IMG/VR virus record: IMGVR_UViG_2711768040_000017
Reading direction: 5' to 3' (one strand)
Source of the DNA: a virus
Lineage: Duplodnaviria; Heunggongvirae; Uroviricota; Caudoviricetes
Length of the DNA stretch: 19,081 bases
Shown: piece after piece, positions 1-19,081 of the stretch
Position numbering within the stretch: the stretch's first letter is position 1
How the letters are laid out: each line of letters starts with the position of its first letter
Translations under genes and position numbers: made by a program
Notes under the pieces: generated by a model
What the model saw: the letters and a program-made list of their open reading frames with translations, nothing else
Databases searched by the model: none
What the model was told of the DNA's origin: nothing

Positions 1-2667
1 TCAGCTGATACTGATGCCTGCGGTGGCTTTCTTCATCACCACAACCAGCAAATCGCTGATACTTGCTGTGGGATACCAGTCATTTACCAGCCATGCTGAC
101 ACCGAAAACTCCAGCGTCATGTGGCCGTGACCAGCTGGCATATCAATAACACCACTGTAAATCAGCGTATTATCCAGCGCGGTACGGTTATAAATTTCAG
201 CACCATTTTTCTTCACTATCAGGCGGCATGAGGAGTAAATATCAGTATGCTCTCTCTCATGTTTAGCACCGCTGAATGCCACCGCCGGAATAACAATCTG
301 CCGGTCAAACGGCTGATCGTCATAAATCCTGACGGTAATGGTCCCTGATGGCCACCGCTCCGGTGCCCGGGAGTCCCGCGGGAAAGCCTTACCCACTGTT
401 TTGACAATATCGCCTTCAATCTGGTTGGCTGACAGTTTCCCTTTAATCTGACAGTTCTCATTTATCGTAACGTTGTTGAGCGTCCCGGCGTTCGCATTCA
501 CACTGCCACTGATATCTGCATTTTTAGCGGTCAGCTTTCCGTCCGGTGTCATGGAAAATGCAGGAGGATTACCGCCGCTGGTAATGGTGGGAGCCGTCAG
601 ATATTTCAGGAACACTTCATTCATGAATATCTGATCACCCTGACCAACAAACATCGGTTTTGTGTTGCCATTTGCAGGATTAATCATCGCAATCCTGTCT
701 GCCGCCAGCAGCACCTGACTCTGCATGCCGTCGGGGGTGTTCTCAATACCGGCACCGATACCCGCGATATAAAGGCGTCCGTCCTGCATCTGCTGCAGCT
801 TCACAGCCCACATGCTGTTCAGATTATTATTTGTATCAACCTGAACCTTCTGTATCTGCTGGATCGCTGCACTCTGGTCTTCCAGTTTCTTATTGACGGT
901 CTGTGTGATTTCATTGCTGACATCCGTAATGGACGTCCTGATTTCAGCCAGGTCAGGCGCAAGCTGACCGTTATCAATCTGCGTCCACAGCTCCTGAGCC
1001 AGATGGGTTTTCCCTATCTCGCCTTTGAAAAAATCCAGATAGCCGGATGCGTCATCACTCGGCTGACCAACAGCCTCCACGAATGCCGATTTGCCAACGG
1101 TGTTCACACTGCGAACGTAAAAATAATAATTATGGCCCGGCCTGATATTGATACTGGCGGCTATCCAGTACAGCGCCGTACCAAGATAGCGGGCTGTGGT
1201 TTCAACCTGCCTGATATCCGCAATCCGCTTTTCCGAGAACCAGAACTCAAACTGTACCGTCGGGTCATAAACGGCAAGATGCGGCGTGGCGGTTATCTGA
1301 AAATAGCCCGGCGTCAGCTCAAGCCGCGACGGCACTGCAGGTGCGGCAATCCGGAACGATACCGATGCCGGATCGCCCTGCTGCCCCCACGCATTTACCG
1401 CCCGGACTGTCAGCCTGTAGTTCCCTGGCGCCAGCTGCGTGAAGCGGTATGTGGTTTCCGTCGTCCGGGCCGTGCTGACCAGCCGCTCACTGCCGTCATC
1501 CGCTGCCACGGTCAGGCGAAGCAGGAAGCTCACGCCCTTCACCACCTTCGGCGTGTCCCAGCGCGCCAGCACCTGATATTCCCCGCTGTCTGCGGTGACT
1601 TCGGCGGTCAGGTGCTGCACCGCTGGCGGCGTGACACCATTCACCGTGCCGCTCTGGTCGCCGTCAAAGTGCGCCCCGTTATCCACGATGGCTTCTTTTT
1701 CCGGTACATGCTGCACGGCAGTGATGGCATACGTGCCGTCATCGTTCTCACGGATACTCACACAGCGGAACAGGCGCTGGCGCAGCGTCGGCAGCTTCAG
1801 CCCCCACACACTGTATTCTGCAACGCCGTCAGGAACCCGGTTCACTTTCACCTTAAGTCCGTCGGTGACGGACTGAACCTCCACGCTGACCGGATTACCA
1901 CTTCCGTCAACCAGGCTTATCAGCGTGGTACCGGAGGATGGCAGCGTGATTTCACGGTCGAGCGTCAGCGTCCGGGTCTGGCTGTTCACCGCCAGCACGC
2001 GACCACCGGTGCTGATACCGGCATAGTCATCATCGCAGATTTCAATGACATCCCCCGGTACATGGCGAAGCCCTTCCGCACCCACGCTGAAGTCCACGGT
2101 CTGCGTCTCCAGCAGTTCCGTTTTAATCAGCCACAGCCCGGCGCGGTGTGCCTGCCCCCGGCTGGTACAGCCAAAGGCATCCATCTTCGTGACATTACGA
2201 CCGTAACGGGCAATGGCCTGCGTATCTTCAACAAGCTCTGTCGCCGTCTCCCAGCCGTTGTCCGGGTCAATCCAGTTCACCTCAACGGCATTATGGCGGT
2301 CCTTCAGGGCGCTGAAGCTGTAGCGGAACGGCGCGCCATCATCCGGCATCACCACATTACTGCGGTTATAGGTGATATGTTCTGTCGCTGACCACGTTCG
2401 ACACACCACTCTGATTTTTCTGTTAATACCCGGCGGGCGCCAAAAAAAAGATTTATAGCCTTCATGCCGGGCTAAAAATTTTTCAAATGAATCACGTTCA
2501 TTCGCCTCAACTTTGAAATCACAGGTGAAAACGCGCAGAGAATGATTAAGTCCATTTGGACTTCGTTGCTCATAACCATCGCCAAATCTTACAGTTTTTA
2601 TCGATGGTTTATTTTCTGTTTTCATTCCATCCTCTGGTAACCAGTGAAATTCTTCCGTATTAGCCAC
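1..2667 (-). CDS. J: Chimeric tail-tip ORF: gpM-like N-terminus (~95 aa) fused in frame to the C-terminal ~790 aa of host-specificity protein J (central tail fibre). Probable GTG start overlapping the tape-measure stop.
   Basis: N-terminus ([31 protein letters not shown]) parallels lambda gpM motif for motif. From ..[37 protein letters not shown].. onward it is near-identical, as recalled, to lambda gpJ up to a diverged C-terminal receptor-binding end. Stop codon at 1-3. Confidence 0.8.
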
Positions 2668-5600
2668 TTAACATTCCCCCATCACGTCGCATATTTAACA
2701 GATTGCCCTGCACCCGCTGATCAACCATCCCCATAAGTGCTTTTATTGCCTGAGGGCCAATCTCTCCATTCTGGCCGTCATTTTGAATAGTGATTTGGTA
2801 TACGGGGGCATAGGTAATATCTCCGCCTCCATTACCACTTTTACTATTAATAGCTCTGACACCAAGAGAACCATCGGAAGTTCGTGTTAATGGCATAATG
2901 GCTTCCGGTCCAGCCTCACCAAAAACACCAGCCCCTTTTGCAAAAGCAAAAAATTGCGGGGAATCATAAATACCGTTCGAATACGTGCTCAATGACGGAG
3001 ACTCATAAACACCGCCCTTTGCATTCGGAATAAATTTACTAATAGCACTCCCGATAGTTCCTAAAATCCCCCCAGAAGAACTGTTACTAATGCTGTCGAA
3101 AATCCCAGTAATTGAAGCCTTTAATGCTATTCGACTAAGATCCGAAATCACGGAAGTAGCGAAAGAACGAAAATTTGCCTTGCCTGTCGTGACAAAATCA
3201 CCCAGCGCATCGGTCATCCCATCAAACATCTGAGTCGTGGTTGATTTTATCTGCTCACTGATATCCTTAGTGTCATCCAGCCAGTTATTGAATCCCTGGG
3301 AGGCACCACTAACCCAGTCTCCTGCCTGAATATCGAGCTGCTCGTTTTTCTGTCTGACAATTTCTTTTTCCCGTTCCAGAGCATCATTCAGAGCCTGCAT
3401 TTTCTCTTGAAAAACATGATCTGACATTCCACGGGATTTATCTGCATAGTCACGTTCAAGTTGCAGACGCTGATTGTTATATCCATGTTCAATCCGCAGT
3501 AATTCCTGCTGGCGTTGCTGATTTTTATCGCCAACCCCATAACCAGCAATCTGAATATCATACCCCTGCTGACGATTATCAATCGAAGCCTGCAATGAAT
3601 CACGCCATGCTGTTATTTCGGCGGATTCCTTGATTAGCCTGTTATTTTTTTCAATCGCAACATTTTTCTCCATCAACGTGGTTATTTCTTCCCGGTGTAA
3701 GAGAAGCGATTTCTGATCCTGGGTTAATTTCGATGATGGTCGTGACTCTAGGTCGGCAATCCGCTGACGCCACTTAACCAGTTCCTGTTCAGAGGAACTT
3801 AATTTAACGGTCAACTCAACTTGTGAACTTAGTAACGCATTCTGTTGATTCAGATGATCAATCATTCGTTGGGCTGCATCATCAGAATAATCTTTCGCCT
3901 TTGGTTGCTTTGGATCTTTATAACGCTCATTTATTTGAGCGATAAGATTATTATATTCTTCCTTTGAATACTGATTCTTTAGCTTTTCCAGTTTTGCAAG
4001 TTCACTAGCTCTCTGCTGCTCCCGGGTCTGATATTGTTTTGAAAAGGCATCTGCTCTCTGTCTGAGTTCAATTCCTTCCTGTTGTCGCTTGTTGTAATCG
4101 TTTATTGATGAATTTAGTACGTCCTGAGCAATTTTTTCTGCTTGAAGTACGCCCAATTGCTGCTTTAATCGTGCCAGCCTTTTATTTTGAGCTCCGCCAT
4201 CTCCAATGCCACCTAACCCGAAAACTCCGGATCGGGTATTTTTTTCTATTTCATCAATTTGACGGAGAACATCTGAGATTTTTTGATCAAGGGAGGCCTC
4301 ACGGCCAATATCCAGCATGGAATCCCATGCCCATTTTGCGGAGTCTGCGACAGCTTTCCATGCAGTCTCAAGATAACCAAGATTTTCTTTAATCTGGTTG
4401 GTGCGCTGGATCATTGAGGATGAGTATTCTTCTGTCGCAATGCGGGCGGCCTCCTGCTGGTTCCCTTCATCCTGTAGCGCCTTAATCTGGTTATAAGTCG
4501 CAAGTGTCAGAAAATGGTACTGATCATTAAGTTTTGATATGGCACTGACAGGATCCTTTGCAATTTCATTGAAGTCATTAACCAGTTGTTCGGTTGATAT
4601 TCCTGTTACTTCGCTCGTTTTTACTATCGCTGTCGTCACTTGCTCCAGCGAACTGCTCGCTACCTTTCCCGAACGCACAAGCTGATTTAATACTGCCGCC
4701 GCAGCACCAGTTGTCGAATCAGCCGCATTCCCGGCACGTTGAGCTAAATCGCCCAATTGCCCGCTGGTTGTCCCCAACTGATTTCCGGTAAGAATAAGAG
4801 ATTTATTAAATTCGTCCTGCTCCTGAGAGCCTTTATAGTAAGCCAGTCCTAAGACCCCAACGGCTGCTGCGGCCAGGGTAAAAGGATTAATTAATCCCAG
4901 CACATAAGAACCTACCCCTTTGATCGCCGGGCCAATCCCACCGAACATATCTTTTAGCTGGCCGCCCTGCTGCATTAACACCATAAATGGCGACTGACCA
5001 GTGGACAACCCAACAACAATATCCGTCATTTGTGCAGGCAACATGCGCATAGCAAAAGCCGTTTGTTTTGCCGACATTCCGGTTTTGCTTAATTGTGATT
5101 GAGTAACCTCAAGCTCACTCCGCATAGCACGAAGTTTTCCAGAAAGCTCCTCATACATTTCAGGAGAAAGCATCCCCTTAGCTTTTGCTTCATTGAGCTG
5201 TTTCTGTTGTTCTACCAGACGATTAAAAGCAGTTCCGACAGGATCAAGTTGAGCAATCAGACGTTGCAAAGCAACAACCTGTTCATCATGCGCTTTTGCT
5301 GCTTCTCGCTCTGCCTGAGCCTCTCCGGTAAGCTCTCGCCGTGTTTCCTGTATTTTTCGGCTATAATTCTCAAACTGAGAACCATTTATTTTCCCGGATG
5401 CAAACGCAGCATTAAGTTCATCATGCTGTTGTTCAAGATTTCTTAGCGCCGCAGCCAGAGGGTCGATCTTGTCCAGCATTCTTTGAAAGGCCTGAGCCTG
5501 CGCTTCCTGCTGGGCGGCAGCAAGTTTTCCGGCCTTCTCGGCTTCTCTCTGCGCTTGCGCAACCCCGCTCAATTCCTCTGTGGTTTCATTAAGTTTACGG

Positions 5601-5893
5601 ACAAGAAATTCATATTCTTCTTTATCAATAAGCCCTTTATCGAAAAATTTCTTTAATTCAGAATAGCGTCGACCGACAGTATCAATTGCGGCACCAACTG
5701 GATCAATAGCTGCTTTTAATTTTGCGAGCGCGTTCTTCTCATCTTCTGTTGCCTTAGTCACTTTCCCTGCGCTATTTGCAGCAGTTTCCCCAGCCTGCGT
5801 CATTTTGACTAATGAGGAGGTCAGATTGTCAGCATTATTTTTCGCTCCAGTGCTATCAATAATTATTGCGAGACGCGAGGTTTGCTCTGCCAT
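2660..5893 (-). CDS. Tail tape measure protein (gpH-like), 1077 aa
   Basis: Long coiled-coil-rich N-terminal half with three tandem ~75-aa repeats, a hydrophobic/Gly-rich central segment, and a position directly downstream of the G/GT chaperone pair and upstream of the M/J tail-tip gene. AGGAG Shine-Dalgarno 8-9 nt before the ATG. Confidence 0.9.
5083..5710 (-). repeat. Three diverged tandem coding repeats (~225 bp each) inside the tape measure gene
   Basis: Protein repeats [12 protein letters not shown].., [19 protein letters not shown].., [19 protein letters not shown].. each followed by ..AQAxREAxKA. The DNA shows the repeated ggatcaa/gggtcga cores. Coordinates approximate. Confidence 0.5.
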
Positions 5894-5904
5894 TTATTAA
5901 AACT

Positions 5905-5938
5905 CCTGACAACAAAAAACCCACCGCGAAGTGGGTTT
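5905..5938 (-). terminator. Intrinsic-terminator-like hairpin in the 165-bp gap between the GT chaperone stop and the tape-measure start
   Basis: Minus strand reads aaacccac-ttcgcg-gtgggtttttt-gttgtc: 8-bp stem, 6-nt loop, T-rich tail, immediately upstream of the tape-measure RBS. Confidence 0.4.
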
Positions 5939-6058
5939 CAGGCGACATAATAGTAGATATAGCGATTACGAGGCCACGCAATGCTTTTCTCCAGGAGCAT
6001 CATCGATTTAATTAAAGACACCATCACATCTCTGTAACAGAGTGTACGTAATTAACAA

Positions 6059-6379
6059 CTACACACACTGCTCCTGAAAATACTGGTCATCCAGTGCAAA
6101 GATCACTGCTTCAAATTCATCGCGCTCAATCAATACCGGATGAGTGGCTAAATATTCATTTATCTCTGTCAGAGATAAAGGCAAAGGCACCCCAGCCATT
6201 CCAGCATAACGTCGGGCACGGGATATTACCGAATAGGCGTACAACAACTCCTTAAGCACCGGGTCTATTTCTGGTTCCGGTATCGGTGGCAACCTGAGTT
6301 TTTCTCGCTTCCATCTTGCCTTTTCCCCCCTTTCTCCCCCGAACTCCGATAACCACCGCTGGGCAGCTATGGCTTTTTT
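6059..6379 (-). CDS. T portion of tail assembly chaperone GT, reached by -1 frameshift from G; not independently initiated
   Basis: After slipping at aaaaaag, the -1 frame (gcc ata gct gcc cag cgg ...) runs uninterrupted into the 77-aa ORF frame (ttg cca ccg ata ccg = LPPIPEPEID) and ends 165 bp upstream of the tape measure gene. Confidence 0.55.
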   Translation of the reverse strand, partial: KKAIAAQRWLSEFGGERGEKARWKREKLRLPPIPEPEIDPVLKELLYAYSVISRARRYAGMAGVPLPLSLTEINEYLATHPVLIERDEFEAVIFALDDQYFQEQCV

Positions 6380-6801
6380 ATCGTATCCTGCTTCTGCTGC
6401 TCTTTACCCTGGGCGATGCTGGCTGCTTCTGCAAGGATCTGCCAGTACAACTCTGGATTCTGCTTAAGCAGCGCGATCCCTCGTTCTGCCGTATATTCCA
6501 GTGCAACCTCAACACCATTAACCAGTTCACCAACCCCTTTCCAGTCTTTCAGCAGATAACGAGCGGCATTATCAATGAGTAAATCATCAACAGAATCCAC
6601 CTCGGAAACCTTTGAAATATCAAACTCCTTCGTTCCGACGTGCAAACTGGCATCCATTTTCTCAATGTGGCGACGGATTAATGCATTACGGGAGCGATAC
6701 TGATCGTTATCGCTGCTTGCCACCAACAGTTTTAACCCGTCTATCCAGACTGCATGAGCAATTGATTCATCACGCAGCCGTTCATTCACGGTTTGCATCA
6801 T
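6367..6801 (-). CDS. Tail assembly chaperone (gpG-like), 144 aa
   Basis: Acidic small protein immediately upstream of the tape measure gene; its last codons (ata aaa aag cca tag) contain a canonical slippery heptamer. MMQ start, ATG at 6799-6801. Confidence 0.55.
   Translation of the reverse strand: MMQTVNERLRDESIAHAVWIDGLKLLVASSDNDQYRSRNALIRRHIEKMDASLHVGTKEFDISKVSEVDSVDDLLIDNAARYLLKDWKGVGELVNGVEVALEYTAERGIALLKQNPELYWQILAEAASIAQGKEQQKQDTIKKP
6373..6379 (-). other. Programmed -1 ribosomal frameshift slippery heptamer A_AAA_AAG (G to GT)
   Basis: Plus-strand ctttttt at 6373-6379 is aaaaaag on the minus strand, two codons before the G stop; the -1 frame is open for ~100 further codons. Confidence 0.55.
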
Positions 6802-8188
6802 TGATTTCCATCAACATTACACTCTGATTTTTTAATTCATCGATCACATCCTCTGGACGGGAATCCTGATCGATAAATTTCAACGCCTGCAACACCCGAA
6901 CCGCATCAATCTGACGTATATCACCGCCCTGACGCAATGACTGAACAGCCAGCGCGGAGGATGAGTCAAACACCTGGGCAGATACATCCAGTTCAGTGCG
7001 CACATCCACATTGCCACCGCAACTCTCTCCGCTCCATTCCGCCATTATCTGGAGAATATTATCGAGGGCATCTTCGAGGGAGTTCGCCATTGTATAAAGC
7101 GGCGAGTGTTCCTGCATCCGCTCTTCATTAGTCTGATCAACAGATTTGGTGGATGTATTTTCAGCCCGCAGAAGTTTAGCGCCGGCATGACGCATCTGAT
7201 TTTCCAGCTTCTCAAGTGATGTTTCGCCAGATTCTATCGCTGCGCCACTATGTTCAACATATTCGAGGCCATTTTTTGTTCTGTCCTCAAAAATCGTAGC
7301 CGTGGATGCACCAACCGTCAGTTCTTCATTCCTGTCCAGCCCGTAGGCCACCAGCAATGGAACGCGGGCAACATGAAGAATATTGTCCTGCTCGCTCTGG
7401 CTTTGCCAGTGCTTGATATTCAGCAAGCCAAGATTAAGCAATGGCGGTGTACCACGCATAAACCCTGTTTTCTTCGTATACAGTGTTACCAGAGGAATAT
7501 CATCACGGCTGGTATTCCATGACTCATGAAGCATCCAGACAGATTCGCCATTAGTACCTTCGCTGCGTCGATAAATTTCTACTCGACGGGGCATAATATG
7601 GCGGATCTGCTCCACCTTCTTCTGCCCGAAATCATCACCATCAATAATGATGACCTCTTTTATACGCAAATCAGTGAGAACAACTTTCCCTTTTTCAACT
7701 TTCGATTTCCATCCAATAACCTGGCGTGGATTCAGCATCGTAACGTACGGGCGACCACCGGCCGCGTTTTCATCGGCTTTTGTCCGAATCTCGTTCATAT
7801 CCGTTCGTGGATAGTCCACCAGCGCATGTGCCACACCATACTGAAATGCGAGACTGAAAAATTGCTGCGCCCACACATCCAGTCGGCTCCCCTCCATGTC
7901 GATATTTTCTGCATATTCCCTGATTTTTTCCGGCGTTTCCTCACTCAATACTGTCGGCTCTGCAAATATGCGCCCAATATTTTGTTTGATGCTTTCTTCA
8001 TACACAGGAAGTAACGTAGCCACAGACAGGCGTTTTTTATAAGCGTCTTCATCTTCATTAGGCCATTTGGGGAGATAATTTTCCCCCTGCCTGCGCATTT
8101 CAAGCGTACCGCCCATCAATGCGTCGTTAATATCCCACGCCTCCAGCATATCGTTATAGTCGAGGTTGGGTGTTGATATATCAGCCAT
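6782..8188 (-). CDS. Putative portal protein (468 aa), possibly C-terminally altered
   Basis: Starts 4 nt inside the end of the terminase large subunit gene (coupled), with portal-typical size and position. No specific motif recognised by eye. Its last 6 codons overlap the G chaperone start. Confidence 0.45.
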   Translation of the reverse strand: MADISTPNLDYNDMLEAWDINDALMGGTLEMRRQGENYLPKWPNEDEDAYKKRLSVATLLPVYEESIKQNIGRIFAEPTVLSEETPEKIREYAENIDMEGSRLDVWAQQFFSLAFQYGVAHALVDYPRTDMNEIRTKADENAAGGRPYVTMLNPRQVIGWKSKVEKGKVVLTDLRIKEVIIIDGDDFGQKKVEQIRHIMPRRVEIYRRSEGTNGESVWMLHESWNTSRDDIPLVTLYTKKTGFMRGTPPLLNLGLLNIKHWQSQSEQDNILHVARVPLLVAYGLDRNEELTVGASTATIFEDRTKNGLEYVEHSGAAIESGETSLEKLENQMRHAGAKLLRAENTSTKSVDQTNEERMQEHSPLYTMANSLEDALDNILQIMAEWSGESCGGNVDVRTELDVSAQVFDSSSALAVQSLRQGGDIRQIDAVRVLQALKFIDQDSRPEDVIDELKNQSVMLMEINDANRE

Positions 8189-8190
8189 AA

Positions 8191-9501
8191 TTAAATCCGA
8201 AGTGATGTGACTCTTCCGGTCGGTTTGACAATAGGGAATTGCTTAACGATGAAATAACCTCCGGCATCATTCGGGTGATCATTGCCAGATTTTTTATCAG
8301 GCTCCCCCTTATCATCCCAGACCTGTTGCTCCAGAGATTCGGCATATACCGGACAACGCTTCACATTAACTTTATAGCGACGCTCACCATTGGCATTGCA
8401 GAACATTGCATTCATTGAGTTAACGCGATCTTTTACTGGCGGGTTCGAGCTGTTCACCACAACGTTAAAACCTGCCTGCTTAAGCTGGGCTATATCCGTC
8501 GTACTTGCGTTACTTGATTTTCTGGAATCTCCGGAAGCATCTGGATAAATATAAATCTCCCTCACTTTCCGGTAATCATGCCCGTCATACAGCCAGAAGC
8601 GTTCTTTAATGAGGCGGATCATATCCGGCGTATCGTAGGCATTGATGATTTCAGTTACCGCACATGGAAGCCCCAAACGCAGCACATGGACGATTCCCGC
8701 CATCTTTCCAACGTTAAAATCCATCCCAATATAAATCGGCTCCCCTGGCTGCTCCACTTCTTCGCAATTATTCAGTTTCCGGTCAAACTGATGGTAAACA
8801 GTACCACTTGTCAGGTTAGTAAACCGTCCTAGAAGATAGGCTTTAATCAGCTCTGGAGGGTATGATTCAAGAAGTGAAGGAATGTAATCTGCTGGCAGGT
8901 TCTTTTCATTATCGAAAGTAGATGCCTGCACCAGACCATACAGTGAGGCCAGCTCTGTTTTTTCACGCACGGCTTTAACAAACTGCTCGTAGACAAATTT
9001 GAATCCTTCCGGCGTGGTTGTAACGTCAATACCGTTGCGAAGTCCATCAATCTTATAACGCATACGCGCAATTATCTTGCGCCACGCCGTTCTGGCTTTT
9101 TCCTTCGGCAAAATGTCCAGTTCATCCACCAGCGCATTACCAATTTTGAAACCGACGATCGTTTGTGGCTTCTCCATCGATCTGCAGATAGTGGTTCCCC
9201 GATACTGGCGTCCGTAATAAAAGTGAACCTCTTTATTTCCCTCATTAATTTTTACGTTCAATCCCCAGTCAGCAGCAACTTCTTCCACTGTAGGGTAAAA
9301 AATATCGCGAATTTGGGGATACGTTGGCGCAAAATATCCCTGATTTATACCTGGATGCTCCCAAATCCCCTTGCATATGCCGCCACACCCAACCCATGTT
9401 TTGCCCGAGCCAAAACCAGCAATATAGGCTTTAAATTTATGGGGCATTGAAAGAAATCGCGCCTGAGGCACATTAAGCGTCGGAGAGATCATCTTCATCA
9501 C
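8191..9501 (-). CDS. Terminase large subunit (436 aa)
   Basis: Walker A P-loop YIAGFGSGKTWVG near the N-terminus, acidic nuclease-type C-terminal half, and position between the small subunit and portal. Confidence 0.85.
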   Translation of the reverse strand: MMKMISPTLNVPQARFLSMPHKFKAYIAGFGSGKTWVGCGGICKGIWEHPGINQGYFAPTYPQIRDIFYPTVEEVAADWGLNVKINEGNKEVHFYYGRQYRGTTICRSMEKPQTIVGFKIGNALVDELDILPKEKARTAWRKIIARMRYKIDGLRNGIDVTTTPEGFKFVYEQFVKAVREKTELASLYGLVQASTFDNEKNLPADYIPSLLESYPPELIKAYLLGRFTNLTSGTVYHQFDRKLNNCEEVEQPGEPIYIGMDFNVGKMAGIVHVLRLGLPCAVTEIINAYDTPDMIRLIKERFWLYDGHDYRKVREIYIYPDASGDSRKSSNASTTDIAQLKQAGFNVVVNSSNPPVKDRVNSMNAMFCNANGERRYKVNVKRCPVYAESLEQQVWDDKGEPDKKSGNDHPNDAGGYFIVKQFPIVKPTGRVTSLRI

Positions 9502-10567
9502 TCCTTAATCTGGCATCAACCACATTAATATTGATCGCCACAGGCTGGGGATGTTCATTATCCTCCACCGTTTCGATCTCTTTGCGCAGCTTCTGGTTCT
9601 CTATTCTGCGCCGTTCAATTTCCAGTTCCTGTAGCCGCTTATCTGCACATAATGCCCCGCCAGCAGAAAGCAAACGCAACAATTCACGCCGGGCGGCAGC
9701 CTTATCCTCCAGCAGGATCTCAACACCGTATTTTCCGAGCTTTGACCCTGCATATAATTGCCGCGCATCCCCATCAAGCAGTGTGGTATCAGCCATATAA
9801 AGCTGTCCTGTTCCCTCACCGCAGCACTTCGGGCAATCAGGATTGGGTATGGCGTTATCAACAAAGCCGAGGCCTCCATATTCCGGCTCGGGTTTACCAT
9901 CTCTGGAGGCCTGTGCCGCAGCCTTATCGAATTCTGCAATATCACGCCACTGGTAGAGATGATTCTCGCCCCAGCAATAACGGCAGTTAACACGGCGAAA
10001 TTGTGCCAACTGATTGGGGTCGGCCTGGACAATGGCCATCAACTGGCTCACCAGTAAATCCAGGTCTGCGGTATAGCGTTTCTGGTACTGATTGCGGAAG
10101 TAGCTGATAGCACGATAAACCCTGGCATTTCTAAGCATACGGCTGGCGTTGCTGTTAGCTGTCGCACCTTGCCCCTCATAACCAGCCAGTCGGTATGCCT
10201 CTGTCGGCTTTTTCCCCTGAGCAACCAACATGGCGAATTTTGCCTGCTGGTCAGAAATACCGAATTCATCGGGGCAGAACGAAATTTCTTCCGTGTCCCC
10301 CTCAATCAGGAGTGCATCGGATACAGCCTTTTTTTTCTGAGATTTTCCGTTCTGCCTTTGCGCAGTCTGCGCAGTTTTTTTTCGCGCACTTTTTTGCGCA
10401 GTTTTGCGCATTTCTTTCTGCGCATTTTTCGGAGTTTTTTTGATGTAACGACGGGCTGTTGCGTAGTTCAGTCCCCTTGCTTCACACCATGCCACCGGAG
10501 ATATACCGGAGCGGGTGTATTCAGCAATATACTCCTGCTGCAACGCCCCCCAGTCCGGTCTGCTCAT
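9473..10567 (-). CDS. Putative terminase small subunit / DNA-packaging DNA-binding protein (364 aa)
   Basis: N-terminal HTH-like segment (..ISPVAWCEARGLNYATARRYIKK..), Lys/Arg-rich low-complexity linker, Cys cluster (CRYCWGENH .. CPKCCGEG), coiled-coil C-terminus; immediately precedes and overlaps the terminase large subunit gene. Confidence 0.45.
   Translation of the reverse strand: MSRPDWGALQQEYIAEYTRSGISPVAWCEARGLNYATARRYIKKTPKNAQKEMRKTAQKSARKKTAQTAQRQNGKSQKKKAVSDALLIEGDTEEISFCPDEFGISDQQAKFAMLVAQGKKPTEAYRLAGYEGQGATANSNASRMLRNARVYRAISYFRNQYQKRYTADLDLLVSQLMAIVQADPNQLAQFRRVNCRYCWGENHLYQWRDIAEFDKAAAQASRDGKPEPEYGGLGFVDNAIPNPDCPKCCGEGTGQLYMADTTLLDGDARQLYAGSKLGKYGVEILLEDKAAARRELLRLLSAGGALCADKRLQELEIERRRIENQKLRKEIETVEDNEHPQPVAININVVDARLRSDEDDLSDA
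10355..10430 (-). repeat. Cluster of six T(T/C)(T/C)GCGCA repeats within the terminase small subunit gene
   Basis: Plus strand carries tttgcgcag, tctgcgcag, ttcgcgcac, tttgcgcag, tttgcgcat, tctgcgcat within ~70 bp flanked by T-runs; it encodes the basic KTAQK/SARKK/TAQTAQRQ linker. Confidence 0.5.
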
Positions 10568-10570
10568 CAG

Positions 10571-10822
10571 TTAGTCCTGATTTTTATCCACCCTGAGTAG
10601 TTCGCGCAGAGCAAAGGCATCCCCTTTTCTGGCAAGCTTAAACAATGCCGCTCGTAACTCGGCTTCACCTTTCGCTCTGCCCTTACGGATGGCCGCATAA
10701 AAATCTGTCATTGCTTCCCGATTTTCTTTCAGTCGGTTCAGATCAACATCCAGAACGTCAGCGATTTGTTGTGCAGTCATCCGGCACGCTGCCAGAGACT
10801 CGACTTTCGAATACGGAATCAT
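10571..10822 (-). CDS. Small hypothetical protein (83 aa) with an HTH-like segment
   Basis: GGGGGTGA Shine-Dalgarno 4 nt before the ATG at 10822; MTAQQIADVLDVDLNRL resembles a helix-turn-helix. Overlaps the upstream gene end by 65 nt. Confidence 0.3.
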   Translation of the reverse strand: MIPYSKVESLAACRMTAQQIADVLDVDLNRLKENREAMTDFYAAIRKGRAKGEAELRAALFKLARKGDAFALRELLRVDKNQD

Positions 10823-11714
10823 TTGTCACCCCCATTGATATGCAGGGTGTCTTCTTCCTGTATTTTTCGTGAAGGATTTTTACTGCAGCGTTGTTCCAGG
10901 TGACCTGATGGTGAATGCGTTTATGGCTGGCACCCATCAGTGAGATTTTTACGCACGACGGCGAATACATGACGGAGTAAAAACTTTTAACGTAGGTTCC
11001 GGAATCCAGATACAGCTCGGTCATTCCGCCGCTGTTTTTCTGCGTCTGTTTCTGCCCTAACTGGACAGCACCGATCGTCATAAACAATTCACCACAGCGA
11101 CCGAGATTCGTGTACGTATTCACATCCTCGTTAATGCGCCCCATGAATGAGAACGGTCGATCAACCGAACAGATAAAGCTGTTCATTGCCTTGCGTTTCA
11201 CCCACGAAGCATGGCCGCCATTGTCACCAAGAAAATCCCCGCCCTGCGACATAGCGATGGAAAGCGCGGGTATTGATTCGTAATACGCCAGCATTTCAGA
11301 AAGGATCGCATCCAGTTTCCTTATCGGGAAATAGGCCTGGTCATAGTTGCGATCCACCCGAAACTGGAACTCGTGATAATCATCATCGAGCTGAATGAAG
11401 TATTTACACCCGACCAGTTTTGCCAGGTCGAAACAGGCATTACGGGCGTAAAAAATTGAGCGGCGATCACCAAAATTATCGGCTTCGTCAAAACGACTGG
11501 CAATATCGGCTTTGGAAAATACCAGCACCTGTTCACCAAATTCAGCCATGTACTGATGCCGTGTCTTATCTTCATCATCAACAACGATAAAAATTTTCCC
11601 GGTATAGCCAGCACGACGCAACGTCCGGTAAGTCAGAACTTTGTCCGGTCGCCCGTGAGTCAGAATAAAGGCGCAAAAATCATCACGCATATTCCTCCTC
11701 CTCCTCCCCGCCAT
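10758..11714 (-). CDS. Hypothetical protein (318 aa) with DXD-type acidic motifs; possible nucleotide-sugar transferase-like fold
   Basis: Hydrophobic strand then Gly (CAFILTHGRPDK), then IFIVVDDEDK and YFIQLDDDYHEF; translationally overlaps the ParB-like gene upstream. Assignment is by motif only. Confidence 0.3.
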   Translation of the reverse strand: MAGRRRRNMRDDFCAFILTHGRPDKVLTYRTLRRAGYTGKIFIVVDDEDKTRHQYMAEFGEQVLVFSKADIASRFDEADNFGDRRSIFYARNACFDLAKLVGCKYFIQLDDDYHEFQFRVDRNYDQAYFPIRKLDAILSEMLAYYESIPALSIAMSQGGDFLGDNGGHASWVKRKAMNSFICSVDRPFSFMGRINEDVNTYTNLGRCGELFMTIGAVQLGQKQTQKNSGGMTELYLDSGTYVKSFYSVMYSPSCVKISLMGASHKRIHHQVTWNNAAVKILHEKYRKKTPCISMGVTNDSVFESRVSGSVPDDCTTNR

Positions 11715-12477
11715 GCATGATCTCCACCATGCGCTGCGTCATTCGGACAAATCCATTTTCAATAGCCTGCTGATAATCAATGATCACCAGCGCCGACTCC
11801 TCGAAAAGGCACTGAATTTCAGCGGGGGCATGAGCGTAATAGTCCGCAATTCTGCTGAAATTAAACACTGTGTGACGTTCTGCCGCACACAGGAGGAATT
11901 TCTCAATATCAGGATCAAGGGACGCCGAACGTATCCGGCTGATCAGCTCCTGAGTTTTCGTATCGTCGTACAGTTCACTGATATCCGGTTTACCGCCCGA
12001 CGGCTCATAAACAGGCGTATCAATTTTCGTCGTATACGGCTCCTCCTCATTTCCTGTACCGGGCAAAACATCCGTCAACAGTTCATCAATTTCTGTCGGG
12101 ATGAAGCCTGTCAGGGAGACATCAAAATCAGCATTGATTAGGTCCGACAGCTCCATCCGCAACAGATCTTCATCCCAGCCAGCATTCATCGGCAGGCGAT
12201 TATCTGCCAGGCGGTACGCCTTTTTCTGCTCATCCGTCAGGCCAGACAGAACAATGACCGGAACAGAATCCATTTTGAGCATTTCAGCCGCCATAACACG
12301 ACCGTGACCCGCAATAATTTCGCCCTTTTCGTCAATCAGCACCGGATTAGTCCAGCCGAATTGCTTAATACTTTCTACCAGTTGTGCCACCTGCTCAGGG
12401 CTGTGCGTCCTGGCGTTGTGCGCATACGGTGACAATTCTTGTAATGGGCGATAGACTATCTTTAATTTCTCGCTCAT
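11683..12477 (-). CDS. ParB-like nuclease domain protein (264 aa)
   Basis: N-terminal ParB/sulfiredoxin-type motif ..NPVLIDEKGEIIAGHGRVMAA.. and acidic C-terminus (GGEEEEEYA). Confidence 0.7.
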   Translation of the reverse strand: MSEKLKIVYRPLQELSPYAHNARTHSPEQVAQLVESIKQFGWTNPVLIDEKGEIIAGHGRVMAAEMLKMDSVPVIVLSGLTDEQKKAYRLADNRLPMNAGWDEDLLRMELSDLINADFDVSLTGFIPTEIDELLTDVLPGTGNEEEPYTTKIDTPVYEPSGGKPDISELYDDTKTQELISRIRSASLDPDIEKFLLCAAERHTVFNFSRIADYYAHAPAEIQCLFEESALVIIDYQQAIENGFVRMTQRMVEIMHGGEEEEEYA

Positions 12478-12504
12478 ACAGCCTTGCTTTATGAATAAAA
12501 CGCA

Positions 12505-12528
12505 CCCCAGCAGCCAGTGCTACTGGGG
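12505..12528 (-). terminator. Possible terminator hairpin downstream of trkG
   Basis: ccccag / ctgggg inverted repeat followed on the minus strand by tgcgttttatt; large loop, so weak. Confidence 0.25.
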
Positions 12529-12614
12529 ACGGAGGGGTTGCTGGTAAAGTTAGGTATTGGATCAATGAGTGAGTCAACATAATATTAAACTCACAATTAT
12601 AAATCAGCCATATA

Positions 12615-14090
12615 TTAGGAGCGCCAAAAAAAACCTGAAAACAATATAATAACAGGATAAATTTCAAGGCGACCAAGAATCATAGCTATGCACATTAAAC
12701 ATTTTGCAATGTCATTAAGCACTCCGAATGACGATGCAGTAGCCCCAAAACCTAATCCCATATTATTAATACATGCAGCCACTGTTGCAAATGATGTAAG
12801 AAAATCATATCCCATACCATTTAACACCAGTATAAAAAACACCGTGAAGAGAGTATAAAGAAAAAAGAAACTCCATACAGACCTCATTACACGATCTGTA
12901 ACTATCTTCCCTCCTACATTTACACTCAACAACGCTCTGGGATGAGAAAGCTGATTTATCTCGTGTTTGCTTTGTTTGAAAAGTATAAGAAATCGAAGTG
13001 ACTTAATTCCACCACAAGTTGAACCTATACATCCCCCAAAGAAACTTGACAACAGCAAAAACACTATCGTGTGCGTGGGCCAACTTGCATAATCCTGCGT
13101 AGCTAAACCATTATCAGTGAGCATGGAGCTGGCAAGAAAAAACGAATGAATAAAACTTCCATGCAAGTCATACATACCTATATGCCAGACCTGGAAAGAG
13201 GTAACAATGATCACCCCTAAGGCTATTAACAGAAAGAAACGAAGTTCAATATCTCTGATTAAAGGTTTTATCGTTTTCCTGCTAATAACAATATACCAAA
13301 GAGTGAAGTTGAAAGCCGATAGCAGGGAAAAAGAACCAGCCACCAGCTCAACCAAATAGTTATTAAAATATCCGATACTCTCGCTATGAGTTGAGAAACC
13401 ACCAAGCGAAACTGTGGAAATCCCGTGACAAATAGCATCAAACAAAGGCATTCCTGCAAGTCTATAACAGACAATACAAGCAATACCTAATAAAGAATAA
13501 GTTATCCACAGTGTCCGTGACGTATCGGCCAGGCGGGGAGTGAGTTTGTCATCCTTAAATGGCCCCGGCATTTCTGACTGATAAAGCTTTGCACCACCAA
13601 TACCCAATAATGGCAATACAGCAACCGCCAGAACAATAACTCCTAAACCACCTATAAAATTTAACTGTGACCGATAGTACAAATATGCCCGAGGTAATGA
13701 ACTAACATCATCAATTACAGTTGCTCCTGTTGTTGTTATTCCAGAAACCCCTTCAAACAGAGCATCAATGAACGTTAAATTAAGTTCTGAGTCAATCCAT
13801 AAAGGGAATGCACTAATAACAGAAAACAAAATCCAAAACATTACAATTATAATAAACCCATCACGGGTACGTAATTGAATGCCAGATTTCTTAGTTGTAT
13901 ACCACGCTCCGCCACCAATGCAAAAAAATATAACGAAAGTTATAAAGAAAACGAACAGGCTTTTTTCTTTATAAAACAATGCTACAACCATTGGTGGCAA
14001 CATTGAAAGACTATAGAGCCAAACCAGGAACCCACACATATGAGTAACAACTCTTACATGAGATGTATTCATATCTAAATATTCTTTCAA
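12615..14090 (-). CDS. trkG: Potassium uptake protein TrkG (Trk-system membrane subunit); true start probably the internal MNTSHVRV at 14072
   Basis: Polytopic membrane protein with repeated pore-loop glycine motifs; translation matches E. coli TrkG as recalled (MNTSHVRVVTHMCGFLVWLYSL..). Markedly AT-rich relative to flanking phage genes. Confidence 0.85.
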   Translation of the reverse strand: MKEYLDMNTSHVRVVTHMCGFLVWLYSLSMLPPMVVALFYKEKSLFVFFITFVIFFCIGGGAWYTTKKSGIQLRTRDGFIIIVMFWILFSVISAFPLWIDSELNLTFIDALFEGVSGITTTGATVIDDVSSLPRAYLYYRSQLNFIGGLGVIVLAVAVLPLLGIGGAKLYQSEMPGPFKDDKLTPRLADTSRTLWITYSLLGIACIVCYRLAGMPLFDAICHGISTVSLGGFSTHSESIGYFNNYLVELVAGSFSLLSAFNFTLWYIVISRKTIKPLIRDIELRFFLLIALGVIIVTSFQVWHIGMYDLHGSFIHSFFLASSMLTDNGLATQDYASWPTHTIVFLLLSSFFGGCIGSTCGGIKSLRFLILFKQSKHEINQLSHPRALLSVNVGGKIVTDRVMRSVWSFFFLYTLFTVFFILVLNGMGYDFLTSFATVAACINNMGLGFGATASSFGVLNDIAKCLMCIAMILGRLEIYPVIILFSGFFWRS

Positions 14091-14209
14091 TTATAACCAC
14101 CTTGCTGCAATATTATGATTATACTGTATAAAATTTAACTCCTCTTAGATCTTACTTCACTGTTCCTTATGAAACAATCATCAAAATGAATCATATTGTA
14201 GTTAAGATT

Positions 14210-14674
14210 TTACTTTAAACACTGCTCGGTTATGTATTGCTGAGCACCTTCAAGTTGGGCCTGCATCATTACCAGTCGTTCCCGGAGGGTGAAATAATCC
14301 CGTTCAGCGGTGTCTGCCAGTCGGGGGGAGGCTGCATTATCCACGCCGGAGGCGGTGGTGGCTTCACGCACTGACTGACAGACTGCTTTGATGTGCAACC
14401 GACGACGACCAGCGGCAACATCATCACGCAGAACATCATTTTCAGCTTTCGCATCAGCTAACTCCTTCGTGTATTTTGCATCGAGCGCAGCAACATCACG
14501 CTGACGCATCTGCATGTCAGTAATTGCCGCGTTCGCCAGCTTCAGTTCTCTGGCATTTTTGTCGCGCTGTTCTTTGTAGGCGATGGCGTTATCACGGTAA
14601 TGATTAACACCCCATGACAGGCAGACGACGATGCAGATAACCAGAGCGGAGATAATCGCGGTTACTCTGTTCAT
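14210..14674 (-). CDS. Rz: Spanin inner-membrane subunit Rz (i-spanin)
   Basis: Near-identical to lambda Rz as recalled (..[74 protein letters not shown]..). ATG at 14672-14674 overlaps the R stop in an ATGA arrangement. Confidence 0.9.
14269..14454 (-). CDS. Rz1: Spanin outer-membrane lipoprotein subunit Rz1 (o-spanin), embedded in Rz in the +1 frame
   Basis: [18 protein letters not shown] lipobox then Pro-rich [27 protein letters not shown], matching lambda Rz1 as recalled. Confidence 0.85.
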
Positions 14675-15168
14675 TGCTGACCCCACAAACAGATTTCACG
14701 CTCAATCTCACGACGAGTCATGAGACCTTTCCATTGCTTACCGCCAGCATATGTCCAGCGACGTAGCTGATCACATGCGCCTTTGATATCGCCCTGGTTT
14801 ATTTTGCGAAGAAGCGTCGATGTTCTGAAATTGCCAGCACCCACGTTGTAAACGAATGAGTAAAGAGCGCCGCGCGTTGTTTCCGGTATATCGACTTTGA
14901 TGTACGGGTTAATTTGTCTGGCGACCGTGGCAAGGTCTTTATTCAAGAGTGTTTTGCATTCTGCTTTGGTATACGTTTTACCGAGCATGATGTCTTTTCC
15001 TGTATGCCCGTGACATACAGTCCATACACCAACAATATCTTTGTATGGTATGTAGCTGACACCTTCCAGACCATCGTTACCACTTGGGCCAGTGATTAAC
15101 ACTGATGCTATAGCAATTGCTCCGCCACCAATAGCAGCAGCAACGACTTTTCGTAATGATGGAGGCAT
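14671..15168 (-). CDS. R: SAR endolysin (phage-21 R-type lysozyme), 165 aa
   Basis: N-terminal signal-anchor-release segment [23 protein letters not shown] followed by a T4-lysozyme-like domain (..EG..Y.D..G..T.G.GHT..); start ATG overlaps the holin stop (TAATG). Confidence 0.9.
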
Positions 15169-15383
15169 TATTCACCTCTCGCAGCCTTGCGCTTATCTTC
15201 TTTAATCTTGAAATAAAGGTTTGTCAGGTACGTCAGCAGGCCAAATACCAGACTACCCAGCACACCGATTGCAGCCCACTGTGACGGAGTTACTCTATCG
15301 AGCAACTGTAAAAACCAGTAGCCAGCACTGCCTGCGGAGGTGCCGTAGGCAATGCCTGTTGAAATTTTGTCCATGGATTTCAT
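15168..15383 (-). CDS. S: Pinholin / antiholin with dual-start motif (phage-21 S-type), 71 aa from MKSMDK; holin from the internal MDK
   Basis: [58 protein letters not shown] matches S21 as recalled; GGAGG Shine-Dalgarno 6 nt before the ATG at 15381-15383. The track's longer N-terminal extension starts at GTG and is unlikely. Confidence 0.85.
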
Positions 15384-15483
15384 AGCCTCACCTCCGCACG
15401 GAACGGATGGCATAGTTATTATGTGTAGGCTTTCAGACACATCAATCAGAGCCTTAATTGATATATATGCTGGAGACGATGCA

Positions 15484-15509
15484 ATATAAAAAGCTCGCCG
15501 TAGCGAGCT
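15484..15509 (-). terminator. Intrinsic terminator between the downstream lipoprotein gene and the holin gene
   Basis: Minus strand reads agctcgc-tacg-gcgagct followed by ttttatatt: 7-bp GC-rich stem, 4-nt loop, U-tract. Confidence 0.5.
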
Positions 15510-15634
15510 AATAAAATGTATTTCTCTGATATTATGTTTATTTGTATTAGCTCAGACTTGACATCACAGGTTTCGTATATAGAACATCATCAAATCTGTC
15601 AGTTTGCTATGAATGAGATATAGTACTTGAAGAG

Positions 15635-16030
15635 CTAACCTCGCATGTCAAAGCCAGATTTCTGAAAATCTCTGTAGACTTCCGGATTGTTGAAGGCCGG
15701 AAATTTGGCTTTATGAGCTGCGGACTTTATCGCTTCGCAATAGGCTTTATCACCGTTACTGGTAGATATTTTTAACGCCGTGCCATCCTGAGAGAATTCC
15801 ATATGCAACCTGCATTTTTTCCCTTTCCAGTTATGCGGCTCATCAAGTTTGGCATTAATTGCAGCTCTGATTCCCCGCGCTTGCGCCCCCCATTCATCCT
15901 GATCATCCCAGCGTCCTGAACTGCAACTACCTGTAGCAGTAGTTTTGTGGCAATCTGAAGGGTGTAAAGGTGTGCATCCCGCAACAAAACCGACCCAAAA
16001 AGTCAACATAACGATTTTCTTTAATCCCAC
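15635..16030 (-). CDS. Lipoprotein (131 aa) with a diverged TolA C-terminal domain III-like domain; GTG start
   Basis: Signal peptide MGLKKIVMLTFWVGFVAGC (lipobox VAGC); GAGGAG Shine-Dalgarno 6 nt upstream. C-terminal pattern I.AAINAKL...W.GKKC.L...F..DG....S...GD.A.C.A...A...A.FP....PEVY..F parallels the paralog upstream and TolA-III. Confidence 0.55.
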   Translation of the reverse strand: MGLKKIVMLTFWVGFVAGCTPLHPSDCHKTTATGSCSSGRWDDQDEWGAQARGIRAAINAKLDEPHNWKGKKCRLHMEFSQDGTALKISTSNGDKAYCEAIKSAAHKAKFPAFNNPEVYRDFQKSGFDMRG

Positions 16031-16180
16031 TTCTTGCTCCTCAATCCATTAAAATCTCAGCAATAGTAGTTGTTACGTCCGCCACTGGCTCAGAGCTGAC
16101 TATCCGCTAAATTTAGCTCAGTGCCGTAGCTGTGTCAGAACAAACCTAAGCCGAAACCGTTTATTACAAAACAATAAATA

Positions 16181-16609
16181 TCAGGGTTTAAAATCCAGCA
16201 CCCCATTTTGAAATACTTTATATACTTCCGGCGAAGGGGGGGCAGGTATATCAGCATTCTTTATCGCATTCATCGCTTCACGACATAAATCGAGGTCTCC
16301 ACTTTCTCTTTTAACCTCCAGTAGAAGGCCATTCGGGGCCATATGCATTCTCAGTGTACACTCTTTTCCTGAATACTTACTCGCATCCCCGAACTGTTTT
16401 TCGATGGCGCTCTTGATTTGATGGGCATACAGACGGATATCCTCACTAACATCAGAAGTACGTTCAGATGAACTCACATACTGTGTCTCTATTGCTTTAT
16501 CGGAGTAATATGATGTACGGTCATGATAATTTGTCGATACAGCATCAGTGCACCCGATAATAATCCCACTAATAATCAACGTAAGAATTGATGCGCTACG
16601 AAAACCCAT
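16181..16609 (-). CDS. Lipoprotein (142 aa) with a TolA C-terminal domain III-like domain
   Basis: Signal peptide MGFRSASILTLIISGIIIGC (lipobox IIGC, Thr at +2). The C-terminal 85 aa (YAHQIKSAIEKQFGDASKYSGKECTLRMHMAPNGLLLEVKRESGDLDLCREAMNAIKNADIPAPPSPEVYKVFQNGVLDFKP) align almost residue for residue with the E. coli TolA C-terminus as recalled (YAGQIKSAIESKFYDASSYAGKTCTLRIKLAPDGMLLDIKPEGGDPALCQAALAAAKLAKIPKPPSQAVYEVFKNAPLDFKP). Confidence 0.7.
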   Translation of the reverse strand: MGFRSASILTLIISGIIIGCTDAVSTNYHDRTSYYSDKAIETQYVSSSERTSDVSEDIRLYAHQIKSAIEKQFGDASKYSGKECTLRMHMAPNGLLLEVKRESGDLDLCREAMNAIKNADIPAPPSPEVYKVFQNGVLDFKP

Positions 16610-16638
16610 TTTTCCTCACATATGTCATATAGTAAAGG

Positions 16639-16668
16639 ATTATATATACCGTTGTTTTGGACGCTCAA
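16639..16668 (-). promoter_or_regulatory. Putative sigma70 promoter for the upstream TolA-like lipoprotein gene
   Basis: On the minus strand TTGAGC (-35) - 18 bp - TATAAT (perfect -10), about 30 nt upstream of the GAGGA Shine-Dalgarno and ATG. Confidence 0.3.
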
Positions 16669-17196
16669 ACAGCGAATCAGATCAAATAAAACGCACATTT
16701 GTTAACATTTACACAAAGTCTGCGTGGGATATTCTGAAAGAATATCCATAATGTGGAGAGAATCTATTGAAGTGCATGGTGCCGGGTGCCTCCCGGTGAA
16801 CAAAATGTTCGTGATACCTGTCGGCGACAGAAAAGGTTAATGGTATCACCCCACCGCACAGGGGGATTCACCATGCAGGAGTTTTCTTAGCAAACTCACT
16901 GCGCGCCCGGCAACTCCCAACCACATAAAATGCGGAGTTTGTGGTATTTATGCATATAACTCGCAGGAATTATCTTAAAAAACTGATGTCGATCCGGATT
17001 AAAAAGAAGCAGGTCATCATCAGATGACTGGAAAAAAGGAAAAAAAAAATACTCATCATACAGTTTTGATTGCAGGGATGAGCCTGCTATGCACAATATG
17101 CAGAATATAAGCAAGATAAAAATATGCAGGCATATTATTTCGGATTTTGTTATTAACACAACCTTTTTAATAATCATTTGGCATACAATAAACCAG

Positions 17197-17226
17197 TCCA
17201 AAAAGAACCGCCTAAACAGGCGGTTG
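17197..17226 (-). terminator. Intrinsic-terminator-like hairpin (second terminator downstream of the Q gene)
   Basis: Minus strand reads aaccgcc-tgttta-ggcggtt followed by ctttttgg. Confidence 0.4.
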
Positions 17227-17545
17227 GTCAATACAAAGGATGCTTCGTCTTTATTATAGTAATCTGAGGCGTCGGGTGTCTTGTATCAGACAACATATTG
17301 TCCCGCTAAACAGCGAATTACAAACCACCCTGCAATGATCTCTCATCTCATTTTATATGAGTTGACGACATCAGGATAACGCATCATCAGCCCCTGCCAA
17401 GAAATATCAAAACTCCCGCCAGCAATGTGTTATCACAATATTGTAAAAAAAACACAGCACCGAAACTATAACTGGTCTCTGTTATAATTTGGAGCAGAAA
17501 GACCAGTTGCCCAACTAGCAGCATTCTCCCCTGCTTTCCTGACGT

Positions 17546-17572
17546 AAAAAAACCGCATTAAGCGGTTTTTTT
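17546..17572. terminator. Bidirectional terminator hairpin ~80-105 nt downstream of the Q stop (tR'-like)
   Basis: aaaaaaa-ccgc-attaa-gcgg-ttttttt: perfectly symmetric A7/T7 arms around a short GC stem, so it presents a U-tract in either orientation. Confidence 0.5.
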
Positions 17573-17573
17573 A

Positions 17574-17652
17574 CGATGTCCATGTCTGCAATCCGCCTCG
17601 CGATACAGCTGTGCGAAGCATAGCAAAATTGAAGCAGTTTATACGTAAGAAA
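17574..17652 (-). promoter_or_regulatory. Putative late-promoter (PR'-like) and Q-utilisation region
   Basis: 79-bp noncoding segment between the Q stop and the first terminator, with TTGATT and TATAAA/TTCAAT-like hexamers on the minus strand. Placement is by analogy to lambda, 82 and 21; hexamers are weak. Confidence 0.25.
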
Positions 17653-18195
17653 TCAAGCCATTTTCTCAGCAAATGATTCACGCATGGGAATATATAGGGC
17701 ATACTCAGCAACAGCTAACCAATTAGCAATCCGTTTTTCGCATGTGCTAAAACACCACTCTGGGTGTCCATCATTTAGCAATTCAGCCATTTTGCGCTTA
17801 GTCATCCCCCGCCCTTCATAGCGTTGCCGGAGAATGCAAATCAATCCTGGATGCTCTGCCAGCACCTCACTTATGACTCGATCAATACATAACGCCTCTG
17901 CATCAGTACAATGCGCCAGCCAGCTCTTTTGCTTGCCGTTGATCATCTCTCGCAAAAACGCTTCCAGCTCAGCTTTCTCTATTCCCGCTTTTTTCATTCT
18001 ACGCAGGGCTTCATTAATGGCTGTTTTCGTCAGTTTTTTGGATGCCAACAACTGATTGAACATATTCCCTGACCTGCCACCGCCAATATACGACCAGCGC
18101 CCCCACATACGTAGTTTTCCCTGAATCCAGACACTTTCCAGCGTGGTGAGGCGAAGGTGTTCTCCGCTTTTTCCTGTATTCGTTGGGTAAATCAT
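17653..18195 (-). CDS. Putative late-gene antiterminator (Q-like), 180 aa
   Basis: Last gene before a short leader plus terminator and the lysis genes; Cys pairs (HC..C, C..C) could form a zinc site; start overlaps the upstream gene (coupled). No unambiguous family motif recognised. Confidence 0.45.
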   Translation of the reverse strand: MIYPTNTGKSGEHLRLTTLESVWIQGKLRMWGRWSYIGGGRSGNMFNQLLASKKLTKTAINEALRRMKKAGIEKAELEAFLREMINGKQKSWLAHCTDAEALCIDRVISEVLAEHPGLICILRQRYEGRGMTKRKMAELLNDGHPEWCFSTCEKRIANWLAVAEYALYIPMRESFAEKMA

Positions 18196-18482
18196 AAATG
18201 ACCTTTCTTTCTCCAGATTTCTTGTGTGCGAAAAACCCCTTCAGCATGCATCAGGCGCAATTCTTCTTTGGTGTAATCGCTGGTTTTTACCCGCCCGTCG
18301 ATTAGATCGTGGCATGAGCTACAGGCTATCGCCGCCTGCATATCGTGTGGTTTTGTCGCTGTTCCGCACGTCCCCGCCAGCCTGTAATGCGCCAGCACAG
18401 AGGTTTCGGGATTGTGATTGCAGTAGCCAGGGATTCTGATCTGGCACATCTGGCCTTTAGCCGCTTTACGTAAATTCACCAT
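18192..18482 (-). CDS. Cys-rich small nin-region protein (96 aa), YbcO/DUF1364-like putative zinc-binding nuclease
   Basis: CQIRIPGYC .. CSSCHDLIDGR cysteine/histidine pattern; size and position match the nin-region small nuclease genes of lambdoid prophages. Confidence 0.4.
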   Translation of the reverse strand: MVNLRKAAKGQMCQIRIPGYCNHNPETSVLAHYRLAGTCGTATKPHDMQAAIACSSCHDLIDGRVKTSDYTKEELRLMHAEGVFRTQEIWRKKGHL

Positions 18483-19081
18483 TACGCAAACTCCAGTAGT
18501 TGTGCGGCCACATTTTCAACTTCCTCCTGAGAGGAGAATTTACGAAACAGAATCCAGTTCCACAGCACATTCAGTACAGATTTATAAACCTGCTGAAACT
18601 CGACTTCGTCCATATTCGCAAAAGCGATGGATTTTGCCCGACGCCCACGGCTACCGTCCGGATAAATATGCTCGGTGTAAAATCCGGCCTGAATGGTTAC
18701 CCACTCGCGGAAAGCCTCAAACGACTTTAGCAACGCCGTATCCCGGGTTCTACGAGTCGCAACGGTGTTAAGGTATTGCTCTGCGGCATCACTCAGGGCT
18801 GGCGTGTGTTCCCGACCAACTGATTCGCACAGGTAATCAACGAAACCAGACAGCAGTTCTCGTTCGCGAGGCGTGATCGCCCCACCGACCGGAGTCCAGT
18901 AATCGAATCCCAGTTGCAGGAGTTTGAAAAAACGCTTGTGGAATGCGTAGTTACGCACACGCTTAAAGTCTGCGTGTATCCACTCACCTATTTTGATTTG
19001 ATGCAGAAAATCGCAACTCTCCGGCGTCGCCGGGAGAAGTAAACCAGAAGAAGTTTGTTTGACCAGTTGTATATGCGCCAT
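18482..19081 (-). CDS. Hypothetical nin-region phage protein (199 aa)
   Basis: ORF whose ATG sits at the window edge and whose stop overlaps the next gene start; no family recognised with confidence. Confidence 0.35.
   Translation of the reverse strand: MAHIQLVKQTSSGLLLPATPESCDFLHQIKIGEWIHADFKRVRNYAFHKRFFKLLQLGFDYWTPVGGAITPRERELLSGFVDYLCESVGREHTPALSDAAEQYLNTVATRRTRDTALLKSFEAFREWVTIQAGFYTEHIYPDGSRGRRAKSIAFANMDEVEFQQVYKSVLNVLWNWILFRKFSSQEEVENVAAQLLEFA

Follow-up and report, generated by a model that had tools for sequence, protein, structure and literature searches.

An ORF of 888 aa that joins genes homologous to M and J of the lambda tail tip very probably arose by a microhomology-mediated internal deletion in a decaying Rac prophage of Escherichia coli, with both parts remaining in frame by chance. 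This chimeric ORF (2667..4 on the minus strand, with a GTG start and its stop codon at 3..1) is located at the left end of the window, i.e., the whole stretch of 19,081 nucleotides from the virus record IMGVR_UViG_2711768040_000017 that was analysed.

The window, 99.99% identical to strain 101EVA (2 mismatches over 19,081 bases), corresponds to the late region of a lambdoid prophage of the Rac family from E. coli and reads on the minus strand. On this strand, genes of the Nin region and a Q-like gene are followed by two small TolA-like ORFs, the lysis cassette, the cargo gene trkG, ynaK (encoding a ParB_N domain), a gene for a TAGT-like glycosyltransferase, the genes of the small and large terminase subunits, the portal gene, ydaY and an intact tape measure gene (2660..5893, minus strand, 1077 aa), which is placed directly upstream of the 888-aa ORF. 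The hallmarks of Rac, namely trkG, ynaK, ydaY, tfaR, and pinR together with the flanking genes ttcA and uspF/ompN, are found in strains 101EVA, GPEC1405, and CI5, and the Rac prophage of K-12 aligns at 95–99.9%. Host-like genes encoding a DUF1971 protein, an MFS transporter and a gamma-glutamylcyclotransferase adjoin the right end of the window, and the left half of the prophage was suspected to be absent on this account. This was ruled out, since the same genes are cargo within the prophage of CI5, where the replication, recET, and int genes are located farther out.

YnaK (12477..11683, minus strand) is encoded at full length (264 aa), whereas the K-12 copy is only an 87-aa stub, and PGAP records the gene as a pseudogene. 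The gene that comes after it (11714..10758, minus strand) matches the Pfam family TAGT (TET-associated glycosyltransferase, E = 6e-35) and is named hypothetical or 'GREB1-related' by PGAP; no TET/JBP gene accompanies it within the window. Both genes are situated just upstream of the small terminase gene. Between the Q-like gene and the holin gene, the ORFs 16609..16181 and 16030..15635 (both on the minus strand) are annotated by PGAP as TolA or TolA C-terminal domain proteins, and the counterpart of the former in CI5 is truncated. Moreover, ydaY (6726..6367, minus strand) is followed by an ORF of 66–77 aa (6292..6059, minus strand) with a weak match to Phage_TAC_18. In the intact parental prophage, this pair is flanked by the tail tube gene on one side and the tape measure gene on the other and, thus, occupies the position of the lambda tail assembly chaperones G/GT. 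Judged from this gene position, YdaY, still 'uncharacterized' in K-12, is probably a tail assembly chaperone.

The chimeric ORF, whose start overlaps the stop of the tape measure gene by 8 nt, is composed of residues 1–98 of the M homologue, a Thr-Tyr pair common to both parents and residues 372–1159 of J. The M-derived part (2374..2667, minus strand) encodes a homologue of the distal tail protein and is 99.9% identical to the M region of CI5. In Pfam, residues 5–96 of the ORF match positions 1–92 of the 108 positions of Phage_min_tail (PF05939, the lambda M family) with a score of 95.7 bits against a gathering cut-off of 39 bits, whereas the intact parental M matches positions 1–108, and the M part is a truncated member of this family. 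In BLASTP, residues 7–94 are 44% identical to lambda M (E = 3e-26). A preliminary description, made from the sequence alone, had taken the N-terminal ~95 aa to be gpM-like; the likeness is borne out by these matches, although the length has to be corrected to 98–100 aa of a 112-aa homologue, of which the last 12 residues are absent. Encoded behind the tape measure gene, this part continues into J sequence; it neither precedes an L gene nor forms a stand-alone protein of ~110 aa.

The J-derived part (1..2366, minus strand), which lacks the first 369–371 residues of J, contains a truncated Phage-tail_3 hub, two FNIII/Ig domains, a tip fibre and a C-terminal receptor-binding domain. The Phage-tail_3 match directly adjoins the M domain (ORF residues 94–227, profile positions 35–162 of 164) and is succeeded by Ig_J, Ig_J_second, Phage_Tail_Tip, and Ig_GpJ_C, all of them matched end to end (E = 1e-30 to 1e-42). 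By contrast, the N-terminal hub domains are incomplete, with FNIII-A_GpJ absent and Phage-tail_3 beginning at profile position 35, whereas the intact parental J carries FNIII-A at residues 86–207 and Phage-tail_3 at 330–498. Both breakpoints fall inside folded domains, the M and Phage-tail_3 profiles of Pfam each being interrupted there. Compared with lambda J (residues 370–1132), this part is 75% identical in BLASTP and preserves the order of hub remainder, FNIII-1, FNIII-2, helical shaft/fibre, and receptor-binding domain. Residue 99 of the ORF pairs with residue 370 of lambda J, and the breakpoint, previously estimated at about residue 340, is actually found at 370–372 in both lambda J and parental J. 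The last ~140 residues and a stretch at ~556–628 show far lower likeness to lambda J than the remainder, and the receptor-binding end has diverged from the LamB-binding domain of lambda. Retention of the fibronectin-like repeats of J together with a diverged C-terminal end had been recognized in the preliminary description, in agreement with these results.

The origin of the two parts becomes clear in strain CI5, whose Rac-type prophage, inserted between ttcA/intR and uspF/ompN (NZ_CP011018.1, ~1,022,000–1,075,400), appears to be complete. In this prophage, the tape measure gene is followed by separate genes for M (112 aa), L (232 aa), K (247 aa), I (200 aa), and J (1159 aa), and then by lom, stf, tfaR, and pinR. 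CI5 and the carrier genomes share the same protein accessions for terS, terL, portal, YdaY, and Lom, and the tape measure accession WP_000840620.1 is common to CI5 and GPEC1405, while 101EVA has WP_053265544.1. The same M-L-K-I-J order at the same chromosomal site is found in strains XJ55, PEC1012, and 7/2, as in lambda, which confirms the gene order expected for intact Rac-like prophages, and none of these four intact relatives possesses a natural single M-J gene. Moreover, at least 25 genomes harbour intact gpJ genes whose DNA matches the 2,366 J-derived bases at 100%. XJ55 and PEC1012, where a J sequence with 100% identity appears under another product name, were considered as further truncated forms and discarded, since both encode an intact J of 1159 aa and retain M, L, K, and I. 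Strain 7/2 was considered as the parent, but it yields a gap of 3,197 bp, since its I gene is frameshifted and its J is only 95% identical; CI5 was used instead.

Alignment of the window with CI5 reveals 99.93–100% identity on each side of an exact gap of 3,198 bp. The sequences removed comprise the last 12 residues of M, all of L (Phage_tail_L), K (JAB and NlpC/P60), and I (Lambda_tail_I), and ~370 N-terminal residues of J, including FNIII-A and the first 40 residues of Phage-tail_3. The loss of L, K, I, and the first third of J had been anticipated, and the end of M has to be added to it. Since 3,198 is a multiple of three (3 × 1066), the frames of M and J were joined into one ORF, which substantiates the idea of an internal deletion that stayed in frame.

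In a three-way alignment, the match to the M side of the parent extends down to window position 2367 and the match to the J side sets in at 2373, leaving an overlap of 7 nt. This deletion junction (2367..2373, minus strand) is the one remaining copy of a 7-bp repeat, ACCTATA (TATAGGT on the plus strand), that is present twice in the parental locus (L004), at 16796–16802 and 19994–20000. In the parent, the two copies lie at codons 98–100 of M (CAT ATC ACC TAT ACC GAT) and at codons 369–371 of J (GTG TGG ACC TAT AAC CGC). The switch from M to J had been located at 2370–2400, where it is indeed found, although the overlap touches only the lower edge of that interval, and the short direct repeat that the preliminary description proposed to look for is present at the joint. 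An apparent overlap of 11 nt reported by BLAST was rejected as an artefact of gapped extension (ACCTATA-CCG versus ACCTATAACCG), the ungapped overlap being 7 nt. Of 479,145 breakpoint pairs chosen at random in the parental sequence, 0.066% reached an overlap of at least 7 nt (P(>=7) = 6.6e-4) and, thus, the repeat at the junction is very unlikely to be a coincidence.

Deletion between short direct repeats is a classical mutational mechanism that is independent of RecA. Spontaneous deletions of this type were reportedly described by Albertini et al. in 1982, and the M::J deletion resembles them in its perfect 7-bp repeat at the endpoints and in the retention of one copy, with nothing atypical. 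In this event, a Rac-family prophage lost 3,198 bp between the ACCTATA copy near the 3' end of M and the copy at codon 370 of J, probably by RecA-independent illegitimate recombination or replication slippage, a mechanism suggested by the footprint of the repeat only. Retention of the frame represents a one-in-three accident. No evidence contradicting the deletion was found.

A second deletion has affected the same prophage. At window position 6742..6743 (minus strand), 6,058 bp are missing with respect to CI5, with a microhomology of 2 bp at the junction. It begins around codon 19 within the minor head gene, stops 17 bp ahead of ydaY and takes out the genes for the minor head, scaffold, major capsid, connector, tail-terminator, and tail-tube proteins. 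In the absence of head and tail-tube genes, the prophage cannot make virions. Both this deletion and the presence of Rac genes corroborate the earlier view of the ORF as a decay product of a defective prophage of the Rac type. The 6,058-bp deletion is also in frame by chance, generating an ORF of 144 aa (6801..6367, minus strand) that is formed by the N-terminus of the minor head protein, a leader and YdaY. In K-12, a deletion between ynaK and ydaY ends 25 bp from the right end of the 6,058-bp deletion (CI5 coordinates 12451 versus 12426; ydaY was compared at this site between window 6726..6367 and positions 15622–15981 of the K-12 locus, L006). This proximity may point to a site prone to deletion immediately upstream of ydaY, or it may be coincidental.

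The distribution of the chimera is narrow. When 5,426 complete E. coli genomes were searched by megablast with the region around the junction, the M::J junction was recovered in only two of them, namely 101EVA (human, Singapore) and GPEC1405 (chicken, USA). Some portion of the query is found in 4,434 genomes, and the other top-listed ones stop at the end of the M-derived part. J itself is widespread: 3,654 of the 5,426 genomes contain a place covering at least 80% of the 2,366-bp J-derived query, with a median of 2 and a maximum of 16 J-like places per genome. In public collections, the exact 888-aa protein is found on 35 contigs and a version of 874 aa, starting at an internal ATG, on 44 contigs; the carrier assemblies are indexed in 48 and 61 blocks of a public collection, where the ORF is intact. 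The exact 80-mers of both junctions (M::J and 6,058-bp) are present in all 20 carrier loci examined, that is, the two complete genomes and 18 contexts from assemblies of various samples in NCBI, ENA, and Logan. This joint presence indicates that the two deletions arose once and were co-inherited in one lineage. The event would be recent, judging by the J-derived protein part, which is 100% identical to the intact J of CI5. Likewise, the intactness of the ORF across carriers fits recent clonal descent, although intactness taken by itself would also be compatible with selection. Further decay is seen downstream of lom (loci L010, L020, L021, and L022, ~13.3–22.6 kb in locus coordinates), where the Rac side tail fibre gene of several carriers is interrupted by a Tn3-family element with tnpA, resolvase, and MCP-like genes; some of these insertions add a TetR, MFS, and EamA set resembling Tn1721 (tetracycline resistance), while other carriers show an IS-like insertion in the side tail fibre gene instead.

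These data also bear on other origins of the ORF. A natural single M-J gene, functional as a domesticated or alternative tail-tip or receptor-binding protein, would account for an uninterrupted ORF whose start is coupled to the stop of the tape measure gene, for its complete FNIII, fibre, and receptor-binding domains and for the exact sequence being found on dozens of contigs. Nevertheless, such a gene is very unlikely and is largely refuted by a parent that, at 99.9–100% identity, keeps five separate genes. Moreover, the breakpoints cut within folded domains, one and the same junction is shared by all carriers, which also lack the capsid and tube genes, and just 2 of 5,426 complete genomes are involved, while zero divergence from intact J means that no signal of selection can be read. 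Recombination between prophages is common, and the number of J-like places per E. coli genome (a median of 2 and up to 16) would offer opportunities for an ectopic exchange in which M came from one lambdoid prophage and J from another. This origin is highly improbable, because both flanks match a single intact prophage at the same locus with 99.9–100% identity, the genes on either side keep the order and orientation of the CI5-type prophage, and the 7 bp shared at the joint are far below the needs of homologous exchange.

Prophage tail genes are repeated within genomes and often misassembled from short reads, so that a collapse between repeated prophage sequences could, in principle, produce a false junction of this kind. 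The chance of such an artefact is negligible and it can be regarded as excluded, given that the same junction occurs in two independent complete genomes and 18 further loci. A different proposal accepts the chimera and ascribes to it a putative activity of its own: expressed from the late operon, it might be a soluble trimeric fibre or receptor-binding fragment acting against related phages, or the intact 3' two-thirds of J might serve as a recombination donor changing the host range of infecting lambdoid phages, and the ORF would be retained for this reason. This proposal is very improbable in both of its forms.

An internal deletion, as favoured above, would leave a product unable to do the work of either parent. 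In cryo-EM structures of the lambda tail tip, gpM forms a hexameric ring in which all 109 residues of the protein are ordered, and below it lies a ring built from the HDI domains of gpL and the hub domains of gpJ (PMC10721106, PMC11101478). The structures of lambda gpM, the distal tail protein, and gpJ, the tip attachment and central fibre protein, are available under PDB entries 8IYK and 8XCG–8XCK. Whereas M and J are two proteins in lambda, encoded with L, K, and I between them, the chimera lacks the HDII-insertion/FNIII-A and other N-terminal hub parts of J as well as the C-terminal 12 residues of M. The M domain is shortened, and the part of the J hub that docks onto the L, I, and M rings is gone. 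Since the M fold is truncated, the J hub parts contacting I are removed and no L, K, or I is encoded, the product is most likely non-functional, to the extent that this can be judged from sequence and from the lambda structures. With its partners absent and the capsid and tail-tube genes lost, the ORF would be a recent, pseudogene-like remnant spread clonally in one E. coli lineage.

The Rac prophage of K-12 (ynaK-ydaY-ynaA/tmpR-lomR) belongs to the same family as the window, shares the attachment site (ttcA ... uspF/ompN) and the cargo gene trkG and has also lost tail-tip and head genes through internal deletions. Unlike the window, K-12 lacks ~11.6 kb from ynaK to ydaY with respect to CI5 and, additionally, ~8.4 kb from about codon 312 of the tape measure gene into lom, so that neither M nor J is left. 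These deletions are larger than the two of the window and independent of them. K-12 Rac is, thus, the more decayed, while the window keeps the terminase, portal, and full tape measure genes in addition to the M::J chimera. The CI5 prophage, in turn, shows 99.9–100% DNA identity to the window outside both deletions but retains M, L, K, I, and J as separate genes and a full head and tail-tube module. The window is, therefore, an intermediate stage of Rac decay between the intact CI5 type and K-12. Rac was reported from 69% of the strains surveyed, and that it is incomplete in K-12 is widely recognized (PMC6379469); the literature on Rac prophage tail deletions yielded general accounts of decay (PMC6379469), and a description of this particular allele was not found there.

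In databases, the chimera is represented in different ways. In RefSeq, PGAP records it as a pair of incomplete pseudogenes, labelled 'phage tail protein, missing C-terminus' and 'phage tail tip protein, missing N-terminus'; the defect is, thus, marked there, but it is not presented as a fusion. The M fragment of PGAP ends at window position 2440, beside an 8-base homopolymer run (2443–2450) that is the same in the parent. In GenBank, the protein is named 'host specificity protein J' or 'DUF1983 domain-containing protein' (e.g., EFB4131098.1 and OXK34204.1), and such entries should not be counted as a functional J or as proof of an intact prophage. Beyond annotation, the significance of the chimera is small, as it reflects ordinary prophage decay and not a new kind of protein. 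Nevertheless, the intact parent, the intermediate with two deletions and the heavily deleted Rac prophage of K-12 make up a clean series for comparing the stepwise decay of this prophage family.

What the first reader, a model, noticed from the sequence alone, without database searches (positions are those of the whole stretch)
6059..6801. G/GT programmed -1 frameshift with the slippery site at the G stop
The heptamer A_AAA_AAG (minus strand, plus coordinates 6373-6379) sits two codons before the G stop. The -1 frame then stays open for about 100 codons and ends just before the tape measure gene. This is the conserved arrangement in tailed phages that produces G and a low-abundance GT fusion. 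The T portion has no start of its own and the ORF track shows it as a separate 77-aa ORF.
Basis: partly seen in the sequence, partly recalled or inferred. Interest (0 to 1): 0.4.

Follow-up and report, generated by a model that had tools for sequence, protein, structure and literature searches.

The report
Phage tail chaperone frameshift, relic copy
This is the well-known ribosomal frameshift that tailed phages use to make two versions of a tail-assembly helper protein, here unannotated but intact at the slip site, inside a broken E. coli prophage that can no longer build tails.

Summary
A_AAA_AAG lies at 6379-6373 (minus strand), in phase with ORF 6801-6367. One sense codon and the TAG stop follow it. 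The -1 frame is open only from 6403 and runs to the stop at 6061-6059, so any frame change must occur within 34 nt.

The reading as a lambda G/GT-type -1 frameshift is well supported:
- The conceptual fusion aligns as one stretch to PHROG 313 (tail assembly chaperone).
- In intact relatives the pair lies between the tail tube and tape measure genes.
- Of 99 related sequences, 95 keep A_AAA_AAG at the same aligned codons and 3 have G_GGA_AAG.
- The G stop sits at varying distances, yet the -1 frame is conserved as protein straight from the heptamer.
- No start codon is conserved upstream of the conserved T core.
- No stimulatory RNA structure was found.

Corrections:
- The window is a defective Rac-like E. 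coli prophage.
- "G" (the YdaY family) is a chimera. A 6058-bp deletion joined codon 19 of the minor head gene to codon 25 of G and removed the capsid-to-tube genes.
- T ends 165 nt before the tape measure gene.

So this is an ordinary, unannotated member of a known kind, and here a recent relic. One thing is unexplained: three independent deletions share the same endpoint in G.

The parts
6367..6801 (-). Chimeric 'G' ORF (144 aa). Codons 1-19 come from the minor head protein gene. Codons 20-144 are residues 25-149 of the YdaY-family tail assembly chaperone.
   Evidence: Translation. phrog_313 'tail assembly chaperone' E=1.6e-40 and phrog_241 'head morphogenesis' on residues 1-25. Junction alignment against intact E. 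coli L73. Pfam PF27119 Phage_YdaY precomputed on homologues.
6742..6743 (-). Deletion junction (shared TA) of a 6058-bp deletion. It removed the minor head, scaffold, capsid, connector, terminator and tube genes and G codons 1-24.
   Evidence: base-by-base comparison with L003. (gene order in the intact relative). Only 2 of 5426 E. coli genomes carry this junction.
6373..6379 (-). Slippery heptamer A_AAA_AAG, in phase with G (ATA AAA AAG).
   Evidence: Conserved at the same aligned codons in 95 of 99 related sequences and replaced by G_GGA_AAG in 3. The last four bases, A_AAG, are invariant in 36 unique sequences.
6370..6403 (-). The only stretch where the G frame and the -1 (T) frame are both open (34 nt).
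   Evidence: Stop map of the three frames.
6059..6372 (-). T segment read in the -1 frame (104 codons plus the TAG stop at 6061-6059). The conserved core is YAxxVISRxRxYAGMxGxPLP...ALDD.
   Evidence: phrog_1189 E=1.4e-36. Pfam Phage_TAC_18 at 20.6 bits, below the cut-off of 27. The fusion extends the phrog_313 match to profile positions 22-246 of 258. Third-codon-position variation in this frame.
5894..6058 (-). Spacer between T and the tape measure gene. It holds a 28-aa ORF (ATG 6024 to TGA 5940-5938) followed by a terminator-like hairpin at 5939-5916 with a U run.
   Evidence: Spacer length among relatives ranges from 29 to 570 nt and sometimes holds small ORFs.
2660..5893 (-). Tape measure protein gene (1077 aa), the presumed client of G/GT.
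   Evidence: Pfam TMP_2 E=1.6e-81 and Tape_meas_lam_C E=3.9e-26. phrog_24.
6782..8188 (-). Portal gene. Because of the deletion it is now the immediate upstream neighbour of 'G', and its 3' end overlaps the start of the chimeric ORF.
   Evidence: phrog_145 portal E=1.1e-164. DUF4055. Annotation.

Best explanation
The region is the tail-assembly-chaperone cassette of a Rac-like lambdoid siphophage. Gene G (the YdaY family) and its -1 frame extension T together encode G and a G-T fusion.

Inferred mechanism, by analogy with lambda G/GT. Ribosomes translating G reach ATA AAA AAG. With tRNA-Lys in the P and A sites, a small fraction slip back one base (AAA_AAG re-pairs as A_AAA_AA). They then read GCC ATA GCT... 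and make ...DTIKK-AIAAQRW..., a fusion of 247 aa here and 252 aa in intact phages. The rest terminate two codons later. G and the G part of GT would coat the tape measure protein, and the T part would recruit the tail tube protein. The site appears to work without an RNA structure.

Shown here: the sequence anatomy, the homology, the synteny in relatives and the conservation pattern.

Inferred: that slippage happens, its efficiency, and the roles of G and T.

In this window the cassette is a recent relic. The prophage lacks the tube, capsid and several tail genes, and G begins with 19 codons of the minor head protein gene. The signal is sequence-intact and would still be decoded if transcribed, but it cannot serve tail assembly.
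For: Anatomy
- The heptamer is in phase, and the two frames are both open over only 34 nt.

Family
- G matches phrog_313 'tail assembly chaperone' at E=1.6e-40.
- The conceptual fusion matches the same profile as one stretch (residues 7-244 to profile 22-246 of 258). The score rises from 140 to 156 bits, and phrog_8233 rises from 16.9 to 34.2 bits.
- An AlphaFold model of intact G gives only weak Foldseek hits in BFVD (E 2e-3 to 0.6, TM about 0.4). Most of those hits are unnamed or uncharacterised, but nearly all the named ones are tape-measure or tail assembly chaperones.

Synteny
- Intact relatives have the order tube, YdaY, T, tape measure.

Conservation of the site
- Of 99 sequences, 95 have A_AAA_AAG at the same aligned codons, 3 have G_GGA_AAG (lambda's own site) and 1 has G_GGG_AAG.
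- The codon before the heptamer ends in A (GTA in 18 unique sequences, ATA in 17) when AAA_AAG follows. It is GTG in all 3 (4 with phage TCUAN1) when GGA_AAG follows. This keeps the X_XXY pattern.
- The G stop lies 10, 28, 82 or 112 nt after the heptamer in different lineages, while the heptamer stays put.
- Distant relatives (25-40% identity, Acinetobacter and Pseudomonas phages) switch frame at the same aligned residue.

Coding evidence for T
- The -1 frame is conserved as protein from the first codon after the heptamer (A-I/L-x-A-Q-x-W-L-x-E-F-G-G-E...), whereas frame 0 is not.
- Column entropy by codon position in the -1 frame is 0.41, 0.33 and 1.03.
- The only start-type codon conserved in all 46 unique T sequences is Met61, inside the conserved core.

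Literature
- Lambda G/GT makes two products at about 30:1, and the arrangement is widely conserved despite low sequence similarity. [quoted passage not shown]
- Chaperone frameshifts are often left unannotated (PMC10885494).
Against: - No product was observed, and everything about decoding is inferred.
- There is no BLASTP similarity to lambda G or T. There is no NCBIfam hit, and the Pfam Phage_TAC_18 hit on T is below threshold.
- The structure model is of middling confidence (pLDDT 64), with no PDB match.
- Some relatives have non-canonical sites at the homologous place: G_GAA_AAG, C_GCA_AAG+TAA and G_GGG_AAG.
- GenBank and RefSeq annotate T, when at all, as a free-standing hypothetical protein.
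- In this window the native G N-terminus and the partner tube gene are missing.
Confidence: 0.88

Rival explanations
1. T is an ordinary separate gene translated from its own internal start (TTG 6292 or GTG 6259, as some annotations have it). The heptamer would then be incidental.
For: the ORF listing gives a 77-aa TTG ORF. PGAP calls a 66-aa GTG ORF in strain L73 and GenBank a 61-aa ORF in phage SPF_0923. Database entries for T are free-standing hypothetical proteins of 60-138 aa.
Against: The 27 codons between the heptamer and TTG 6292 are conserved as protein, with variation concentrated at third positions, and no start lies upstream of them in the window. Candidate starts at those columns occur in only about half of 46 unique sequences, and the only universal one is Met61 inside the conserved core. 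The annotated lengths differ from record to record, as expected for arbitrary start calls. The fusion aligns colinearly to a 258-position chaperone profile.
Confidence: 0.05
2. The G-T fusion arises by transcriptional slippage: RNA polymerase adds one A in the A6 run. This gives the same protein sequence as ribosomal slippage.
For: The site holds six consecutive A's. Adding one A to the mRNA would give an identical ...IKKAIAA... product (my reasoning). Transcriptional slippage on A/T runs is a known recoding route (PMC5009743).
Against: Relatives with G_GGA_AAG, G_GAA_AAG or C_GCA_AAG at the homologous position have runs of only 3-4 A's and still keep the G/T arrangement. What is invariant is the A-site motif A_AAG in phase, a ribosomal feature. 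To my knowledge, six A's is shorter than the runs that usually give efficient slippage by E. coli RNA polymerase.
Confidence: 0.05
3. Nothing is recoded. The heptamer is a chance match and the -1 ORF is a leftover open frame in a decaying prophage.
For: AAAAAAG is not rare in the window (8 copies against 5.3 expected). The prophage is defective, with two internal deletions.
Against: The same arrangement is present in isolated phages and in prophages of about ten genera. The site and the -1 protein are conserved. The window is 100% identical to phage SPF_0923 over 5800-6743, so this copy has not decayed at the site.
Confidence: 0.02

Closest known systems
Bacteriophage lambda G/GT programmed -1 frameshift (Levin, Hendrix and Casjens 1993; Xu, Hendrix and Duda 2004, 2013, 2014; as summarised in PMC5009743)
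   Same: - Two overlapping ORFs lie directly upstream of the tape measure gene and, in intact relatives, directly downstream of the tail tube gene.
- The second ORF is in the -1 frame without its own start.
- The slippery heptamer lies a few codons before the G stop: 10 nt here, 22 nt in lambda.
- No RNA stimulator is evident.
- Product sizes are similar: G 149 aa and GT 252 aa in intact relatives, against 140 aa and about 279 aa in lambda.
- Some family members use lambda's exact heptamer, G_GGA_AAG.
   Different: - There is no detectable pairwise sequence similarity to lambda G or T.
- The heptamer here is A_AAA_AAG.
- T is followed by a 165-nt spacer with a small ORF and a terminator-like hairpin, rather than overlapping the tape measure gene as in lambda.
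- This copy has a chimeric, N-terminally replaced G and no tube gene.
E. coli dnaX gamma/tau -1 frameshift
   Same: It uses the identical heptamer, A_AAA_AAG, decoded by the same tRNA-Lys (my own knowledge; shiftiness in E. coli per PMC5009743).
   Different: - dnaX relies on an upstream Shine-Dalgarno-like element and a downstream stem-loop for about 50% efficiency.
- Here no downstream structure beats shuffled controls (z 0.3-0.4) and none is conserved.
- An AGGA lies 6 nt upstream in enteric members, but it is part of the conserved Gln-Asp/Glu codons (CAG GAT or CAG GAA) and is absent in divergent members.
- A low, lambda-like efficiency is therefore expected (inference).
E. coli K-12 Rac prophage ydaY / tmpR remnant
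   Same: It is the same protein family (PGAP names the window's gene ydaY). The prophage type is the same, with trkG and ynaK cargo. It is also a deletion fusion: the K-12-type protein is a ParB/YnaK N-terminus fused to YdaY (P0019).
   Different: The K-12-type fusion joins at a different point of G (before NALIRRHIEKM). The window keeps a full-length tape measure gene and the complete T frame.

Membership tests
Tailed-phage tail assembly chaperone G/GT (-1 programmed frameshift cassette) | Located between the major tail (tube) gene and the tape measure gene | tested here: met
   Intact relatives have the order tube, YdaY, T, tape measure (E. coli L73; phages Aurca01, TCUAN1 and Gungnir39). 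In the window only the tape measure side survives, because the tube gene is deleted.
Tailed-phage tail assembly chaperone G/GT (-1 programmed frameshift cassette) | Two overlapping ORFs, the second in the -1 frame and lacking its own conserved start | tested here: met
   The overlap is 34 nt, and the -1 frame is open from 6403 to 6062. The first start-type codon is TTG 6292. No start is conserved upstream of the conserved core in 46 unique sequences.
Tailed-phage tail assembly chaperone G/GT (-1 programmed frameshift cassette) | In-phase slippery heptamer X_XXY_YYZ inside the overlap | tested here: met
   A_AAA_AAG at 6379-6373, in phase with G.
Tailed-phage tail assembly chaperone G/GT (-1 programmed frameshift cassette) | Site and arrangement conserved among relatives while the flanking sequence diverges | tested here: met
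   Of 99 sequences, 95 have A_AAA_AAG and 3 have G_GGA_AAG. The preceding codon's third base matches the heptamer's first base. The frame switches at the same aligned residue in relatives of 25-40% identity. The -1 frame shows a coding pattern of variation.
Tailed-phage tail assembly chaperone G/GT (-1 programmed frameshift cassette) | Sequence or profile homology to recognised chaperone families | tested here: met
   G matches phrog_313 'tail assembly chaperone' at E=1.6e-40, and the fusion matches at E=2e-45 over profile positions 22-246 of 258. Weaker or negative results: Pfam Phage_TAC_18 below cut-off, no NCBIfam hit, no similarity to lambda G or T.
Tailed-phage tail assembly chaperone G/GT (-1 programmed frameshift cassette) | Chaperone-like fold of G | tested here: inconclusive
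   AlphaFold2 model of intact G: pLDDT 64, pTM 0.63. No PDB match. BFVD hits are weak (E at or above 2e-3, TM about 0.4) and mostly unnamed, though nearly all the named ones are tape-measure or tail assembly chaperones.
Tailed-phage tail assembly chaperone G/GT (-1 programmed frameshift cassette) | A low-abundance G-T fusion protein is actually made and is needed for tail assembly | not testable with these tools
   This needs a reporter assay, mass spectrometry or genetics in an intact relative.
dnaX-type stimulated -1 frameshift | Downstream stem-loop stimulator 5-9 nt after the heptamer | tested here: not met
   Folds of 53 and 103 nt downstream are no better than shuffles (z 0.39 and 0.31). 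The alignment consensus is -3.7 kcal/mol with essentially no covariation.
dnaX-type stimulated -1 frameshift | Upstream Shine-Dalgarno-like stimulator | tested here: inconclusive
   AGGA lies 6 nt upstream in Escherichia, Citrobacter and Raoultella copies. It lies within conserved Gln-Asp/Glu codons and is absent in the Siccibacter and Serratia copies.

The most novel reading that the evidence does not exclude
The chaperone gene of Rac-like prophages contains a site-specific breakage or recombination hotspot at codons 24/25 (...CCTGTAG|ACGGGTTAAAAC...). Three different left partners were joined to exactly this point, each with only 2-3 nt of shared sequence (TA or TAG): the minor head gene in this window, terL in strain AHB21, and terS in two draft genomes. 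A fixed-end mechanism could repeatedly produce head-gene::G' fusions. These leave the G'/T frameshift cassette and the tape measure gene under head-gene expression signals in cryptic prophages.
Probability: 0.3. Interest if true: 0.45.

Novelty: new member of a known kind. Interest (0 to 1): 0.18.

Why it matters
Mostly as an annotation fix. In this widespread family of E. coli, Shigella, Citrobacter and Klebsiella prophages and phages, the chaperone is labelled 'protein YdaY', often from an internal Met. T is missing or labelled 'hypothetical protein', and no joined G-T product is annotated in any record inspected. About 1100 of 5426 complete E. coli genomes carry this DNA.

The family also offers a natural series of shift sites at one homologous position: A_AAA_AAG, G_GGA_AAG, G_GAA_AAG, C_GCA_AAG+stop and G_GGG_AAG. 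These could be used to calibrate frameshift predictors.

It does not change what is known about frameshifting or tail assembly. In this particular prophage the signal has no assembly role left.

Tried and rejected
Single-sequence folds are no better than shuffles. RNAalifold on 13 diverse members gives -3.7 kcal/mol and no meaningful covariation. An Rfam scan of 5700-7000 finds only a sub-threshold hit on the terminator-like hairpin. Rejected.
- Direct homology to lambda G and T by BLASTP: none.
- NCBIfam: no hit for G, T or the fusion.
- PDB by sequence profile: nothing meaningful.
- AlphaFold2 plus Foldseek against PDB: no match. Against BFVD: only weak chaperone-enriched hits.
- Literature search for a description of YdaY as a frameshifted chaperone: none found in the held library.
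- Fused G-T proteins in the protein database. P0002 and similar Logan-only entries read through several frames at homopolymer runs and look like assembly errors. P0001 fits a genomic 35-nt deletion, inferred from its protein sequence alone. Neither is an annotated frameshift product.
- Mechanism for the recurrent deletion endpoint. I looked for longer homology, dyad symmetry and Chi. I found only TA/TAG microhomology, a flanking TTAAAAC direct repeat and a 7-of-8 Chi-like GTTGGTGG in the wrong orientation to explain it. It remains unresolved.
- An IMG/VR scan for further junction variants found only the intact context.

Full report
**What is in the sequence.**

On the minus strand the text reads ...CAG GAT ACG ATA AAA AAG CCA TAG. 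ORF 6801-6367 encodes 144 aa ending ...QDTIKKP. The heptamer A_AAA_AAG occupies 6379-6373 and is in phase as X_XXY_YYZ. One sense codon and the TAG stop follow it.

A stop map of the three frames shows that the -1 frame is closed at 6406-6404 and then open to TAG 6061-6059. The two frames are both open only over 6403-6370 (34 nt), and the heptamer lies inside that stretch. From the heptamer the -1 frame reads KK-AIAAQRWLSEFGGERGEKARWKREKLRLPPIPEPEIDPVLKELLYAYSVISRARRYAGMAGVPLPLSLTEINEYLATHPVLIERDEFEAVIFALDDQYFQEQCV. Its first possible start is TTG 6292, which gives the 77-aa ORF.

AAAAAAG on its own is not unusual in the window: 8 copies against 5.3 expected. Its phase, its place in the overlap and its conservation are what carry weight.

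**What the window is.**

The region is 100% identical to the chromosome of E. coli 101EVA, and over 5800-6743 to Salmonella phage SPF_0923.

The annotation of 101EVA and family searches give this minus-strand order:
- lysis genes, trkG and a ynaK fragment
- terS (10567-9473), terL (9501-8191) and portal (8188-6782)
- 'ydaY'
- the tape measure gene (5893-2660)
- fragments of gpM-like and gpJ-like genes, then lom

This is a Rac-like lambdoid prophage. In intact relatives (E. coli L73) the portal is followed by the minor head protein, scaffold, P22-type capsid, four small connector genes, tail terminator and tail tube. Only then come ydaY, a small 'hypothetical protein' and the tape measure gene.

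**The 'G' ORF is a chimera.**

A base-by-base comparison shows two blocks. From 6840 to 6742 the window follows the portal and minor-head side of the intact prophage. From 6743 downward it follows the G side, with a shared TA at 6743/6742.

A 6058-bp deletion joined codon 19 of the minor head protein gene in frame to codon 25 of G. This explains the phrog_241 'head morphogenesis' hit on residues 1-25. Only 2 of 5426 complete E. coli genomes have this junction, while about 1100 carry the G/T/tape-measure DNA.

A second deletion of 3198 bp, also in frame, has 7 nt of microhomology at 2367-2373. It fuses the gpM-like and gpJ-like genes.

The prophage therefore cannot build capsids or tails. The cassette is a relic, though a recent one, since it is identical to that of an isolated phage.

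**Is it a G/GT cassette?**

Family evidence:
- G matches phrog_313 'tail assembly chaperone' (E=1.6e-40, profile positions 21-149 of 258). T matches phrog_1189 (function unknown) and, below threshold, Pfam Phage_TAC_18.
- The conceptual -1 fusion matches phrog_313 as a single stretch, residues 7-244 against profile 22-246. The score is higher than for G alone, and the phrog_8233 match also lengthens. Fused proteins of this architecture are therefore already in that family.
- Homologues carry the precomputed Pfam family PF27119 Phage_YdaY.
- There is no pairwise similarity to lambda G or T. This is usual for these chaperones (PMC5009743).

**Comparative test.**

I collected 98 related loci from genomes, IMG/VR and annotated records. 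For each I located the G stop, the -1 frame and the in-phase heptamers.
- Including the window, 95 of 99 sequences have A_AAA_AAG at the codons aligned with K147-K148.
- Three (Raoultella, Serratia, Pantoea) have G_GGA_AAG, which is lambda's own site.
- One Pectobacterium prophage has G_GGG_AAG.

The G stop lies 10, 28, 82 or 112 nt beyond the heptamer in different lineages, but the heptamer does not move.

In 38 unique contexts, the codon before the heptamer ends in A (GTA 18, ATA 17) when AAA_AAG follows, and it is GTG in all 3 cases where GGA_AAG follows. Acinetobacter phage TCUAN1 adds a fourth GTG GGA AAG. This matching of the preceding codon's third base preserves X_XXY.

The last four heptamer bases are invariant in 36 unique sequences, while third positions around them vary freely.

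Translations show the -1 frame conserved as protein from the very first codon after the heptamer: A-I/L-x-A-Q-x-W-L-x-E-F-G-G-E-x-G-E-K-A-x-W-x-R-E-K-L-x-L-P-P-I-P-E-P. Frame 0 dissolves into variable tails and stops. Column entropy by codon position in the -1 frame is 0.41, 0.33 and 1.03, a coding signature.

Among 46 unique full-length T sequences, the only start-type codon present in all is Met61, inside the conserved core.

Relatives at 25-40% identity switch frame at the same aligned residue:
- Acinetobacter phage TCUAN1 uses G_GGA_AAG.
- The P. syringae phages use G_GAA_AAG.
- Erwinia phage Gungnir39 uses C_GCA_AAG followed at once by TAA.

The constant element is the A-site A_AAG.

**Mechanism.**

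The best account is tandem -1 slippage of tRNAs on A_AAA_AAG. This yields G (terminating two codons later) and a minor G-T fusion with the junction ...DTIKK/AIAAQRW.... The fusion is 247 aa here and 252 aa in intact phages.

By analogy with lambda (PMC5009743), G and the G part of GT bind the tape measure protein and the T part recruits the tube protein. These roles are inferred, not tested.

No stimulatory RNA is evident. Folds downstream are no better than shuffles and no structure is conserved. An AGGA 6 nt upstream lies within conserved Gln-Asp/Glu codons and is absent in divergent members. I therefore expect a low, lambda-like efficiency rather than a dnaX-like one.

**Rivals.**
- Independent initiation of T, as implied by the free-standing 'hypothetical protein' calls of 60-138 aa. 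It is contradicted by the conserved, start-less 27 codons upstream of the first candidate start.
- Transcriptional slippage on the A6 run. It would give the same protein, but it does not fit relatives whose sites have only 3-4 A's.
- A chance match. It is excluded by the conservation.

**Annotation status and novelty.**

PGAP calls 'protein YdaY' (119 aa, from an internal Met) and no T in this genome. Phage records call two hypothetical proteins, or 'tail assembly chaperone (x2)', without a join. I found no paper describing YdaY as a frameshifted chaperone. Missing joins of this kind are common (PMC10885494). This is a new, unannotated member of a very well-known kind, so interest is low.

**Structure check.**

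AlphaFold2 on intact G with a 12-sequence alignment gave pLDDT 64. Foldseek found nothing in the PDB. In BFVD it found only weak hits, mostly unnamed, though nearly all the named ones are tape-measure or tail assembly chaperones. The result is consistent but inconclusive.

**Things seen on the way.**

1. Three independent deletions end at the same 1-3 bases of G (...CCTGTAG|ACGGGTTAAAAC...):
   - the minor head gene joined to G, in this window
   - terL joined to G, in E. coli AHB21; 2 of 5426 genomes
   - terS joined to G, in two draft genomes

   Each shares only TA or TAG with G, and the left sites read TA(G/T)CC. I found no mechanism.

2. The 165-nt spacer between T and the tape measure gene holds a 28-aa ORF and a terminator-like hairpin. 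The spacer varies from 29 to 570 nt among relatives and sometimes carries small ORFs, as a moron slot would.

3. Protein P0001 from E. coli NB16F79 looks like a natural genomic G-T fusion. It fits a 35-nt deletion between GCAGAAGCAG repeats, but this is inferred from the protein sequence only.

Noticed in passing
window 6742-6743 (junction); compare L099 and L100/L101: Three independent deletions with different left partners end at the same 1-3 bases of the chaperone gene (intact: ..CCTGTAG|ACGGGTTAAAAC..). The partners are the minor head gene (this window), terL (E. coli AHB21) and terS (two draft genomes). Each shares only TA or TAG with G. This may be a breakage or recombination hotspot; no mechanism was found.
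   Followed up: partly
window 2367-2373 (ORF 1-2667, minus strand): A second internal deletion of 3198 bp, in frame, with 7-nt microhomology. It fuses the N-terminal ~100 codons of the gpM-like minor tail gene to the C-terminal ~790 codons of the gpJ-like tip gene. The result is one 888-aa ORF that PGAP splits into two pseudogenes.
   Followed up: partly
window 5894-6058 (hairpin 5916-5939; small ORF 5938-6024, minus strand): The spacer between T and the tape measure gene holds a 28-aa ORF (MVSLIKSMMLLEKSIAWPRNRYIYYYVA), followed directly by a 10-bp GC-rich hairpin and a U run. Among relatives the spacer varies from 29 to 570 nt and sometimes encodes small proteins (for example a lipoprotein-like signal in Dryocola, L017). 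It looks like a moron insertion slot inside the late operon.
   Followed up: partly
window 6388-6397 and 6423-6432 (direct repeats GCAGAAGCAG); protein P0001: A 240-aa protein from E. coli NB16F79 reads ..ILAEA|GYDKKAIAAQRW... This fits a 35-nt deletion between these repeats that puts T in frame with G at the DNA level, making a natural GT-only allele. It is inferred from the protein; I did not inspect the DNA.
   Followed up: no
L103/L106 (P. syringae phages), L105 (Erwinia phage Gungnir39), L015 (Pectobacterium prophage): At the position homologous to the heptamer these relatives carry non-canonical sites: G_GAA_AAG, C_GCA_AAG immediately followed by TAA, and G_GGG_AAG. The first two keep the A-site A_AAG, whereas G_GGG_AAG does not. 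They may rely on single-tRNA slippage, or may be decaying copies.
   Followed up: partly
window 6441-6801 versus the PGAP call (L002 9668-10027): RefSeq annotates ydaY as 119 aa from an internal Met (MDASLHVG...), both here and in intact prophages. The native gene is 149 aa, starting at MFILNQK, 24 codons upstream of the deletion junction. The reference protein WP_012565075.1 thus appears N-terminally truncated.
   Followed up: partly

What the first reader, a model, noticed from the sequence alone, without database searches (positions are those of the whole stretch)
6782..6801. No head or tail-tube genes: portal-like gene abuts the tail chaperone
Downstream of terminase and the portal-like ORF one expects protease/scaffold, major capsid, head-tail joining and major tail tube genes before G/GT. 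Here the 468-aa ORF stop overlaps the G start by 20 bp and nothing resembling these genes exists anywhere in the window. Together with the M::J fusion this indicates a second internal deletion, unless the head module lies elsewhere in the genome. The C-terminus of the portal-like ORF may be a deletion-generated tail rather than native sequence.
Basis: inference. Interest (0 to 1): 0.5.

Follow-up and report, generated by a model that had tools for sequence, protein, structure and literature searches.

The report
Head-gene deletion in Rac-type prophage
An E. coli Rac-type prophage has lost a 6,058-bp block that carried its capsid, connector and tail-tube genes, and the loss fused the first 20 codons of a minor head gene in frame to a truncated tail-chaperone gene; this is ordinary prophage decay.

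Summary

**Identity.** The window is a Rac-type lambdoid prophage of E. coli. It is 99.99% identical to strain 101EVA.

**The deletion.** The intact prophage of strain PEC1012 differs by 2 mismatches over 12.3 kb to the left of the junction. Against it, 6,058 bp are missing between window 6742 and 6743, with a 2-nt TA microhomology at the join.

**What was lost.**
- codons 21-371 of a Mu-F-like minor head gene
- the scaffold, the major capsid protein and a 58-aa ORF
- three connector genes, the tail terminator and the tail tube
- the first 25 codons of the G-like tail assembly chaperone (ydaY)

- The portal is intact. It is the same protein as in undeleted prophages, so its C-terminus is native.
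- The start codon that overlaps the portal stop (6782-6801) belongs to the deleted minor head gene, not to G.
- The 144-aa ORF is an in-frame chimera: 20 aa from the head gene plus residues 26-149 of the chaperone.

**Frequency.** This junction occurs in 2 of 5,426 complete E. coli genomes and in one metagenome contig. About 714 genomes keep the native arrangement.

**Side observation.** An independent deletion in strains AHB21 and AF44 ends at the same TA. The K-12 deletion ends 25 nt away.

The parts
6782..8188 (-). Portal gene (DUF4055 type, 468 aa), intact, with a native C-terminus
   Evidence: PF13264, E = 7e-45. phrog_145 portal, E = 1e-164, covering residues 1-467. Same protein accession WP_000763708.1 in the undeleted prophage of PEC1012 and in the deleted 101EVA and GPEC1405. 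68.8% identical to the HK639 portal.
6782..6801 (-). The flagged overlap: the portal stop codon (6784..6782) against the start codons ATG ATG (6801..6796) of the minor head gene. This is the native gene junction, not the deletion scar.
   Evidence: The same overlap is present in the intact prophage L001, where the portal ends at 15519 and the minor head gene starts at 15500/15503. Sequence.
6742..6801 (-). Stub of the Mu-F/SPP1-gp7-like minor head (head morphogenesis) gene: codons 1-20, MMQTVNERLRDESIAHAVWI
   Evidence: phrog_241 (head morphogenesis) matches residues 1-25 of the 144-aa ORF. This stretch lies at the end of the left alignment block, window 19081..6742 = L001 3220..15559 (99.98%), and the stub corresponds to L001 15500..15559. 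tblastn of the intact 371-aa protein hits 6801..6715.
6742..6743 (-). Deletion junction. The TA dinucleotide is shared by both parental sequences (2-nt microhomology). 6,058 bp are missing here.
   Evidence: Window 19081..6742 aligns to L001 3220..15559 and window 6743..2363 aligns to L001 21616..25995. The three-way alignment shows left GTCTGGATA|TCCCGC, right CCTGTA|GACGGG and window GTCTGGATAGACGGG.
6367..6741 (-). 5'-truncated tail assembly chaperone gene (lambda-G-like; RefSeq 'ydaY'): native codons 26-149 plus the stop codon
   Evidence: phrog_313 tail assembly chaperone, E = 1.6e-40. The native ORF in L001 is 149 aa from the ATG at 21543 and scores 158 bits against 140 for the chimera. 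tblastn gives native residues 25-149 at 99.2%.
6367..6801 (-). Chimeric 144-aa ORF: minor head residues 1-20 fused in frame to chaperone residues 26-149
   Evidence: Continuous ORF. The frame was computed from the breakpoints: L001 15559 is the 60th nt of the head gene, and L001 21618 is the first base of chaperone codon 26.
6373..6379 (-). Slippery heptamer A AAA AAG, in the zero frame, at the 3' end of the chaperone gene (G/GT-type -1 frameshift site)
   Evidence: Read from the sequence. The -1 frame is open from here to 6059. The conceptual frameshift product matches phrog_313 over profile positions 22-246 of 258.
6059..6373 (-). T-like extension in the -1 frame (contains the 77-aa ORF 6059..6292)
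   Evidence: phrog_1189, and a weak match to Phage_TAC_18.
2660..5893 (-). Tape measure protein (1077 aa), intact
   Evidence: TMP_2, TMP_4 and Tape_meas_lam_C domains; phrog_24.
8191..9501 (-). Terminase large subunit, intact
   Evidence: Terminase_6N and Terminase_6C. Same accession WP_000625347.1 as in PEC1012.
9473..10567 (-). Terminase small subunit, intact
   Evidence: Terminase_2 and phrog_51.
1..2667 (-). M::J fusion: the second, separate deletion of about 3.2 kb, which removes the end of M, all of L, K and I, and the start of J. The junction lies near 2373..2363.
   Evidence: Window 6743..2363 aligns to L001 ..25995 and window 2373..1998 aligns to L001 29184... Phage_min_tail on residues 5-96 followed by J domains.

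Best explanation
The window is the late region of a Rac-type lambdoid prophage of E. coli. In the near-identical genome it sits at ttcA next to intR.

A single illegitimate-recombination event joined nt 60 of the Mu-F-like minor head gene to codon 26 of the G-like tail assembly chaperone gene, across a 2-nt TA microhomology. It removed 6,058 bp:
- the rest of the minor head gene
- the scaffold, the major capsid protein and a 58-aa ORF
- head-tail adaptor Ad1, head closure Hc1 and Neck1
- the tail terminator and the tail tube
- the first 25 codons of the chaperone

The join happens to be in frame. It leaves a 144-aa hybrid ORF that uses the head gene's start codon, which overlaps the portal stop.

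The terminase subunits, portal, chaperone frameshift site, T extension and tape measure are untouched. The likeliest reason is that the event is recent, not that they are still needed.

Together with the M::J deletion, the prophage can make neither capsids nor tails. It is a decaying prophage.

**Shown:** the breakpoints, the deleted content, the intact portal, and the rarity and shared ancestry of the allele.
**Inferred:** the recombination mechanism, the loss of particle production, and the absence of function for the hybrid protein.
For: - **Breakpoints.** Two collinear alignment blocks to the undeleted prophage of PEC1012 have 2 mismatches in 12,340 bp and 2 mismatches plus 1 gap in 4,381 bp. 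They abut with a 2-nt overlap and a 6,058-bp offset.
- **Deleted content.** The deleted interval in PEC1012 encodes Phage_Mu_F/phrog_241, DUF6651/phrog_206 scaffold, P22-coat-like/phrog_283 capsid, Ad1, Hc1, Neck1, the terminator and Phage_tube_2.
- **Remnants.** Both cut genes leave remnants in the window, and nothing else of the module remains.
- **Gene order in relatives.** The same order is found in ON470595 and in phage HK639.
- **Frequency.** The native tube-chaperone junction is present in 713-714 of 5,426 complete E. coli genomes. The window's junction is present in only 2, 101EVA and GPEC1405, and in one metagenome contig that is 100% identical over 6.9 kb. 101EVA and the metagenome contig align collinearly across both junctions; GPEC1405 aligns without a break across both junctions, and its annotation shows the truncated M and J fragments. 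This points to one recent common ancestor.
- **Context.** In 101EVA the order is ttcA, intR, xisR, ralR, recT, recE, kilR, sieB, a cargo island, then the window.
Against: - No experiment shows that the undeleted relatives form particles. The ON4706xx records are PHASTER predictions.
- I could not check whether the host genome carries another prophage that could supply heads and tails in trans.
- A second, independent deletion (AHB21/AF44) ends at the same TA, and the K-12 deletion ends 25 nt away. The right breakpoint may therefore not be a random site.
- The in-frame fusion and the intact flanking genes are compatible with selection, although recency explains them just as well.
Confidence: 0.93

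Rival explanations
1. Native architecture. This phage type normally places the chaperone directly after the portal and encodes its head and tube genes elsewhere.
For: Only the adjacency itself.
Against: - The 20-codon stub of the minor head gene and the missing 25 N-terminal chaperone codons are scars of a deletion.
- 713-714 genomes have the native tube-chaperone junction, against 2 with this junction.
- HK639 has the canonical order.
Confidence: 0.01
2. Assembly artefact: the 6-kb segment was collapsed during assembly.
For: None specific.
Against: - An identical junction is found in two complete genomes from different countries and hosts (a human in Singapore, a chicken in the USA) and in an independent gut metagenome contig.
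- No repeat flanks the junction that could cause a collapse; only a 2-nt microhomology is shared.
Confidence: 0.01
3. Retained by selection. The head-less, tube-less element is kept as a domesticated or satellite-like unit that uses a helper phage's capsid and tail, or the hybrid chaperone together with the tape measure has a host function.
For: - TerS, TerL, portal, the T extension and the tape measure are all intact, and the fusion is in frame.
- Independent Rac deletions in K-12 and AHB21 also keep the chaperone-tape-measure region from almost the same point.
Against: - The flanks differ from an undeleted prophage by about 0.02-0.07%, so there has been no time for neutral decay. Intactness is therefore uninformative.
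- The allele is very rare (2 of 5,426 genomes).
- An in-frame join has a 1 in 3 chance.
- K-12 goes on to truncate the tape measure, which argues against selection on that module.
- No satellite hallmark was found.
Confidence: 0.04
4. Hotspot-driven deletion. The right breakpoint is a preferred breakage site, namely the loop of a small DNA hairpin in the 5' part of the chaperone gene. The event would then be hairpin or palindrome cleavage followed by end joining, not random illegitimate recombination. This changes the mechanism, not the outcome.
For: - The AHB21/AF44 deletion joins TerL to the chaperone at the same TA(G). It lies in a prophage sublineage with 36 mismatches in 4,382 bp relative to the window, so it is independent.
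- The K-12 right breakpoint is 25 nt downstream.
- The TA lies in the tetraloop of the predicted hairpin AACCTG-TAGA-CGGGTT; the 90-nt fold has z = -2.67.
- The window's left breakpoint is the centre of the perfect palindrome GGATATCC, and the AHB21 left breakpoint lies in the near-palindrome GGATATAGCC (read from the sequence).
Against: - The pattern was noticed post hoc.
- Short palindromes are common.
- A metagenome scan for further left partners at this TA found none.
- A fourth allele, in O78 strain 3, ends elsewhere, in the tube gene.
- The repeat finder reported nothing in this region.
Confidence: 0.2

Closest known systems
Rac defective prophage of E. coli K-12 (trkG-ynaK-ydaY-ynaA/tmpR region)
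   Same: It is the same prophage family. In the near-identical genome 101EVA it sits at the same chromosomal site (ttcA/intR). It shares trkG and the same chaperone and tape-measure genes at 99.9% identity. Its head module is also deleted, with the right breakpoint inside the same chaperone gene 25 nt from this one.
   Different: The K-12 left breakpoint is in the ParB-like gene (ynaK), so K-12 has also lost the glycosyltransferase, terS, terL and portal. K-12 further truncates the tape measure and lacks M to J. Here the terminase, portal and full tape measure survive, and the junction is an in-frame head-gene::chaperone fusion.
Undeleted Rac-type prophages (e.g. E. coli PEC1012, ON470595) and phage HK639
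   Same: Gene order and sequence match on both sides of the junction. PEC1012 is 99.93-99.98% identical. The HK639 portal is 68.8% identical, and HK639 has the same order from terS to the tail genes.
   Different: They carry the 6,058-bp head-connector-tube block, a 149-aa chaperone with its own ATG, and separate M, L, K, I and J genes.
Lambda gpG/gpGT tail assembly chaperone with programmed -1 frameshift
   Same: The gene sits immediately upstream of the tape measure gene. It has an A AAA AAG slippery heptamer in the zero frame just before the stop codon. The -1 frame is open for 104 further codons. The family match improves when the two frames are joined.
   Different: There is no detectable Pfam match for the G part. 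The first 25 residues are replaced by 20 residues of a head protein. The tube protein that gpGT would recruit is absent. Frameshifting was not tested experimentally.
Head-module deletions in other Rac-type prophages (AHB21/AF44; O78 strain 3)
   Same: These are independent losses of the capsid block by illegitimate recombination. AHB21/AF44 share the same right breakpoint to within 0-1 nt.
   Different: The left breakpoints are in terL (AHB21/AF44) or in the portal (O78 strain 3). O78 strain 3 ends in the tube gene.

Membership tests
Rac-type lambdoid prophage of E. coli | Integrated at ttcA beside intR/xisR, with ralR, recT, recE, kilR and sieB on the left arm | tested here: met
   These genes are not inside the window. 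They are seen in strain 101EVA, which matches the whole window with 2 mismatches in 19,081 bp.
Rac-type lambdoid prophage of E. coli | trkG cargo gene followed by ParB-like ynaK and the chaperone ydaY, at high nucleotide identity to K-12 Rac | tested here: met
   trkG at 12615..14090. K-12 aligns at 99.7% (window 14654..12224) and 99.9% (window 6718..4959).
Phage portal protein (DUF4055 / phrog_145) | Full-length match to the family profile and a length conserved with portals of related phages | tested here: met
   Residues 1-467 on profile positions 7-481 of 493, E = 1e-164. The HK639 portal gene encodes 466 aa.
Phage portal protein (DUF4055 / phrog_145) | Dodecameric ring at a capsid vertex | not testable with these tools
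   No structure prediction was run. It is irrelevant here because the capsid gene is absent.
Lambda G/GT-type tail assembly chaperone | Located directly upstream of the tape measure gene | tested here: met
   6801..6367 and 6373..6059, followed by the tape measure gene at 5893..2660.
Lambda G/GT-type tail assembly chaperone | X XXY YYZ slippery site near the 3' end and an open -1 frame giving a longer fusion product | tested here: met
   A AAA AAG at 6379..6373. The -1 frame is open to 6059. The fusion product covers phrog_313 positions 22-246 of 258.
Lambda G/GT-type tail assembly chaperone | Complete native N-terminus | tested here: not met
   Native residues 1-25 (MFILNQKIIIGGERWFTPMKDLKPV) are missing and are replaced by 20 residues of the minor head protein.
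Lambda G/GT-type tail assembly chaperone | Frameshifting occurs, and the product binds the tape measure and the tube protein | not testable with these tools
   This needs expression and binding experiments. The tube gene is deleted.
Mu F / SPP1 gp7-like minor head protein | Phage_Mu_F domain (residues 154-274 of the intact 371-aa protein) | tested here: not met
   Only codons 1-20 remain. The domain lies in the deleted segment.
Phage satellite (PICI-like) lacking its own capsid genes as its native state | The head-less gene order is the conserved, common state of the lineage | tested here: not met
   2 genomes have this junction, against 713-714 with the full module. The flanks are 99.93-99.98% identical to an undeleted prophage.

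The most novel reading that the evidence does not exclude
The 5' end of the tail-chaperone gene of Rac-type prophages is a recurrent deletion endpoint. Two independent deletions, with left ends in the minor head gene and in terL, end at the same TA. This TA lies in the loop of a predicted DNA hairpin, and both left breakpoints lie in short palindromes. The K-12 deletion ends 25 nt away. This would point to cleavage at hairpin or palindrome tips followed by end joining as a directed route of prophage decay, or alternatively to selection for keeping the chaperone-tape-measure block.
Probability: 0.2. Interest if true: 0.35.

Novelty: new member of a known kind. Interest (0 to 1): 0.12.

Why it matters
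The practical value is for annotation.
- The portal here is complete.
- The ORF read as G is a head-gene::chaperone hybrid.
- The E. coli gene ydaY is a tail assembly chaperone. RefSeq calls it 30 codons too short in intact prophages, because the K-12 reference copy is itself a deletion remnant.

The case also gives a dated, nucleotide-resolved example of early prophage decay: two structural deletions while all other late genes are still intact. It adds one more allele to a small series of independent head-module losses in Rac. Nothing here changes current understanding of phage biology.

Tried and rejected
- **Metagenome scan for other left partners.** I scanned metagenome contigs for other sequences joined at the same TA, using the pattern HTAGACGGG... 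It returned two native copies with a G-to-A SNP and one contig of the window type, so it gave no further support for a hotspot.
- **GTDB genome scan.** Only native copies were found, in Shigella flexneri and Escherichia ruysiae.
- **Repeats.** The repeat finder on L001 21500-21750 reported nothing.
- **Promoters and terminators.** The scan of the tube-chaperone region was uninformative: only a terminator-like hairpin upstream of the tape measure gene.
- **Ideas tested by eye on the sequence and dropped.**
  - A Pin/Hin-type crossover pseudo-site: the left half, TTAAAACC, resembles hix, but the right half is at the wrong spacing.
  - A Chi-like GTTGGTGG 15 nt to the right of the breakpoint: it is on the wrong side for RecBCD to protect the retained DNA.
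  - IS-mediated adjacent deletion: there is no IS at the junction, and the IS3 in AHB21/AF44 lies 330 nt away, inserted separately in terL.
- **AHB21 allele derived from the window allele.** Rejected, because the two prophage sublineages differ by 0.84% in the tail region while the window differs from an undeleted prophage by about 0.07% in the same region.
- **Not done.**
  - I did not check whether 101EVA carries a compatible head module in another prophage. The tool returns at most 50 kb per call, and the search output cannot be filtered by accession.
  - I did not list the other 6 genomes with a partial match to the 110-nt chaperone 5' region.

Full report
**1. What the window is.** All real genes lie on the minus strand. 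In transcription order they are:
- DUF1367, DUF1364 and a Q-like DUF1133 gene
- two TolA-C-like ORFs
- holin, lysozyme and Rz
- trkG
- a ParB-like protein and a TET-associated glycosyltransferase
- an 83-aa ORF
- terS and terL
- a 468-aa DUF4055 portal
- a 144-aa ORF and a 77-aa ORF
- a 1077-aa tape measure protein
- an 888-aa M::J fusion

The whole window matches E. coli strain 101EVA with 2 mismatches in 19,081 bp. In that genome the region is the late arm of a prophage at ttcA-intR-xisR-ralR-recT-recE-kilR-sieB, which is the Rac locus. K-12 Rac aligns at 99.7-99.9% wherever it still has the sequence.

**2. Checking the observation.** The portal stop (TGA, 6784..6782) and the ATG of the next ORF (6801) overlap by 20 nt, as stated. 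Profile scans of the large minus-strand ORFs between the ParB-like gene and the M::J fusion found no scaffold, capsid, connector, terminator or tube gene. A tblastn of the corresponding proteins of an intact relative against all six frames of the window found none either.

The PHROG scan already suggested that the 144-aa ORF is not simply G. Its residues 1-25 match phrog_241 (head morphogenesis). The rest matches phrog_313 (tail assembly chaperone), but only from profile position 21 onward.

**3. The intact relative and the breakpoints.** A search of 5,426 complete E. coli genomes with window 8300..5800 showed that most related prophages match only as far as window 6742. They resume at a second place in the genome.

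In strain PEC1012 (locus L001) the gene order is:
- portal (same protein accession, WP_000763708.1)
- a 371-aa minor head protein
- DUF6651
- a P22-coat-like capsid protein
- a 58-aa ORF
- four small ORFs
- the tail tube
- ydaY, a small ORF, the tape measure, then M, L, K, I and J

Profile scans name the intervening genes:
- Phage_Mu_F / head morphogenesis
- scaffold
- major head protein
- adaptor Ad1
- head closure Hc1
- Neck1
- tail terminator
- Phage_tube_2

Window 19081..6742 aligns to L001 3220..15559 with 2 mismatches. Window 6743..2363 aligns to L001 21616..25995 with 2 mismatches and 1 gap. The two blocks overlap by 2 nt and are offset by 6,058 bp. At the junction the sequences read:
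- left parent: GTCTGGATA|TCCCGC
- right parent: CCTGTA|GACGGG
- window: GTCTGGATAGACGGG

So a TA microhomology sits at window 6743..6742.

**4. What the junction does to the genes.**
- **Left breakpoint.** It falls after the 60th nt of the minor head gene, counted from the first ATG at L001 15500. Codons 1-20 (MMQTVNERLRDESIAHAVWI) remain.
- **Right breakpoint.** It lies inside the chaperone gene.
- **Native start of the chaperone.** The native ORF runs from an ATG at L001 21543, with GAGG 6 nt upstream, and encodes 149 aa beginning MFILNQK.... The ON470595 record annotates it at this length. It scores 158 bits on phrog_313 against 140 for the window's ORF.
- **Frame.** L001 21618 is the first base of codon 26, so the join is in frame. 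The 144-aa ORF is head(1-20) plus chaperone(26-149).
- **The flagged overlap.** The start codon overlapping the portal stop is therefore the native portal/minor-head gene overlap, which is identical in undeleted prophages. It is not a deletion scar and not the start of G.
- **The portal.** It is complete: the same accession in deleted and undeleted prophages, an end-to-end profile match, and the same length as the HK639 portal.

**5. The chaperone is of the G/GT type.** The zero frame ends ...ATA AAA AAG CCA TAG. The heptamer A AAA AAG (6379..6373) is a canonical -1 slippery site in the correct frame (established knowledge of X XXY YYZ sites; sequence). The -1 frame is open from there to 6059 and contains the 77-aa ORF. 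The conceptual fusion covers phrog_313 positions 22-246 of 258 and raises the score to 156 bits.

**6. How common the allele is, and how old.**
- The native tube-chaperone junction is present in 713 of 5,426 genomes (700-nt query) and in 714 (110-nt query).
- The window's junction is present in 2 genomes: 101EVA (human, Singapore) and GPEC1405 (chicken, USA).
- It is also present in one gut metagenome contig that is 100% identical to window 9250..2319.
- 101EVA and the metagenome contig align collinearly across both junctions. GPEC1405 aligns without a break across both junctions, and its annotation shows the truncated M and J fragments.
- The flanks are 99.93-99.98% identical to an undeleted prophage.

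The event is therefore recent and arose once. The intact state of terS, terL, portal, T and the tape measure is explained by lack of time and is no evidence of function.

**7. Relatives with the canonical order.** ON470595 and the nine other ON4706xx/ON032529 records share the order. The ON4706xx records are PHASTER-predicted prophages, not isolated virions. HK639 is the closest record in the phages collection that is not such a prediction; I recall it as a lambdoid coliphage isolated as a viable phage, which is my own recollection and was not checked here. Its portal is 68.8% identical. Its order is terS, terL, portal, head morphogenesis, a hypothetical ORF in the scaffold position, major head, a small ORF, Ad1, Hc1, Neck1, terminator, major tail protein, then the tape measure region.

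**8. Mechanism and consequences.** These points are inferred.
- A 2-nt microhomology with no flanking repeat indicates illegitimate recombination, either end joining or replication slippage.
- Without scaffold, capsid, connectors, terminator and tube, the prophage cannot build heads or tails. It also lacks L, K, I and the N-terminal part of J because of the second deletion of about 3.2 kb.
- The hybrid ORF may still be translated from the head gene's start. Its partners, the tube protein and a complete tail tip, are missing.

**9. Rivals.**
- **Native architecture and assembly artefact.** Both are excluded by points 3 and 6.
- **Domesticated or satellite-like reading.** It cannot be formally excluded. 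It has no positive support beyond intact genes in a very young allele.
- **Hotspot variant of the mechanism.** This is discussed in point 10.

**10. Recurrent endpoint (unexplained).** I saw four independent head-module deletions:

| Allele | Left end | Right end |
|---|---|---|
| This window | minor head gene | chaperone, L001 21616-18 |
| AHB21/AF44 | terL, L001 13811 | chaperone, L001 21616-18; TAG microhomology |
| K-12 | ParB-like gene, L001 10077 | chaperone, L001 21641 |
| O78 strain 3 | portal | tube gene |

- The AHB21/AF44 prophage has 36 mismatches in 4,382 bp relative to the window in the tail region, so that event is independent.
- The first two alleles share the right breakpoint to within 0-1 nt, and the third lies 25 nt away.
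- The TA lies in the loop of a predicted hairpin, AACCTG-TAGA-CGGGTT; the 90-nt DNA fold has z = -2.67.
- The window's left breakpoint is the centre of the palindrome GGATATCC. The AHB21 left breakpoint lies in GGATATAGCC.
- This was noticed post hoc. A metagenome scan added no further partners. I leave it as a lead.

**11. Verdict.** The feature is a previously undescribed but ordinary deletion allele of a well-known defective prophage family. Interest is low.

Noticed in passing
window 6367..6726 (-); L001 21543..21992: RefSeq annotates 'protein YdaY' as 119 aa from a TTG (window 6726), even in undeleted prophages. The native ORF is 149 aa from an ATG with a good Shine-Dalgarno sequence, 90 nt upstream. 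K-12 YdaY is itself a 5'-truncated tail assembly chaperone whose ATG comes, out of frame, from ynaK (ParB-like) sequence at the K-12 deletion junction. The K-12 remnant appears to have become the annotation template.
   Followed up: yes
window 11683..12477 (-): An intact 264-aa ParB-like ORF is annotated in 101EVA, PEC1012 and GPEC1405 as 'ynaK pseudogene, missing C-terminus' (258 nt only). In AHB21 the same gene is called as a 263-aa protein. This is probably the same K-12 template bias.
   Followed up: partly
L001 21616-21641 (window 6743..6718); L005/L006 9001-9004; L003 9001: Three independent Rac deletions (this window, AHB21/AF44 and K-12) have right breakpoints within 26 nt of each other in the 5' part of the chaperone gene. 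Two are at the same TA, which lies in the loop of a predicted DNA hairpin, and their left breakpoints lie in short palindromes. This may be a deletion hotspot.
   Followed up: partly
window 10758..11714 (-) and 11683..12477 (-): A TET-associated glycosyltransferase (PF20691, E = 6e-35; RefSeq 'GREB1-related protein') lies directly downstream of the ParB-like gene and upstream of terS. This may be a DNA-modification module of the phage. No TET/JBP gene was seen in the window.
   Followed up: no
window 1..2667 (-), junction near 2373..2363: The M::J fusion is a separate deletion of about 3.2 kb relative to PEC1012. It removes the 3' end of M, all of L, K and I, and the 5' part of J, across a short microhomology (ACCTATA). 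101EVA and the metagenome contig align across it as well as across the head deletion; GPEC1405 aligns without a break across it too, and its annotation shows the truncated M and J fragments.
   Followed up: partly
window 12615..14090, 15635..16030, 16181..16609 (-); L008 15661..22973: The prophage carries cargo genes: trkG between the lysis genes and the ParB-like gene, and two TolA-C-terminal-like ORFs between Q and the holin. Just outside the window, in 101EVA, a roughly 7-kb island sits between the replication genes and DUF1367. It encodes a BCCT transporter, DUF2254, a LysR regulator, gamma-glutamylcyclotransferase, an MFS transporter and DUF1971.
   Followed up: no
L007 3439..5272 (GPEC1405); L005/L006 7506..8668: IS3-family insertions mark further decay in sister alleles. 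One sits in the lysozyme gene rrrD of GPEC1405. Another sits in terL of AHB21/AF44, and in AHB21 it is accompanied by an adjacent deletion.
   Followed up: no
phage records ON470581-ON470616: These GenBank 'Escherichia phage vB_EcoS-...' records are PHASTER-predicted prophage regions from clinical isolates (bioRxiv 10.1101/2022.06.29.498070). They are not sequenced virions, so their presence in a phage collection is not evidence of viability.
   Followed up: yes

Follow-up and report, generated by a model that had tools for sequence, protein, structure and literature searches.

In phage P1, the packaging-initiation (pac) site consists of TGATCA/G hexamers at nucleotides 194–228 and 324–375 of pacA, flanking the mapped cuts at nucleotides 276–285. 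Synonymous recoding of these hexamers lowers the titre ∼9-fold, and the hexamers hold Dam (GATC) sites, with adenine methylation regulating cleavage (PMC10028697). In P22, mutations at wobble positions of pac impair packaging (PMC11260489), while SPP1 pac serves its small terminase (TerS), G1P, in two ways, to start packaging and to repress synthesis of G1P itself (PMC6316719). Genome choice by small terminases is still poorly understood. According to a 2022 review, demonstrating that TerS binds pac specifically has proved difficult even for P22, SPP1 and Sf6 (PMC9611059). Our full-text literature searches returned nothing on TGCGCA arrays or on the pac sites of Rac-type or Stx-type TerS proteins, and no report of packaging ends, cleavage sites or TerS-DNA binding for the TerS group that carries TGCGCA arrays.

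The terminase genes and the hexamer array

The host element of the window (the whole 19,081 bp stretch of DNA analysed here) is a Rac-like E. coli prophage. Its terminase small subunit gene (terS; positions 9473–10567, minus strand) encodes a protein of 364 residues that matches Pfam Terminase_2 (PF03592) with an E-value of 1.2e-8 (36.1 bits, cut-off 26.1) and phrog_51 over its full length (E-value 6e-75). With the profile match above threshold and the gene immediately upstream of the large subunit gene, TerS was assigned to the Terminase_2/phrog_51 family, and its counterparts in E. coli genomes and phages are annotated as ‘terminase small subunit’. The large subunit gene (terL; 8191–9501, minus strand; Pfam Terminase_6N and Terminase_6C) overlaps the end of terS, and its product is presumed to be the nuclease/ATPase partner of TerS. 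The portal protein gene (Pfam DUF4055; phrog_145, portal) lies at 6782–8188 on the same strand. The nearest phage relatives of TerL belong to Kagunavirus-, Jerseyvirus- and SO-1-type siphophages (40–52% identity), which we take to be headful packagers.

TerS comprises an N-terminal PacA-like helix-turn-helix (HTH) domain (residues 1–44; 10436–10567, minus strand), a linker rich in lysine, glutamine and alanine (residues 45–99; 10271–10435, minus strand) and a Terminase_2 core defined by Pfam (residues 122–316; 9620–10204, minus strand). The HTH assignment draws on phrog_1711, hhalign, an AlphaFold (AF2) model and the residue-39 rule described below; its recognition helix, ...LNYATARRYIKK, spans residues 33–44 and carries the specificity-linked residue R39. 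The linker, which holds the array at residues 48–70, was delimited from the model and from indel variants, and is rich in indels and copy-number variants among relatives. The AlphaFold model was built from a shallow alignment of 15 sequences with a mean pLDDT of 50, and served to define domain boundaries only. Its pLDDT is 74–81 for the HTH and below 50 for residues 45–93, predicting a disordered linker, and a confident helical domain covers residues 100–165. A sequence search of the PDB gave a marginal match (E-value 0.13) between the Terminase_2 HTH region (residues 108–163) and the Pam5 small terminase.

Homology to P1 PacA appears with profiles only, and for the N-terminal ∼43 residues only, the core being Terminase_2. 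P1 PacA matches phrog_1711 with an E-value of 4e-202, and the first 80 residues of TerS match positions 3–71 of the same profile (E-value 1.2e-4). Alignment of the TerS N-terminus to PacA N-termini with hhalign gave a probability of 94.6% (E-value 7e-8, 43 columns), whereas full-length BLASTP of TerS against P1 PacA was not significant (E-value 0.11).

An earlier sequence-only reading had described six GCGCA-core repeats inside terS, and a scan for TYYGCGCA bears this out. Of the eight matches in the window, six form an array at 10357–10424 (no strand assigned), at 10357–10364, 10366–10373, 10381–10388, 10393–10400, 10403–10410 and 10417–10424. Sequence reading and codon resampling (0/100,000, below) mark the whole array as a candidate pac recognition element. 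The palindromic hexamer TGCGCA is a more apt description of the core, with five exact copies starting at 10359, 10368, 10395, 10405 and 10419, and one CGCGCA. Numbered along the coding strand, and again without an assigned strand, copy 1 (10419–10424) is TGCGCA and is read aaT-GCG-CAg (N-A-Q), while copy 2 (10405–10410) is TGCGCA in another reading frame, aTG-CGC-Aaa (M-R-K). Copies 3 (10395–10400), 5 (10368–10373) and 6 (10359–10364) are TGCGCA read T-A-Q, and copy 4 (10383–10388) is the variant, CGCGCA on the plus strand and TGCGCG on the coding strand (S-A-R). Most relatives have an exact TGCGCA (S-A-Q) at copy 4, and copy 6 has been lost in one E. coli clade through a synonymous GCG to GCA change.

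The number of TGCGCA hexamers across the whole window is not unusual (11 observed, 8.2 expected), so the signal lies in their clustering, with five of the 11 packed into 66 bp. The array begins 12 bp after the segment encoding the 44-residue HTH domain, 140–210 nt inside the terS open reading frame (ORF), and the T-runs that flank its units are the complement of A-runs in lysine codons. Along the coding strand, successive copies start 14, 10, 12, 15 and 9 bp apart, and Tandem Repeats Finder (TRF) reported periods of 10, 12, 24 and 36, all imperfect and interrupted by indels. These imperfect periods, and spacings that include values not divisible by three, led us to reject a clean tandem duplication. 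A second hexamer cluster is absent from the window, with only isolated one-mismatch hexamers elsewhere in or near terS. A crude consensus scan for an IHF site covered both strands of terS and of the 333 nt upstream of its start codon (9473–10900), and found no match to WATCAANNNNTTR. TGCGCA lacks GATC and hence a Dam site, so the Dam control of P1 cannot apply.

Hexamers and the encoded peptide

Judged by codon resampling and by comparison of relatives, the hexamers are kept at the DNA level, beyond coding needs, and the peptide in the array is subordinate to the DNA. When linker residues 44–72 were resampled with synonymous codons, five TGCGCA copies arose in none of 100,000 trials (the maximum was four, in 26 trials), and permuting the synonymous codons of terS itself gave five copies in 0/20,000. 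Across 57 genes of the R-type (defined below), one per species or phage, the proteins predict 37.4 TGCGCA copies and 281 are present, a 7.5-fold enrichment, and in 44 of these genes the observed count was reached by 0/2000 resamples. The frames of 271 copies divide into 203 xxT-GCG-CAx, 56 xTG-CGC-Axx and 12 TGC-GCA. At copy 2, the preceding residue in relatives is M, V or L (ATG, GTG or TTG) with the hexamer unchanged; the other array copies are read x-A-Q. Klebsiella relatives with 38% identity have six TGCGCA copies at this position, which between them occupy all three frames. The TGCGAA hexamers of enterobacterial K-type genes (also defined below) are read S-A-N-S, and Pasteurella phage Pmp11 has nine TGCGAA copies read N-C-E-T. 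The P1-like phage JK004 provided a positive control, with the hexamers kept and the linker peptide replaced.

The sequence-only reading had offered the alternative that the DNA repeat merely mirrors a protein-selected basic peptide (KTAQK/SARKK/TAQTAQ). Four of the six window copies do share a frame, in which they are read x-A-Q or x-A-R, and a lysine-rich linker fits a DNA-binding tether. However, copy 2 is out of frame, the resampling result is 0/100,000, the 7.5-fold excess over coding expectation in the 57 genes extends over three frames, TGCGAA encodes peptides that are unrelated between lineages, and nothing at the protein level calls for the DNA palindrome TGCGAATTCGCA. We consider the peptide explanation effectively refuted already. 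Relatives that conserve the linker and lose the repeats had been named as evidence that would speak against a packaging site; we found the opposite, with relatives keeping the hexamer while the peptide changes.

In close relatives, variable sites make up 4/36 positions in the hexamers, 18/72 in the linker spacers and 52/90 just downstream. Within E. coli the contrast is modest (11% of hexamer positions variable against 25% of spacer positions), and it is the deeper comparisons, rather than within-E. coli diversity, that carry the DNA-level argument. Relatives with a Klebsiella-type core have a second cluster ∼150 bp downstream, with 59 TGCGCA copies observed against 9.9 expected in 31 genes; by this count the second cluster is not coding-driven, and the layout is bipartite, as in P1.

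Natural alleles include TGTGCA, TGCGTA and TGCACA variants as well as whole-copy deletions, so individual copies are dispensable. Whole-copy gains and losses, A-run frameshifts (L039, L045, L046, L074 and L079), the imperfect TRF periodicity and a Rac-SA53 deletion joint that falls within the array would all suit a functionless hexamer, multiplied neutrally as an A-rich stretch of low complexity underwent replication slippage or unequal recombination. Such an origin is nonetheless highly improbable: the spacers differ in sequence and length (9–15 bp) around a constant hexamer, the same hexamer is maintained over genera, TerS core types and reading frames, and the hexamers switch as a set with the recognition helix.

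The palindromes could also serve hairpins in mRNA or single-stranded DNA, with a role in translational control or RNA stability. When folded, a 106-nt RNA forms three hairpins, in each of which one hexamer pairs with its neighbour (-29.5 kcal/mol, z = -3.6), and 0/200 shuffles were as stable. Any GC-rich set of palindromic hexamers would fold likewise, however, and the proven P1 site is palindromic too. Copy number (3–8, often odd) and spacing vary, so that no hairpin is conserved, and we saw no compensatory, pairing-keeping changes in relatives. The direct TGCGAA arrays of the K-type, nine copies in Pmp11, cannot pair mutually. We rejected the RNA-hairpin reading, which we give only a very slim chance, as the significant fold is a trivial result of the palindromes.

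Recognition helix and hexamer type

Across 75 HTH domains, residue 39 is the only fully discriminating column: R39 (n = 60; R-type) occurs with TGCGCA arrays and K39 (n = 15; K-type) with TGCGAA arrays. Elsewhere in the domain, R-type and K-type sequences are mixed together and the most similar R/K pairs share 95–98% identity. The residue-39 rule is true over at least four TerS core types of 196–365 residues. A motif-first scan of viral contigs gave 121 triplet clusters of TGCGCA; an in-frame xARR(Y/H)xK helix is encoded directly 5′ of 73 of them, and all 73 agreed with the R-type. In the corresponding TGCGAA scan, the five helix-linked clusters were all AKR-type (K-type); the other 117 of 122 clusters are unrelated tandem repeats in giant-virus and metagenome contigs, and the scan is informative only via those five.

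The HTH helix adjoins the array within a single mosaic block that has a boundary near codon 35, mosaic boundaries falling at the start of the recognition helix. Linkage alone could therefore give part of the R39/K39 covariation, and independent switches are few. Residue 39 does not amount to a universal code, since P1, with T-A-R-R-Y, reads TGATCA. It is possible, at slightly less than even odds, that the PacA-like HTH, or at minimum its recognition helix, and the array just downstream form a portable packaging-specificity cassette in which residue 39 (R/K) reads base 5 of the hexamer (C/A). This tentative proposal would have recombination joining the cassette to four or more TerS cores, themselves unrelated, in prophages (Stx-converting phages among them) of Enterobacterales, Pasteurellaceae and Vibrio.

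The same covariation bears on whether another protein, such as a ParB-like neighbour, a host factor or a restriction-modification enzyme, binds the hexamers. Genes for a ParB_N protein and a glycosyltransferase lie immediately upstream of terS, ParB proteins bind clustered palindromes, and TGCGCA, with its internal GCGC, corresponds to an FspI-type site. Arrays are nevertheless kept without those neighbours in relatives of the Klebsiella, Yersinia, Stx-type and Pasteurella groups, TGCGAA arrays are not palindromic, and the hexamer tracks TerS residue 39, all of which makes another binder very unlikely. The array is kept in Klebsiella relatives that lack the upstream ParB and glycosyltransferase genes, and on this comparison it goes with TerS rather than with its neighbours.

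Proposed packaging role and comparison with known systems

The best explanation, to which we assign a probability of about 0.72, is that the array is the cis-acting pac (packaging-initiation recognition) site of a Rac-type lambdoid phage lineage. We favour a pac site because the hexamers are conserved as DNA, are tied to a residue of the HTH and have a parallel in P1, whose PacA is homologous at its N-terminus; the candidate recognition site proposed from the sequence alone thereby gains support as a probable function. We infer that TerS binds the hexamers, that cleavage and packaging start at the array, and that packaging is of the headful mode. The extra N-terminal three-helix HTH (residues 1–44), homologous to PacA, would be tethered to the Terminase_2 oligomerisation core by the flexible linker of ∼55 residues. 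Several HTH domains of a TerS oligomer could then each occupy one hexamer, and specificity would come from avidity for hexamers that are 9–15 bp apart and separated by A-tracts. The complex of TerS with the array would position TerL (8191–9501) for a first cut nearby, after which headful packaging would follow. The motif may be located in the disordered linker because this segment tolerates almost any peptide.

Coupling between the HTH and the hexamers would identify the binder and not the purpose of binding, and the hexamers could be TerS sites with a role other than packaging, for example autoregulation of terminase synthesis by TerS bound to its own coding region, for which the double function of SPP1 TerS at pac is a precedent (PMC6316719). 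We regard this as unlikely, given that packaging is the function of the TGATCA/G arrays read by P1 PacA, the sole homologous arrangement characterised by experiment, and that 140–210 nt inside an ORF is an odd position for a promoter-operator. Autoregulation and packaging are not mutually exclusive roles.

The prophage in the window has lost its head genes and has no capsid genes, so the site cannot now serve self-packaging here, and the array probably survives as a conserved remnant from a lineage that uses it. The same terS 5′ region is present in 883 of 5,426 complete E. coli genomes, and the same design in phages of Klebsiella, Yersinia, Providencia and Pasteurella and in Stx-type phages. 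As a sequence-level handle, the array combines a short countable motif, a natural R39/K39 specificity pair and a proven homologue in P1. A defined pac site would aid in predicting which prophages are able to drive generalized or lateral transduction, and in designing packageable plasmids. If helix and array do act as a cassette, the packaging specificity of this large group might be predicted from sequence and could be reprogrammed by a single substitution with a recoded array, and the pair would offer a tractable system for sequence-specific TerS-DNA recognition.

In lambda, several R-element repeats of cosB are bound by the winged HTH of gpNu1 next to the cut site; the R elements are ∼16 bp, mostly intergenic and IHF-assisted, and belong to a cos (fixed-end) system. 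The TGCGCA array resembles cosB in having several repeats, bound there by the N-terminal HTH of the small terminase, and differs from it in that the hexamers are 6 bp and lie inside an ORF. Like the pac site of P22, a headful enterobacterial temperate phage, the array is inside the small-terminase gene. However, it has six copies of a 6-bp palindrome rather than the one non-repetitive, asymmetric 22-bp site of P22 gene 3, and the TerS families of P22 and the window are unrelated. In SPP1, pac (pacL-pacC-pacR) likewise has multiple short sites, contacted there by TerS, and overlaps the 5′ DNA-binding-domain part of the TerS gene (PMC6316719). In SPP1 a defined cleavage box lies between the sites, which also overlap promoters and the ribosome-binding site, whereas the TGCGCA array is one of simple iterated hexamers wholly inside the ORF, downstream of the HTH segment, with recognition attributed to an additional PacA-like HTH.

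P1 offers the closest comparison. The P1 pac site is experimentally proven, while the TGCGCA array is known here from sequence. The hexamer is TGCGCA in place of TGATCA/G, with no Dam site and no obvious methylation switch, and no IHF consensus match was found by the crude scan of terS and its 333 nt upstream, whereas P1 has an IHF binding site within pac. The window has one cluster of six where P1 has seven hexamers, four and three flanking the cut, although relatives with other cores have two clusters, as in P1. Beyond its HTH the protein is of the Terminase_2 TerS type rather than PacA, and its partner is a T4-like Terminase_6 TerL rather than PacB. Both systems nevertheless place a palindromic hexanucleotide array inside the gene of the recognition subunit, shortly after a segment encoding an N-terminal HTH, and the two HTH domains are homologous. 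The array has the at least three to four copies of one hexanucleotide within ∼70 bp that typify a P1-type pac, and these are irregularly spaced in both cases (7, 12, 15 then 12, 11 bp in P1; 14, 10, 12, 15, 9 bp here). In both, the hexamers occupy more than one reading frame and are maintained independently of the encoded peptide, persisting while the linker drifts (JK004 in the case of P1). The kind of array is already known, as the P1 pac design, and the TGCGCA array of terS is probably a new member of it.

The hexamer array in a defective prophage

The window carries a Rac-type lambdoid prophage of E. coli, with a Q-like antiterminator, lysis genes, TrkG-like, ParB_N and TAGT glycosyltransferase genes, terS, terL, portal, tape measure and a J-like gene. 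The terminase small subunit (TerS) ORF (9473–10567, minus strand) encodes a 364-residue Terminase_2 (Pfam) protein of phrog_51 (E 6e-75), and is directly followed by the Terminase_6-type large subunit (TerL, 8191–9501) and the portal gene (6782–8188). The sequence-only reading had placed six T(T/C)(T/C)GCGCA units inside terS; they are present as described, on the plus strand at 10357–10424, and within this ORF. On the coding (minus) strand they comprise five TGCGCA and one TGCGCG. TGCGCA is palindromic (its own reverse complement), and five of the window's 11 copies are packed into 66 bp. The hexamers are spaced 9–15 bp apart with A-tracts in between, and Tandem Repeats Finder returned only imperfect periods with indels. 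The AlphaFold model of TerS is poor overall and was taken for domain boundaries only: the N-terminal 44 residues form three helices (pLDDT 74–81), residues 45–93 are a low-confidence linker housing the repeats, and residues 100–165 form a confident helical domain. The array begins 12 bp past the last codon of the 44-residue domain.

Several E. coli chromosomes match the 5′ part of terS at 100% identity, and this segment was found in 883 of 5,426 complete E. coli genomes. Compared with its intact relative vB_EcoS-683R6, the prophage is defective, lacking head-morphogenesis, scaffold/coat, connector and tail-tube genes. In place of the relative's ∼6 kb of genes for head morphogenesis, coat, connector and tail tube, the prophage has ORF 6367–6801 (minus strand), in which the initial ∼25 residues from a head-morphogenesis protein (phrog_241) run into a tail assembly chaperone (phrog_313). 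ORF 1–2667 (minus strand) joins a gpM-like minor tail N-terminus (residues 5–96) to gpJ tip-attachment domains, implying that L/K/I-like genes were lost. As the prophage lacks head genes, its array is probably a well-preserved copy of an element in use in intact relatives.

Between the lysis genes and terS lies a minus-strand cargo block (10758–14090) encoding a TrkH/TrkG-like K+ transporter (12615–14090), a YnaK-like ParB_N-domain protein (11683–12477) and a TET-associated glycosyltransferase (TAGT, 10758–11714). The window showed neither a TET/JBP dioxygenase nor a DNA methyltransferase; TAGT::TerS fusions exist among database proteins (P0039, P0041). Directly upstream of terS, an 83-residue ORF (10571–10822, minus strand) matches positions 145–218 of 319 of phrog_309, another small-terminase family (E 8e-23); it may be what is left of a displaced terS, or else a small accessory protein, and its counterparts in relatives are annotated hypothetical. 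Adjacent minus-strand ORFs 15635–16030 and 16181–16609 (131 and 142 residues), situated between the genes for the Q-like antiterminator and holin, each have a TolA C-terminal domain (E 1e-14 and 2e-23), and may be phage TolA mimics, for example in superinfection exclusion or interference with colicin/phage entry.

Conservation of the DNA repeat

The alternative that the DNA repeat merely mirrors the basic linker peptide is refuted by mixed reading frames, codon resampling and a TGCGCA excess across 57 genes. The six copies translate as N-A-Q, M-R-K, T-A-Q, S-A-R, T-A-Q and T-A-Q, placing copy 2 in another frame. Five TGCGCA were never reached in 100,000 synonymous-codon resamplings of residues 44–72, nor in 20,000 permutations of the gene's own codons. 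All 35 distinct linker alleles among viral contigs hold 4–6 copies, and the codon preceding copy 2 varies between ATG, GTG and TTG (M, V, L) with the hexamer unchanged; single copies can be lost to TGTGCA, to synonymous TGCGTA or TGCACA, or by whole-copy deletion. Klebsiella prophage homologues, whose proteins are only 38% identical, carry six TGCGCA at the corresponding point of the gene; these occupy all three frames and are read as T-A-Q, P-A-Q, L-R-T and C-A-E. Across the 57 genes, from different species and phages, 281 TGCGCA were observed against 37.4 expected from the proteins (frames of 271 copies: 203, 56 and 12); the nucleotide repeat is kept beyond amino-acid need, a comparison that the sequence-only reading had proposed.

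RNA hairpins were rejected as the reason for the hexamers. The predicted fold is significant (z = −3.6), but it follows trivially from the palindromes, lacks conservation, and cannot form in the direct TGCGAA arrays of related genes. The linker A-tracts are slippage-prone, and copy gain and loss together with A-run frameshifts would fit a neutral slippage product; the hexamer nevertheless stays constant against variable spacers, and hexamers change as a set with the recognition helix.

In three viral contigs (L046, L079 and L080), ±1 frameshifts in A6–A8 runs between hexamers truncate TerS, with all hexamers intact. Phage Rac-SA53 (KU052037.1, locus L006, 1450–2478) carries an annotated ‘gpO-terS fusion by deletion’ joined exactly at copy 2 (…E-V-R-K-T-A-Q-K…); its helix-turn-helix (HTH) domain is gone and the array remnant is degenerate, with two exact TGCGCA.

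Pairing of array type with HTH residue 39

Scanning for the HTH domain in one genome per species gave 73 loci in Enterobacterales and one in Vibrio. Genes whose recognition helix reads (T/S)ARR(Y/H)(I/V/L)K, with Arg39 (R-type), hold 3–8 TGCGCA and at most one TGCGAA, whereas those with (T/S)AKRYIK and Lys39 (K-type) hold no more than one TGCGCA and have 4–7 TGCGAA/TTCGCA, which frequently form the palindrome TGCGAATTCGCA. This rule has zero exceptions across TerS cores of 196–365 residues, and residue 39 is the sole fully discriminating column among 75 domains. Two clusters of TGCGCA accompany the R-type helix in the Stx-type phages GER2 and PhiR12_3; TGCGAA accompanies the K-type helix in Providencia PSTCR3, Klebsiella RothD and Pasteurella Pmp11, the last with nine copies that translate as N-C-E-T instead of S-A-N. 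This useful regularity is apparently undescribed so far.

Apart from residue 39 the two types are intermingled, with mean identities of 0.79 among K-type domains, 0.75 among R-type domains and 0.73 between the types; the closest cross-type HTH pairs are 95–98% identical. In DNA, these pairs share 93–95% identity as far as codon ∼35, beyond which the similarity drops sharply, so that recognition helix and array form a single mosaic block. A functional helix-plus-site module predicts such a block, in which physical linkage also accounts for part of the covariation. A motif-first scan of viral contigs sampled 121 TGCGCA clusters of three closely spaced copies. An in-frame ARR-type helix is encoded immediately 5′ of 73 of these, and two further clusters fall at contig ends; the remainder comprises microsatellite-like repeats, operator-like sets between genes, and iterons. 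For TGCGAA, each of the five clusters linked to a helix goes with the AKR type. Binding of the hexamers by some other protein, with the ParB and TAGT neighbours in mind, is opposed by relatives that keep the array without these neighbours.

One locus (L082, 1501–2640) has the same TerS core (61% identity) behind another N-terminal domain (…HSWGTAKNHITIK…), with three ATCGCGAA(T) units, spread over two reading frames, in the corresponding position; it resembles a third pairing of helix and motif. An unrelated viral contig of high GC content (L206, ∼10400–10520) has five TGCGCA and TTGCGCC-type variants within the C-terminal portion of an ORF for a winged-helix protein resembling a replication initiator, an arrangement that recalls origin iterons within an initiator gene.

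Proposed function and comparison with P1

The array is very probably recognised by the TerS HTH domain, and is a probable candidate pac site. DNA-level conservation, the residue 39 coupling, PacA homology and the P1 design all support, as comparative evidence, the pac-site reading, which would make the array a P1-style iterated-hexamer site; we put the probability that it is the pac site at roughly 0.7. Neighbouring hexamers would be occupied by different HTH domains of a single TerS oligomer, and the complex would steer TerL to a nearby cut, from which headful packaging would proceed. The nearest phage relatives of this TerL are headful packagers, and we infer the same mode here from TerL type and relatives. 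A literature search on this phage group found no packaging-end or binding reports. TerS may instead bind the array for autoregulation, which could coexist with packaging; SPP1 is a precedent for both roles together (PMC6316719).

P1 PacA defines phrog_1711 (E 4e-202), positions 3–71 of which are matched by the first 80 residues of TerS (E 1.2e-4), and both proteins match phrog_370. Plain BLASTP of TerS against P1 PacA gave no significant match; profile–profile comparison, with 14 HTH domains on one side and the PacA N-termini of P1 and JK004 on the other, gave 94.6% probability (E 7e-8, 43 columns). The annotated P1 record places TGATCA/G hexamers in pacA (nt 194, 201, 213, 228 and 324, 336, 347, 375) on either side of an IHF site (nt 256–268) and the mapped cuts (nt 276–285). 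The P1 hexamers hold Dam sites, and their synonymous recoding cuts titre ∼9-fold (PMC10028697; see also PMC11260489).

Unlike P1, the window's hexamer lacks GATC, neither an IHF consensus nor a second hexamer cluster was found in the window, and the TerS core and TerL are Terminase_2 and Terminase_6. In relatives with a Klebsiella-type core (L002–L005 and 27 further loci), a second cluster, likewise selected as DNA, follows ∼150 bp downstream: 2–4 TGCGCA at gene nt ∼340–430, where the folded core reads V-A-Q-A-I-A-Q, with 59 copies observed in all and 9.9 expected from the coding sequence. This two-cluster layout, absent from the window gene, is P1-like, and Pmp11 and Stx-type genes are also bipartite. 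Cronobacter phage JK004 PacA (70% identical to that of P1) has an unrelated linker peptide and keeps the hexamers, the same signature as in the window's TerS group.

What the first reader, a model, noticed from the sequence alone, without database searches (positions are those of the whole stretch)
10571..12477. ParB-like nuclease, DXD-motif enzyme and small HTH protein between trkG and terminase
Three translationally overlapping genes sit between the lysis/trkG region and the packaging genes. The first has a clear ParB/sulfiredoxin-type GHGR motif; such proteins sit next to terminases in many phages and may act in DNA processing. The second (318 aa) has two acidic DXD-type motifs after predicted beta-strands, compatible with a nucleotide-sugar or nucleotide transferase and hence a possible DNA or protein modification activity. 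The third is an 83-aa HTH-like protein. Their functions are unassigned.
Basis: partly seen in the sequence, partly recalled or inferred. Interest (0 to 1): 0.5.

Follow-up and report, generated by a model that had tools for sequence, protein, structure and literature searches.

The report
Prophage glycosyltransferase with its dedicated ParB-like partner
Between trkG and the terminase genes of this E. coli Rac-like prophage lies a widespread two-gene phage module: a TAGT-family sugar transferase and a ParB-like partner protein that always accompanies it. It probably attaches sugars to phage DNA, but without the hydroxymethyl-base enzymes that known DNA sugar transferases depend on, so its target is unknown.

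Summary
The three genes are real, conserved and under purifying selection, but they are not one three-part unit.

- **Partner.** The ParB-like protein is full-length YnaK; the K-12 gene is a truncated remnant. It has a ParB/Srx NTP-binding-type N-domain, the kind fused to phage DNA methyltransferases. It also has a previously unnamed ~110-aa C-terminal domain.
- **The C-terminal domain is the constant partner.**
  - It sits next to a TAGT gene in 84/84 and 80/80 related loci.
  - It occurs alone, without ParB, in 27/80 loci.
  - It is fused to TAGT in one protein.
- **Range.** The pair is found in enterobacterial, Lactobacillus and Nocardia phages and in a haloarchaeal virus. It lies next to terminase or replication genes.
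- **No precursor enzymes.** No TET/JBP or hydroxymethylase accompanies the pair. The complete 31.8-kb phage c5 has none.
- **Third gene.** The 83-aa protein travels with the terminase type, not with the pair.

Best reading, at about 0.5 confidence: a late-expressed, ParB-tethered DNA glycosylation module whose acceptor is unknown. I found no evidence of nuclease activity.

The parts
11683..12477 (-). Partner protein: full-length YnaK, 264 aa. It consists of a ParB/Srx N-domain, a short acidic linker and a conserved C-terminal domain.
   Evidence: - Pfam ParB_N matches residues 23-90 (E 1.2e-6). phrog_620 matches over the full length (E 1.5e-90).
- A full-length homologue lies next to TAGT in 84/84 loci found through TAGT; in one of them (L078) it is about 3 kb away.
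- RefSeq annotates only an 86-codon 'ynaK pseudogene' fragment here.
12058..12477 (-). ParB/Srx (CTPase-fold) N-terminal domain, residues ~1-140, containing GHGR (57-60) and DN (92-93).
   Evidence: - A profile built from homologues hits Noc/ParB/Spo0J structures over residues 12-98 only (E 7e-6).
- Residues 10-144 match the N-terminal part of PADLOC MTase_II (E 2.5e-38) and of phrog_498 DNA methyltransferase.
- Among 70 distinct homologues, G57 is kept in 70, R60 in 68 and N93 in 68.
11686..12036 (-). TAGT-partner domain, residues ~148-264. Motif: Y[TS]xK[IV]xxPxYxP ... FL..AA.RH.VF ... IA.YY ... Q.L.E.SALVIID ... AI.NG[FY]V. No Pfam family covers it.
   Evidence: - It is conserved from E. 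coli to Lactobacillus phage c5 and the archaeal virus HHTV-2, while the N-domain varies.
- All 80 loci found through this domain carry a TAGT gene nearby.
- In 27 of those 80 it is a stand-alone protein of 121-151 aa. Vibrio phage pv27 has a 139-aa stand-alone form.
- It has 1183 cluster representatives among 1.84 billion.
- There is no Pfam hit.
- Thirteen residues are invariant in 70/70 homologues.
10758..11690 (-). TAGT-family GT-A glycosyltransferase, 310 aa.
   Evidence: - PF20691 TAGT scores E 6e-35 and phrog_842 scores E 1.5e-103.
- The start at M9 is shared by all homologues.
- R, DDD and NED motifs are invariant.
11692..11709 (-). GGGGAGGAGGAGGAGGAA run. It encodes the Glu-rich tail of the partner and lies just upstream of the TAGT ATG as a Shine-Dalgarno-like sequence. 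The two genes overlap by 8 nt (11683-11690).
   Evidence: Read directly from the sequence. Translational coupling is inferred.
10571..10822 (-). 83-aa small protein that belongs to the packaging (TerS) module rather than to the glycosyltransferase pair.
   Evidence: - phrog_309 'terminase small subunit', profile positions 145-218, E 8e-23. No Pfam or NCBIfam hit.
- It is present, with its start conserved (residues 1-83 aligned, 60-100% identity), in the loci that have the homologous TerS. It is absent from nearly all loci with other terminase types, with one weak exception in L085.
- dN/dS 0.12.
9473..10567 (-). Terminase small subunit (context).
   Evidence: Pfam Terminase_2 E 1.2e-8 and phrog_51 E 6e-75.
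8191..9501 (-). Terminase large subunit (context).
   Evidence: Terminase_6N E 3.5e-32 and Terminase_6C E 7.8e-11.
12505..12528 (-). Terminator-like hairpin followed by a T-run, between trkG and the partner gene.
   Evidence: Consensus scan: 10-bp stem with 7 GC pairs. Function not shown.
12615..14090 (-). trkG, a low-GC inserted gene upstream of the module (context).
   Evidence: Pfam TrkH E 5e-145. GC is 0.378, against 0.48-0.51 for the neighbouring genes.

Best explanation
**What was shown.**
- Genes 11683..12477 and 10758..11690 form a self-contained two-gene module.
- One gene encodes a GT-A glycosyltransferase of the TAGT family. Characterised relatives of this family put sugars on hydroxymethyl-pyrimidines in DNA, or on sugars already attached there.
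- The other encodes a dedicated partner protein. Its conserved ~110-aa C-terminal domain is the TAGT-specific part. Its N-terminal ParB/Srx domain is the same type that is fused to phage DNA methyltransferases.

**What is inferred.**
- The C-terminal domain binds the transferase and completes or activates it.
- The ParB domain holds the complex on duplex DNA, possibly as an NTP-gated clamp.
- The module sits in the late operon, directly before TerS and TerL, so it would be made late in infection.
- The enzyme then transfers a sugar from a host nucleotide-sugar such as UDP-glucose onto phage DNA after replication and before or during packaging. This would protect the DNA from host nucleases.

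**Unknowns and exclusions.**
- No TET/JBP dioxygenase or pyrimidine hydroxymethylase accompanies the module, so the acceptor group is unknown. It may be a canonical base.
- The 83-aa protein is an accessory of the small terminase and not part of the module.
For: **Family and fold.**
- Pfam TAGT E 6e-35.
- GT-A fold.
- Invariant R...DDD...ED motifs, as described for phage DNA GT-A enzymes in bioRxiv 10.1101/2023.12.21.572611.

**The two genes are obligately paired.**
- 84/84 loci found through TAGT have the partner. About 40 of these are not near-identical E. coli prophages.
- 80/80 loci found through the partner's C-terminal domain have TAGT. These reduce to 56 non-redundant loci.
- One protein, P0505, carries TAGT, ParB_N and the C-terminal domain in a single chain.
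- In this window the genes overlap by 8 nt, with a ribosome-binding-like sequence inside the partner's tail.

**Pointers to DNA as the target.**
- The ParB N-domain matches the N-terminal part of DNA methyltransferase fusions (E 2.5e-38; phrog_498).
- Its NTP-binding motifs are retained.
- Neighbouring genes are either terminases of at least four families, or a sliding clamp, PolA and DnaB.
- A precedent exists: phage ParB-like proteins that lack a DNA-binding domain activate thymine dioxygenases on double-stranded DNA (PMC13229309).

**Independence from hydroxymethyl bases.**
- The complete phage c5 (31.8 kb) has the pair as ORF1 and ORF2 right after cos, and no TET/JBP, thymidylate-synthase-like protein or methyltransferase.
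- The annotated Rac-like prophage has none either.
- None is recurrent in the neighbourhoods of 56 loci.

**Behaves like a glycan-building cluster.**
- Some loci add a second TAGT paralogue (14 of the 22 intervening-gene loci examined).
- Others add cytidylyltransferase-phosphatase fusions, CofD plus a nucleotidyltransferase, or a radical SAM enzyme.

**Not a lysogenic-conversion gene.** The module is also present in phage c5, whose annotation shows no integrase.
Against: - No DNA modification has been measured for any phage carrying this module.
- All characterised DNA glycosyltransferases need a hydroxymethyl (or hydroxy) pyrimidine or a sugar as acceptor, and none is provided here.
- The family also includes a protein O-GlcNAc transferase, GREB1 (PMC7968844).
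- A third of the modules lack the ParB domain altogether, so DNA tethering by ParB cannot be essential to the chemistry.
- The role of the C-terminal domain is inferred from co-occurrence only.
- The C-terminal ~95 residues of the transferase were modelled with low confidence.
- The neighbourhood scan lists only the 25 most frequent of 72 families, so a rare TET/JBP could have been missed.
Confidence: 0.5

Rival explanations
1. The transferase glycosylates a protein rather than DNA. The target could be its own partner, at the invariant Tyr residues of the Y[TS]xK..PxYxP motif, in the way glycogenin primes itself. Alternatively it could be a packaging or virion protein. In this reading the ParB domain only places the reaction near DNA or the terminase.
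For: - The TAGT superfamily includes GREB1, which O-GlcNAcylates a protein.
- Structural neighbours include peptide and protein glycosyltransferases (SunS, ThuS, POMGnT1, GalNAc-T, glycogenin).
- The partner has two invariant tyrosines (Y148 and Y157, 70/70) in an otherwise linker-like stretch.
- No hydroxymethyl-base source exists.
- The module usually lies next to the structural and packaging genes.
- One related locus, L002, also has GT2 genes after the capsid gene.
Against: - Similarity to those structures is generic GT-A similarity (about 10% identity).
- The ParB N-domain is the type fused to DNA methyltransferases.
- In large phages the pair lies among replication genes, not structural genes.
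- Invariant R201-H202, E226 and D234 in the partner look more like a functional site than an acceptor peptide.
Confidence: 0.2
2. This is the classical TAGT role. The enzyme glycosylates 5-hydroxymethyl-cytosine or -uracil, or extends a sugar on them, and the precursor is made by enzymes encoded elsewhere in the phage or by the host.
For: - Family membership.
- The T2/T6 enzyme and the TET-linked enzymes of this family act in this way.
- ParB genes are common next to phage 5mYOX genes.
Against: - The complete genome of phage c5 and the Rac-like prophage encode no dioxygenase, hydroxymethylase or cytosine methyltransferase.
- No such family recurs within 4 kb in 56 non-redundant loci.
- E. coli, Lactobacillus and Haloarcula DNA is not known to contain hydroxymethyl-pyrimidines (established knowledge).
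- This clade is only 23-25% identical to the TAGTs of T4-like phages.
Confidence: 0.12
3. One reading: the ParB-like protein is a nuclease or DNA-processing accessory of the terminase, and the transferase is an unrelated inserted gene that happens to lie beside it.
For: - The position is directly upstream of TerS and TerL in most loci.
- In Nocardia phage NTR1 no TerS gene lies between the pair and TerL.
Against: - The two genes co-occur without exception and are fused in one protein.
- The pairing holds across at least four unrelated terminase families and also in replication-gene contexts.
- The conserved part of the partner is the non-ParB domain, and 27/80 modules have no ParB domain.
- No nuclease motif or family was detected.
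Confidence: 0.08
4. The pair modifies a host cell-envelope glycan, as in seroconversion or superinfection exclusion. Alternatively it acts as a prophage-encoded defence.
For: - Prophage glycosyltransferases often modify O-antigen or teichoic acid. TarP, for example, was a top structural hit for phage GT-A enzymes.
- Accessory genes in related loci resemble CDP-glycerol or ADP-heptose pathway enzymes.
Against: - No PADLOC defence model matches the transferase.
- The genes sit in the late lytic operon, not near the immunity or integration region.
- The module occurs in phage c5, whose annotation shows no integrase, and in a 191-kb lytic-type Vibrio phage.
- The partner carries a DNA-associated ParB domain.
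Confidence: 0.05

Closest known systems
TAGT family (Pfam PF20691), including the T2/T6 beta-glucosyl-HMC-alpha-glucosyltransferase and TET/5mYOX-linked phage GT-A DNA glycosyltransferases; related to trypanosome JGT and animal GREB1
   Same: - Clear sequence membership (E 6e-35).
- GT-A fold.
- Conserved R...DDD...ED catalytic motifs.
- Phage-encoded.
   Different: - No TET/JBP, ThyS-like hydroxymethylase, alpha-GT or beta-GT accompanies it.
- It is only 23-25% identical to the enzymes of T4-like phages.
- It always comes with a dedicated partner domain that I did not find described for the characterised enzymes.
- PMC13216743 notes that 288 of 753 TAGT-encoding phages have 'solitary' TAGTs of undefined function. 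This protein belongs to that unexplained group.
ParB-dependent phage thymine dioxygenases (5mYOX plus ParB; PMC13229309, 2026)
   Same: - A DNA-modification-type enzyme is encoded beside a ParB-like protein.
- That protein has an N-terminal NTP-binding domain, a linker and a C-terminal domain, with no recognisable DNA-binding HTH.
- Terminase genes are often nearby.
   Different: - The enzyme here is a glycosyltransferase, not a dioxygenase.
- Homology between the two C-terminal domains could not be tested because their sequences are not held.
- Here the C-terminal domain also occurs without any ParB domain.
ParB-CTPase-fold / DNA methyltransferase fusion proteins of phages and prophages (PMC12704722; phrog_498; PADLOC MTase_II)
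   Same: The N-terminal ~140 residues are the same domain type (E 2.5e-38 to the N-terminal part of such fusions). These are typically prophage-encoded.
   Different: Here the catalytic partner is a separate polypeptide of a different enzyme class. It is joined through a dedicated adaptor-like domain rather than by covalent fusion, except in rare proteins such as P0505.
Chromosomal and plasmid ParB (ParABS partition) and Noc
   Same: ParB/Srx N-domain with GxxR and N motifs. A profile matches Noc/ParB/Spo0J structures over residues 12-98.
   Different: - No ParA gene.
- No HTH DNA-binding domain or canonical dimerisation domain detected.
- Scores lie below the TIGR00180 cut-off (38.5 against 58.45).
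- It is not a partition protein, despite GenBank labels such as 'chromosome partitioning protein'.
E. coli K-12 YnaK (Rac prophage)
   Same: The same gene. RefSeq labels the N-terminal 86 codons here as ynaK.
   Different: K-12 YnaK is a truncated remnant. The K-12 Rac deletion removed the rest of this gene, the glycosyltransferase and the packaging and head genes. The protein here is the intact 264-aa form.

Membership tests
TAGT (PF20691) glycosyltransferase family | Significant match to the family profile, above the curated cut-off | tested here: met
   121.5 bits against a cut-off of 27.5, E 6.1e-35, residues 16-230. phrog_842 E 1.5e-103.
TAGT (PF20691) glycosyltransferase family | GT-A (nucleotide-diphospho-sugar transferase) fold | tested here: met
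   - In the AF2 model residues 1-215 mostly have pLDDT 80-97.
- Foldseek PDB and BFVD searches agree.
- The C-terminal ~95 residues were modelled poorly.
TAGT (PF20691) glycosyltransferase family | Catalytic R...DDD...ED(Y/F) motifs of phage DNA GT-A enzymes | tested here: met
   R22, D110-D112 and N195-E196-D197 (318-aa numbering) are invariant in 18-25 homologues.
TAGT (PF20691) glycosyltransferase family | Genomic association with TET/JBP (5mYOX) or with a pyrimidine hydroxymethylase that supplies the acceptor | tested here: not met
   - None in the window or in the annotated full prophage.
- None in the complete phage c5 proteome.
- None recurrent in 56 loci.
TAGT (PF20691) glycosyltransferase family | Transfers a sugar to 5hmC or 5hmU in DNA, or to a sugar already attached there | not testable with these tools
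   Needs biochemistry or LC-MS of DNA.
ParB/Srx (ParB_N, CTPase fold) | Match to the ParB N-terminal domain | tested here: met
   - PF02195 scores 28.9 bits against a cut-off of 26.3.
- A profile matches Noc/ParB/Spo0J PDB chains at E 7e-6 to 1e-4 over residues 12-98.
ParB/Srx (ParB_N, CTPase fold) | Nucleotide-binding motifs: box II GxxR and the box III Asn | tested here: met
   GHGR at 57-60 and DN at 92-93. Among distinct homologues G57 is kept in 70/70, R60 in 68/70 and N93 in 68/70. Actual NTP binding was not tested.
Canonical partition ParB (ParABS) | Central HTH DNA-binding domain, C-terminal dimerisation domain and a ParA partner | tested here: not met
   - No match beyond residue ~98 to any ParB structure.
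- TIGR00180 is below its cut-off.
- No ParA gene lies in the window or in the annotated prophage.
ParB-like nuclease | Nuclease active site or nuclease activity | not testable with these tools
   No nuclease family matched. 'Nuclease' is a historical domain name, not a finding.
ParB-dependent DNA-modification enzyme pairs (5mYOX/ParB type) | The enzyme gene lies beside a ParB-like gene whose product has an NTP-binding domain and a C-terminal domain but no DNA-binding domain | tested here: met
   Adjacency with an 8-nt overlap. Architecture.
ParB-dependent DNA-modification enzyme pairs (5mYOX/ParB type) | The partner enzyme is a Fe/2OG 5-methylpyrimidine dioxygenase, and ParB is required for its activity on dsDNA | tested here: not met
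   The enzyme here is a GT-A glycosyltransferase. Its dependence on the partner was not testable.
Terminase small subunit (for the 83-aa protein) | Full-length match to a TerS family | tested here: inconclusive
   - It matches only positions 145-218 of the 319-position phrog_309 profile (E 8e-23).
- No Pfam or NCBIfam hit.
- No similarity to the adjacent TerS.
- It co-occurs with that TerS type.

The most novel reading that the evidence does not exclude
The TAGT/partner heteromer may be a new kind of DNA glycosyltransferase that needs no hydroxymethyl-pyrimidine precursor. It would put a sugar directly on a canonical base, or on another universal DNA group. The ~110-aa partner domain would supply acceptor recognition or part of the active site, and the optional ParB domain would act as an NTP-gated DNA tether. 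If so, about a sixth to a third of E. coli genomes, many Lactobacillus and actinobacterial phages and an archaeal virus would encode an undescribed DNA modification.
Probability: 0.3. Interest if true: 0.85.

Novelty: new variant of a known kind. Interest (0 to 1): 0.6.

Why it matters
**Why it would be new.** All characterised phage DNA sugar modifications start from a hydroxymethylated or hydroxylated pyrimidine. This module carries the sugar transferase but not the precursor enzymes. It is nevertheless strictly conserved, with a dedicated partner, across viruses of bacteria and archaea, and it is common in E. coli. Two recent papers explicitly leave such 'solitary' TAGT-type enzymes unexplained.

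**What the possible answers would mean.**
- If the pair modifies DNA directly, that would be a new DNA modification chemistry and a new anti-restriction strategy.
- If it modifies a protein, that would be a new use of the ParB fold.

**Why it is testable.** It needs only two E. coli genes expressed in K-12, which lacks them, followed by nucleoside mass spectrometry.

**Annotation fixes.**
- RefSeq's 'ynaK pseudogene' here is an intact gene.
- 'Partitioning protein' and 'nuclease' are misleading labels for it.

Tried and rejected
**Attempts that failed or gave nothing.**
- Single-sequence AlphaFold of the 318-aa ORF gave an unusable model (pLDDT 40). This used one of only two structure jobs, so the partner protein could not be modelled.
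- A profile search of TAGT against PDB sequences found nothing.
- The afdb50 fold library was unavailable.
- The Iyer et al. 2013 paper that defined TAGT is not held. What I say about it rests on how others cite it.
- The supplements of the ParB/5mYOX paper are not held, so I could not compare its ParB sequences with this one.
- A literature search on 'ynaK' returned only unrelated papers.

**Readings considered and rejected.**
- Known defence-system component: PADLOC matches only the ParB domain, through methyltransferase fusions.
- The 83-aa protein is a duplicate of part of the adjacent TerS: no similarity.
- The radical SAM enzyme found beside TAGT in some relatives is a viperin or QueE: all NCBIfam matches are far below their cut-offs.
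- The partner's C-terminal domain belongs to a Pfam family: only weak hits, the best being PF23887 at E 0.007 in 5 of 14 sequences.
Full report
**Setting**

The window is a Rac-like lambdoid prophage of E. coli. The 2.3 kb around the finding is 100% identical to many E. coli chromosomes. It occurs in 1619 of 5426 complete genomes, and 866 of them have at least 80% of it. Ten induced-phage or prophage-derived GenBank records also carry it.

All relevant genes are on the minus strand, in this order: lysis genes, trkG, the three genes of the finding, TerS, TerL, portal. trkG has a GC content of 0.378, against 0.48-0.51 for its neighbours. A terminator-like hairpin follows it at 12528-12505. This fits the usual view of trkG as an inserted gene.

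**Checking the observation**

The GHGR motif and the two acidic motifs are present and invariant among homologues.

The second gene starts at the ATG at 11690, not at 11714, for two reasons:
- Every homologue begins MR(D/E)DF.
- A GGAGGAGGAGGAGGA run encoding the partner's Glu-rich tail lies just upstream as a ribosome-binding-like site, and the start overlaps the partner's stop codon (ATGCGTGA).

The protein is therefore 310 aa. The E. coli version has about 21-25 extra C-terminal residues compared with the ~288-aa homologues. That extension creates the 65-nt overlap with the 83-aa gene.

dN/dS against a diverged relative (L044) is 0.14 for the partner, 0.07 for TAGT and 0.12 for the 83-aa gene. 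All three are real genes under selection.

**The 310-aa protein**

- It matches Pfam PF20691, TAGT (TET-associated glycosyltransferase), at E 6e-35, far above the curated cut-off.
- It matches PHROG 842, labelled with the T2/T6 beta-glucosyl-HMC-alpha-glucosyltransferase, at E 1.5e-103.
- UniProt and NCBI name close homologues 'GREB1-related protein'.
- No solved structure is detectable by sequence.
- An AlphaFold model built from 25 sequences is confident over residues 1-215.
- Foldseek against viral models returns TAGT-domain phage proteins first.

The fold prediction holds.

**The ParB-like protein**

- Only residues ~12-98 resemble ParB, Noc or Spo0J.
- Residues 10-144 match the N-terminal part of ParB-methyltransferase fusions much more strongly: PADLOC MTase_II at E 2.5e-38 and phrog_498 at E 1.2e-50.
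- GHGR is the box-II GxxR motif of the ParB NTP-binding fold. This motif and the box-III Asn are kept in 68-70 of 70 distinct homologues.
- No HTH domain, canonical dimerisation domain, ParA gene or nuclease family was found.
- RefSeq annotates only 258 nt of this ORF, as a 'ynaK pseudogene, missing C-terminus', and leaves about 530 nt unannotated. This appears to be because the K-12 reference YnaK is itself a deletion remnant.

**The key result: what is constant**

*Searching from TAGT.* I searched IMG/VR with a TAGT alignment and added JGI and Logan contigs. All 84 loci have a full-length homologue of this partner next to TAGT. In 83 it is directly upstream; in L078 it is about 3 kb away. 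About half of these loci are near-identical E. coli prophages. The rest range down to 55% TAGT identity and 32% partner identity.

*Occurrence in named phages.* The same pair is found in:
- Lactobacillus phages c5, LL-Ku, phiLdb, Ld17 and phi jlb1;
- Nocardia phage NTR1;
- the haloarchaeal virus HHTV-2, as genes 21 and 22.

*Which part is conserved.* Aligning partners from distant loci shows that the ParB N-domain drifts (GHGR becomes GGNMR or GNGT). The last ~115 residues are strongly conserved. They begin with Y[TS]xK[IV]xxPxYxP and continue through FL..AA.RH.VF ... SALVIID ... AI.NG[FY]V. Thirteen residues are invariant in 70 of 70 sequences: Y148, Y157, R201, H202, F205, A211, Y214, Q222, L224, E226, D234, A238 and G242. 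No Pfam family covers this domain.

*Searching from the C-terminal domain.* Searching with this domain alone, with the c5 sequence first, gave 80 further loci, 56 of them non-redundant. All 80 have a TAGT gene, usually within 60 nt. In 27 of the 80 the domain is a stand-alone protein of 121-151 aa with no ParB domain. Vibrio phage pv27 (191 kb) has such a 139-aa protein directly upstream of its TAGT, among primase, exonuclease and helicase genes.

*Family size and a fusion.* A search of 1.84 billion cluster representatives finds 1183 proteins with the domain, always at the C-terminus. One of them, P0505, is a single chain comprising a TAGT domain (Pfam E 4e-33), a ParB N-domain and the partner domain. 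Its residues 268-507 align to residues 12-250 of the window protein at 39% identity, E 2e-48.

*Conclusion.* The obligate unit is TAGT plus the ~110-aa domain. The ParB domain is a frequent but optional addition.

**Context and accessory genes**

*Flanking genes.* The module is flanked by large terminases of at least four unrelated families, or by replication genes. Counts among the 150 nearest ORFs are:
- Terminase_3, 14;
- Terminase_6N, 12;
- GpA, 2;
- T7-type terminase, 2;
- sliding clamp, 9;
- PolA, 4;
- DnaB, 1.

HK97-type terminases flank the module. Position next to a particular terminase is therefore not what is conserved; association with DNA transactions is.

*Extra genes in some loci.* These are a second TAGT paralogue, His-phosphatase or HAD-phosphatase fusions with a cytidylyltransferase-like domain, CofD plus a nucleotidyltransferase, and a ~320-aa radical SAM protein. 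The radical SAM gene usually lies directly after TAGT, in 12-14 of the 56 loci. These look like sugar-donor and glycan diversification genes. That is typical of hypermodification clusters, and it argues that the transferase is active.

**The missing precursor**

Characterised relatives act on 5hmC or 5hmU, or on a sugar already attached to them. Here I found no source of such bases:
- Phage c5 is a complete 31.8-kb cos phage. Its ORF1 and ORF2, right after cos, are the pair. A Pfam scan of all 49 proteins, plus a separate scan of ten unassigned ORFs, found no TET/JBP, thymidylate-synthase-like protein or methyltransferase.
- The fully annotated Rac-like prophage has none.
- No such family is among the 25 most frequent within 4 kb in 56 loci. 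One caveat applies: the tool lists only 25 of the 72 families hit.

The literature agrees that this is an open question. PMC13216743 reports 288 of 753 TAGT-encoding phages with 'solitary' TAGTs of undefined function. The GT-mining preprint sets aside the ~65% of GT contigs that lack a 5mYOX or ThyS neighbour. I found no paper in the held library on this pair.

**Mechanism**

*Shown:*
- a GT-A TAGT enzyme;
- an obligately co-occurring partner domain, sometimes fused to the enzyme;
- a methyltransferase-type ParB domain that retains its NTP-binding motifs;
- tight gene coupling, placement in the late operon and purifying selection.

*Inferred:*
- The partner's C-terminal domain binds TAGT and completes or activates it. 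The poorly modelled, highly conserved C-terminal ~95 residues of TAGT may fold only in that complex.
- The ParB domain tethers the complex to duplex DNA. The precedent is phage ParB-like proteins that lack a DNA-binding domain yet switch on thymine dioxygenases specifically on dsDNA (PMC13229309).
- The product is sugar-modified phage DNA, made late, as is known for Mu Mom (established knowledge), for protection against host nucleases.

The acceptor is the weak point of this model. I put about 0.5 on DNA glycosylation overall, and within that about 0.3 on direct modification of unmodified DNA.

*Rivals:*
- glycosylation of a protein, possibly the partner's invariant tyrosines (0.2);
- the classical hydroxymethyl-base role with an unlinked precursor source (0.12);
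- a packaging or nuclease role for ParB with an unrelated transferase (0.08);
- envelope glycan modification or defence (0.05).

**The 83-aa protein**

- It matches part of a TerS PHROG and shows no similarity to the adjacent TerS.
- It is present, with a conserved start, in the loci that have the homologous Terminase_2-type TerS.
- It is absent from almost all modules with other terminases.

I assign it to the packaging genes. Its helix-turn-helix character is plausible from the sequence but was not tested.

**Verdict**

The transferase prediction is right and can be named precisely. The 'nuclease' label and the three-gene grouping are not supported.

The family and the general ParB/modification-enzyme theme are known. 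I did not find the following described: strict dependence on a dedicated small partner domain, independence from hydroxymethyl-base enzymes, and presence in a large fraction of E. coli genomes.

I rate it a new variant of a known kind, with interest 0.6.

Noticed in passing
window 2363-2373 and 6742-6743 (compared with L001): The prophage in this window is defective compared with the otherwise near-identical prophage in strain DSM 103246. It lacks about 6.06 kb between ydaY and the portal gene, covering minor head protein, scaffold, major capsid, connectors and tail tube. It also lacks about 3.2 kb inside the tail J-to-M region, which leaves fused ORFs (1..2667 and 6367..6801). It also lacks the IS2 that is present in L001.
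   Followed up: partly
window 11683-12477; L001 21291-22078: RefSeq (PGAP) annotates only 258 nt of the intact 264-codon ORF, as 'ynaK, pseudogene, missing C-terminus'. About 530 nt of coding sequence is left unannotated, apparently because the K-12 reference YnaK is a truncated remnant. GenBank phage records call the same protein 'chromosome (plasmid) partitioning protein'.
   Followed up: partly
L089 5200-6156, L093 5191-6165, L088 5938-6948, L104 4336-5313 and others: A conserved ~320-aa radical SAM protein (CNNxCPYC) lies next to TAGT, usually directly after it, in 12-14 of 56 non-redundant related loci. It fits no specific NCBIfam subfamily. It could make an unusual donor or prepare the acceptor.
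   Followed up: partly
L088 4326-5180, L113 1689-2540, L109 4320-5994 and others: In 14 of the 22 intervening-gene loci examined, a second, divergent TAGT paralogue is inserted between the partner gene and TAGT. This suggests stepwise building of a di-saccharide.
   Followed up: partly
L126 4311-5291, L110 5350-6093, L091 2845-5285: Other insertions in the module are a His-phosphatase or HAD-phosphatase fused to a TagD/RfaE-II-like cytidylyl/adenylyl-transferase, and CofD plus a MobA-like nucleotidyltransferase. These are probably for synthesis of an activated donor.
   Followed up: partly
P0505 (534 aa, metagenomic): A single protein combines a divergent TAGT domain, a ParB N-domain and the partner C-terminal domain.
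   Followed up: yes
window 10758-10822: The E. coli TAGT has a ~21-25-residue C-terminal extension that is absent from homologues in other genera. It overlaps the start of the 83-aa gene by 65 nt. In relatives the two genes are about 20 nt apart.
   Followed up: no
proteins P0029, P0044, P0201, P0218, P0232, P0234 and others: Many E. coli entries are chimeric ORFs in which fragments of TAGT or of the partner are joined to tail-fibre, Lom/Ail or terminase sequences. These look like footprints of repeated, different deletions in Rac-like prophages, like the K-12 ynaK-ydaY deletion.
   Followed up: no
L002 15837-16894: A distant phage carrying the module also has two GT2-family glycosyltransferase genes just after its capsid gene. 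This is a possible virion glycosylation locus unrelated to the module.
   Followed up: no
L169 (Nocardia phage NTR1) 3-3408: In NTR1 the partner and TAGT genes are followed directly by TerL, with no recognisable TerS gene between them.
   Followed up: no
partner C-terminal domain (alignment A5): Five of 14 diverse C-terminal domains give weak hits (best E 0.007) to PF23887, 'Phage L5 gene 47-like protein'. This may be chance or a very distant relationship.
   Followed up: no
window 9473-10567: The N-terminus of TerS (residues 11-55) weakly resembles the HTH of the IS66 accessory protein TnpA (NCBIfam E 2e-4, below the cut-off). This is probably just a shared helix-turn-helix.
   Followed up: no

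Follow-up and report, generated by a model that had tools for sequence, protein, structure and literature searches.

The window, a DNA stretch of 19,081 nucleotides, belongs to a defective Rac-type lambdoid E. coli prophage whose head and tail genes have been deleted. Here, the region between the Q-like late-gene antiterminator and the holin was analyzed, an interval of 2,269 nt from the Q-like gene to the holin ATG, with all genes on the minus strand. The original prediction had described this region as an autonomous accessory (moron) locus carrying two lipoprotein genes, here termed lp1 and lp2. The features are listed below from the Q-like gene towards the holin.

17653 to 18195, minus strand: Q-like late-gene antiterminator, left anchor of the cargo slot (Pfam DUF1133, 7e-107).
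17595 to 17652, minus strand: conserved block of 58 nt kept together with Q, putative late promoter or Q-loading region (pR'-like).
17546 to 17572, minus strand: hairpin with A- and T-runs, putative tR'-like terminator.
17194 to 17225, minus strand: second intrinsic-terminator-like hairpin (stem 17206-17225), apparent remnant of a tRNA module.
16720 to 16906, minus strand: STnc100-family prophage sRNA element (Rfam RF02076), a variant without the 3' terminator of the family.
16639 to 16668, minus strand: sigma-70 promoter-like sequence TTGAGC-18-TATAAT, 10/12 match, about 30 nt upstream of lp1.
16181 to 16609, minus strand: lp1, predicted lipoprotein of 142 aa with signal peptide, lipobox IIGC, a linker of about 34 aa and a copy of TolA domain III.
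16110 to 16138, minus strand: weak promoter-like sequence CTGACA-17-TAAATT in the lp1-lp2 spacer, 9/12 match, within chance expectation.
15635 to 16030, minus strand: lp2, predicted lipoprotein of 131 aa with GTG start, lipobox VAGC, Cys-x8-Cys linker and a diverged TolA domain III.
15484 to 15509, minus strand: closing intrinsic-terminator-like hairpin with T-run, about 100 nt before the holin ATG.
15168 to 15383, minus strand: phage-21-type holin, right anchor (Pfam Phage_holin_2_1, 4.5e-35; P21 holin S family).

Besides DUF1133, the Q-like gene matches Pfam Phage_antitermQ at 26.4 bits (cut-off 26) and PHROG 753, "anti-termination protein Q-like" (6e-79), and its product is 94-96% identical in Rac-type phages, whose records name antitermination protein Q. 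Solved structures gave no assignment of the Q family, the similarity to the solved Q21 structure being N-terminal and faint (E 0.29). At the other end, the holin gene, essD according to PGAP, starts with the ATG at 15383, and the holin-endolysin-spanin cassette lies immediately downstream of lp1 and lp2. Between these anchors, window positions 17591-15395 constitute, as judged from relatives, an exchangeable cargo interval of the late operon. In the near-isogenic phages and prophages vB_EcoS-683R6, vB_EcoS-673R7 and M19, Q and about 60 nt are common and the interior differs in each. Homology to all three extends from Q and stops at 17591-17594; it restarts at 15394, 10 nt before the holin ATG, in 683R6 and further downstream, at the Rz gene, in 673R7. 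Comparison of the Q-to-S interval across relatives, as suggested with the original prediction, places the boundaries at 17591-17594 and 15394, and it bears out a lambdoid cargo site between Q and holin, where relatives share the flanks and carry quite different interior DNA. LT-II phages were dropped as comparators: SerU-LTIIb has its LT-IIb genes after the endolysin, in another slot. A moron, in the sense of Hendrix and Juhala, is an extra transcription unit in a phage operon. The cargo analyzed here is present or absent among closely related phages at one junction and has a predicted downstream terminator of its own at 15484-15509. Its composition is patchy, as had been described, with a GC content of 0.32-0.46 inside the cargo (0.32-0.39 in AT-rich stretches, 0.46 in an island at 16700-16899) against 0.47-0.56 for Q and the lysis genes on either side.

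Three hairpins are present as originally placed, each followed by a T-run (folding energies of −19.7, −14.4 and −13.0 kcal/mol, z of −5.9, −2.2 and −4.1, respectively). As brackets of a moron, only the downstream one, at 15492-15509 before the holin, can be retained, since both upstream hairpins belong to other modules. The hairpin at 17546-17572 is located about 80 nt after Q, behind the conserved 58-nt block, and relatives carry different hairpins with T-runs at the same distance from Q. The block holds TGcTATGCT, an extended -10-like motif read from the sequence, and we infer that it is the late promoter or Q-loading region. Conservation of the block with Q, together with hairpins that are kept in position, is what a late promoter and its terminator would lead one to expect, and the hairpin accordingly looks like the late-operon terminator (tR') of a short late leader. 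The counterpart of the second hairpin follows the tRNA genes and ends the tRNA module in M19 and vB_EcoS-683R6. In the window no tRNA genes were found, while relatives have two to four, and the stem at 17206-17225 is, by this homology, a leftover terminator of a lost tRNA module. The cargo is a mosaic of at least four modules, namely the late leader, the tRNA-module tail, STnc100 with lp1, and lp2 with the closing terminator. On the same comparative grounds, lp1 and lp2 are separately mobile modules. M19 carries lp1 without lp2, its homology ending exactly at the lp1 stop codon; about 600 plasmids carry an lp2 homologue without lp1; and a 66%-identical lp1 variant occupies the stx position downstream of a lambda-type Q, with tRNAs on one side and nanS-p on the other. 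An open reading frame at 16896-17231 (111 aa, TTG start) was rejected as a third cargo gene, with no match in Pfam or PHROG and its frame broken by a 58-nt indel in M19. Two sub-threshold Rfam signals were set aside as noise: isrK on the plus strand over the tR' hairpin (20 bits, gathering 50) and STnc350 over the lp2 start (22 bits, gathering 60).

The identity of the GC-rich island had been missed. Judged by its Rfam match, it is an STnc100 sRNA element, scoring 86.6 bits against a gathering threshold of 47 (E 1e-17) over the full model length (positions 1-206). Homology to mEp460_ev081 begins at 16897, near the 5' end of the element (16906), and comparative data show such elements at the joints between cargo modules. 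It shares the full RF02076 match and the same position class with the STnc100, PasD and EcOnc27 sRNAs, but lp1-linked copies have an AT-rich hairpin instead of the GC-rich terminator. Unlike canonical copies, the one described here reads GGATATTC-TTTCA-GAATATCC at its 3' hairpin, with no T-run. A terminator is present in 97 of 107 STnc100 copies not linked to lp1 and in 0 of 10 lp1-linked copies, the latter being near-identical and thus counting as one evolutionary event. Given the AT-rich 3' hairpin and the missing T-run, the element may act as a 5' leader of lp1 rather than as a free-standing sRNA. In EDL933, other members of the family are transcribed without induction (PMC5331693), and further copies are situated 75 nt behind stx2B and ahead of nanS-p (PMC12370729; bioRxiv 10.64898/2026.05.13.724894; PMC12711010). 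The location of STnc100 at module joints bears on the reshuffling of Stx-type cargo regions.

The prediction of two lipoproteins with strong Shine-Dalgarno sequences is supported. Both N-terminal signal peptides end in a lipobox of the form [LVI][ASTVI][GAS]C (IIGC and VAGC), the N-termini reading MGFRSASILTLIISGIIIG-C-TD for lp1 and MGLKKIVMLTFWVGFVAG-C-TP for lp2, and the ribosome-binding sites are GAGG-4 nt-ATG and GAGGAG-6 nt-GTG, respectively. Plasmid homologues have ATG at the position of the lp2 GTG start. The lipobox Cys is nearly invariant in both families. Residue +2, directly behind this Cys, decides the membrane; as it is Thr in both proteins, and not Asp, lp1 and lp2 are predicted to be sorted to the outer membrane.

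What had escaped notice is that both proteins are, by profile, alignment and fold, copies of the TolA C-terminal domain (TolAIII) on predicted lipid anchors. For lp1, the Pfam TolA C-terminal family (PF06519) is matched at 2.4e-23 (82.6 bits, cut-off 25), and residues 55-142 align gap-free with E. coli TolA 334-421 (E 5e-28, 59% identity). Y340, I344 and I348 are kept, together with the beta3 residues D418, F419 and K420 (TolA numbering), and LLEVKR occupies the place of the colicin A box LLDIKP of TolA; numbering and roles of the TolA ligand residues follow PMC4339652. For lp2, the same family is matched at 1.3e-14 (54.6 bits, cut-off 25), and the AF2 model of residues 44-131 superposes on E. 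coli TolAIII (3QDP) with a TM score of 0.92 and an rmsd of 1.1 Å. TolAIII entries of the PDB are also matched (solved structures of E. coli TolAIII being 1S62, 3QDP, 1TOL and 2X9A), and both TolA disulfide Cys are invariant in the two families. lp2 has diverged at most of the TolA ligand-contact side chains. Its linker, with a conserved Cys-x8-Cys, may resemble the short TolB box of colicin E9, the Trp-Trp spacing being off by one. TolA domains I and II are absent from both proteins, and the TolA equivalog HMMs (tolA_full and PRK09510) are matched only at model positions 265-387, with lp1 reaching 107.8 bits where PRK09510 requires 213. Lacking the transmembrane domain I and the long helical domain II, the two proteins have no coupling to TolQR. 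On this domain evidence lp1 and lp2 do not count as orthologues of TolA, and the name "tolA" given by PGAP misleads.

The family is widely distributed, its habitats comprising E. coli prophages, IncK/B/O/Z plasmids, pO157 and the chromosomes of Enterobacter, Citrobacter, Serratia and Klebsiella, with related genes in many other Enterobacterales. In the profile search, dozens of 50%-identity clusters of TolAIII proteins of 120-150 aa were recovered, and a lipobox was present in 59 of 94 short matches. On IncK/B/O/Z plasmids with I-type transfer, the lp2 homologue directly follows the nikA-nikB relaxase genes on the same strand, and pO157 is also among the plasmids with a homologue. The Serratia homologue adjoins GmrSD and HEPN defence genes. 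In Enterobacter it is a stable chromosomal gene at a fixed locus among housekeeping-type genes, which fits a physiological Tol-Pal role equally well as defence. PHROG 5772 covers the family as "unknown function". No match for lp1 or lp2 was obtained in PADLOC-DB 2.0 at E ≤0.01, and Pfam, PHROG annotation and PADLOC linked neither protein to Cor, Llp or any further known family of exclusion or defence proteins. In the literature on prophage or plasmid TolA-like lipoproteins, decoys and mimics, no report of function, binding, localisation, expression or phenotype was found.

Since colicins and filamentous phages depend for entry on seizing TolA, the host protein whose tip domain is copied here, lp1 and lp2 are most likely decoys, that is, un-energised TolAIII copies providing tolerance to Tol-dependent colicins and filamentous phages, a reading to which we give an even chance. 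After lipidation, both proteins would be sorted to the outer membrane, with the TolAIII domain hanging just beneath it. There, the anchored domain could not be energised by TolQR and would capture ligands that need the real TolA, namely the translocation domains by which group A colicins enter and, in filamentous phages, the N1 domain of g3p. Such capture would stall import and render the lysogen tolerant. Periplasmic TolAIII reportedly also gives colicin tolerance, as Levengood-Freyermuth et al. are said to have described in 1993. The filamentous phage If1, which depends on TolA, uses I-type pili as receptors, and one of the TolAIII structures, 2X9A, is the IF1 g3p-TolAIII complex. Within TolAIII, beta3 is bound by g3p N1, colicin N and TolB, and beta2 by colicin A (PMC7391070). 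Should a decoy bind the TolB N-terminus as well, it could be harmful to the host. Y352H in combination with V407E weakens TolB binding (PMC2707214). The Tyr of KFYDAS, replaced in both families, appears to be Y352 if a one-residue numbering offset is assumed, and its replacement might let the decoys spare the Tol-Pal system of the host.

The same domain could serve other ends. If lp1 and lp2 were made mainly from the Q-dependent late transcript, their TolAIII domains could titrate the TolB N-terminus from TolA, disable Tol-Pal and loosen the outer membrane, thereby aiding the spanins, virion release or vesicles. The position immediately before the holin-endolysin-spanin cassette in the late operon is consistent with such envelope weakening, as are the use of periplasm-targeted TolAIII to make E. 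coli leaky (PMC6195910) and the use by TolB of the beta3 site that lp1 keeps (PMC7391070). However, lp2 homologues stand alone in Enterobacter and Serratia and follow relaxase genes on plasmids, with lysis genes absent nearby; in the prophage a predicted terminator stands between lp2 and the holin gene, and the TolB-linked Tyr is replaced in both families. Moreover, among 5,426 complete E. coli genomes, 450 retain 80% or more of the cargo interval, usually with an identity of 99% or above, and retention of the cargo after loss of the head and tail genes favours a benefit in the lysogen. A role in late envelope weakening is thus unlikely. Physiological modulation of Tol-Pal, in which an outer-membrane dock for TolB or CpoB tunes Pal mobilisation or envelope homeostasis and a host gene of some use was simply acquired by the prophage and plasmids, would agree with the fixed Enterobacter locus, with 78-89% identity of the lp2 family across Citrobacter, Enterobacter, Serratia, Klebsiella and Raoultella, and with the many short-TolAIII clusters and their frequent lipobox. 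It is nevertheless decidedly unlikely in our estimate, as E. coli has no core copy as a species, only prophage and plasmid copies, repeated capture by mobile elements at classic cargo sites is a pattern typical of genes for defence or competition, and the Serratia copy adjoins defence genes. PGAP annotates lp1 as a tolA pseudogene ("incomplete; missing N-terminus") in strain CI5 and many other genomes, and the equivalog HMMs do match the C-terminal end only, yet decay of a tolA fragment is already refuted at the sequence level and has almost no probability left. Both frames are intact, with Shine-Dalgarno sequence, signal peptide and lipobox, and under purifying selection (dN/dS 0.08-0.26; 0.26 for lp1 against the M19 copy and 0.08-0.15 for lp2 at dS up to 1.1); both disulfide Cys are kept, the lp2 domain folds confidently in the AF2 model, and the same architecture recurs across dozens of divergent clusters.

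The predicted TTGAGC-18-TATAAT match was located at 16668..16639. In 2,000 Markov-shuffled sequences, a match of at least 10/12 within 15-80 nt upstream of a fixed start codon occurred by chance in 1.35%, so that the placement (p ~0.014) is suggestive, not proof. The promoter is not conserved: the -10 hexamer in M19 is TGTAAT, with G at the critical second position, and the region upstream of the 66%-identical P0028 lp1 variant is unrelated. The weaker site at 16110-16138 lies outside the segment common to plasmid homologues, which starts at 16060. The closing hairpin, in which 5 of the 7 bp of the stem are GC pairs and the tail reads TTTTTAT, is also kept in mEp460_ev081. From these elements it is proposed that, in the lysogen, lp1 and lp2 would be read from the sigma-70-like promoter and/or by read-through from STnc100, while the terminator at 15492-15509 would keep this transcription out of the holin gene; on induction, Q-modified polymerase from the late promoter would pass all three hairpins. 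Alternatively, neither the promoter match nor the hairpins have a role, and transcription of lp1 and lp2, whatever these proteins do, is confined to the Q-dependent late operon. The degraded -10 in M19 and the unrelated P0028 upstream region speak for this, as do region-wide scans in which neither promoter-like sites (13, with 10.5±4.1 expected) nor terminator-like sites (5, with 3.9±1.7 expected) exceeded the shuffles. The promoter placement argues against it, together with the stability of the closing hairpin, which lies precisely where the cargo gives way to the holin gene, the GC content unlike that of the flanks, and the transcription of STnc100 relatives in uninduced EDL933, the copy here having no terminator. 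Purely Q-dependent expression is accordingly somewhat unlikely.

Compared with the known Q-S morons (the stx operon of Stx phages, lambda bor and lom, HK97 gp15), the cargo shares the slot after Q, the putative late promoter and tR' and before the holin, variability among near-identical phages, and a GC content below that of its surroundings, and it contains a candidate promoter and a predicted terminator; the lp1 variant lies exactly at the stx position, between tRNAs and nanS-p. It differs in consisting of a TolA-domain lipoprotein pair, with neither a toxin nor a relative of Bor, Lom or gp15, and in being itself mosaic (STnc100 with lp1; lp2), the two supposed upstream terminators coming from other modules. 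With E. coli TolAIII, the likeness extends from the gap-free alignment of lp1 and the shared fold of lp2 to the conserved disulfide, lp1 also keeping the beta3 strand that binds ligands; when engineered for secretion, TolAIII itself perturbs Tol-dependent processes (PMC6195910). In contrast to TolA itself, a lipid anchor and short linker stand in place of domains I and II, and the KFYDAS Tyr is replaced. Cor (phi80, N15, HK022, mEp167) and Llp (T5) are likewise small phage outer-membrane lipoproteins; they protect the lysogen or infected cell by interfering, on the periplasmic side, with a route that phages and colicins take into the cell, as proposed for lp1 and lp2. However, they act on the receptor FhuA, whereas lp1 and lp2 would mimic the co-receptor TolA; with no relation in sequence or fold, the comparison is one of mode, not of family membership.

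As a moron the locus is ordinary, Q-S cargo being textbook biology. The cargo itself appears unstudied, the family carrying "unknown function" in PHROGs and the label tolA or tolA pseudogene in PGAP. It is possible, at somewhat less than an even chance, that these proteins represent an undescribed class of mobile-element immunity, in which lipid-anchored, un-energised TolAIII mimics of the co-receptor intercept Tol-dependent invaders. Such a class would cover group A colicins, related bacteriocins and pilus-specific filamentous phages beneath the outer membrane, and the family would then be a widespread competition or defence trait on prophages (in the stx slot), plasmids and chromosomes. If the decoy idea is right, prophages and conjugative plasmids would protect their hosts in a new way against colicins and pilus-exploiting filamentous phages, and lp1 and lp2 would offer a natural tool to separate the ligand-binding functions of TolA.

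The window, whose genes all lie on the minus strand, is a Rac-type lambdoid prophage of E. coli, in which two lipoprotein genes, lp1 and lp2, each encoding a copy of TolA domain III (TolAIII), are situated between the Q-like gene and the holin gene.

Genes of the window around the Q-to-holin interval
18482-19081, minus strand, DUF1367 gene (domain match)
18192-18482, minus strand, YbcO-family gene (family match)
17653-18195, minus strand, Q-like gene (DUF1133, 7e-107; Phage_antitermQ match at threshold; PHROG 753 'anti-termination protein Q-like')
17652-15384, minus strand, Q-to-holin interval
16181-16609, minus strand, lp1 (142 aa)
15635-16030, minus strand, lp2 (131 aa, GTG start)
15168-15383, minus strand, phage-21-type holin (family match)
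14671-15168, minus strand, lysozyme (family match)
14210-14686, minus strand, Rz (family match)

Past Rz, the order continues with trkG, a ParB-like gene, terminase, portal, tape measure, and a J-type tail tip. Directly after the spanin gene, trkG (TrkH family, 5e-145; 12615-14090) is hallmark cargo of the Rac prophage, and the match of K-12 Rac to the window is limited to the part with trkG, ynaK, and the tape-measure remnant. At 10758-12477, between trkG and the terminase, lie a ParB_N-domain gene and, after it, a TET-associated glycosyltransferase (TAGT, 6e-35), a pair that may belong to a DNA-modification module. In the holin and lysozyme genes (14671-15383), the holin opens with MKSM, a dual-start motif, and the lysozyme N-terminus contains a hydrophobic Gly/Ala-rich stretch of signal-anchor-release-like character; judged by sequence, the two look like a pinholin and a SAR endolysin of the phage-21 type. 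The tape measure (2660-5893) comes almost straight after the portal gene (DUF4055, 6782-8188), the genes usual between the two being absent, and in FDAARGOS_1285 the query range 1-15398 is spread over approximately 25.4 kb, roughly 10 kb longer. The prophage is therefore deleted and probably defective. It is nonetheless common: at least 80% of the 19-kb window was found in 577 of 5,426 complete genomes, and at least 80% of the Q-to-holin interval in 450, with identity mostly of at least 99%.

The original prediction had placed a moron, an extra cargo unit, in the lambdoid slot between Q and the holin, and comparison with near relatives, the check proposed with it, bears out that 17591-15395 is replaceable. 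The same Q is present in vB_EcoS-683R6 and 673R7 (protein 94-96% identical) and in the M19 prophage (Q-region DNA 98%). The first two also match the window in trkG and in the downstream portion of the lysis cassette; the lysis module of M19 is different. Homology of the relatives extends from Q as far as 17591-17594. In 683R6 it restarts at 15394, 10 nt ahead of the holin ATG, and in 673R7 at the Rz gene. The interior consists of two tRNAs in 683R6 and a 189-aa hypothetical protein in 673R7, and in M19 of four tRNAs, lp1, two more copies of the prophage sRNA STnc100 downstream of lp1 (three in total), a nanS-p esterase, and DUF826. Since homology stops, resumes, and encloses differing interiors in this manner, 17591-15395 is a true replaceable cargo interval. 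The reading of a moron at the Q-S cargo site was thus largely right in outline, the type of locus being ordinary; its choice of bracketing hairpins did not hold, and the identity of the cargo had been missed.

All three predicted hairpins exist, at -19.7, -14.4, and -13.0 kcal/mol (shuffle-based z of -5.9, -2.2, and -4.1), with a T-run after each, but both upstream hairpins, supposed to bracket the moron, are assigned to other modules by comparison with relatives. In all relatives compared, the 58 nt after Q are kept with Q, and past this block each has its own hairpin and T-run within 30-40 nt, the hairpin being AAAAAAACCGCTTAATGCGGTTTTTTT in the window and AACCCGCCAT(T/C)GAGCGGGTTTT in M19 and 683R6. 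The block and hairpin would together represent the layout of a late promoter with a Q-loading site and tR', the early late-operon terminator. The second hairpin (17206-17225) is homologous to that closing the tRNA module in M19 and 683R6 and, as the window contains no tRNA genes, is a remnant. A promoter-like AAGACA-18-TATAAT (10/12, 17282..17253) lies approximately 25 nt upstream of this second terminator, so that an RNA of about 45 nt could be produced; the pair is also conserved in M19, and the stretch 17194-17282 has no Rfam match. In the AT-rich spacer, the open reading frame 16896-17231 was rejected as a gene, having no family matches and a frame broken in M19 by a 58-nt indel.

As had been claimed, the products of lp1 and lp2 are predicted lipoproteins, both opening with a signal peptide that ends in a lipobox. 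Residues 55-142 of lp1 align without gaps to residues 334-421 of E. coli TolA (E 5e-28, 59% identity), and lp2 is approximately 30% identical to TolAIII and 29% to lp1. In the AlphaFold2 model of lp2, residues 44-131 are confident and match E. coli TolAIII (3QDP) with a TM of 0.92 and an rmsd of 1.1 Å, followed by TolAIII complexes with colicin A, IF1 g3p, and M13 g3p. The TolA disulfide pair and the lipobox Cys are kept in both proteins. TolA domains I and II are absent from both, and models of full-length TolA match at the C-terminal end only; lp1 and lp2 are therefore unable to couple to TolQR. Lipoprotein sorting is governed by the Asp(+2) retention rule, and residue +2 past the lipid-modified Cys is Thr in both, which predicts sorting to the outer membrane. 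In CI5 (L002 4260-4520) and many RefSeq genomes, PGAP labels lp1 an 'incomplete' tolA pseudogene 'missing N-terminus'. The status of pseudogene was excluded for both genes by dN/dS: comparing the window with M19 gives 0.26 for lp1, and comparing lp2 with copies from plasmids, Enterobacter, and Serratia, at dS 0.5-1.1, gives 0.08-0.15. The PGAP start of lp2 is an internal ATG, so that the signal peptide loses its positively charged beginning. The lp2 linker TPLHPSDCHKTTATGSCSSGRWDDQD (residues 20-45, window 15893-15970) ranks among the best-conserved stretches of the family (mean entropy 0.20), with pLDDT below 50 in the AlphaFold2 model and two extra Cys (C-x8-C) that recur in remote clusters, and may serve as an additional binding epitope and not as a mere tether. 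The lp1 variant P0023 is chimeric: it resembles the 66%-identity lineage (P0026) in its N-terminal half and is identical to lp1 of the window in its C-terminal half, and recombination has therefore occurred inside the gene.

Patchy composition was also confirmed (GC 0.32-0.39 in AT-rich parts, 0.46 in the 'island', approximately 0.5 in the flanks), and the 'GC-rich island' is STnc100, matched at full length by Rfam RF02076 at 16720-16906 with 86.6 bits against a gathering score of 47. This prophage sRNA family is kin to PasD (bioRxiv 10.64898/2026.05.13.724894), is represented in Stx2 phages by a copy that lies 75 nt 3' of stx2B (PMC12370729), and overlaps the Hfq-bound sRNA EcOnc27 (PMC12711010); copies are transcribed in uninduced EDL933, one being confirmed by Northern blot (PMC5331693). 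In mEp460_ev081, which has a different, lambda-type Q, homology begins at 16897, near the 5' end of the element (16906), and extends through lp1, lp2, and the holin. The core is present in approximately 120 IMG/VR loci, mostly upstream of nanS-p, ten times of lp1, and in a few cases of a holin; these positions, with the start of the mEp460_ev081 homology, indicate that STnc100 copies mark joints of cargo modules. The three M19 copies (L004 4436-4609, 5331-5535, and 5586-5793), one upstream of lp1 and two downstream before nanS-p, suggest a homology patch for cargo exchange. The canonical 3' end is a GC-rich hairpin with a T-run (97 of the 107 copies not linked to lp1), and all ten lp1-linked copies, which represent one event since they are near-identical, have an AT-rich hairpin without T-run. 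Transcription of the window copy would therefore continue into lp1.

The predicted promoter sequence TTGAGC-18-TATAAT is present at 16668..16639, and both genes have good Shine-Dalgarno sequences, as had been stated. Consensus-match counts across the 5-kb region are not above chance; among composition-matched random sequences, only 1.35% have a match of 10/12 or better whose end falls 15-80 nt ahead of a given start codon. Autonomous transcription of lp1 and lp2 is no more than plausible from the sequence, because the lp1 promoter is unconserved in M19 and in the P0028 variant, an lp1 homologue with an unrelated upstream region. The lp1 transcript might start from this promoter, from STnc100, or from both; alternatively, the unit could be transcribed solely from the late promoter. 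A promoter inside the late operon just ahead of the holin would need insulation, for which the hairpin at 15492-15509 is rightly placed. Co-transcription of lp1 and lp2 is likely, as no hairpin lies between them; their spacer contains a 9/12 promoter-like site, within chance.

Q-S intervals with various types of Q upstream contain lp1 variants of 65-91% identity, one of them between tRNAs and nanS-p, the position of stx; mEp460_ev081 is the one carrier of lp1 among 50,697 deposited phage genomes. An lp2 homologue is found on approximately 600 plasmids with 87% nucleotide identity, the match beginning at the Shine-Dalgarno sequence. On conjugative plasmids of the IncK2/Z and related types, which have I-type transfer systems, it lies directly 3' of the relaxase genes nikA(mobA)-nikB on the same strand (L005 and L006 5995-6426), and on pO157 beside a nikB remnant near toxB (L003 4995-5426). 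At least 368 clusters of lp2 homologues (90% identity) are distributed in Citrobacter, Enterobacter, Serratia, Klebsiella, and Raoultella. The Enterobacter homologue is a fixed, stand-alone chromosomal gene, and that of Serratia marcescens (L130 5001-7736) is immediately upstream of GmrSD_N and HEPN (RiboL-PSP/MAE_28990) genes, a defence-island-like neighbourhood. A profile search of 1.84 billion representatives returned 588 proteins; among the best 148 of these, 94 are of at most 165 aa, 59 of the 94 with a lipobox. The family is phrog_5772, 'unknown function', in PHROGs, PADLOC gave no match for lp1 or lp2, and no study of prophage or plasmid TolA-like lipoproteins was found in the published literature.

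From these comparisons we infer that decoy action is the most likely mechanism of lp1 and lp2. TolAIII is the periplasmic hub that invaders need to reach: its β3 gains a strand from colicin N, from g3p-N1 of Ff and IF1 phages, or from the TolB N-terminus, the colicin A site is β2 (PMC7391070; PMC4339652), and filamentous-phage infection strictly requires tolQRA (PMC13596461). With TolA contact residues numbered and interpreted as in PMC4339652, lp1 retains Y340, I344, I348, and D418-F419-K420, and LLEVKR stands where the colicin A box is LLDIKP. A TolAIII domain on a linker of approximately 30 aa beneath the outer membrane, without a proton-motive-force link, should catch ligands first and stall import. 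Periplasmic TolAIII reportedly confers group A colicin tolerance (Levengood-Freyermuth et al., 1993). When engineered into the periplasm, TolAIII disturbs the envelope (PMC6195910). The complex of IF1 g3p with TolAIII is available as PDB 2X9A. TolA-dependent filamentous phages are drawn to I-type pili, and the presence of lp2 homologues on plasmids with I-type transfer fits a decoy role. Furthermore, TolB binding is weakened by TolA Y352H together with V407E (PMC2707214), Y352 being taken to be the Tyr of KFYDAS if numbering differs by one residue. In the lp1 family, this Tyr is replaced by Gly, Lys, or Arg, with G74 in lp1 itself, and in the lp2 family by Asp, Asn, or Val, with D63 in lp2; the replacement might leave the host's own Tol-Pal unharmed.

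Alternatively, lp1 and lp2 could be late-expressed looseners of the outer membrane that work through TolB. However, the stand-alone chromosomal and plasmid homologues, and the retention of both genes in a prophage without the usual portal-to-tape-measure genes, argue for a benefit outside lysis. They could also be physiological modulators of Tol-Pal acquired from other Enterobacterales. The mobile TolAIII lipoprotein pair with its STnc100 leader represents uncharacterised cargo that yields a directly testable decoy hypothesis.

What the first reader, a model, noticed from the sequence alone, without database searches (positions are those of the whole stretch)
15635..16609. Two tandem prophage lipoproteins that mimic TolA domain III
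Both ORFs have lipoprotein signal peptides (IIGC and VAGC lipoboxes). The 142-aa one carries a C-terminal domain that aligns almost residue for residue with the C-terminal domain III of TolA, including the GK.CTLR, GD..LC and PP...VY.VF....LDFKP motifs. The 131-aa paralog keeps the same skeleton but is far more diverged. TolA-III is the periplasmic hub contacted by TolB, Pal and CpoB, and is the entry co-receptor for Ff/CTX-type filamentous phage g3p and group A colicins. A lipid-anchored copy detached from TolA domains I and II would be expected to act as a decoy (exclusion of Tol-dependent phages or colicins) or to perturb Tol-Pal envelope function. Two diverged copies suggest diversification against different ligands.
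Basis: partly seen in the sequence, partly recalled or inferred. Interest (0 to 1): 0.85.

Follow-up and report, generated by a model that had tools for sequence, protein, structure and literature searches.

The report
Prophage lipoproteins copying TolA's tip
A Rac-like E. coli prophage carries two small genes for predicted outer-membrane lipoproteins, each built from a copy of the C-terminal domain of the envelope protein TolA, which colicins and filamentous phages use to enter cells; they are most likely decoys, but no functional study was found in the papers I could search.

Summary
Two minus-strand ORFs, 16181-16609 (142 aa, "A") and 15635-16030 (131 aa, "B"), have lipoprotein signal peptides and a TolA C-terminal domain. 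Pfam PF06519 gives E=2e-23 for A and 1e-14 for B. A aligns gap-free with E. coli TolA 334-421 at 59% identity and keeps the exact LDFKP strand where TolB, colicin N and phage g3p dock. AlphaFold models of both match TolA-III crystal structures (rmsd 0.6 and 1.1 Å).

They sit between a Q-like gene and the holin of a Rac-like prophage, flanked by a promoter-like site and a terminator-like hairpin.

The "tandem paralog diversification" idea is not supported. A and B are only 31% identical and occur separately. A-types sit alone in other lambdoid prophages. B-types occur on I-complex conjugative plasmids (after nikB), on pO157-type plasmids, and in non-prophage chromosomal sites of Enterobacter, Citrobacter and Serratia.

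At least 44 distinct 50%-identity clusters of stand-alone TolA-III lipoproteins exist, none with the inner-membrane retention Asp.

The domain is already annotated (A is misnamed "tolA"). Ten literature searches found no functional study. The best reading is a motor-uncoupled, outer-membrane-tethered TolA-III decoy. This is plausible but untested.

The parts
16181..16609 (-). Gene A: 142-aa predicted lipoprotein with a C-terminal TolA domain III. PGAP names it 'tolA'.
   Evidence: ORF; Pfam PF06519 E=2.4e-23; 59% gap-free identity to TolA 334-421; AF2 model plus Foldseek to TolA-III; phrog_5772, unknown function.
16550..16609 (-). Signal peptide and lipobox of A (residues 1-20, ...IIGC; +2 residue Thr).
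   Evidence: Read directly from the translation. The lipobox is conserved in the family. Thr at +2 rather than Asp predicts Lol transfer to the outer membrane (established sorting rule, not tested here).
16184..16447 (-). TolA-III domain of A (residues 55-142), including the Cys84/Cys109 pair and the C-terminal beta3 strand VLDFKP.
15635..16030 (-). Gene B: 131-aa predicted lipoprotein with a diverged TolA domain III.
   Evidence: ORF with GTG start and GAGGAG SD; Pfam PF06519 E=1.3e-14; PDB TolA E=5e-9; AF2 model plus Foldseek; phrog_5772.
15974..16030 (-). Signal peptide and lipobox of B (residues 1-19, ...VAGC; +2 residue Thr).
   Evidence: Translation; conserved in 370 homologue clusters.
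15638..15901 (-). TolA-III domain of B (residues 44-131). It is preceded by the conserved Cys-loop/acidic linker CHKTTATGSCSSGRWDDQDEWG (residues 27-48).
16639..16668 (-). Sigma-70-like promoter candidate (TTGAGC-18-TATAAT, 10/12) about 30 nt upstream of the ATG of A.
   Evidence: Consensus scan only (11 sites found against 7.2±2.9 expected), so this is weak evidence. It is not conserved upstream of the P0028 A-variant.
15492..15509 (-). Intrinsic-terminator-like hairpin (AGCTCGCTACGGCGAGC + T-run) between the stop codon of B and the holin gene.
   Evidence: With the promoter candidate it gives the promoter-genes-terminator layout typical of morons. This is an inference.

Best explanation
A and B are accessory cargo genes inserted between the late-gene activator (Q-like) and the lysis cassette of a Rac-like prophage. 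Each encodes a lipoprotein that Lol is predicted to place on the inner face of the outer membrane. Each carries a TolA-III domain on a disordered tether of about 30 residues.

Both lack TolA domains I and II, so they cannot couple to the TolQR motor. The proposed mechanism is a motor-uncoupled decoy. Ligands that normally add a beta-strand to TolA-III would be captured at the outer membrane and never energised. Such ligands are the translocation domains of Tol-dependent bacteriocins such as colicins N and A, and the g3p/pIII N1 domains of filamentous phages.

Reported affinities would favour this outcome. The parasitic ligands bind TolA-III at about 1 µM and TolB binds at about 40 µM. Modest expression could therefore protect the cell without a full tol defect.

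Shown here: homology, fold, lipobox, retained beta3 edge in A, genomic layout and distribution. Inferred: lipidation, outer-membrane location, expression in lysogens, ligand binding and protection.
For: - Domain identity and fold.
- A keeps TolA L417-D418-F419-K420-P421 exactly, and 4 of 9 ColA-site residues identically plus three conservative changes. Beta3 is the shared site for TolB, ColN and g3p-N1, binding depends largely on backbone H-bonds, and the Kd values come from PMC4339652 and PMC7391070. ColA contact residues come from PMC3365938.
- No TM anchor or domain II is present. NCBIfam TolA equivalog models match only their last ~95 positions, and the PRK09510 score of 107.8 is below its cut-off of 213.
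- Lipoboxes are present with non-Asp +2 residues in A, in B and in all 44 lipobox-bearing stand-alone relatives. Most of these relatives retain the canonical C-terminal LDF[KR][PL] strand.
- Periplasm-targeted TolAIII perturbs the envelope (PMC6195910). That it also causes colicin tolerance (Levengood-Freyermuth 1993) is my recollection; the paper could not be opened.
- The distribution fits a competition or defence cargo gene. It is found at the Q-S moron site of several unrelated lambdoid prophages with different Q and lysis genes. It follows the nikAB relaxase genes of pilus-making I-complex plasmids; 2x9a, one of the TolA-III structures matched here, is the IF1 g3p-TolA complex, and that IF1 uses I pili as its receptor is my recollection. 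It is on pO157-type plasmids and next to GmrSD/HEPN genes in Serratia.
- B-family proteins are 78-89% identical across genera, which argues for purifying selection.
Against: - No binding, localisation, expression or phenotype data exist. Ten literature searches found no study.
- There is no PADLOC hit.
- The identity of A at the beta3 and ColA sites is not clearly higher than its overall 59% identity, so there is no statistical sign of interface-specific conservation.
- B has lost all three ColA-contacting lysines and has GFDMRG instead of PLDFKP. Its ligand may be something else.
- B is nearly invariant across genera whose own TolA differs, which is not what a host-TolA mimic tracking local bacteriocins would predict.
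- The promoter and terminator are consensus matches only. The genes may be expressed mainly as late genes.
- A decoy strong enough to matter could also titrate TolB and damage the envelope.
Confidence: 0.45

Rival explanations
1. Tol-Pal modulator (dominant negative). The tethered TolA-III domains bind the TolB N-terminus at the outer membrane and compete with real TolA. This loosens the outer membrane. The pay-off would be faster or more complete lysis and virion release when the genes are read through from the Q-dependent late promoter, or more vesiculation in lysogens.
For: The genes lie inside the late transcription unit, directly upstream of holin, lysozyme and Rz. The beta3 of A is identical to the TolB-binding strand, and single mutations there give a complete tol phenotype (PMC4339652). 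Periplasmic TolAIII causes leakage of periplasmic proteins (PMC6195910).
Against: B-type genes occur alone on plasmids and in non-prophage chromosomal sites with no lysis function nearby. The prophage already has a complete holin/endolysin/spanin set. TolA-TolB affinity is weak at about 40 µM, so high expression would be needed. Constitutive envelope damage would be costly for plasmids and chromosomes that keep the gene.
Confidence: 0.2
2. A different ligand or process, at least for B. The TolA/TonB-type fold would act as a generic beta-strand-capturing module for a conserved periplasmic target unrelated to colicin or Ff entry. Candidates are a step of conjugative DNA or pilus traffic, entry exclusion, or TolB capture through both the domain and the conserved Trp/acidic linker.
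For: B is a deep outlier, at most 36% identical to any other TolA-III in the set. It has altered ligand edges. Its linker CHKTTATGSCSSGRWDDQDEWG is conserved as strongly as the domain. On I-complex plasmids it lies 67 nt after nikB.
Against: The I-complex TraDIS paper opened here does not mention such a gene in its discussion of conjugation factors (text search only). B also occurs in contexts without any conjugation genes. No candidate ligand could be identified.
Confidence: 0.2
3. Functionless remnants: fragments of a captured tolA gene that persist by hitch-hiking in a decaying cryptic prophage.
For: The surrounding prophage is degraded, with several pseudogenes in the identical RefSeq copy. 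PGAP simply labels A 'tolA'.
Against: Both ORFs are intact and have acquired signal peptides with lipoboxes and good Shine-Dalgarno sites. The families are conserved in hundreds of clusters across genera and replicon types. At least 44 independent 50%-identity clusters share the same lipoprotein plus TolA-III design. No megablast similarity to chromosomal tolA was seen: only 1372 of 5426 genomes gave any hit.
Confidence: 0.05

Closest known systems
TolA domain III of the E. coli Tol-Pal system (PDB 1TOL, 1S62, 3QDP/3QDR, 2X9A)
   Same: Same Pfam family and same fold, with the same disulfide cysteines. A is 59% identical, gap-free, with an identical C-terminal beta3 strand.
   Different: There is no inner-membrane anchor (domain I), no helical domain II and no tol-pal operon context. 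A lipoprotein signal peptide and a short disordered tether replace them, so the proteins cannot be energised by TolQR.
Artificial periplasmic TolAIII (signal-sequence fusions; Levengood-Freyermuth 1993, Wan & Baneyx 1998)
   Same: An isolated TolA-III domain is delivered to the periplasm without domains I and II. It is reported to cause leakage of periplasmic proteins (PMC6195910) and, from memory, colicin tolerance.
   Different: Those are engineered, soluble and overexpressed. A and B are natural, predicted to be lipid-anchored to the outer membrane, and carried by mobile elements.
Phage and plasmid outer-membrane lipoproteins that block entry routes from inside (T5 Llp, Cor of phi80/N15/mEp phages acting on FhuA; TraT)
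   Same: Small lipoproteins encoded by mobile elements that are thought to protect the host by acting on an entry component in the periplasm or outer membrane. This comparison rests on my own knowledge and is a functional analogy only.
   Different: There is no sequence relationship. Those proteins inactivate an outer-membrane receptor. A and B would instead imitate the periplasmic co-receptor. No exclusion phenotype has been shown for A or B.
PHROG phrog_5772 (unknown function)
   Same: Both A and B match it end to end (E=1.6e-62 and 6.7e-65).
   Different: The family carries no functional annotation. Only one of 50,697 deposited phage genomes, mEp460_ev081, encodes either protein.

Membership tests
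TolA (full-length Tol-Pal protein; NCBIfam PRK09510 / TIGR02794 equivalogs) | N-terminal transmembrane anchor (domain I) that couples to TolQ-TolR | tested here: not met
   The N-termini are lipoprotein signal peptides. The models match only their last ~95 positions. A scores 107.8 bits against a cut-off of 213 for PRK09510.
TolA (full-length Tol-Pal protein; NCBIfam PRK09510 / TIGR02794 equivalogs) | Long helical periplasm-spanning domain II | tested here: not met
   The proteins are 142 and 131 aa. Residues 21-50 of A and 20-43 of B are short linkers modelled as disordered.
TolA (full-length Tol-Pal protein; NCBIfam PRK09510 / TIGR02794 equivalogs) | Encoded in the ybgC-tolQRA-tolB-pal-cpoB cluster | tested here: not met
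   The genes lie between a Q-like gene and the holin of a Rac-like prophage.
TolA C-terminal domain (Pfam PF06519) | Score above the Pfam gathering threshold | tested here: met
   A scores 82.6 bits and B 54.6 bits, against a cut-off of 25.
TolA C-terminal domain (Pfam PF06519) | alpha/beta fold of TolA-III with the conserved disulfide pair | tested here: met
   AF2 pLDDT is >90 over the domains. Foldseek top hits are TolA-III structures with TM 0.92-0.96. The Cys363/Cys388 equivalents are present in both.
TolA C-terminal domain (Pfam PF06519) | C-terminal beta3 strand used for beta-strand augmentation (TolA A415-P421) | tested here: met
   A has GVLDFKP against TolA APLDFKP. B has SGFDMRG, which keeps D418 and beta-forming residues but is otherwise diverged. 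Actual ligand binding could not be tested.
Bacterial lipoproteins (Lgt/LspA/Lnt substrates, Lol-sorted) | Signal peptide ending in a lipobox [LVI][ASTVI][GAS]C | tested here: met
   IIGC in A and VAGC in B, conserved in homologues. This was read by pattern only; no SignalP-type predictor was available.
Bacterial lipoproteins (Lgt/LspA/Lnt substrates, Lol-sorted) | Actual lipid modification and outer-membrane localisation | not testable with these tools
   Only the +2 rule can be applied. Thr follows the Cys in both, and none of the 44 relatives has Asp at +2.
Lambdoid-phage moron | Insertion between conserved phage genes that is present in some relatives and absent in others | tested here: met
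   The same cassette sits between a different Q and a different lysis cassette in mEp460_ev081. An A-variant occurs without B in other prophages. An EDL933 prophage has a TerB-family gene at the equivalent site.
Lambdoid-phage moron | Own promoter and terminator allowing expression from the repressed prophage | tested here: inconclusive
   A 10/12 sigma-70-like site lies upstream of A and a hairpin with a T-run lies after B. These are consensus matches only, and the upstream region is not conserved in the A-variant.
Known anti-phage defence systems (PADLOC-DB v2) | Match to any defence-system protein model | tested here: not met
   No hits at E<=0.1 for either protein.

The most novel reading that the evidence does not exclude
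Stand-alone, outer-membrane-tethered TolA-III lipoproteins may be a widespread and so far unrecognised class of immunity genes carried by mobile elements in Enterobacterales. They would protect by molecular mimicry of the periplasmic co-receptor. The domain would intercept Tol-dependent bacteriocins and pilus-specific filamentous phages before they reach the energised TolA.

Carriers found here are prophage Q-S sites, I-complex conjugative plasmids, pO157-type plasmids and chromosomal islets.

The B lineage may add a second trick. Its invariant SCSSGRWDDQDEWG linker loosely resembles a colicin TolB box, so B might clamp TolB through both the propeller and the N-terminus.
Probability: 0.3. Interest if true: 0.8.

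Novelty: new variant of a known kind. Interest (0 to 1): 0.6.

Why it matters
If the decoy reading is right, protection would come from copying the periplasmic co-receptor. That differs from toxin-specific immunity proteins and from blocking a surface receptor. One gene could then give broad tolerance to several group A colicins and to filamentous phages.

The genes are common. The tandem pair is in 450 of 5,426 complete E. coli genomes. B-type genes are on about 600 sequenced plasmids, including pO157-type and I-complex resistance plasmids. They could therefore affect strain competition in the gut. They could also affect the performance of colicin-based or phage-based antimicrobials and the host range of pilus-specific phages.

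There is a practical point too. RefSeq labels the 142-aa protein 'tolA: cell envelope integrity protein TolA', which gives many genomes a spurious second tolA.

Tried and rejected
- **Literature.** Ten full-text searches found no paper on these proteins. The terms combined TolA with prophage, decoy, lambdoid/Rac, IncI1/nikB, pO157, TolA-like/TolA family protein, and Tol-dependent colicins.
- **I-complex plasmids.** The TraDIS paper on these plasmids has no mention of TolA, colicin or cell envelope.
- **Levengood-Freyermuth 1993.** PMC196117 is not held, so its result is quoted from memory only.
- **EDL933_2012.** PMC11125564 says this CP-933O gene, 'TolA'-type, rises 32-fold with ciprofloxacin. 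I found no TolA-domain gene in EDL933 1.88-1.93 Mb. That prophage has a TerB-family gene at the Q-S site. I dropped this lead as unverified.
- **PADLOC.** No hit.
- **Deposited phages.** tblastn of both proteins found only mEp460_ev081 among 50,697 records. The family is essentially absent from isolated phages.
- **Promoter conservation.** Aligning the regions upstream of A and of the P0028 variant showed they are unrelated. Promoter conservation could therefore not be used as evidence.
- **Local tandem duplication.** Rejected. A vs B identity is 31%, the best relative of A is E. coli TolA-III at 60%, and B is an outlier whose nearest relative is another Cys-loop lipoprotein, P0181, at 34%.
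- **Word-indexed homologue search.** It returned only close relatives and did not list chromosomal TolA. The exhaustive representative search was needed to see the wider family.
- **Complex prediction.** Prediction with TolB, g3p or colicin peptides was not possible with the available structure tool.
Full report
**1. What is there**

The interval 15635-16609 holds two complete ORFs on the minus strand.

- Gene A (16181-16609, 142 aa) starts at an ATG behind GAGGA. It opens with MGFRSASILTLIISGIIIGC.
- Gene B (15635-16030, 131 aa) starts at a GTG behind GAGGAG. It opens with MGLKKIVMLTFWVGFVAGC.
- RefSeq annotates B from an internal ATG (375 nt). Homologues in other genera keep a Lys-rich N-region before the hydrophobic core, so the longer form is the better call.
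- Both signal peptides end in a canonical lipobox. Thr follows the Cys in both. By the standard +2 rule this predicts Lol-dependent transfer to the outer membrane. That is an inference and was not tested.

**2. TolA similarity is real and strong**

- Pfam PF06519 (TolA C-terminal) scores 82.6 bits (E=2.4e-23) for A and 54.6 bits (E=1.3e-14) for B. The cut-off is 25.
- NCBIfam's full-length TolA models match only with their last ~95 positions. For A against PRK09510 the score is half the cut-off.
- Against PDB sequences, A residues 55-142 align without a gap to E. coli TolA 334-421, ending on the same last residue (E=5e-28). Identity is 52/88.
- B aligns over 80 residues at 34% identity (E=5e-9).
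- AlphaFold2 models have pLDDT >90 across the domain and a disordered tether: residues 21-50 in A, and 20 to about 43 in B.
- Foldseek puts E. coli TolA-III crystal structures first for both. A vs 2x9a_B gives rmsd 0.6 Å and TM 0.96. B vs 3qdp gives rmsd 1.1 Å and TM 0.92.
- Both keep the TolA disulfide cysteines.

**3. Ligand edges**

According to Ridley & Lakey 2015 (PMC4339652) and the Tol-Pal review PMC7391070:

- The TolB N-terminus, colicin N and phage g3p-N1 all add a beta-strand to TolA beta3 (A415-K420).
- D418P or K420P mutations abolish all three interactions and give a full tol phenotype.
- Colicin A binds the opposite sheet edge, L375-P380 plus K368, K379 and K396 (PMC3365938).

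Mapping these positions gives the following.

- A has L417-D418-F419-K420-P421 unchanged. It keeps L375, L376, K379 and K396, with conservative changes elsewhere.
- B has FDMRG at beta3 and has lost all three lysines of the ColA site.
- So A is a faithful copy of the E. coli docking surfaces and B is not.
- The conservation of these sites in A is not clearly higher than its 59% overall identity. I do not claim interface-specific selection.

**4. Genomic setting**

- A 100%-identical copy in E. coli 101EVA lies in a Rac-like prophage: recET, kilR, sieB, ydaF, trkG, ynaK, ydaY.
- The local gene order there is DUF1367, DUF1364, a DUF1133 Q-like gene, A, B, essD holin, rrrD lysozyme, Rz/rzoD, trkG.
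- A sigma-70-like site (TTGAGC-18-TATAAT) lies just upstream of A. A GC hairpin with a T-run lies between B and the holin.
- This is the promoter-gene-terminator layout of a moron. These are consensus matches only, and the scan found 11 promoter-like sites against 7.2±2.9 expected.
- The same A-B cassette sits between a different Q and a different lysis cassette in phage mEp460_ev081. That is the only one of 50,697 deposited phage genomes with either protein.

**5. Distribution changes the picture**

- At least 80% of 15400-17300 is present in 450 of 5,426 complete E. coli genomes. Some part is present in 1,372 genomes.
- A and B are not a local duplication. They are 31% identical to each other.
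- The nearest relative of A in a mixed set is E. coli TolA-III itself at 60%. B is an outlier, at most 36% identical to anything.
- A-type variants (66% identical, P0028) occur alone at the Q-S site of other lambdoid prophages, next to TfpB, AraC-like and nanS-p genes. They are found in 136 further genomes.
- B-type genes at 87% nucleotide identity are on about 600 plasmids.
  - On I-complex (IncI1/B/O, IncK2/Z) conjugative plasmids they lie directly after nikA-nikB.
  - They also occur on pO157-type IncF plasmids near toxB.
- B-family proteins at 78-89% identity occur in Citrobacter, Enterobacter, Klebsiella, Raoultella and Serratia. They sit in non-prophage chromosomal sites that differ by genus:
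  - between a glutathione peroxidase and a RidA-family gene in Enterobacter;
  - beside the ars operon in Citrobacter;
  - beside GmrSD_N and HEPN genes in Serratia.
- An exhaustive HMMER scan of 1.84 billion cluster representatives found 333 clusters at E≤1e-3.
  - Of the best 146, 88 are 200 aa or shorter. Of these, 44 are 100-200-aa proteins with a lipobox.
  - None has Asp at +2. Most end in the canonical LDF[KR][PL] strand.
  - Named members come from Serratia, Kosakonia and Hafnia. All are labelled simply 'TolA'.
- PHROGs places A and B together in phrog_5772, 'unknown function'. PADLOC has no match.

**6. Mechanism**

The shown facts are as follows.

- An intact TolA-III fold on a short tether.
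- A lipoprotein signal predicted to send it to the outer membrane.
- No motor-coupling domains.
- An unchanged beta3 docking strand in A.
- Carriage by prophages, plasmids and variable chromosomal sites.

The most economical reading is a motor-uncoupled decoy placed where incoming ligands first emerge into the periplasm. Reported affinities are about 1 µM for ColN and g3p-N1 and about 40 µM for TolB. These would let a decoy intercept parasites preferentially.

Periplasm-targeted TolAIII is used biotechnologically to release periplasmic proteins (PMC6195910). From memory, Levengood-Freyermuth et al. 1993 showed it also confers colicin tolerance. That paper could not be opened.

On I-complex plasmids B follows the relaxase genes. 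Those plasmids make the I pili that, to my recollection, filamentous phage If1 uses as its receptor; 2x9a is the IF1 g3p-TolA complex. That fits an anti-filamentous-phage role, but it is circumstantial.

I put 0.45 on the decoy. The rivals are:

- a Tol-Pal dominant-negative that loosens the envelope for lysis or vesiculation (0.2), weakened by B's occurrence far from any lysis genes;
- a different ligand or process, especially for B (0.2);
- functionless remnants (0.05), contradicted by the acquired lipoprotein leaders and the breadth of conservation.

**7. Comparison with known systems and novelty**

- The proteins are members of the TolA C-terminal domain family. They are not TolA: domain I, domain II and the operon context were each tested and not met.
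- The homology itself is already in public annotation. RefSeq calls B 'TolA C-terminal domain-containing protein' and mislabels A as 'tolA'.
- What appears new is the recognition of a broad family of lipid-anchored, stand-alone TolA-III proteins on mobile elements, and the decoy hypothesis.
- Ten full-text searches found nothing on them. The library lacks most subscription journals, so absence is not proof.
- I rate this a new variant of a known kind with interest 0.6. It is a clear, cheap-to-test hypothesis on a common gene family, but all functional steps are still inferred.

Noticed in passing
window 16720-16906 (-): Full-length match to the Rfam sRNA family STnc100 (RF02076, 86.6 bits against a gathering score of 47). 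It lies about 110 nt upstream of the start codon of gene A and just upstream of its promoter candidate. The same element precedes A in mEp460_ev081 (L004 3200-3390, 114 bits). It is absent from the P0028-variant prophages, where two tRNA genes occupy that position.
   Followed up: partly
window 15887-15952 (-), B residues 27-48: The tether of B (CHKTTATGSCSSGRWDDQDEWG) is almost invariant across genera, unlike the variable tether of A. It contains an extra Cys pair. Its SG...W...WG acidic motif loosely resembles the colicin E9 TolB box (GASDGSGWSSENNPWG, quoted from memory). It might be a second binding epitope. This was not tested.
   Followed up: no
L002 6004-6435, L003 6004-6435 (I-complex plasmids): A B-type gene (WP_001335086.1) lies 67 nt downstream of the nikB relaxase gene on IncI1/B/O and IncK2/Z conjugative plasmids, opposite trbABC. 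It probably belongs to the relaxase operon.
   Followed up: partly
L013 6003-6434 (pO157-type plasmid pTA150): A B-type gene (WP_001453090.1) is carried on non-mobilisable IncF plasmids of the pO157 type, about 1.8 kb from toxB. Some 300 of the matching plasmid records are non-mobilisable.
   Followed up: partly
L018-L020 (Serratia) 5001-7736: In Serratia the B-type gene sits next to a GmrSD_N-domain gene and a HEPN-domain gene, after nrdDG. This looks like a small defence islet.
   Followed up: no
window 16181-16609: RefSeq/PGAP names this 142-aa prophage lipoprotein 'tolA: cell envelope integrity protein TolA' in hundreds of genomes. That gives those genomes an apparent second tolA. Stand-alone homologues in Serratia, Kosakonia and Hafnia carry the same misleading name.
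   Followed up: yes
window 17206-17282 (-) and 17548-17573 (-): Downstream of the Q-like gene there is a promoter-like site (AAGACA-18-TATAAT, 17282..17253) followed within ~30 nt by a terminator hairpin (17225..17206). This may be the late promoter with its Q-sensitive terminator. A second strong hairpin with flanking A/T runs (AAAAAACCGCTTAATGCGGTTTTTTT) lies at about 17548-17573.
   Followed up: no
window 12615-14090 (-): The potassium transporter gene trkG lies inside the prophage, directly after the Rz gene, as in Rac of E. coli K-12. From my recollection of the K-12 Rac map, that copy has lost the Q-A-B-holin-lysozyme segment, so this window looks like a fuller version of Rac.
   Followed up: partly
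L004 (Escherichia phage mEp460_ev081, LR597641.1 40533-41507): This is the only deposited phage genome with A and B. It carries them at 99-100% identity between a lambda-type Q and an unrelated lysis cassette. That suggests the cassette was picked up from a resident Rac-like prophage by recombination.
   Followed up: partly
window 16896-17231 (-): A 111-aa TTG-initiated ORF in the AT-rich spacer between the Q-like gene and A. It is not annotated in the identical RefSeq copy, overlaps the terminator hairpin and runs into the STnc100 match. It is probably not a gene.
   Followed up: no
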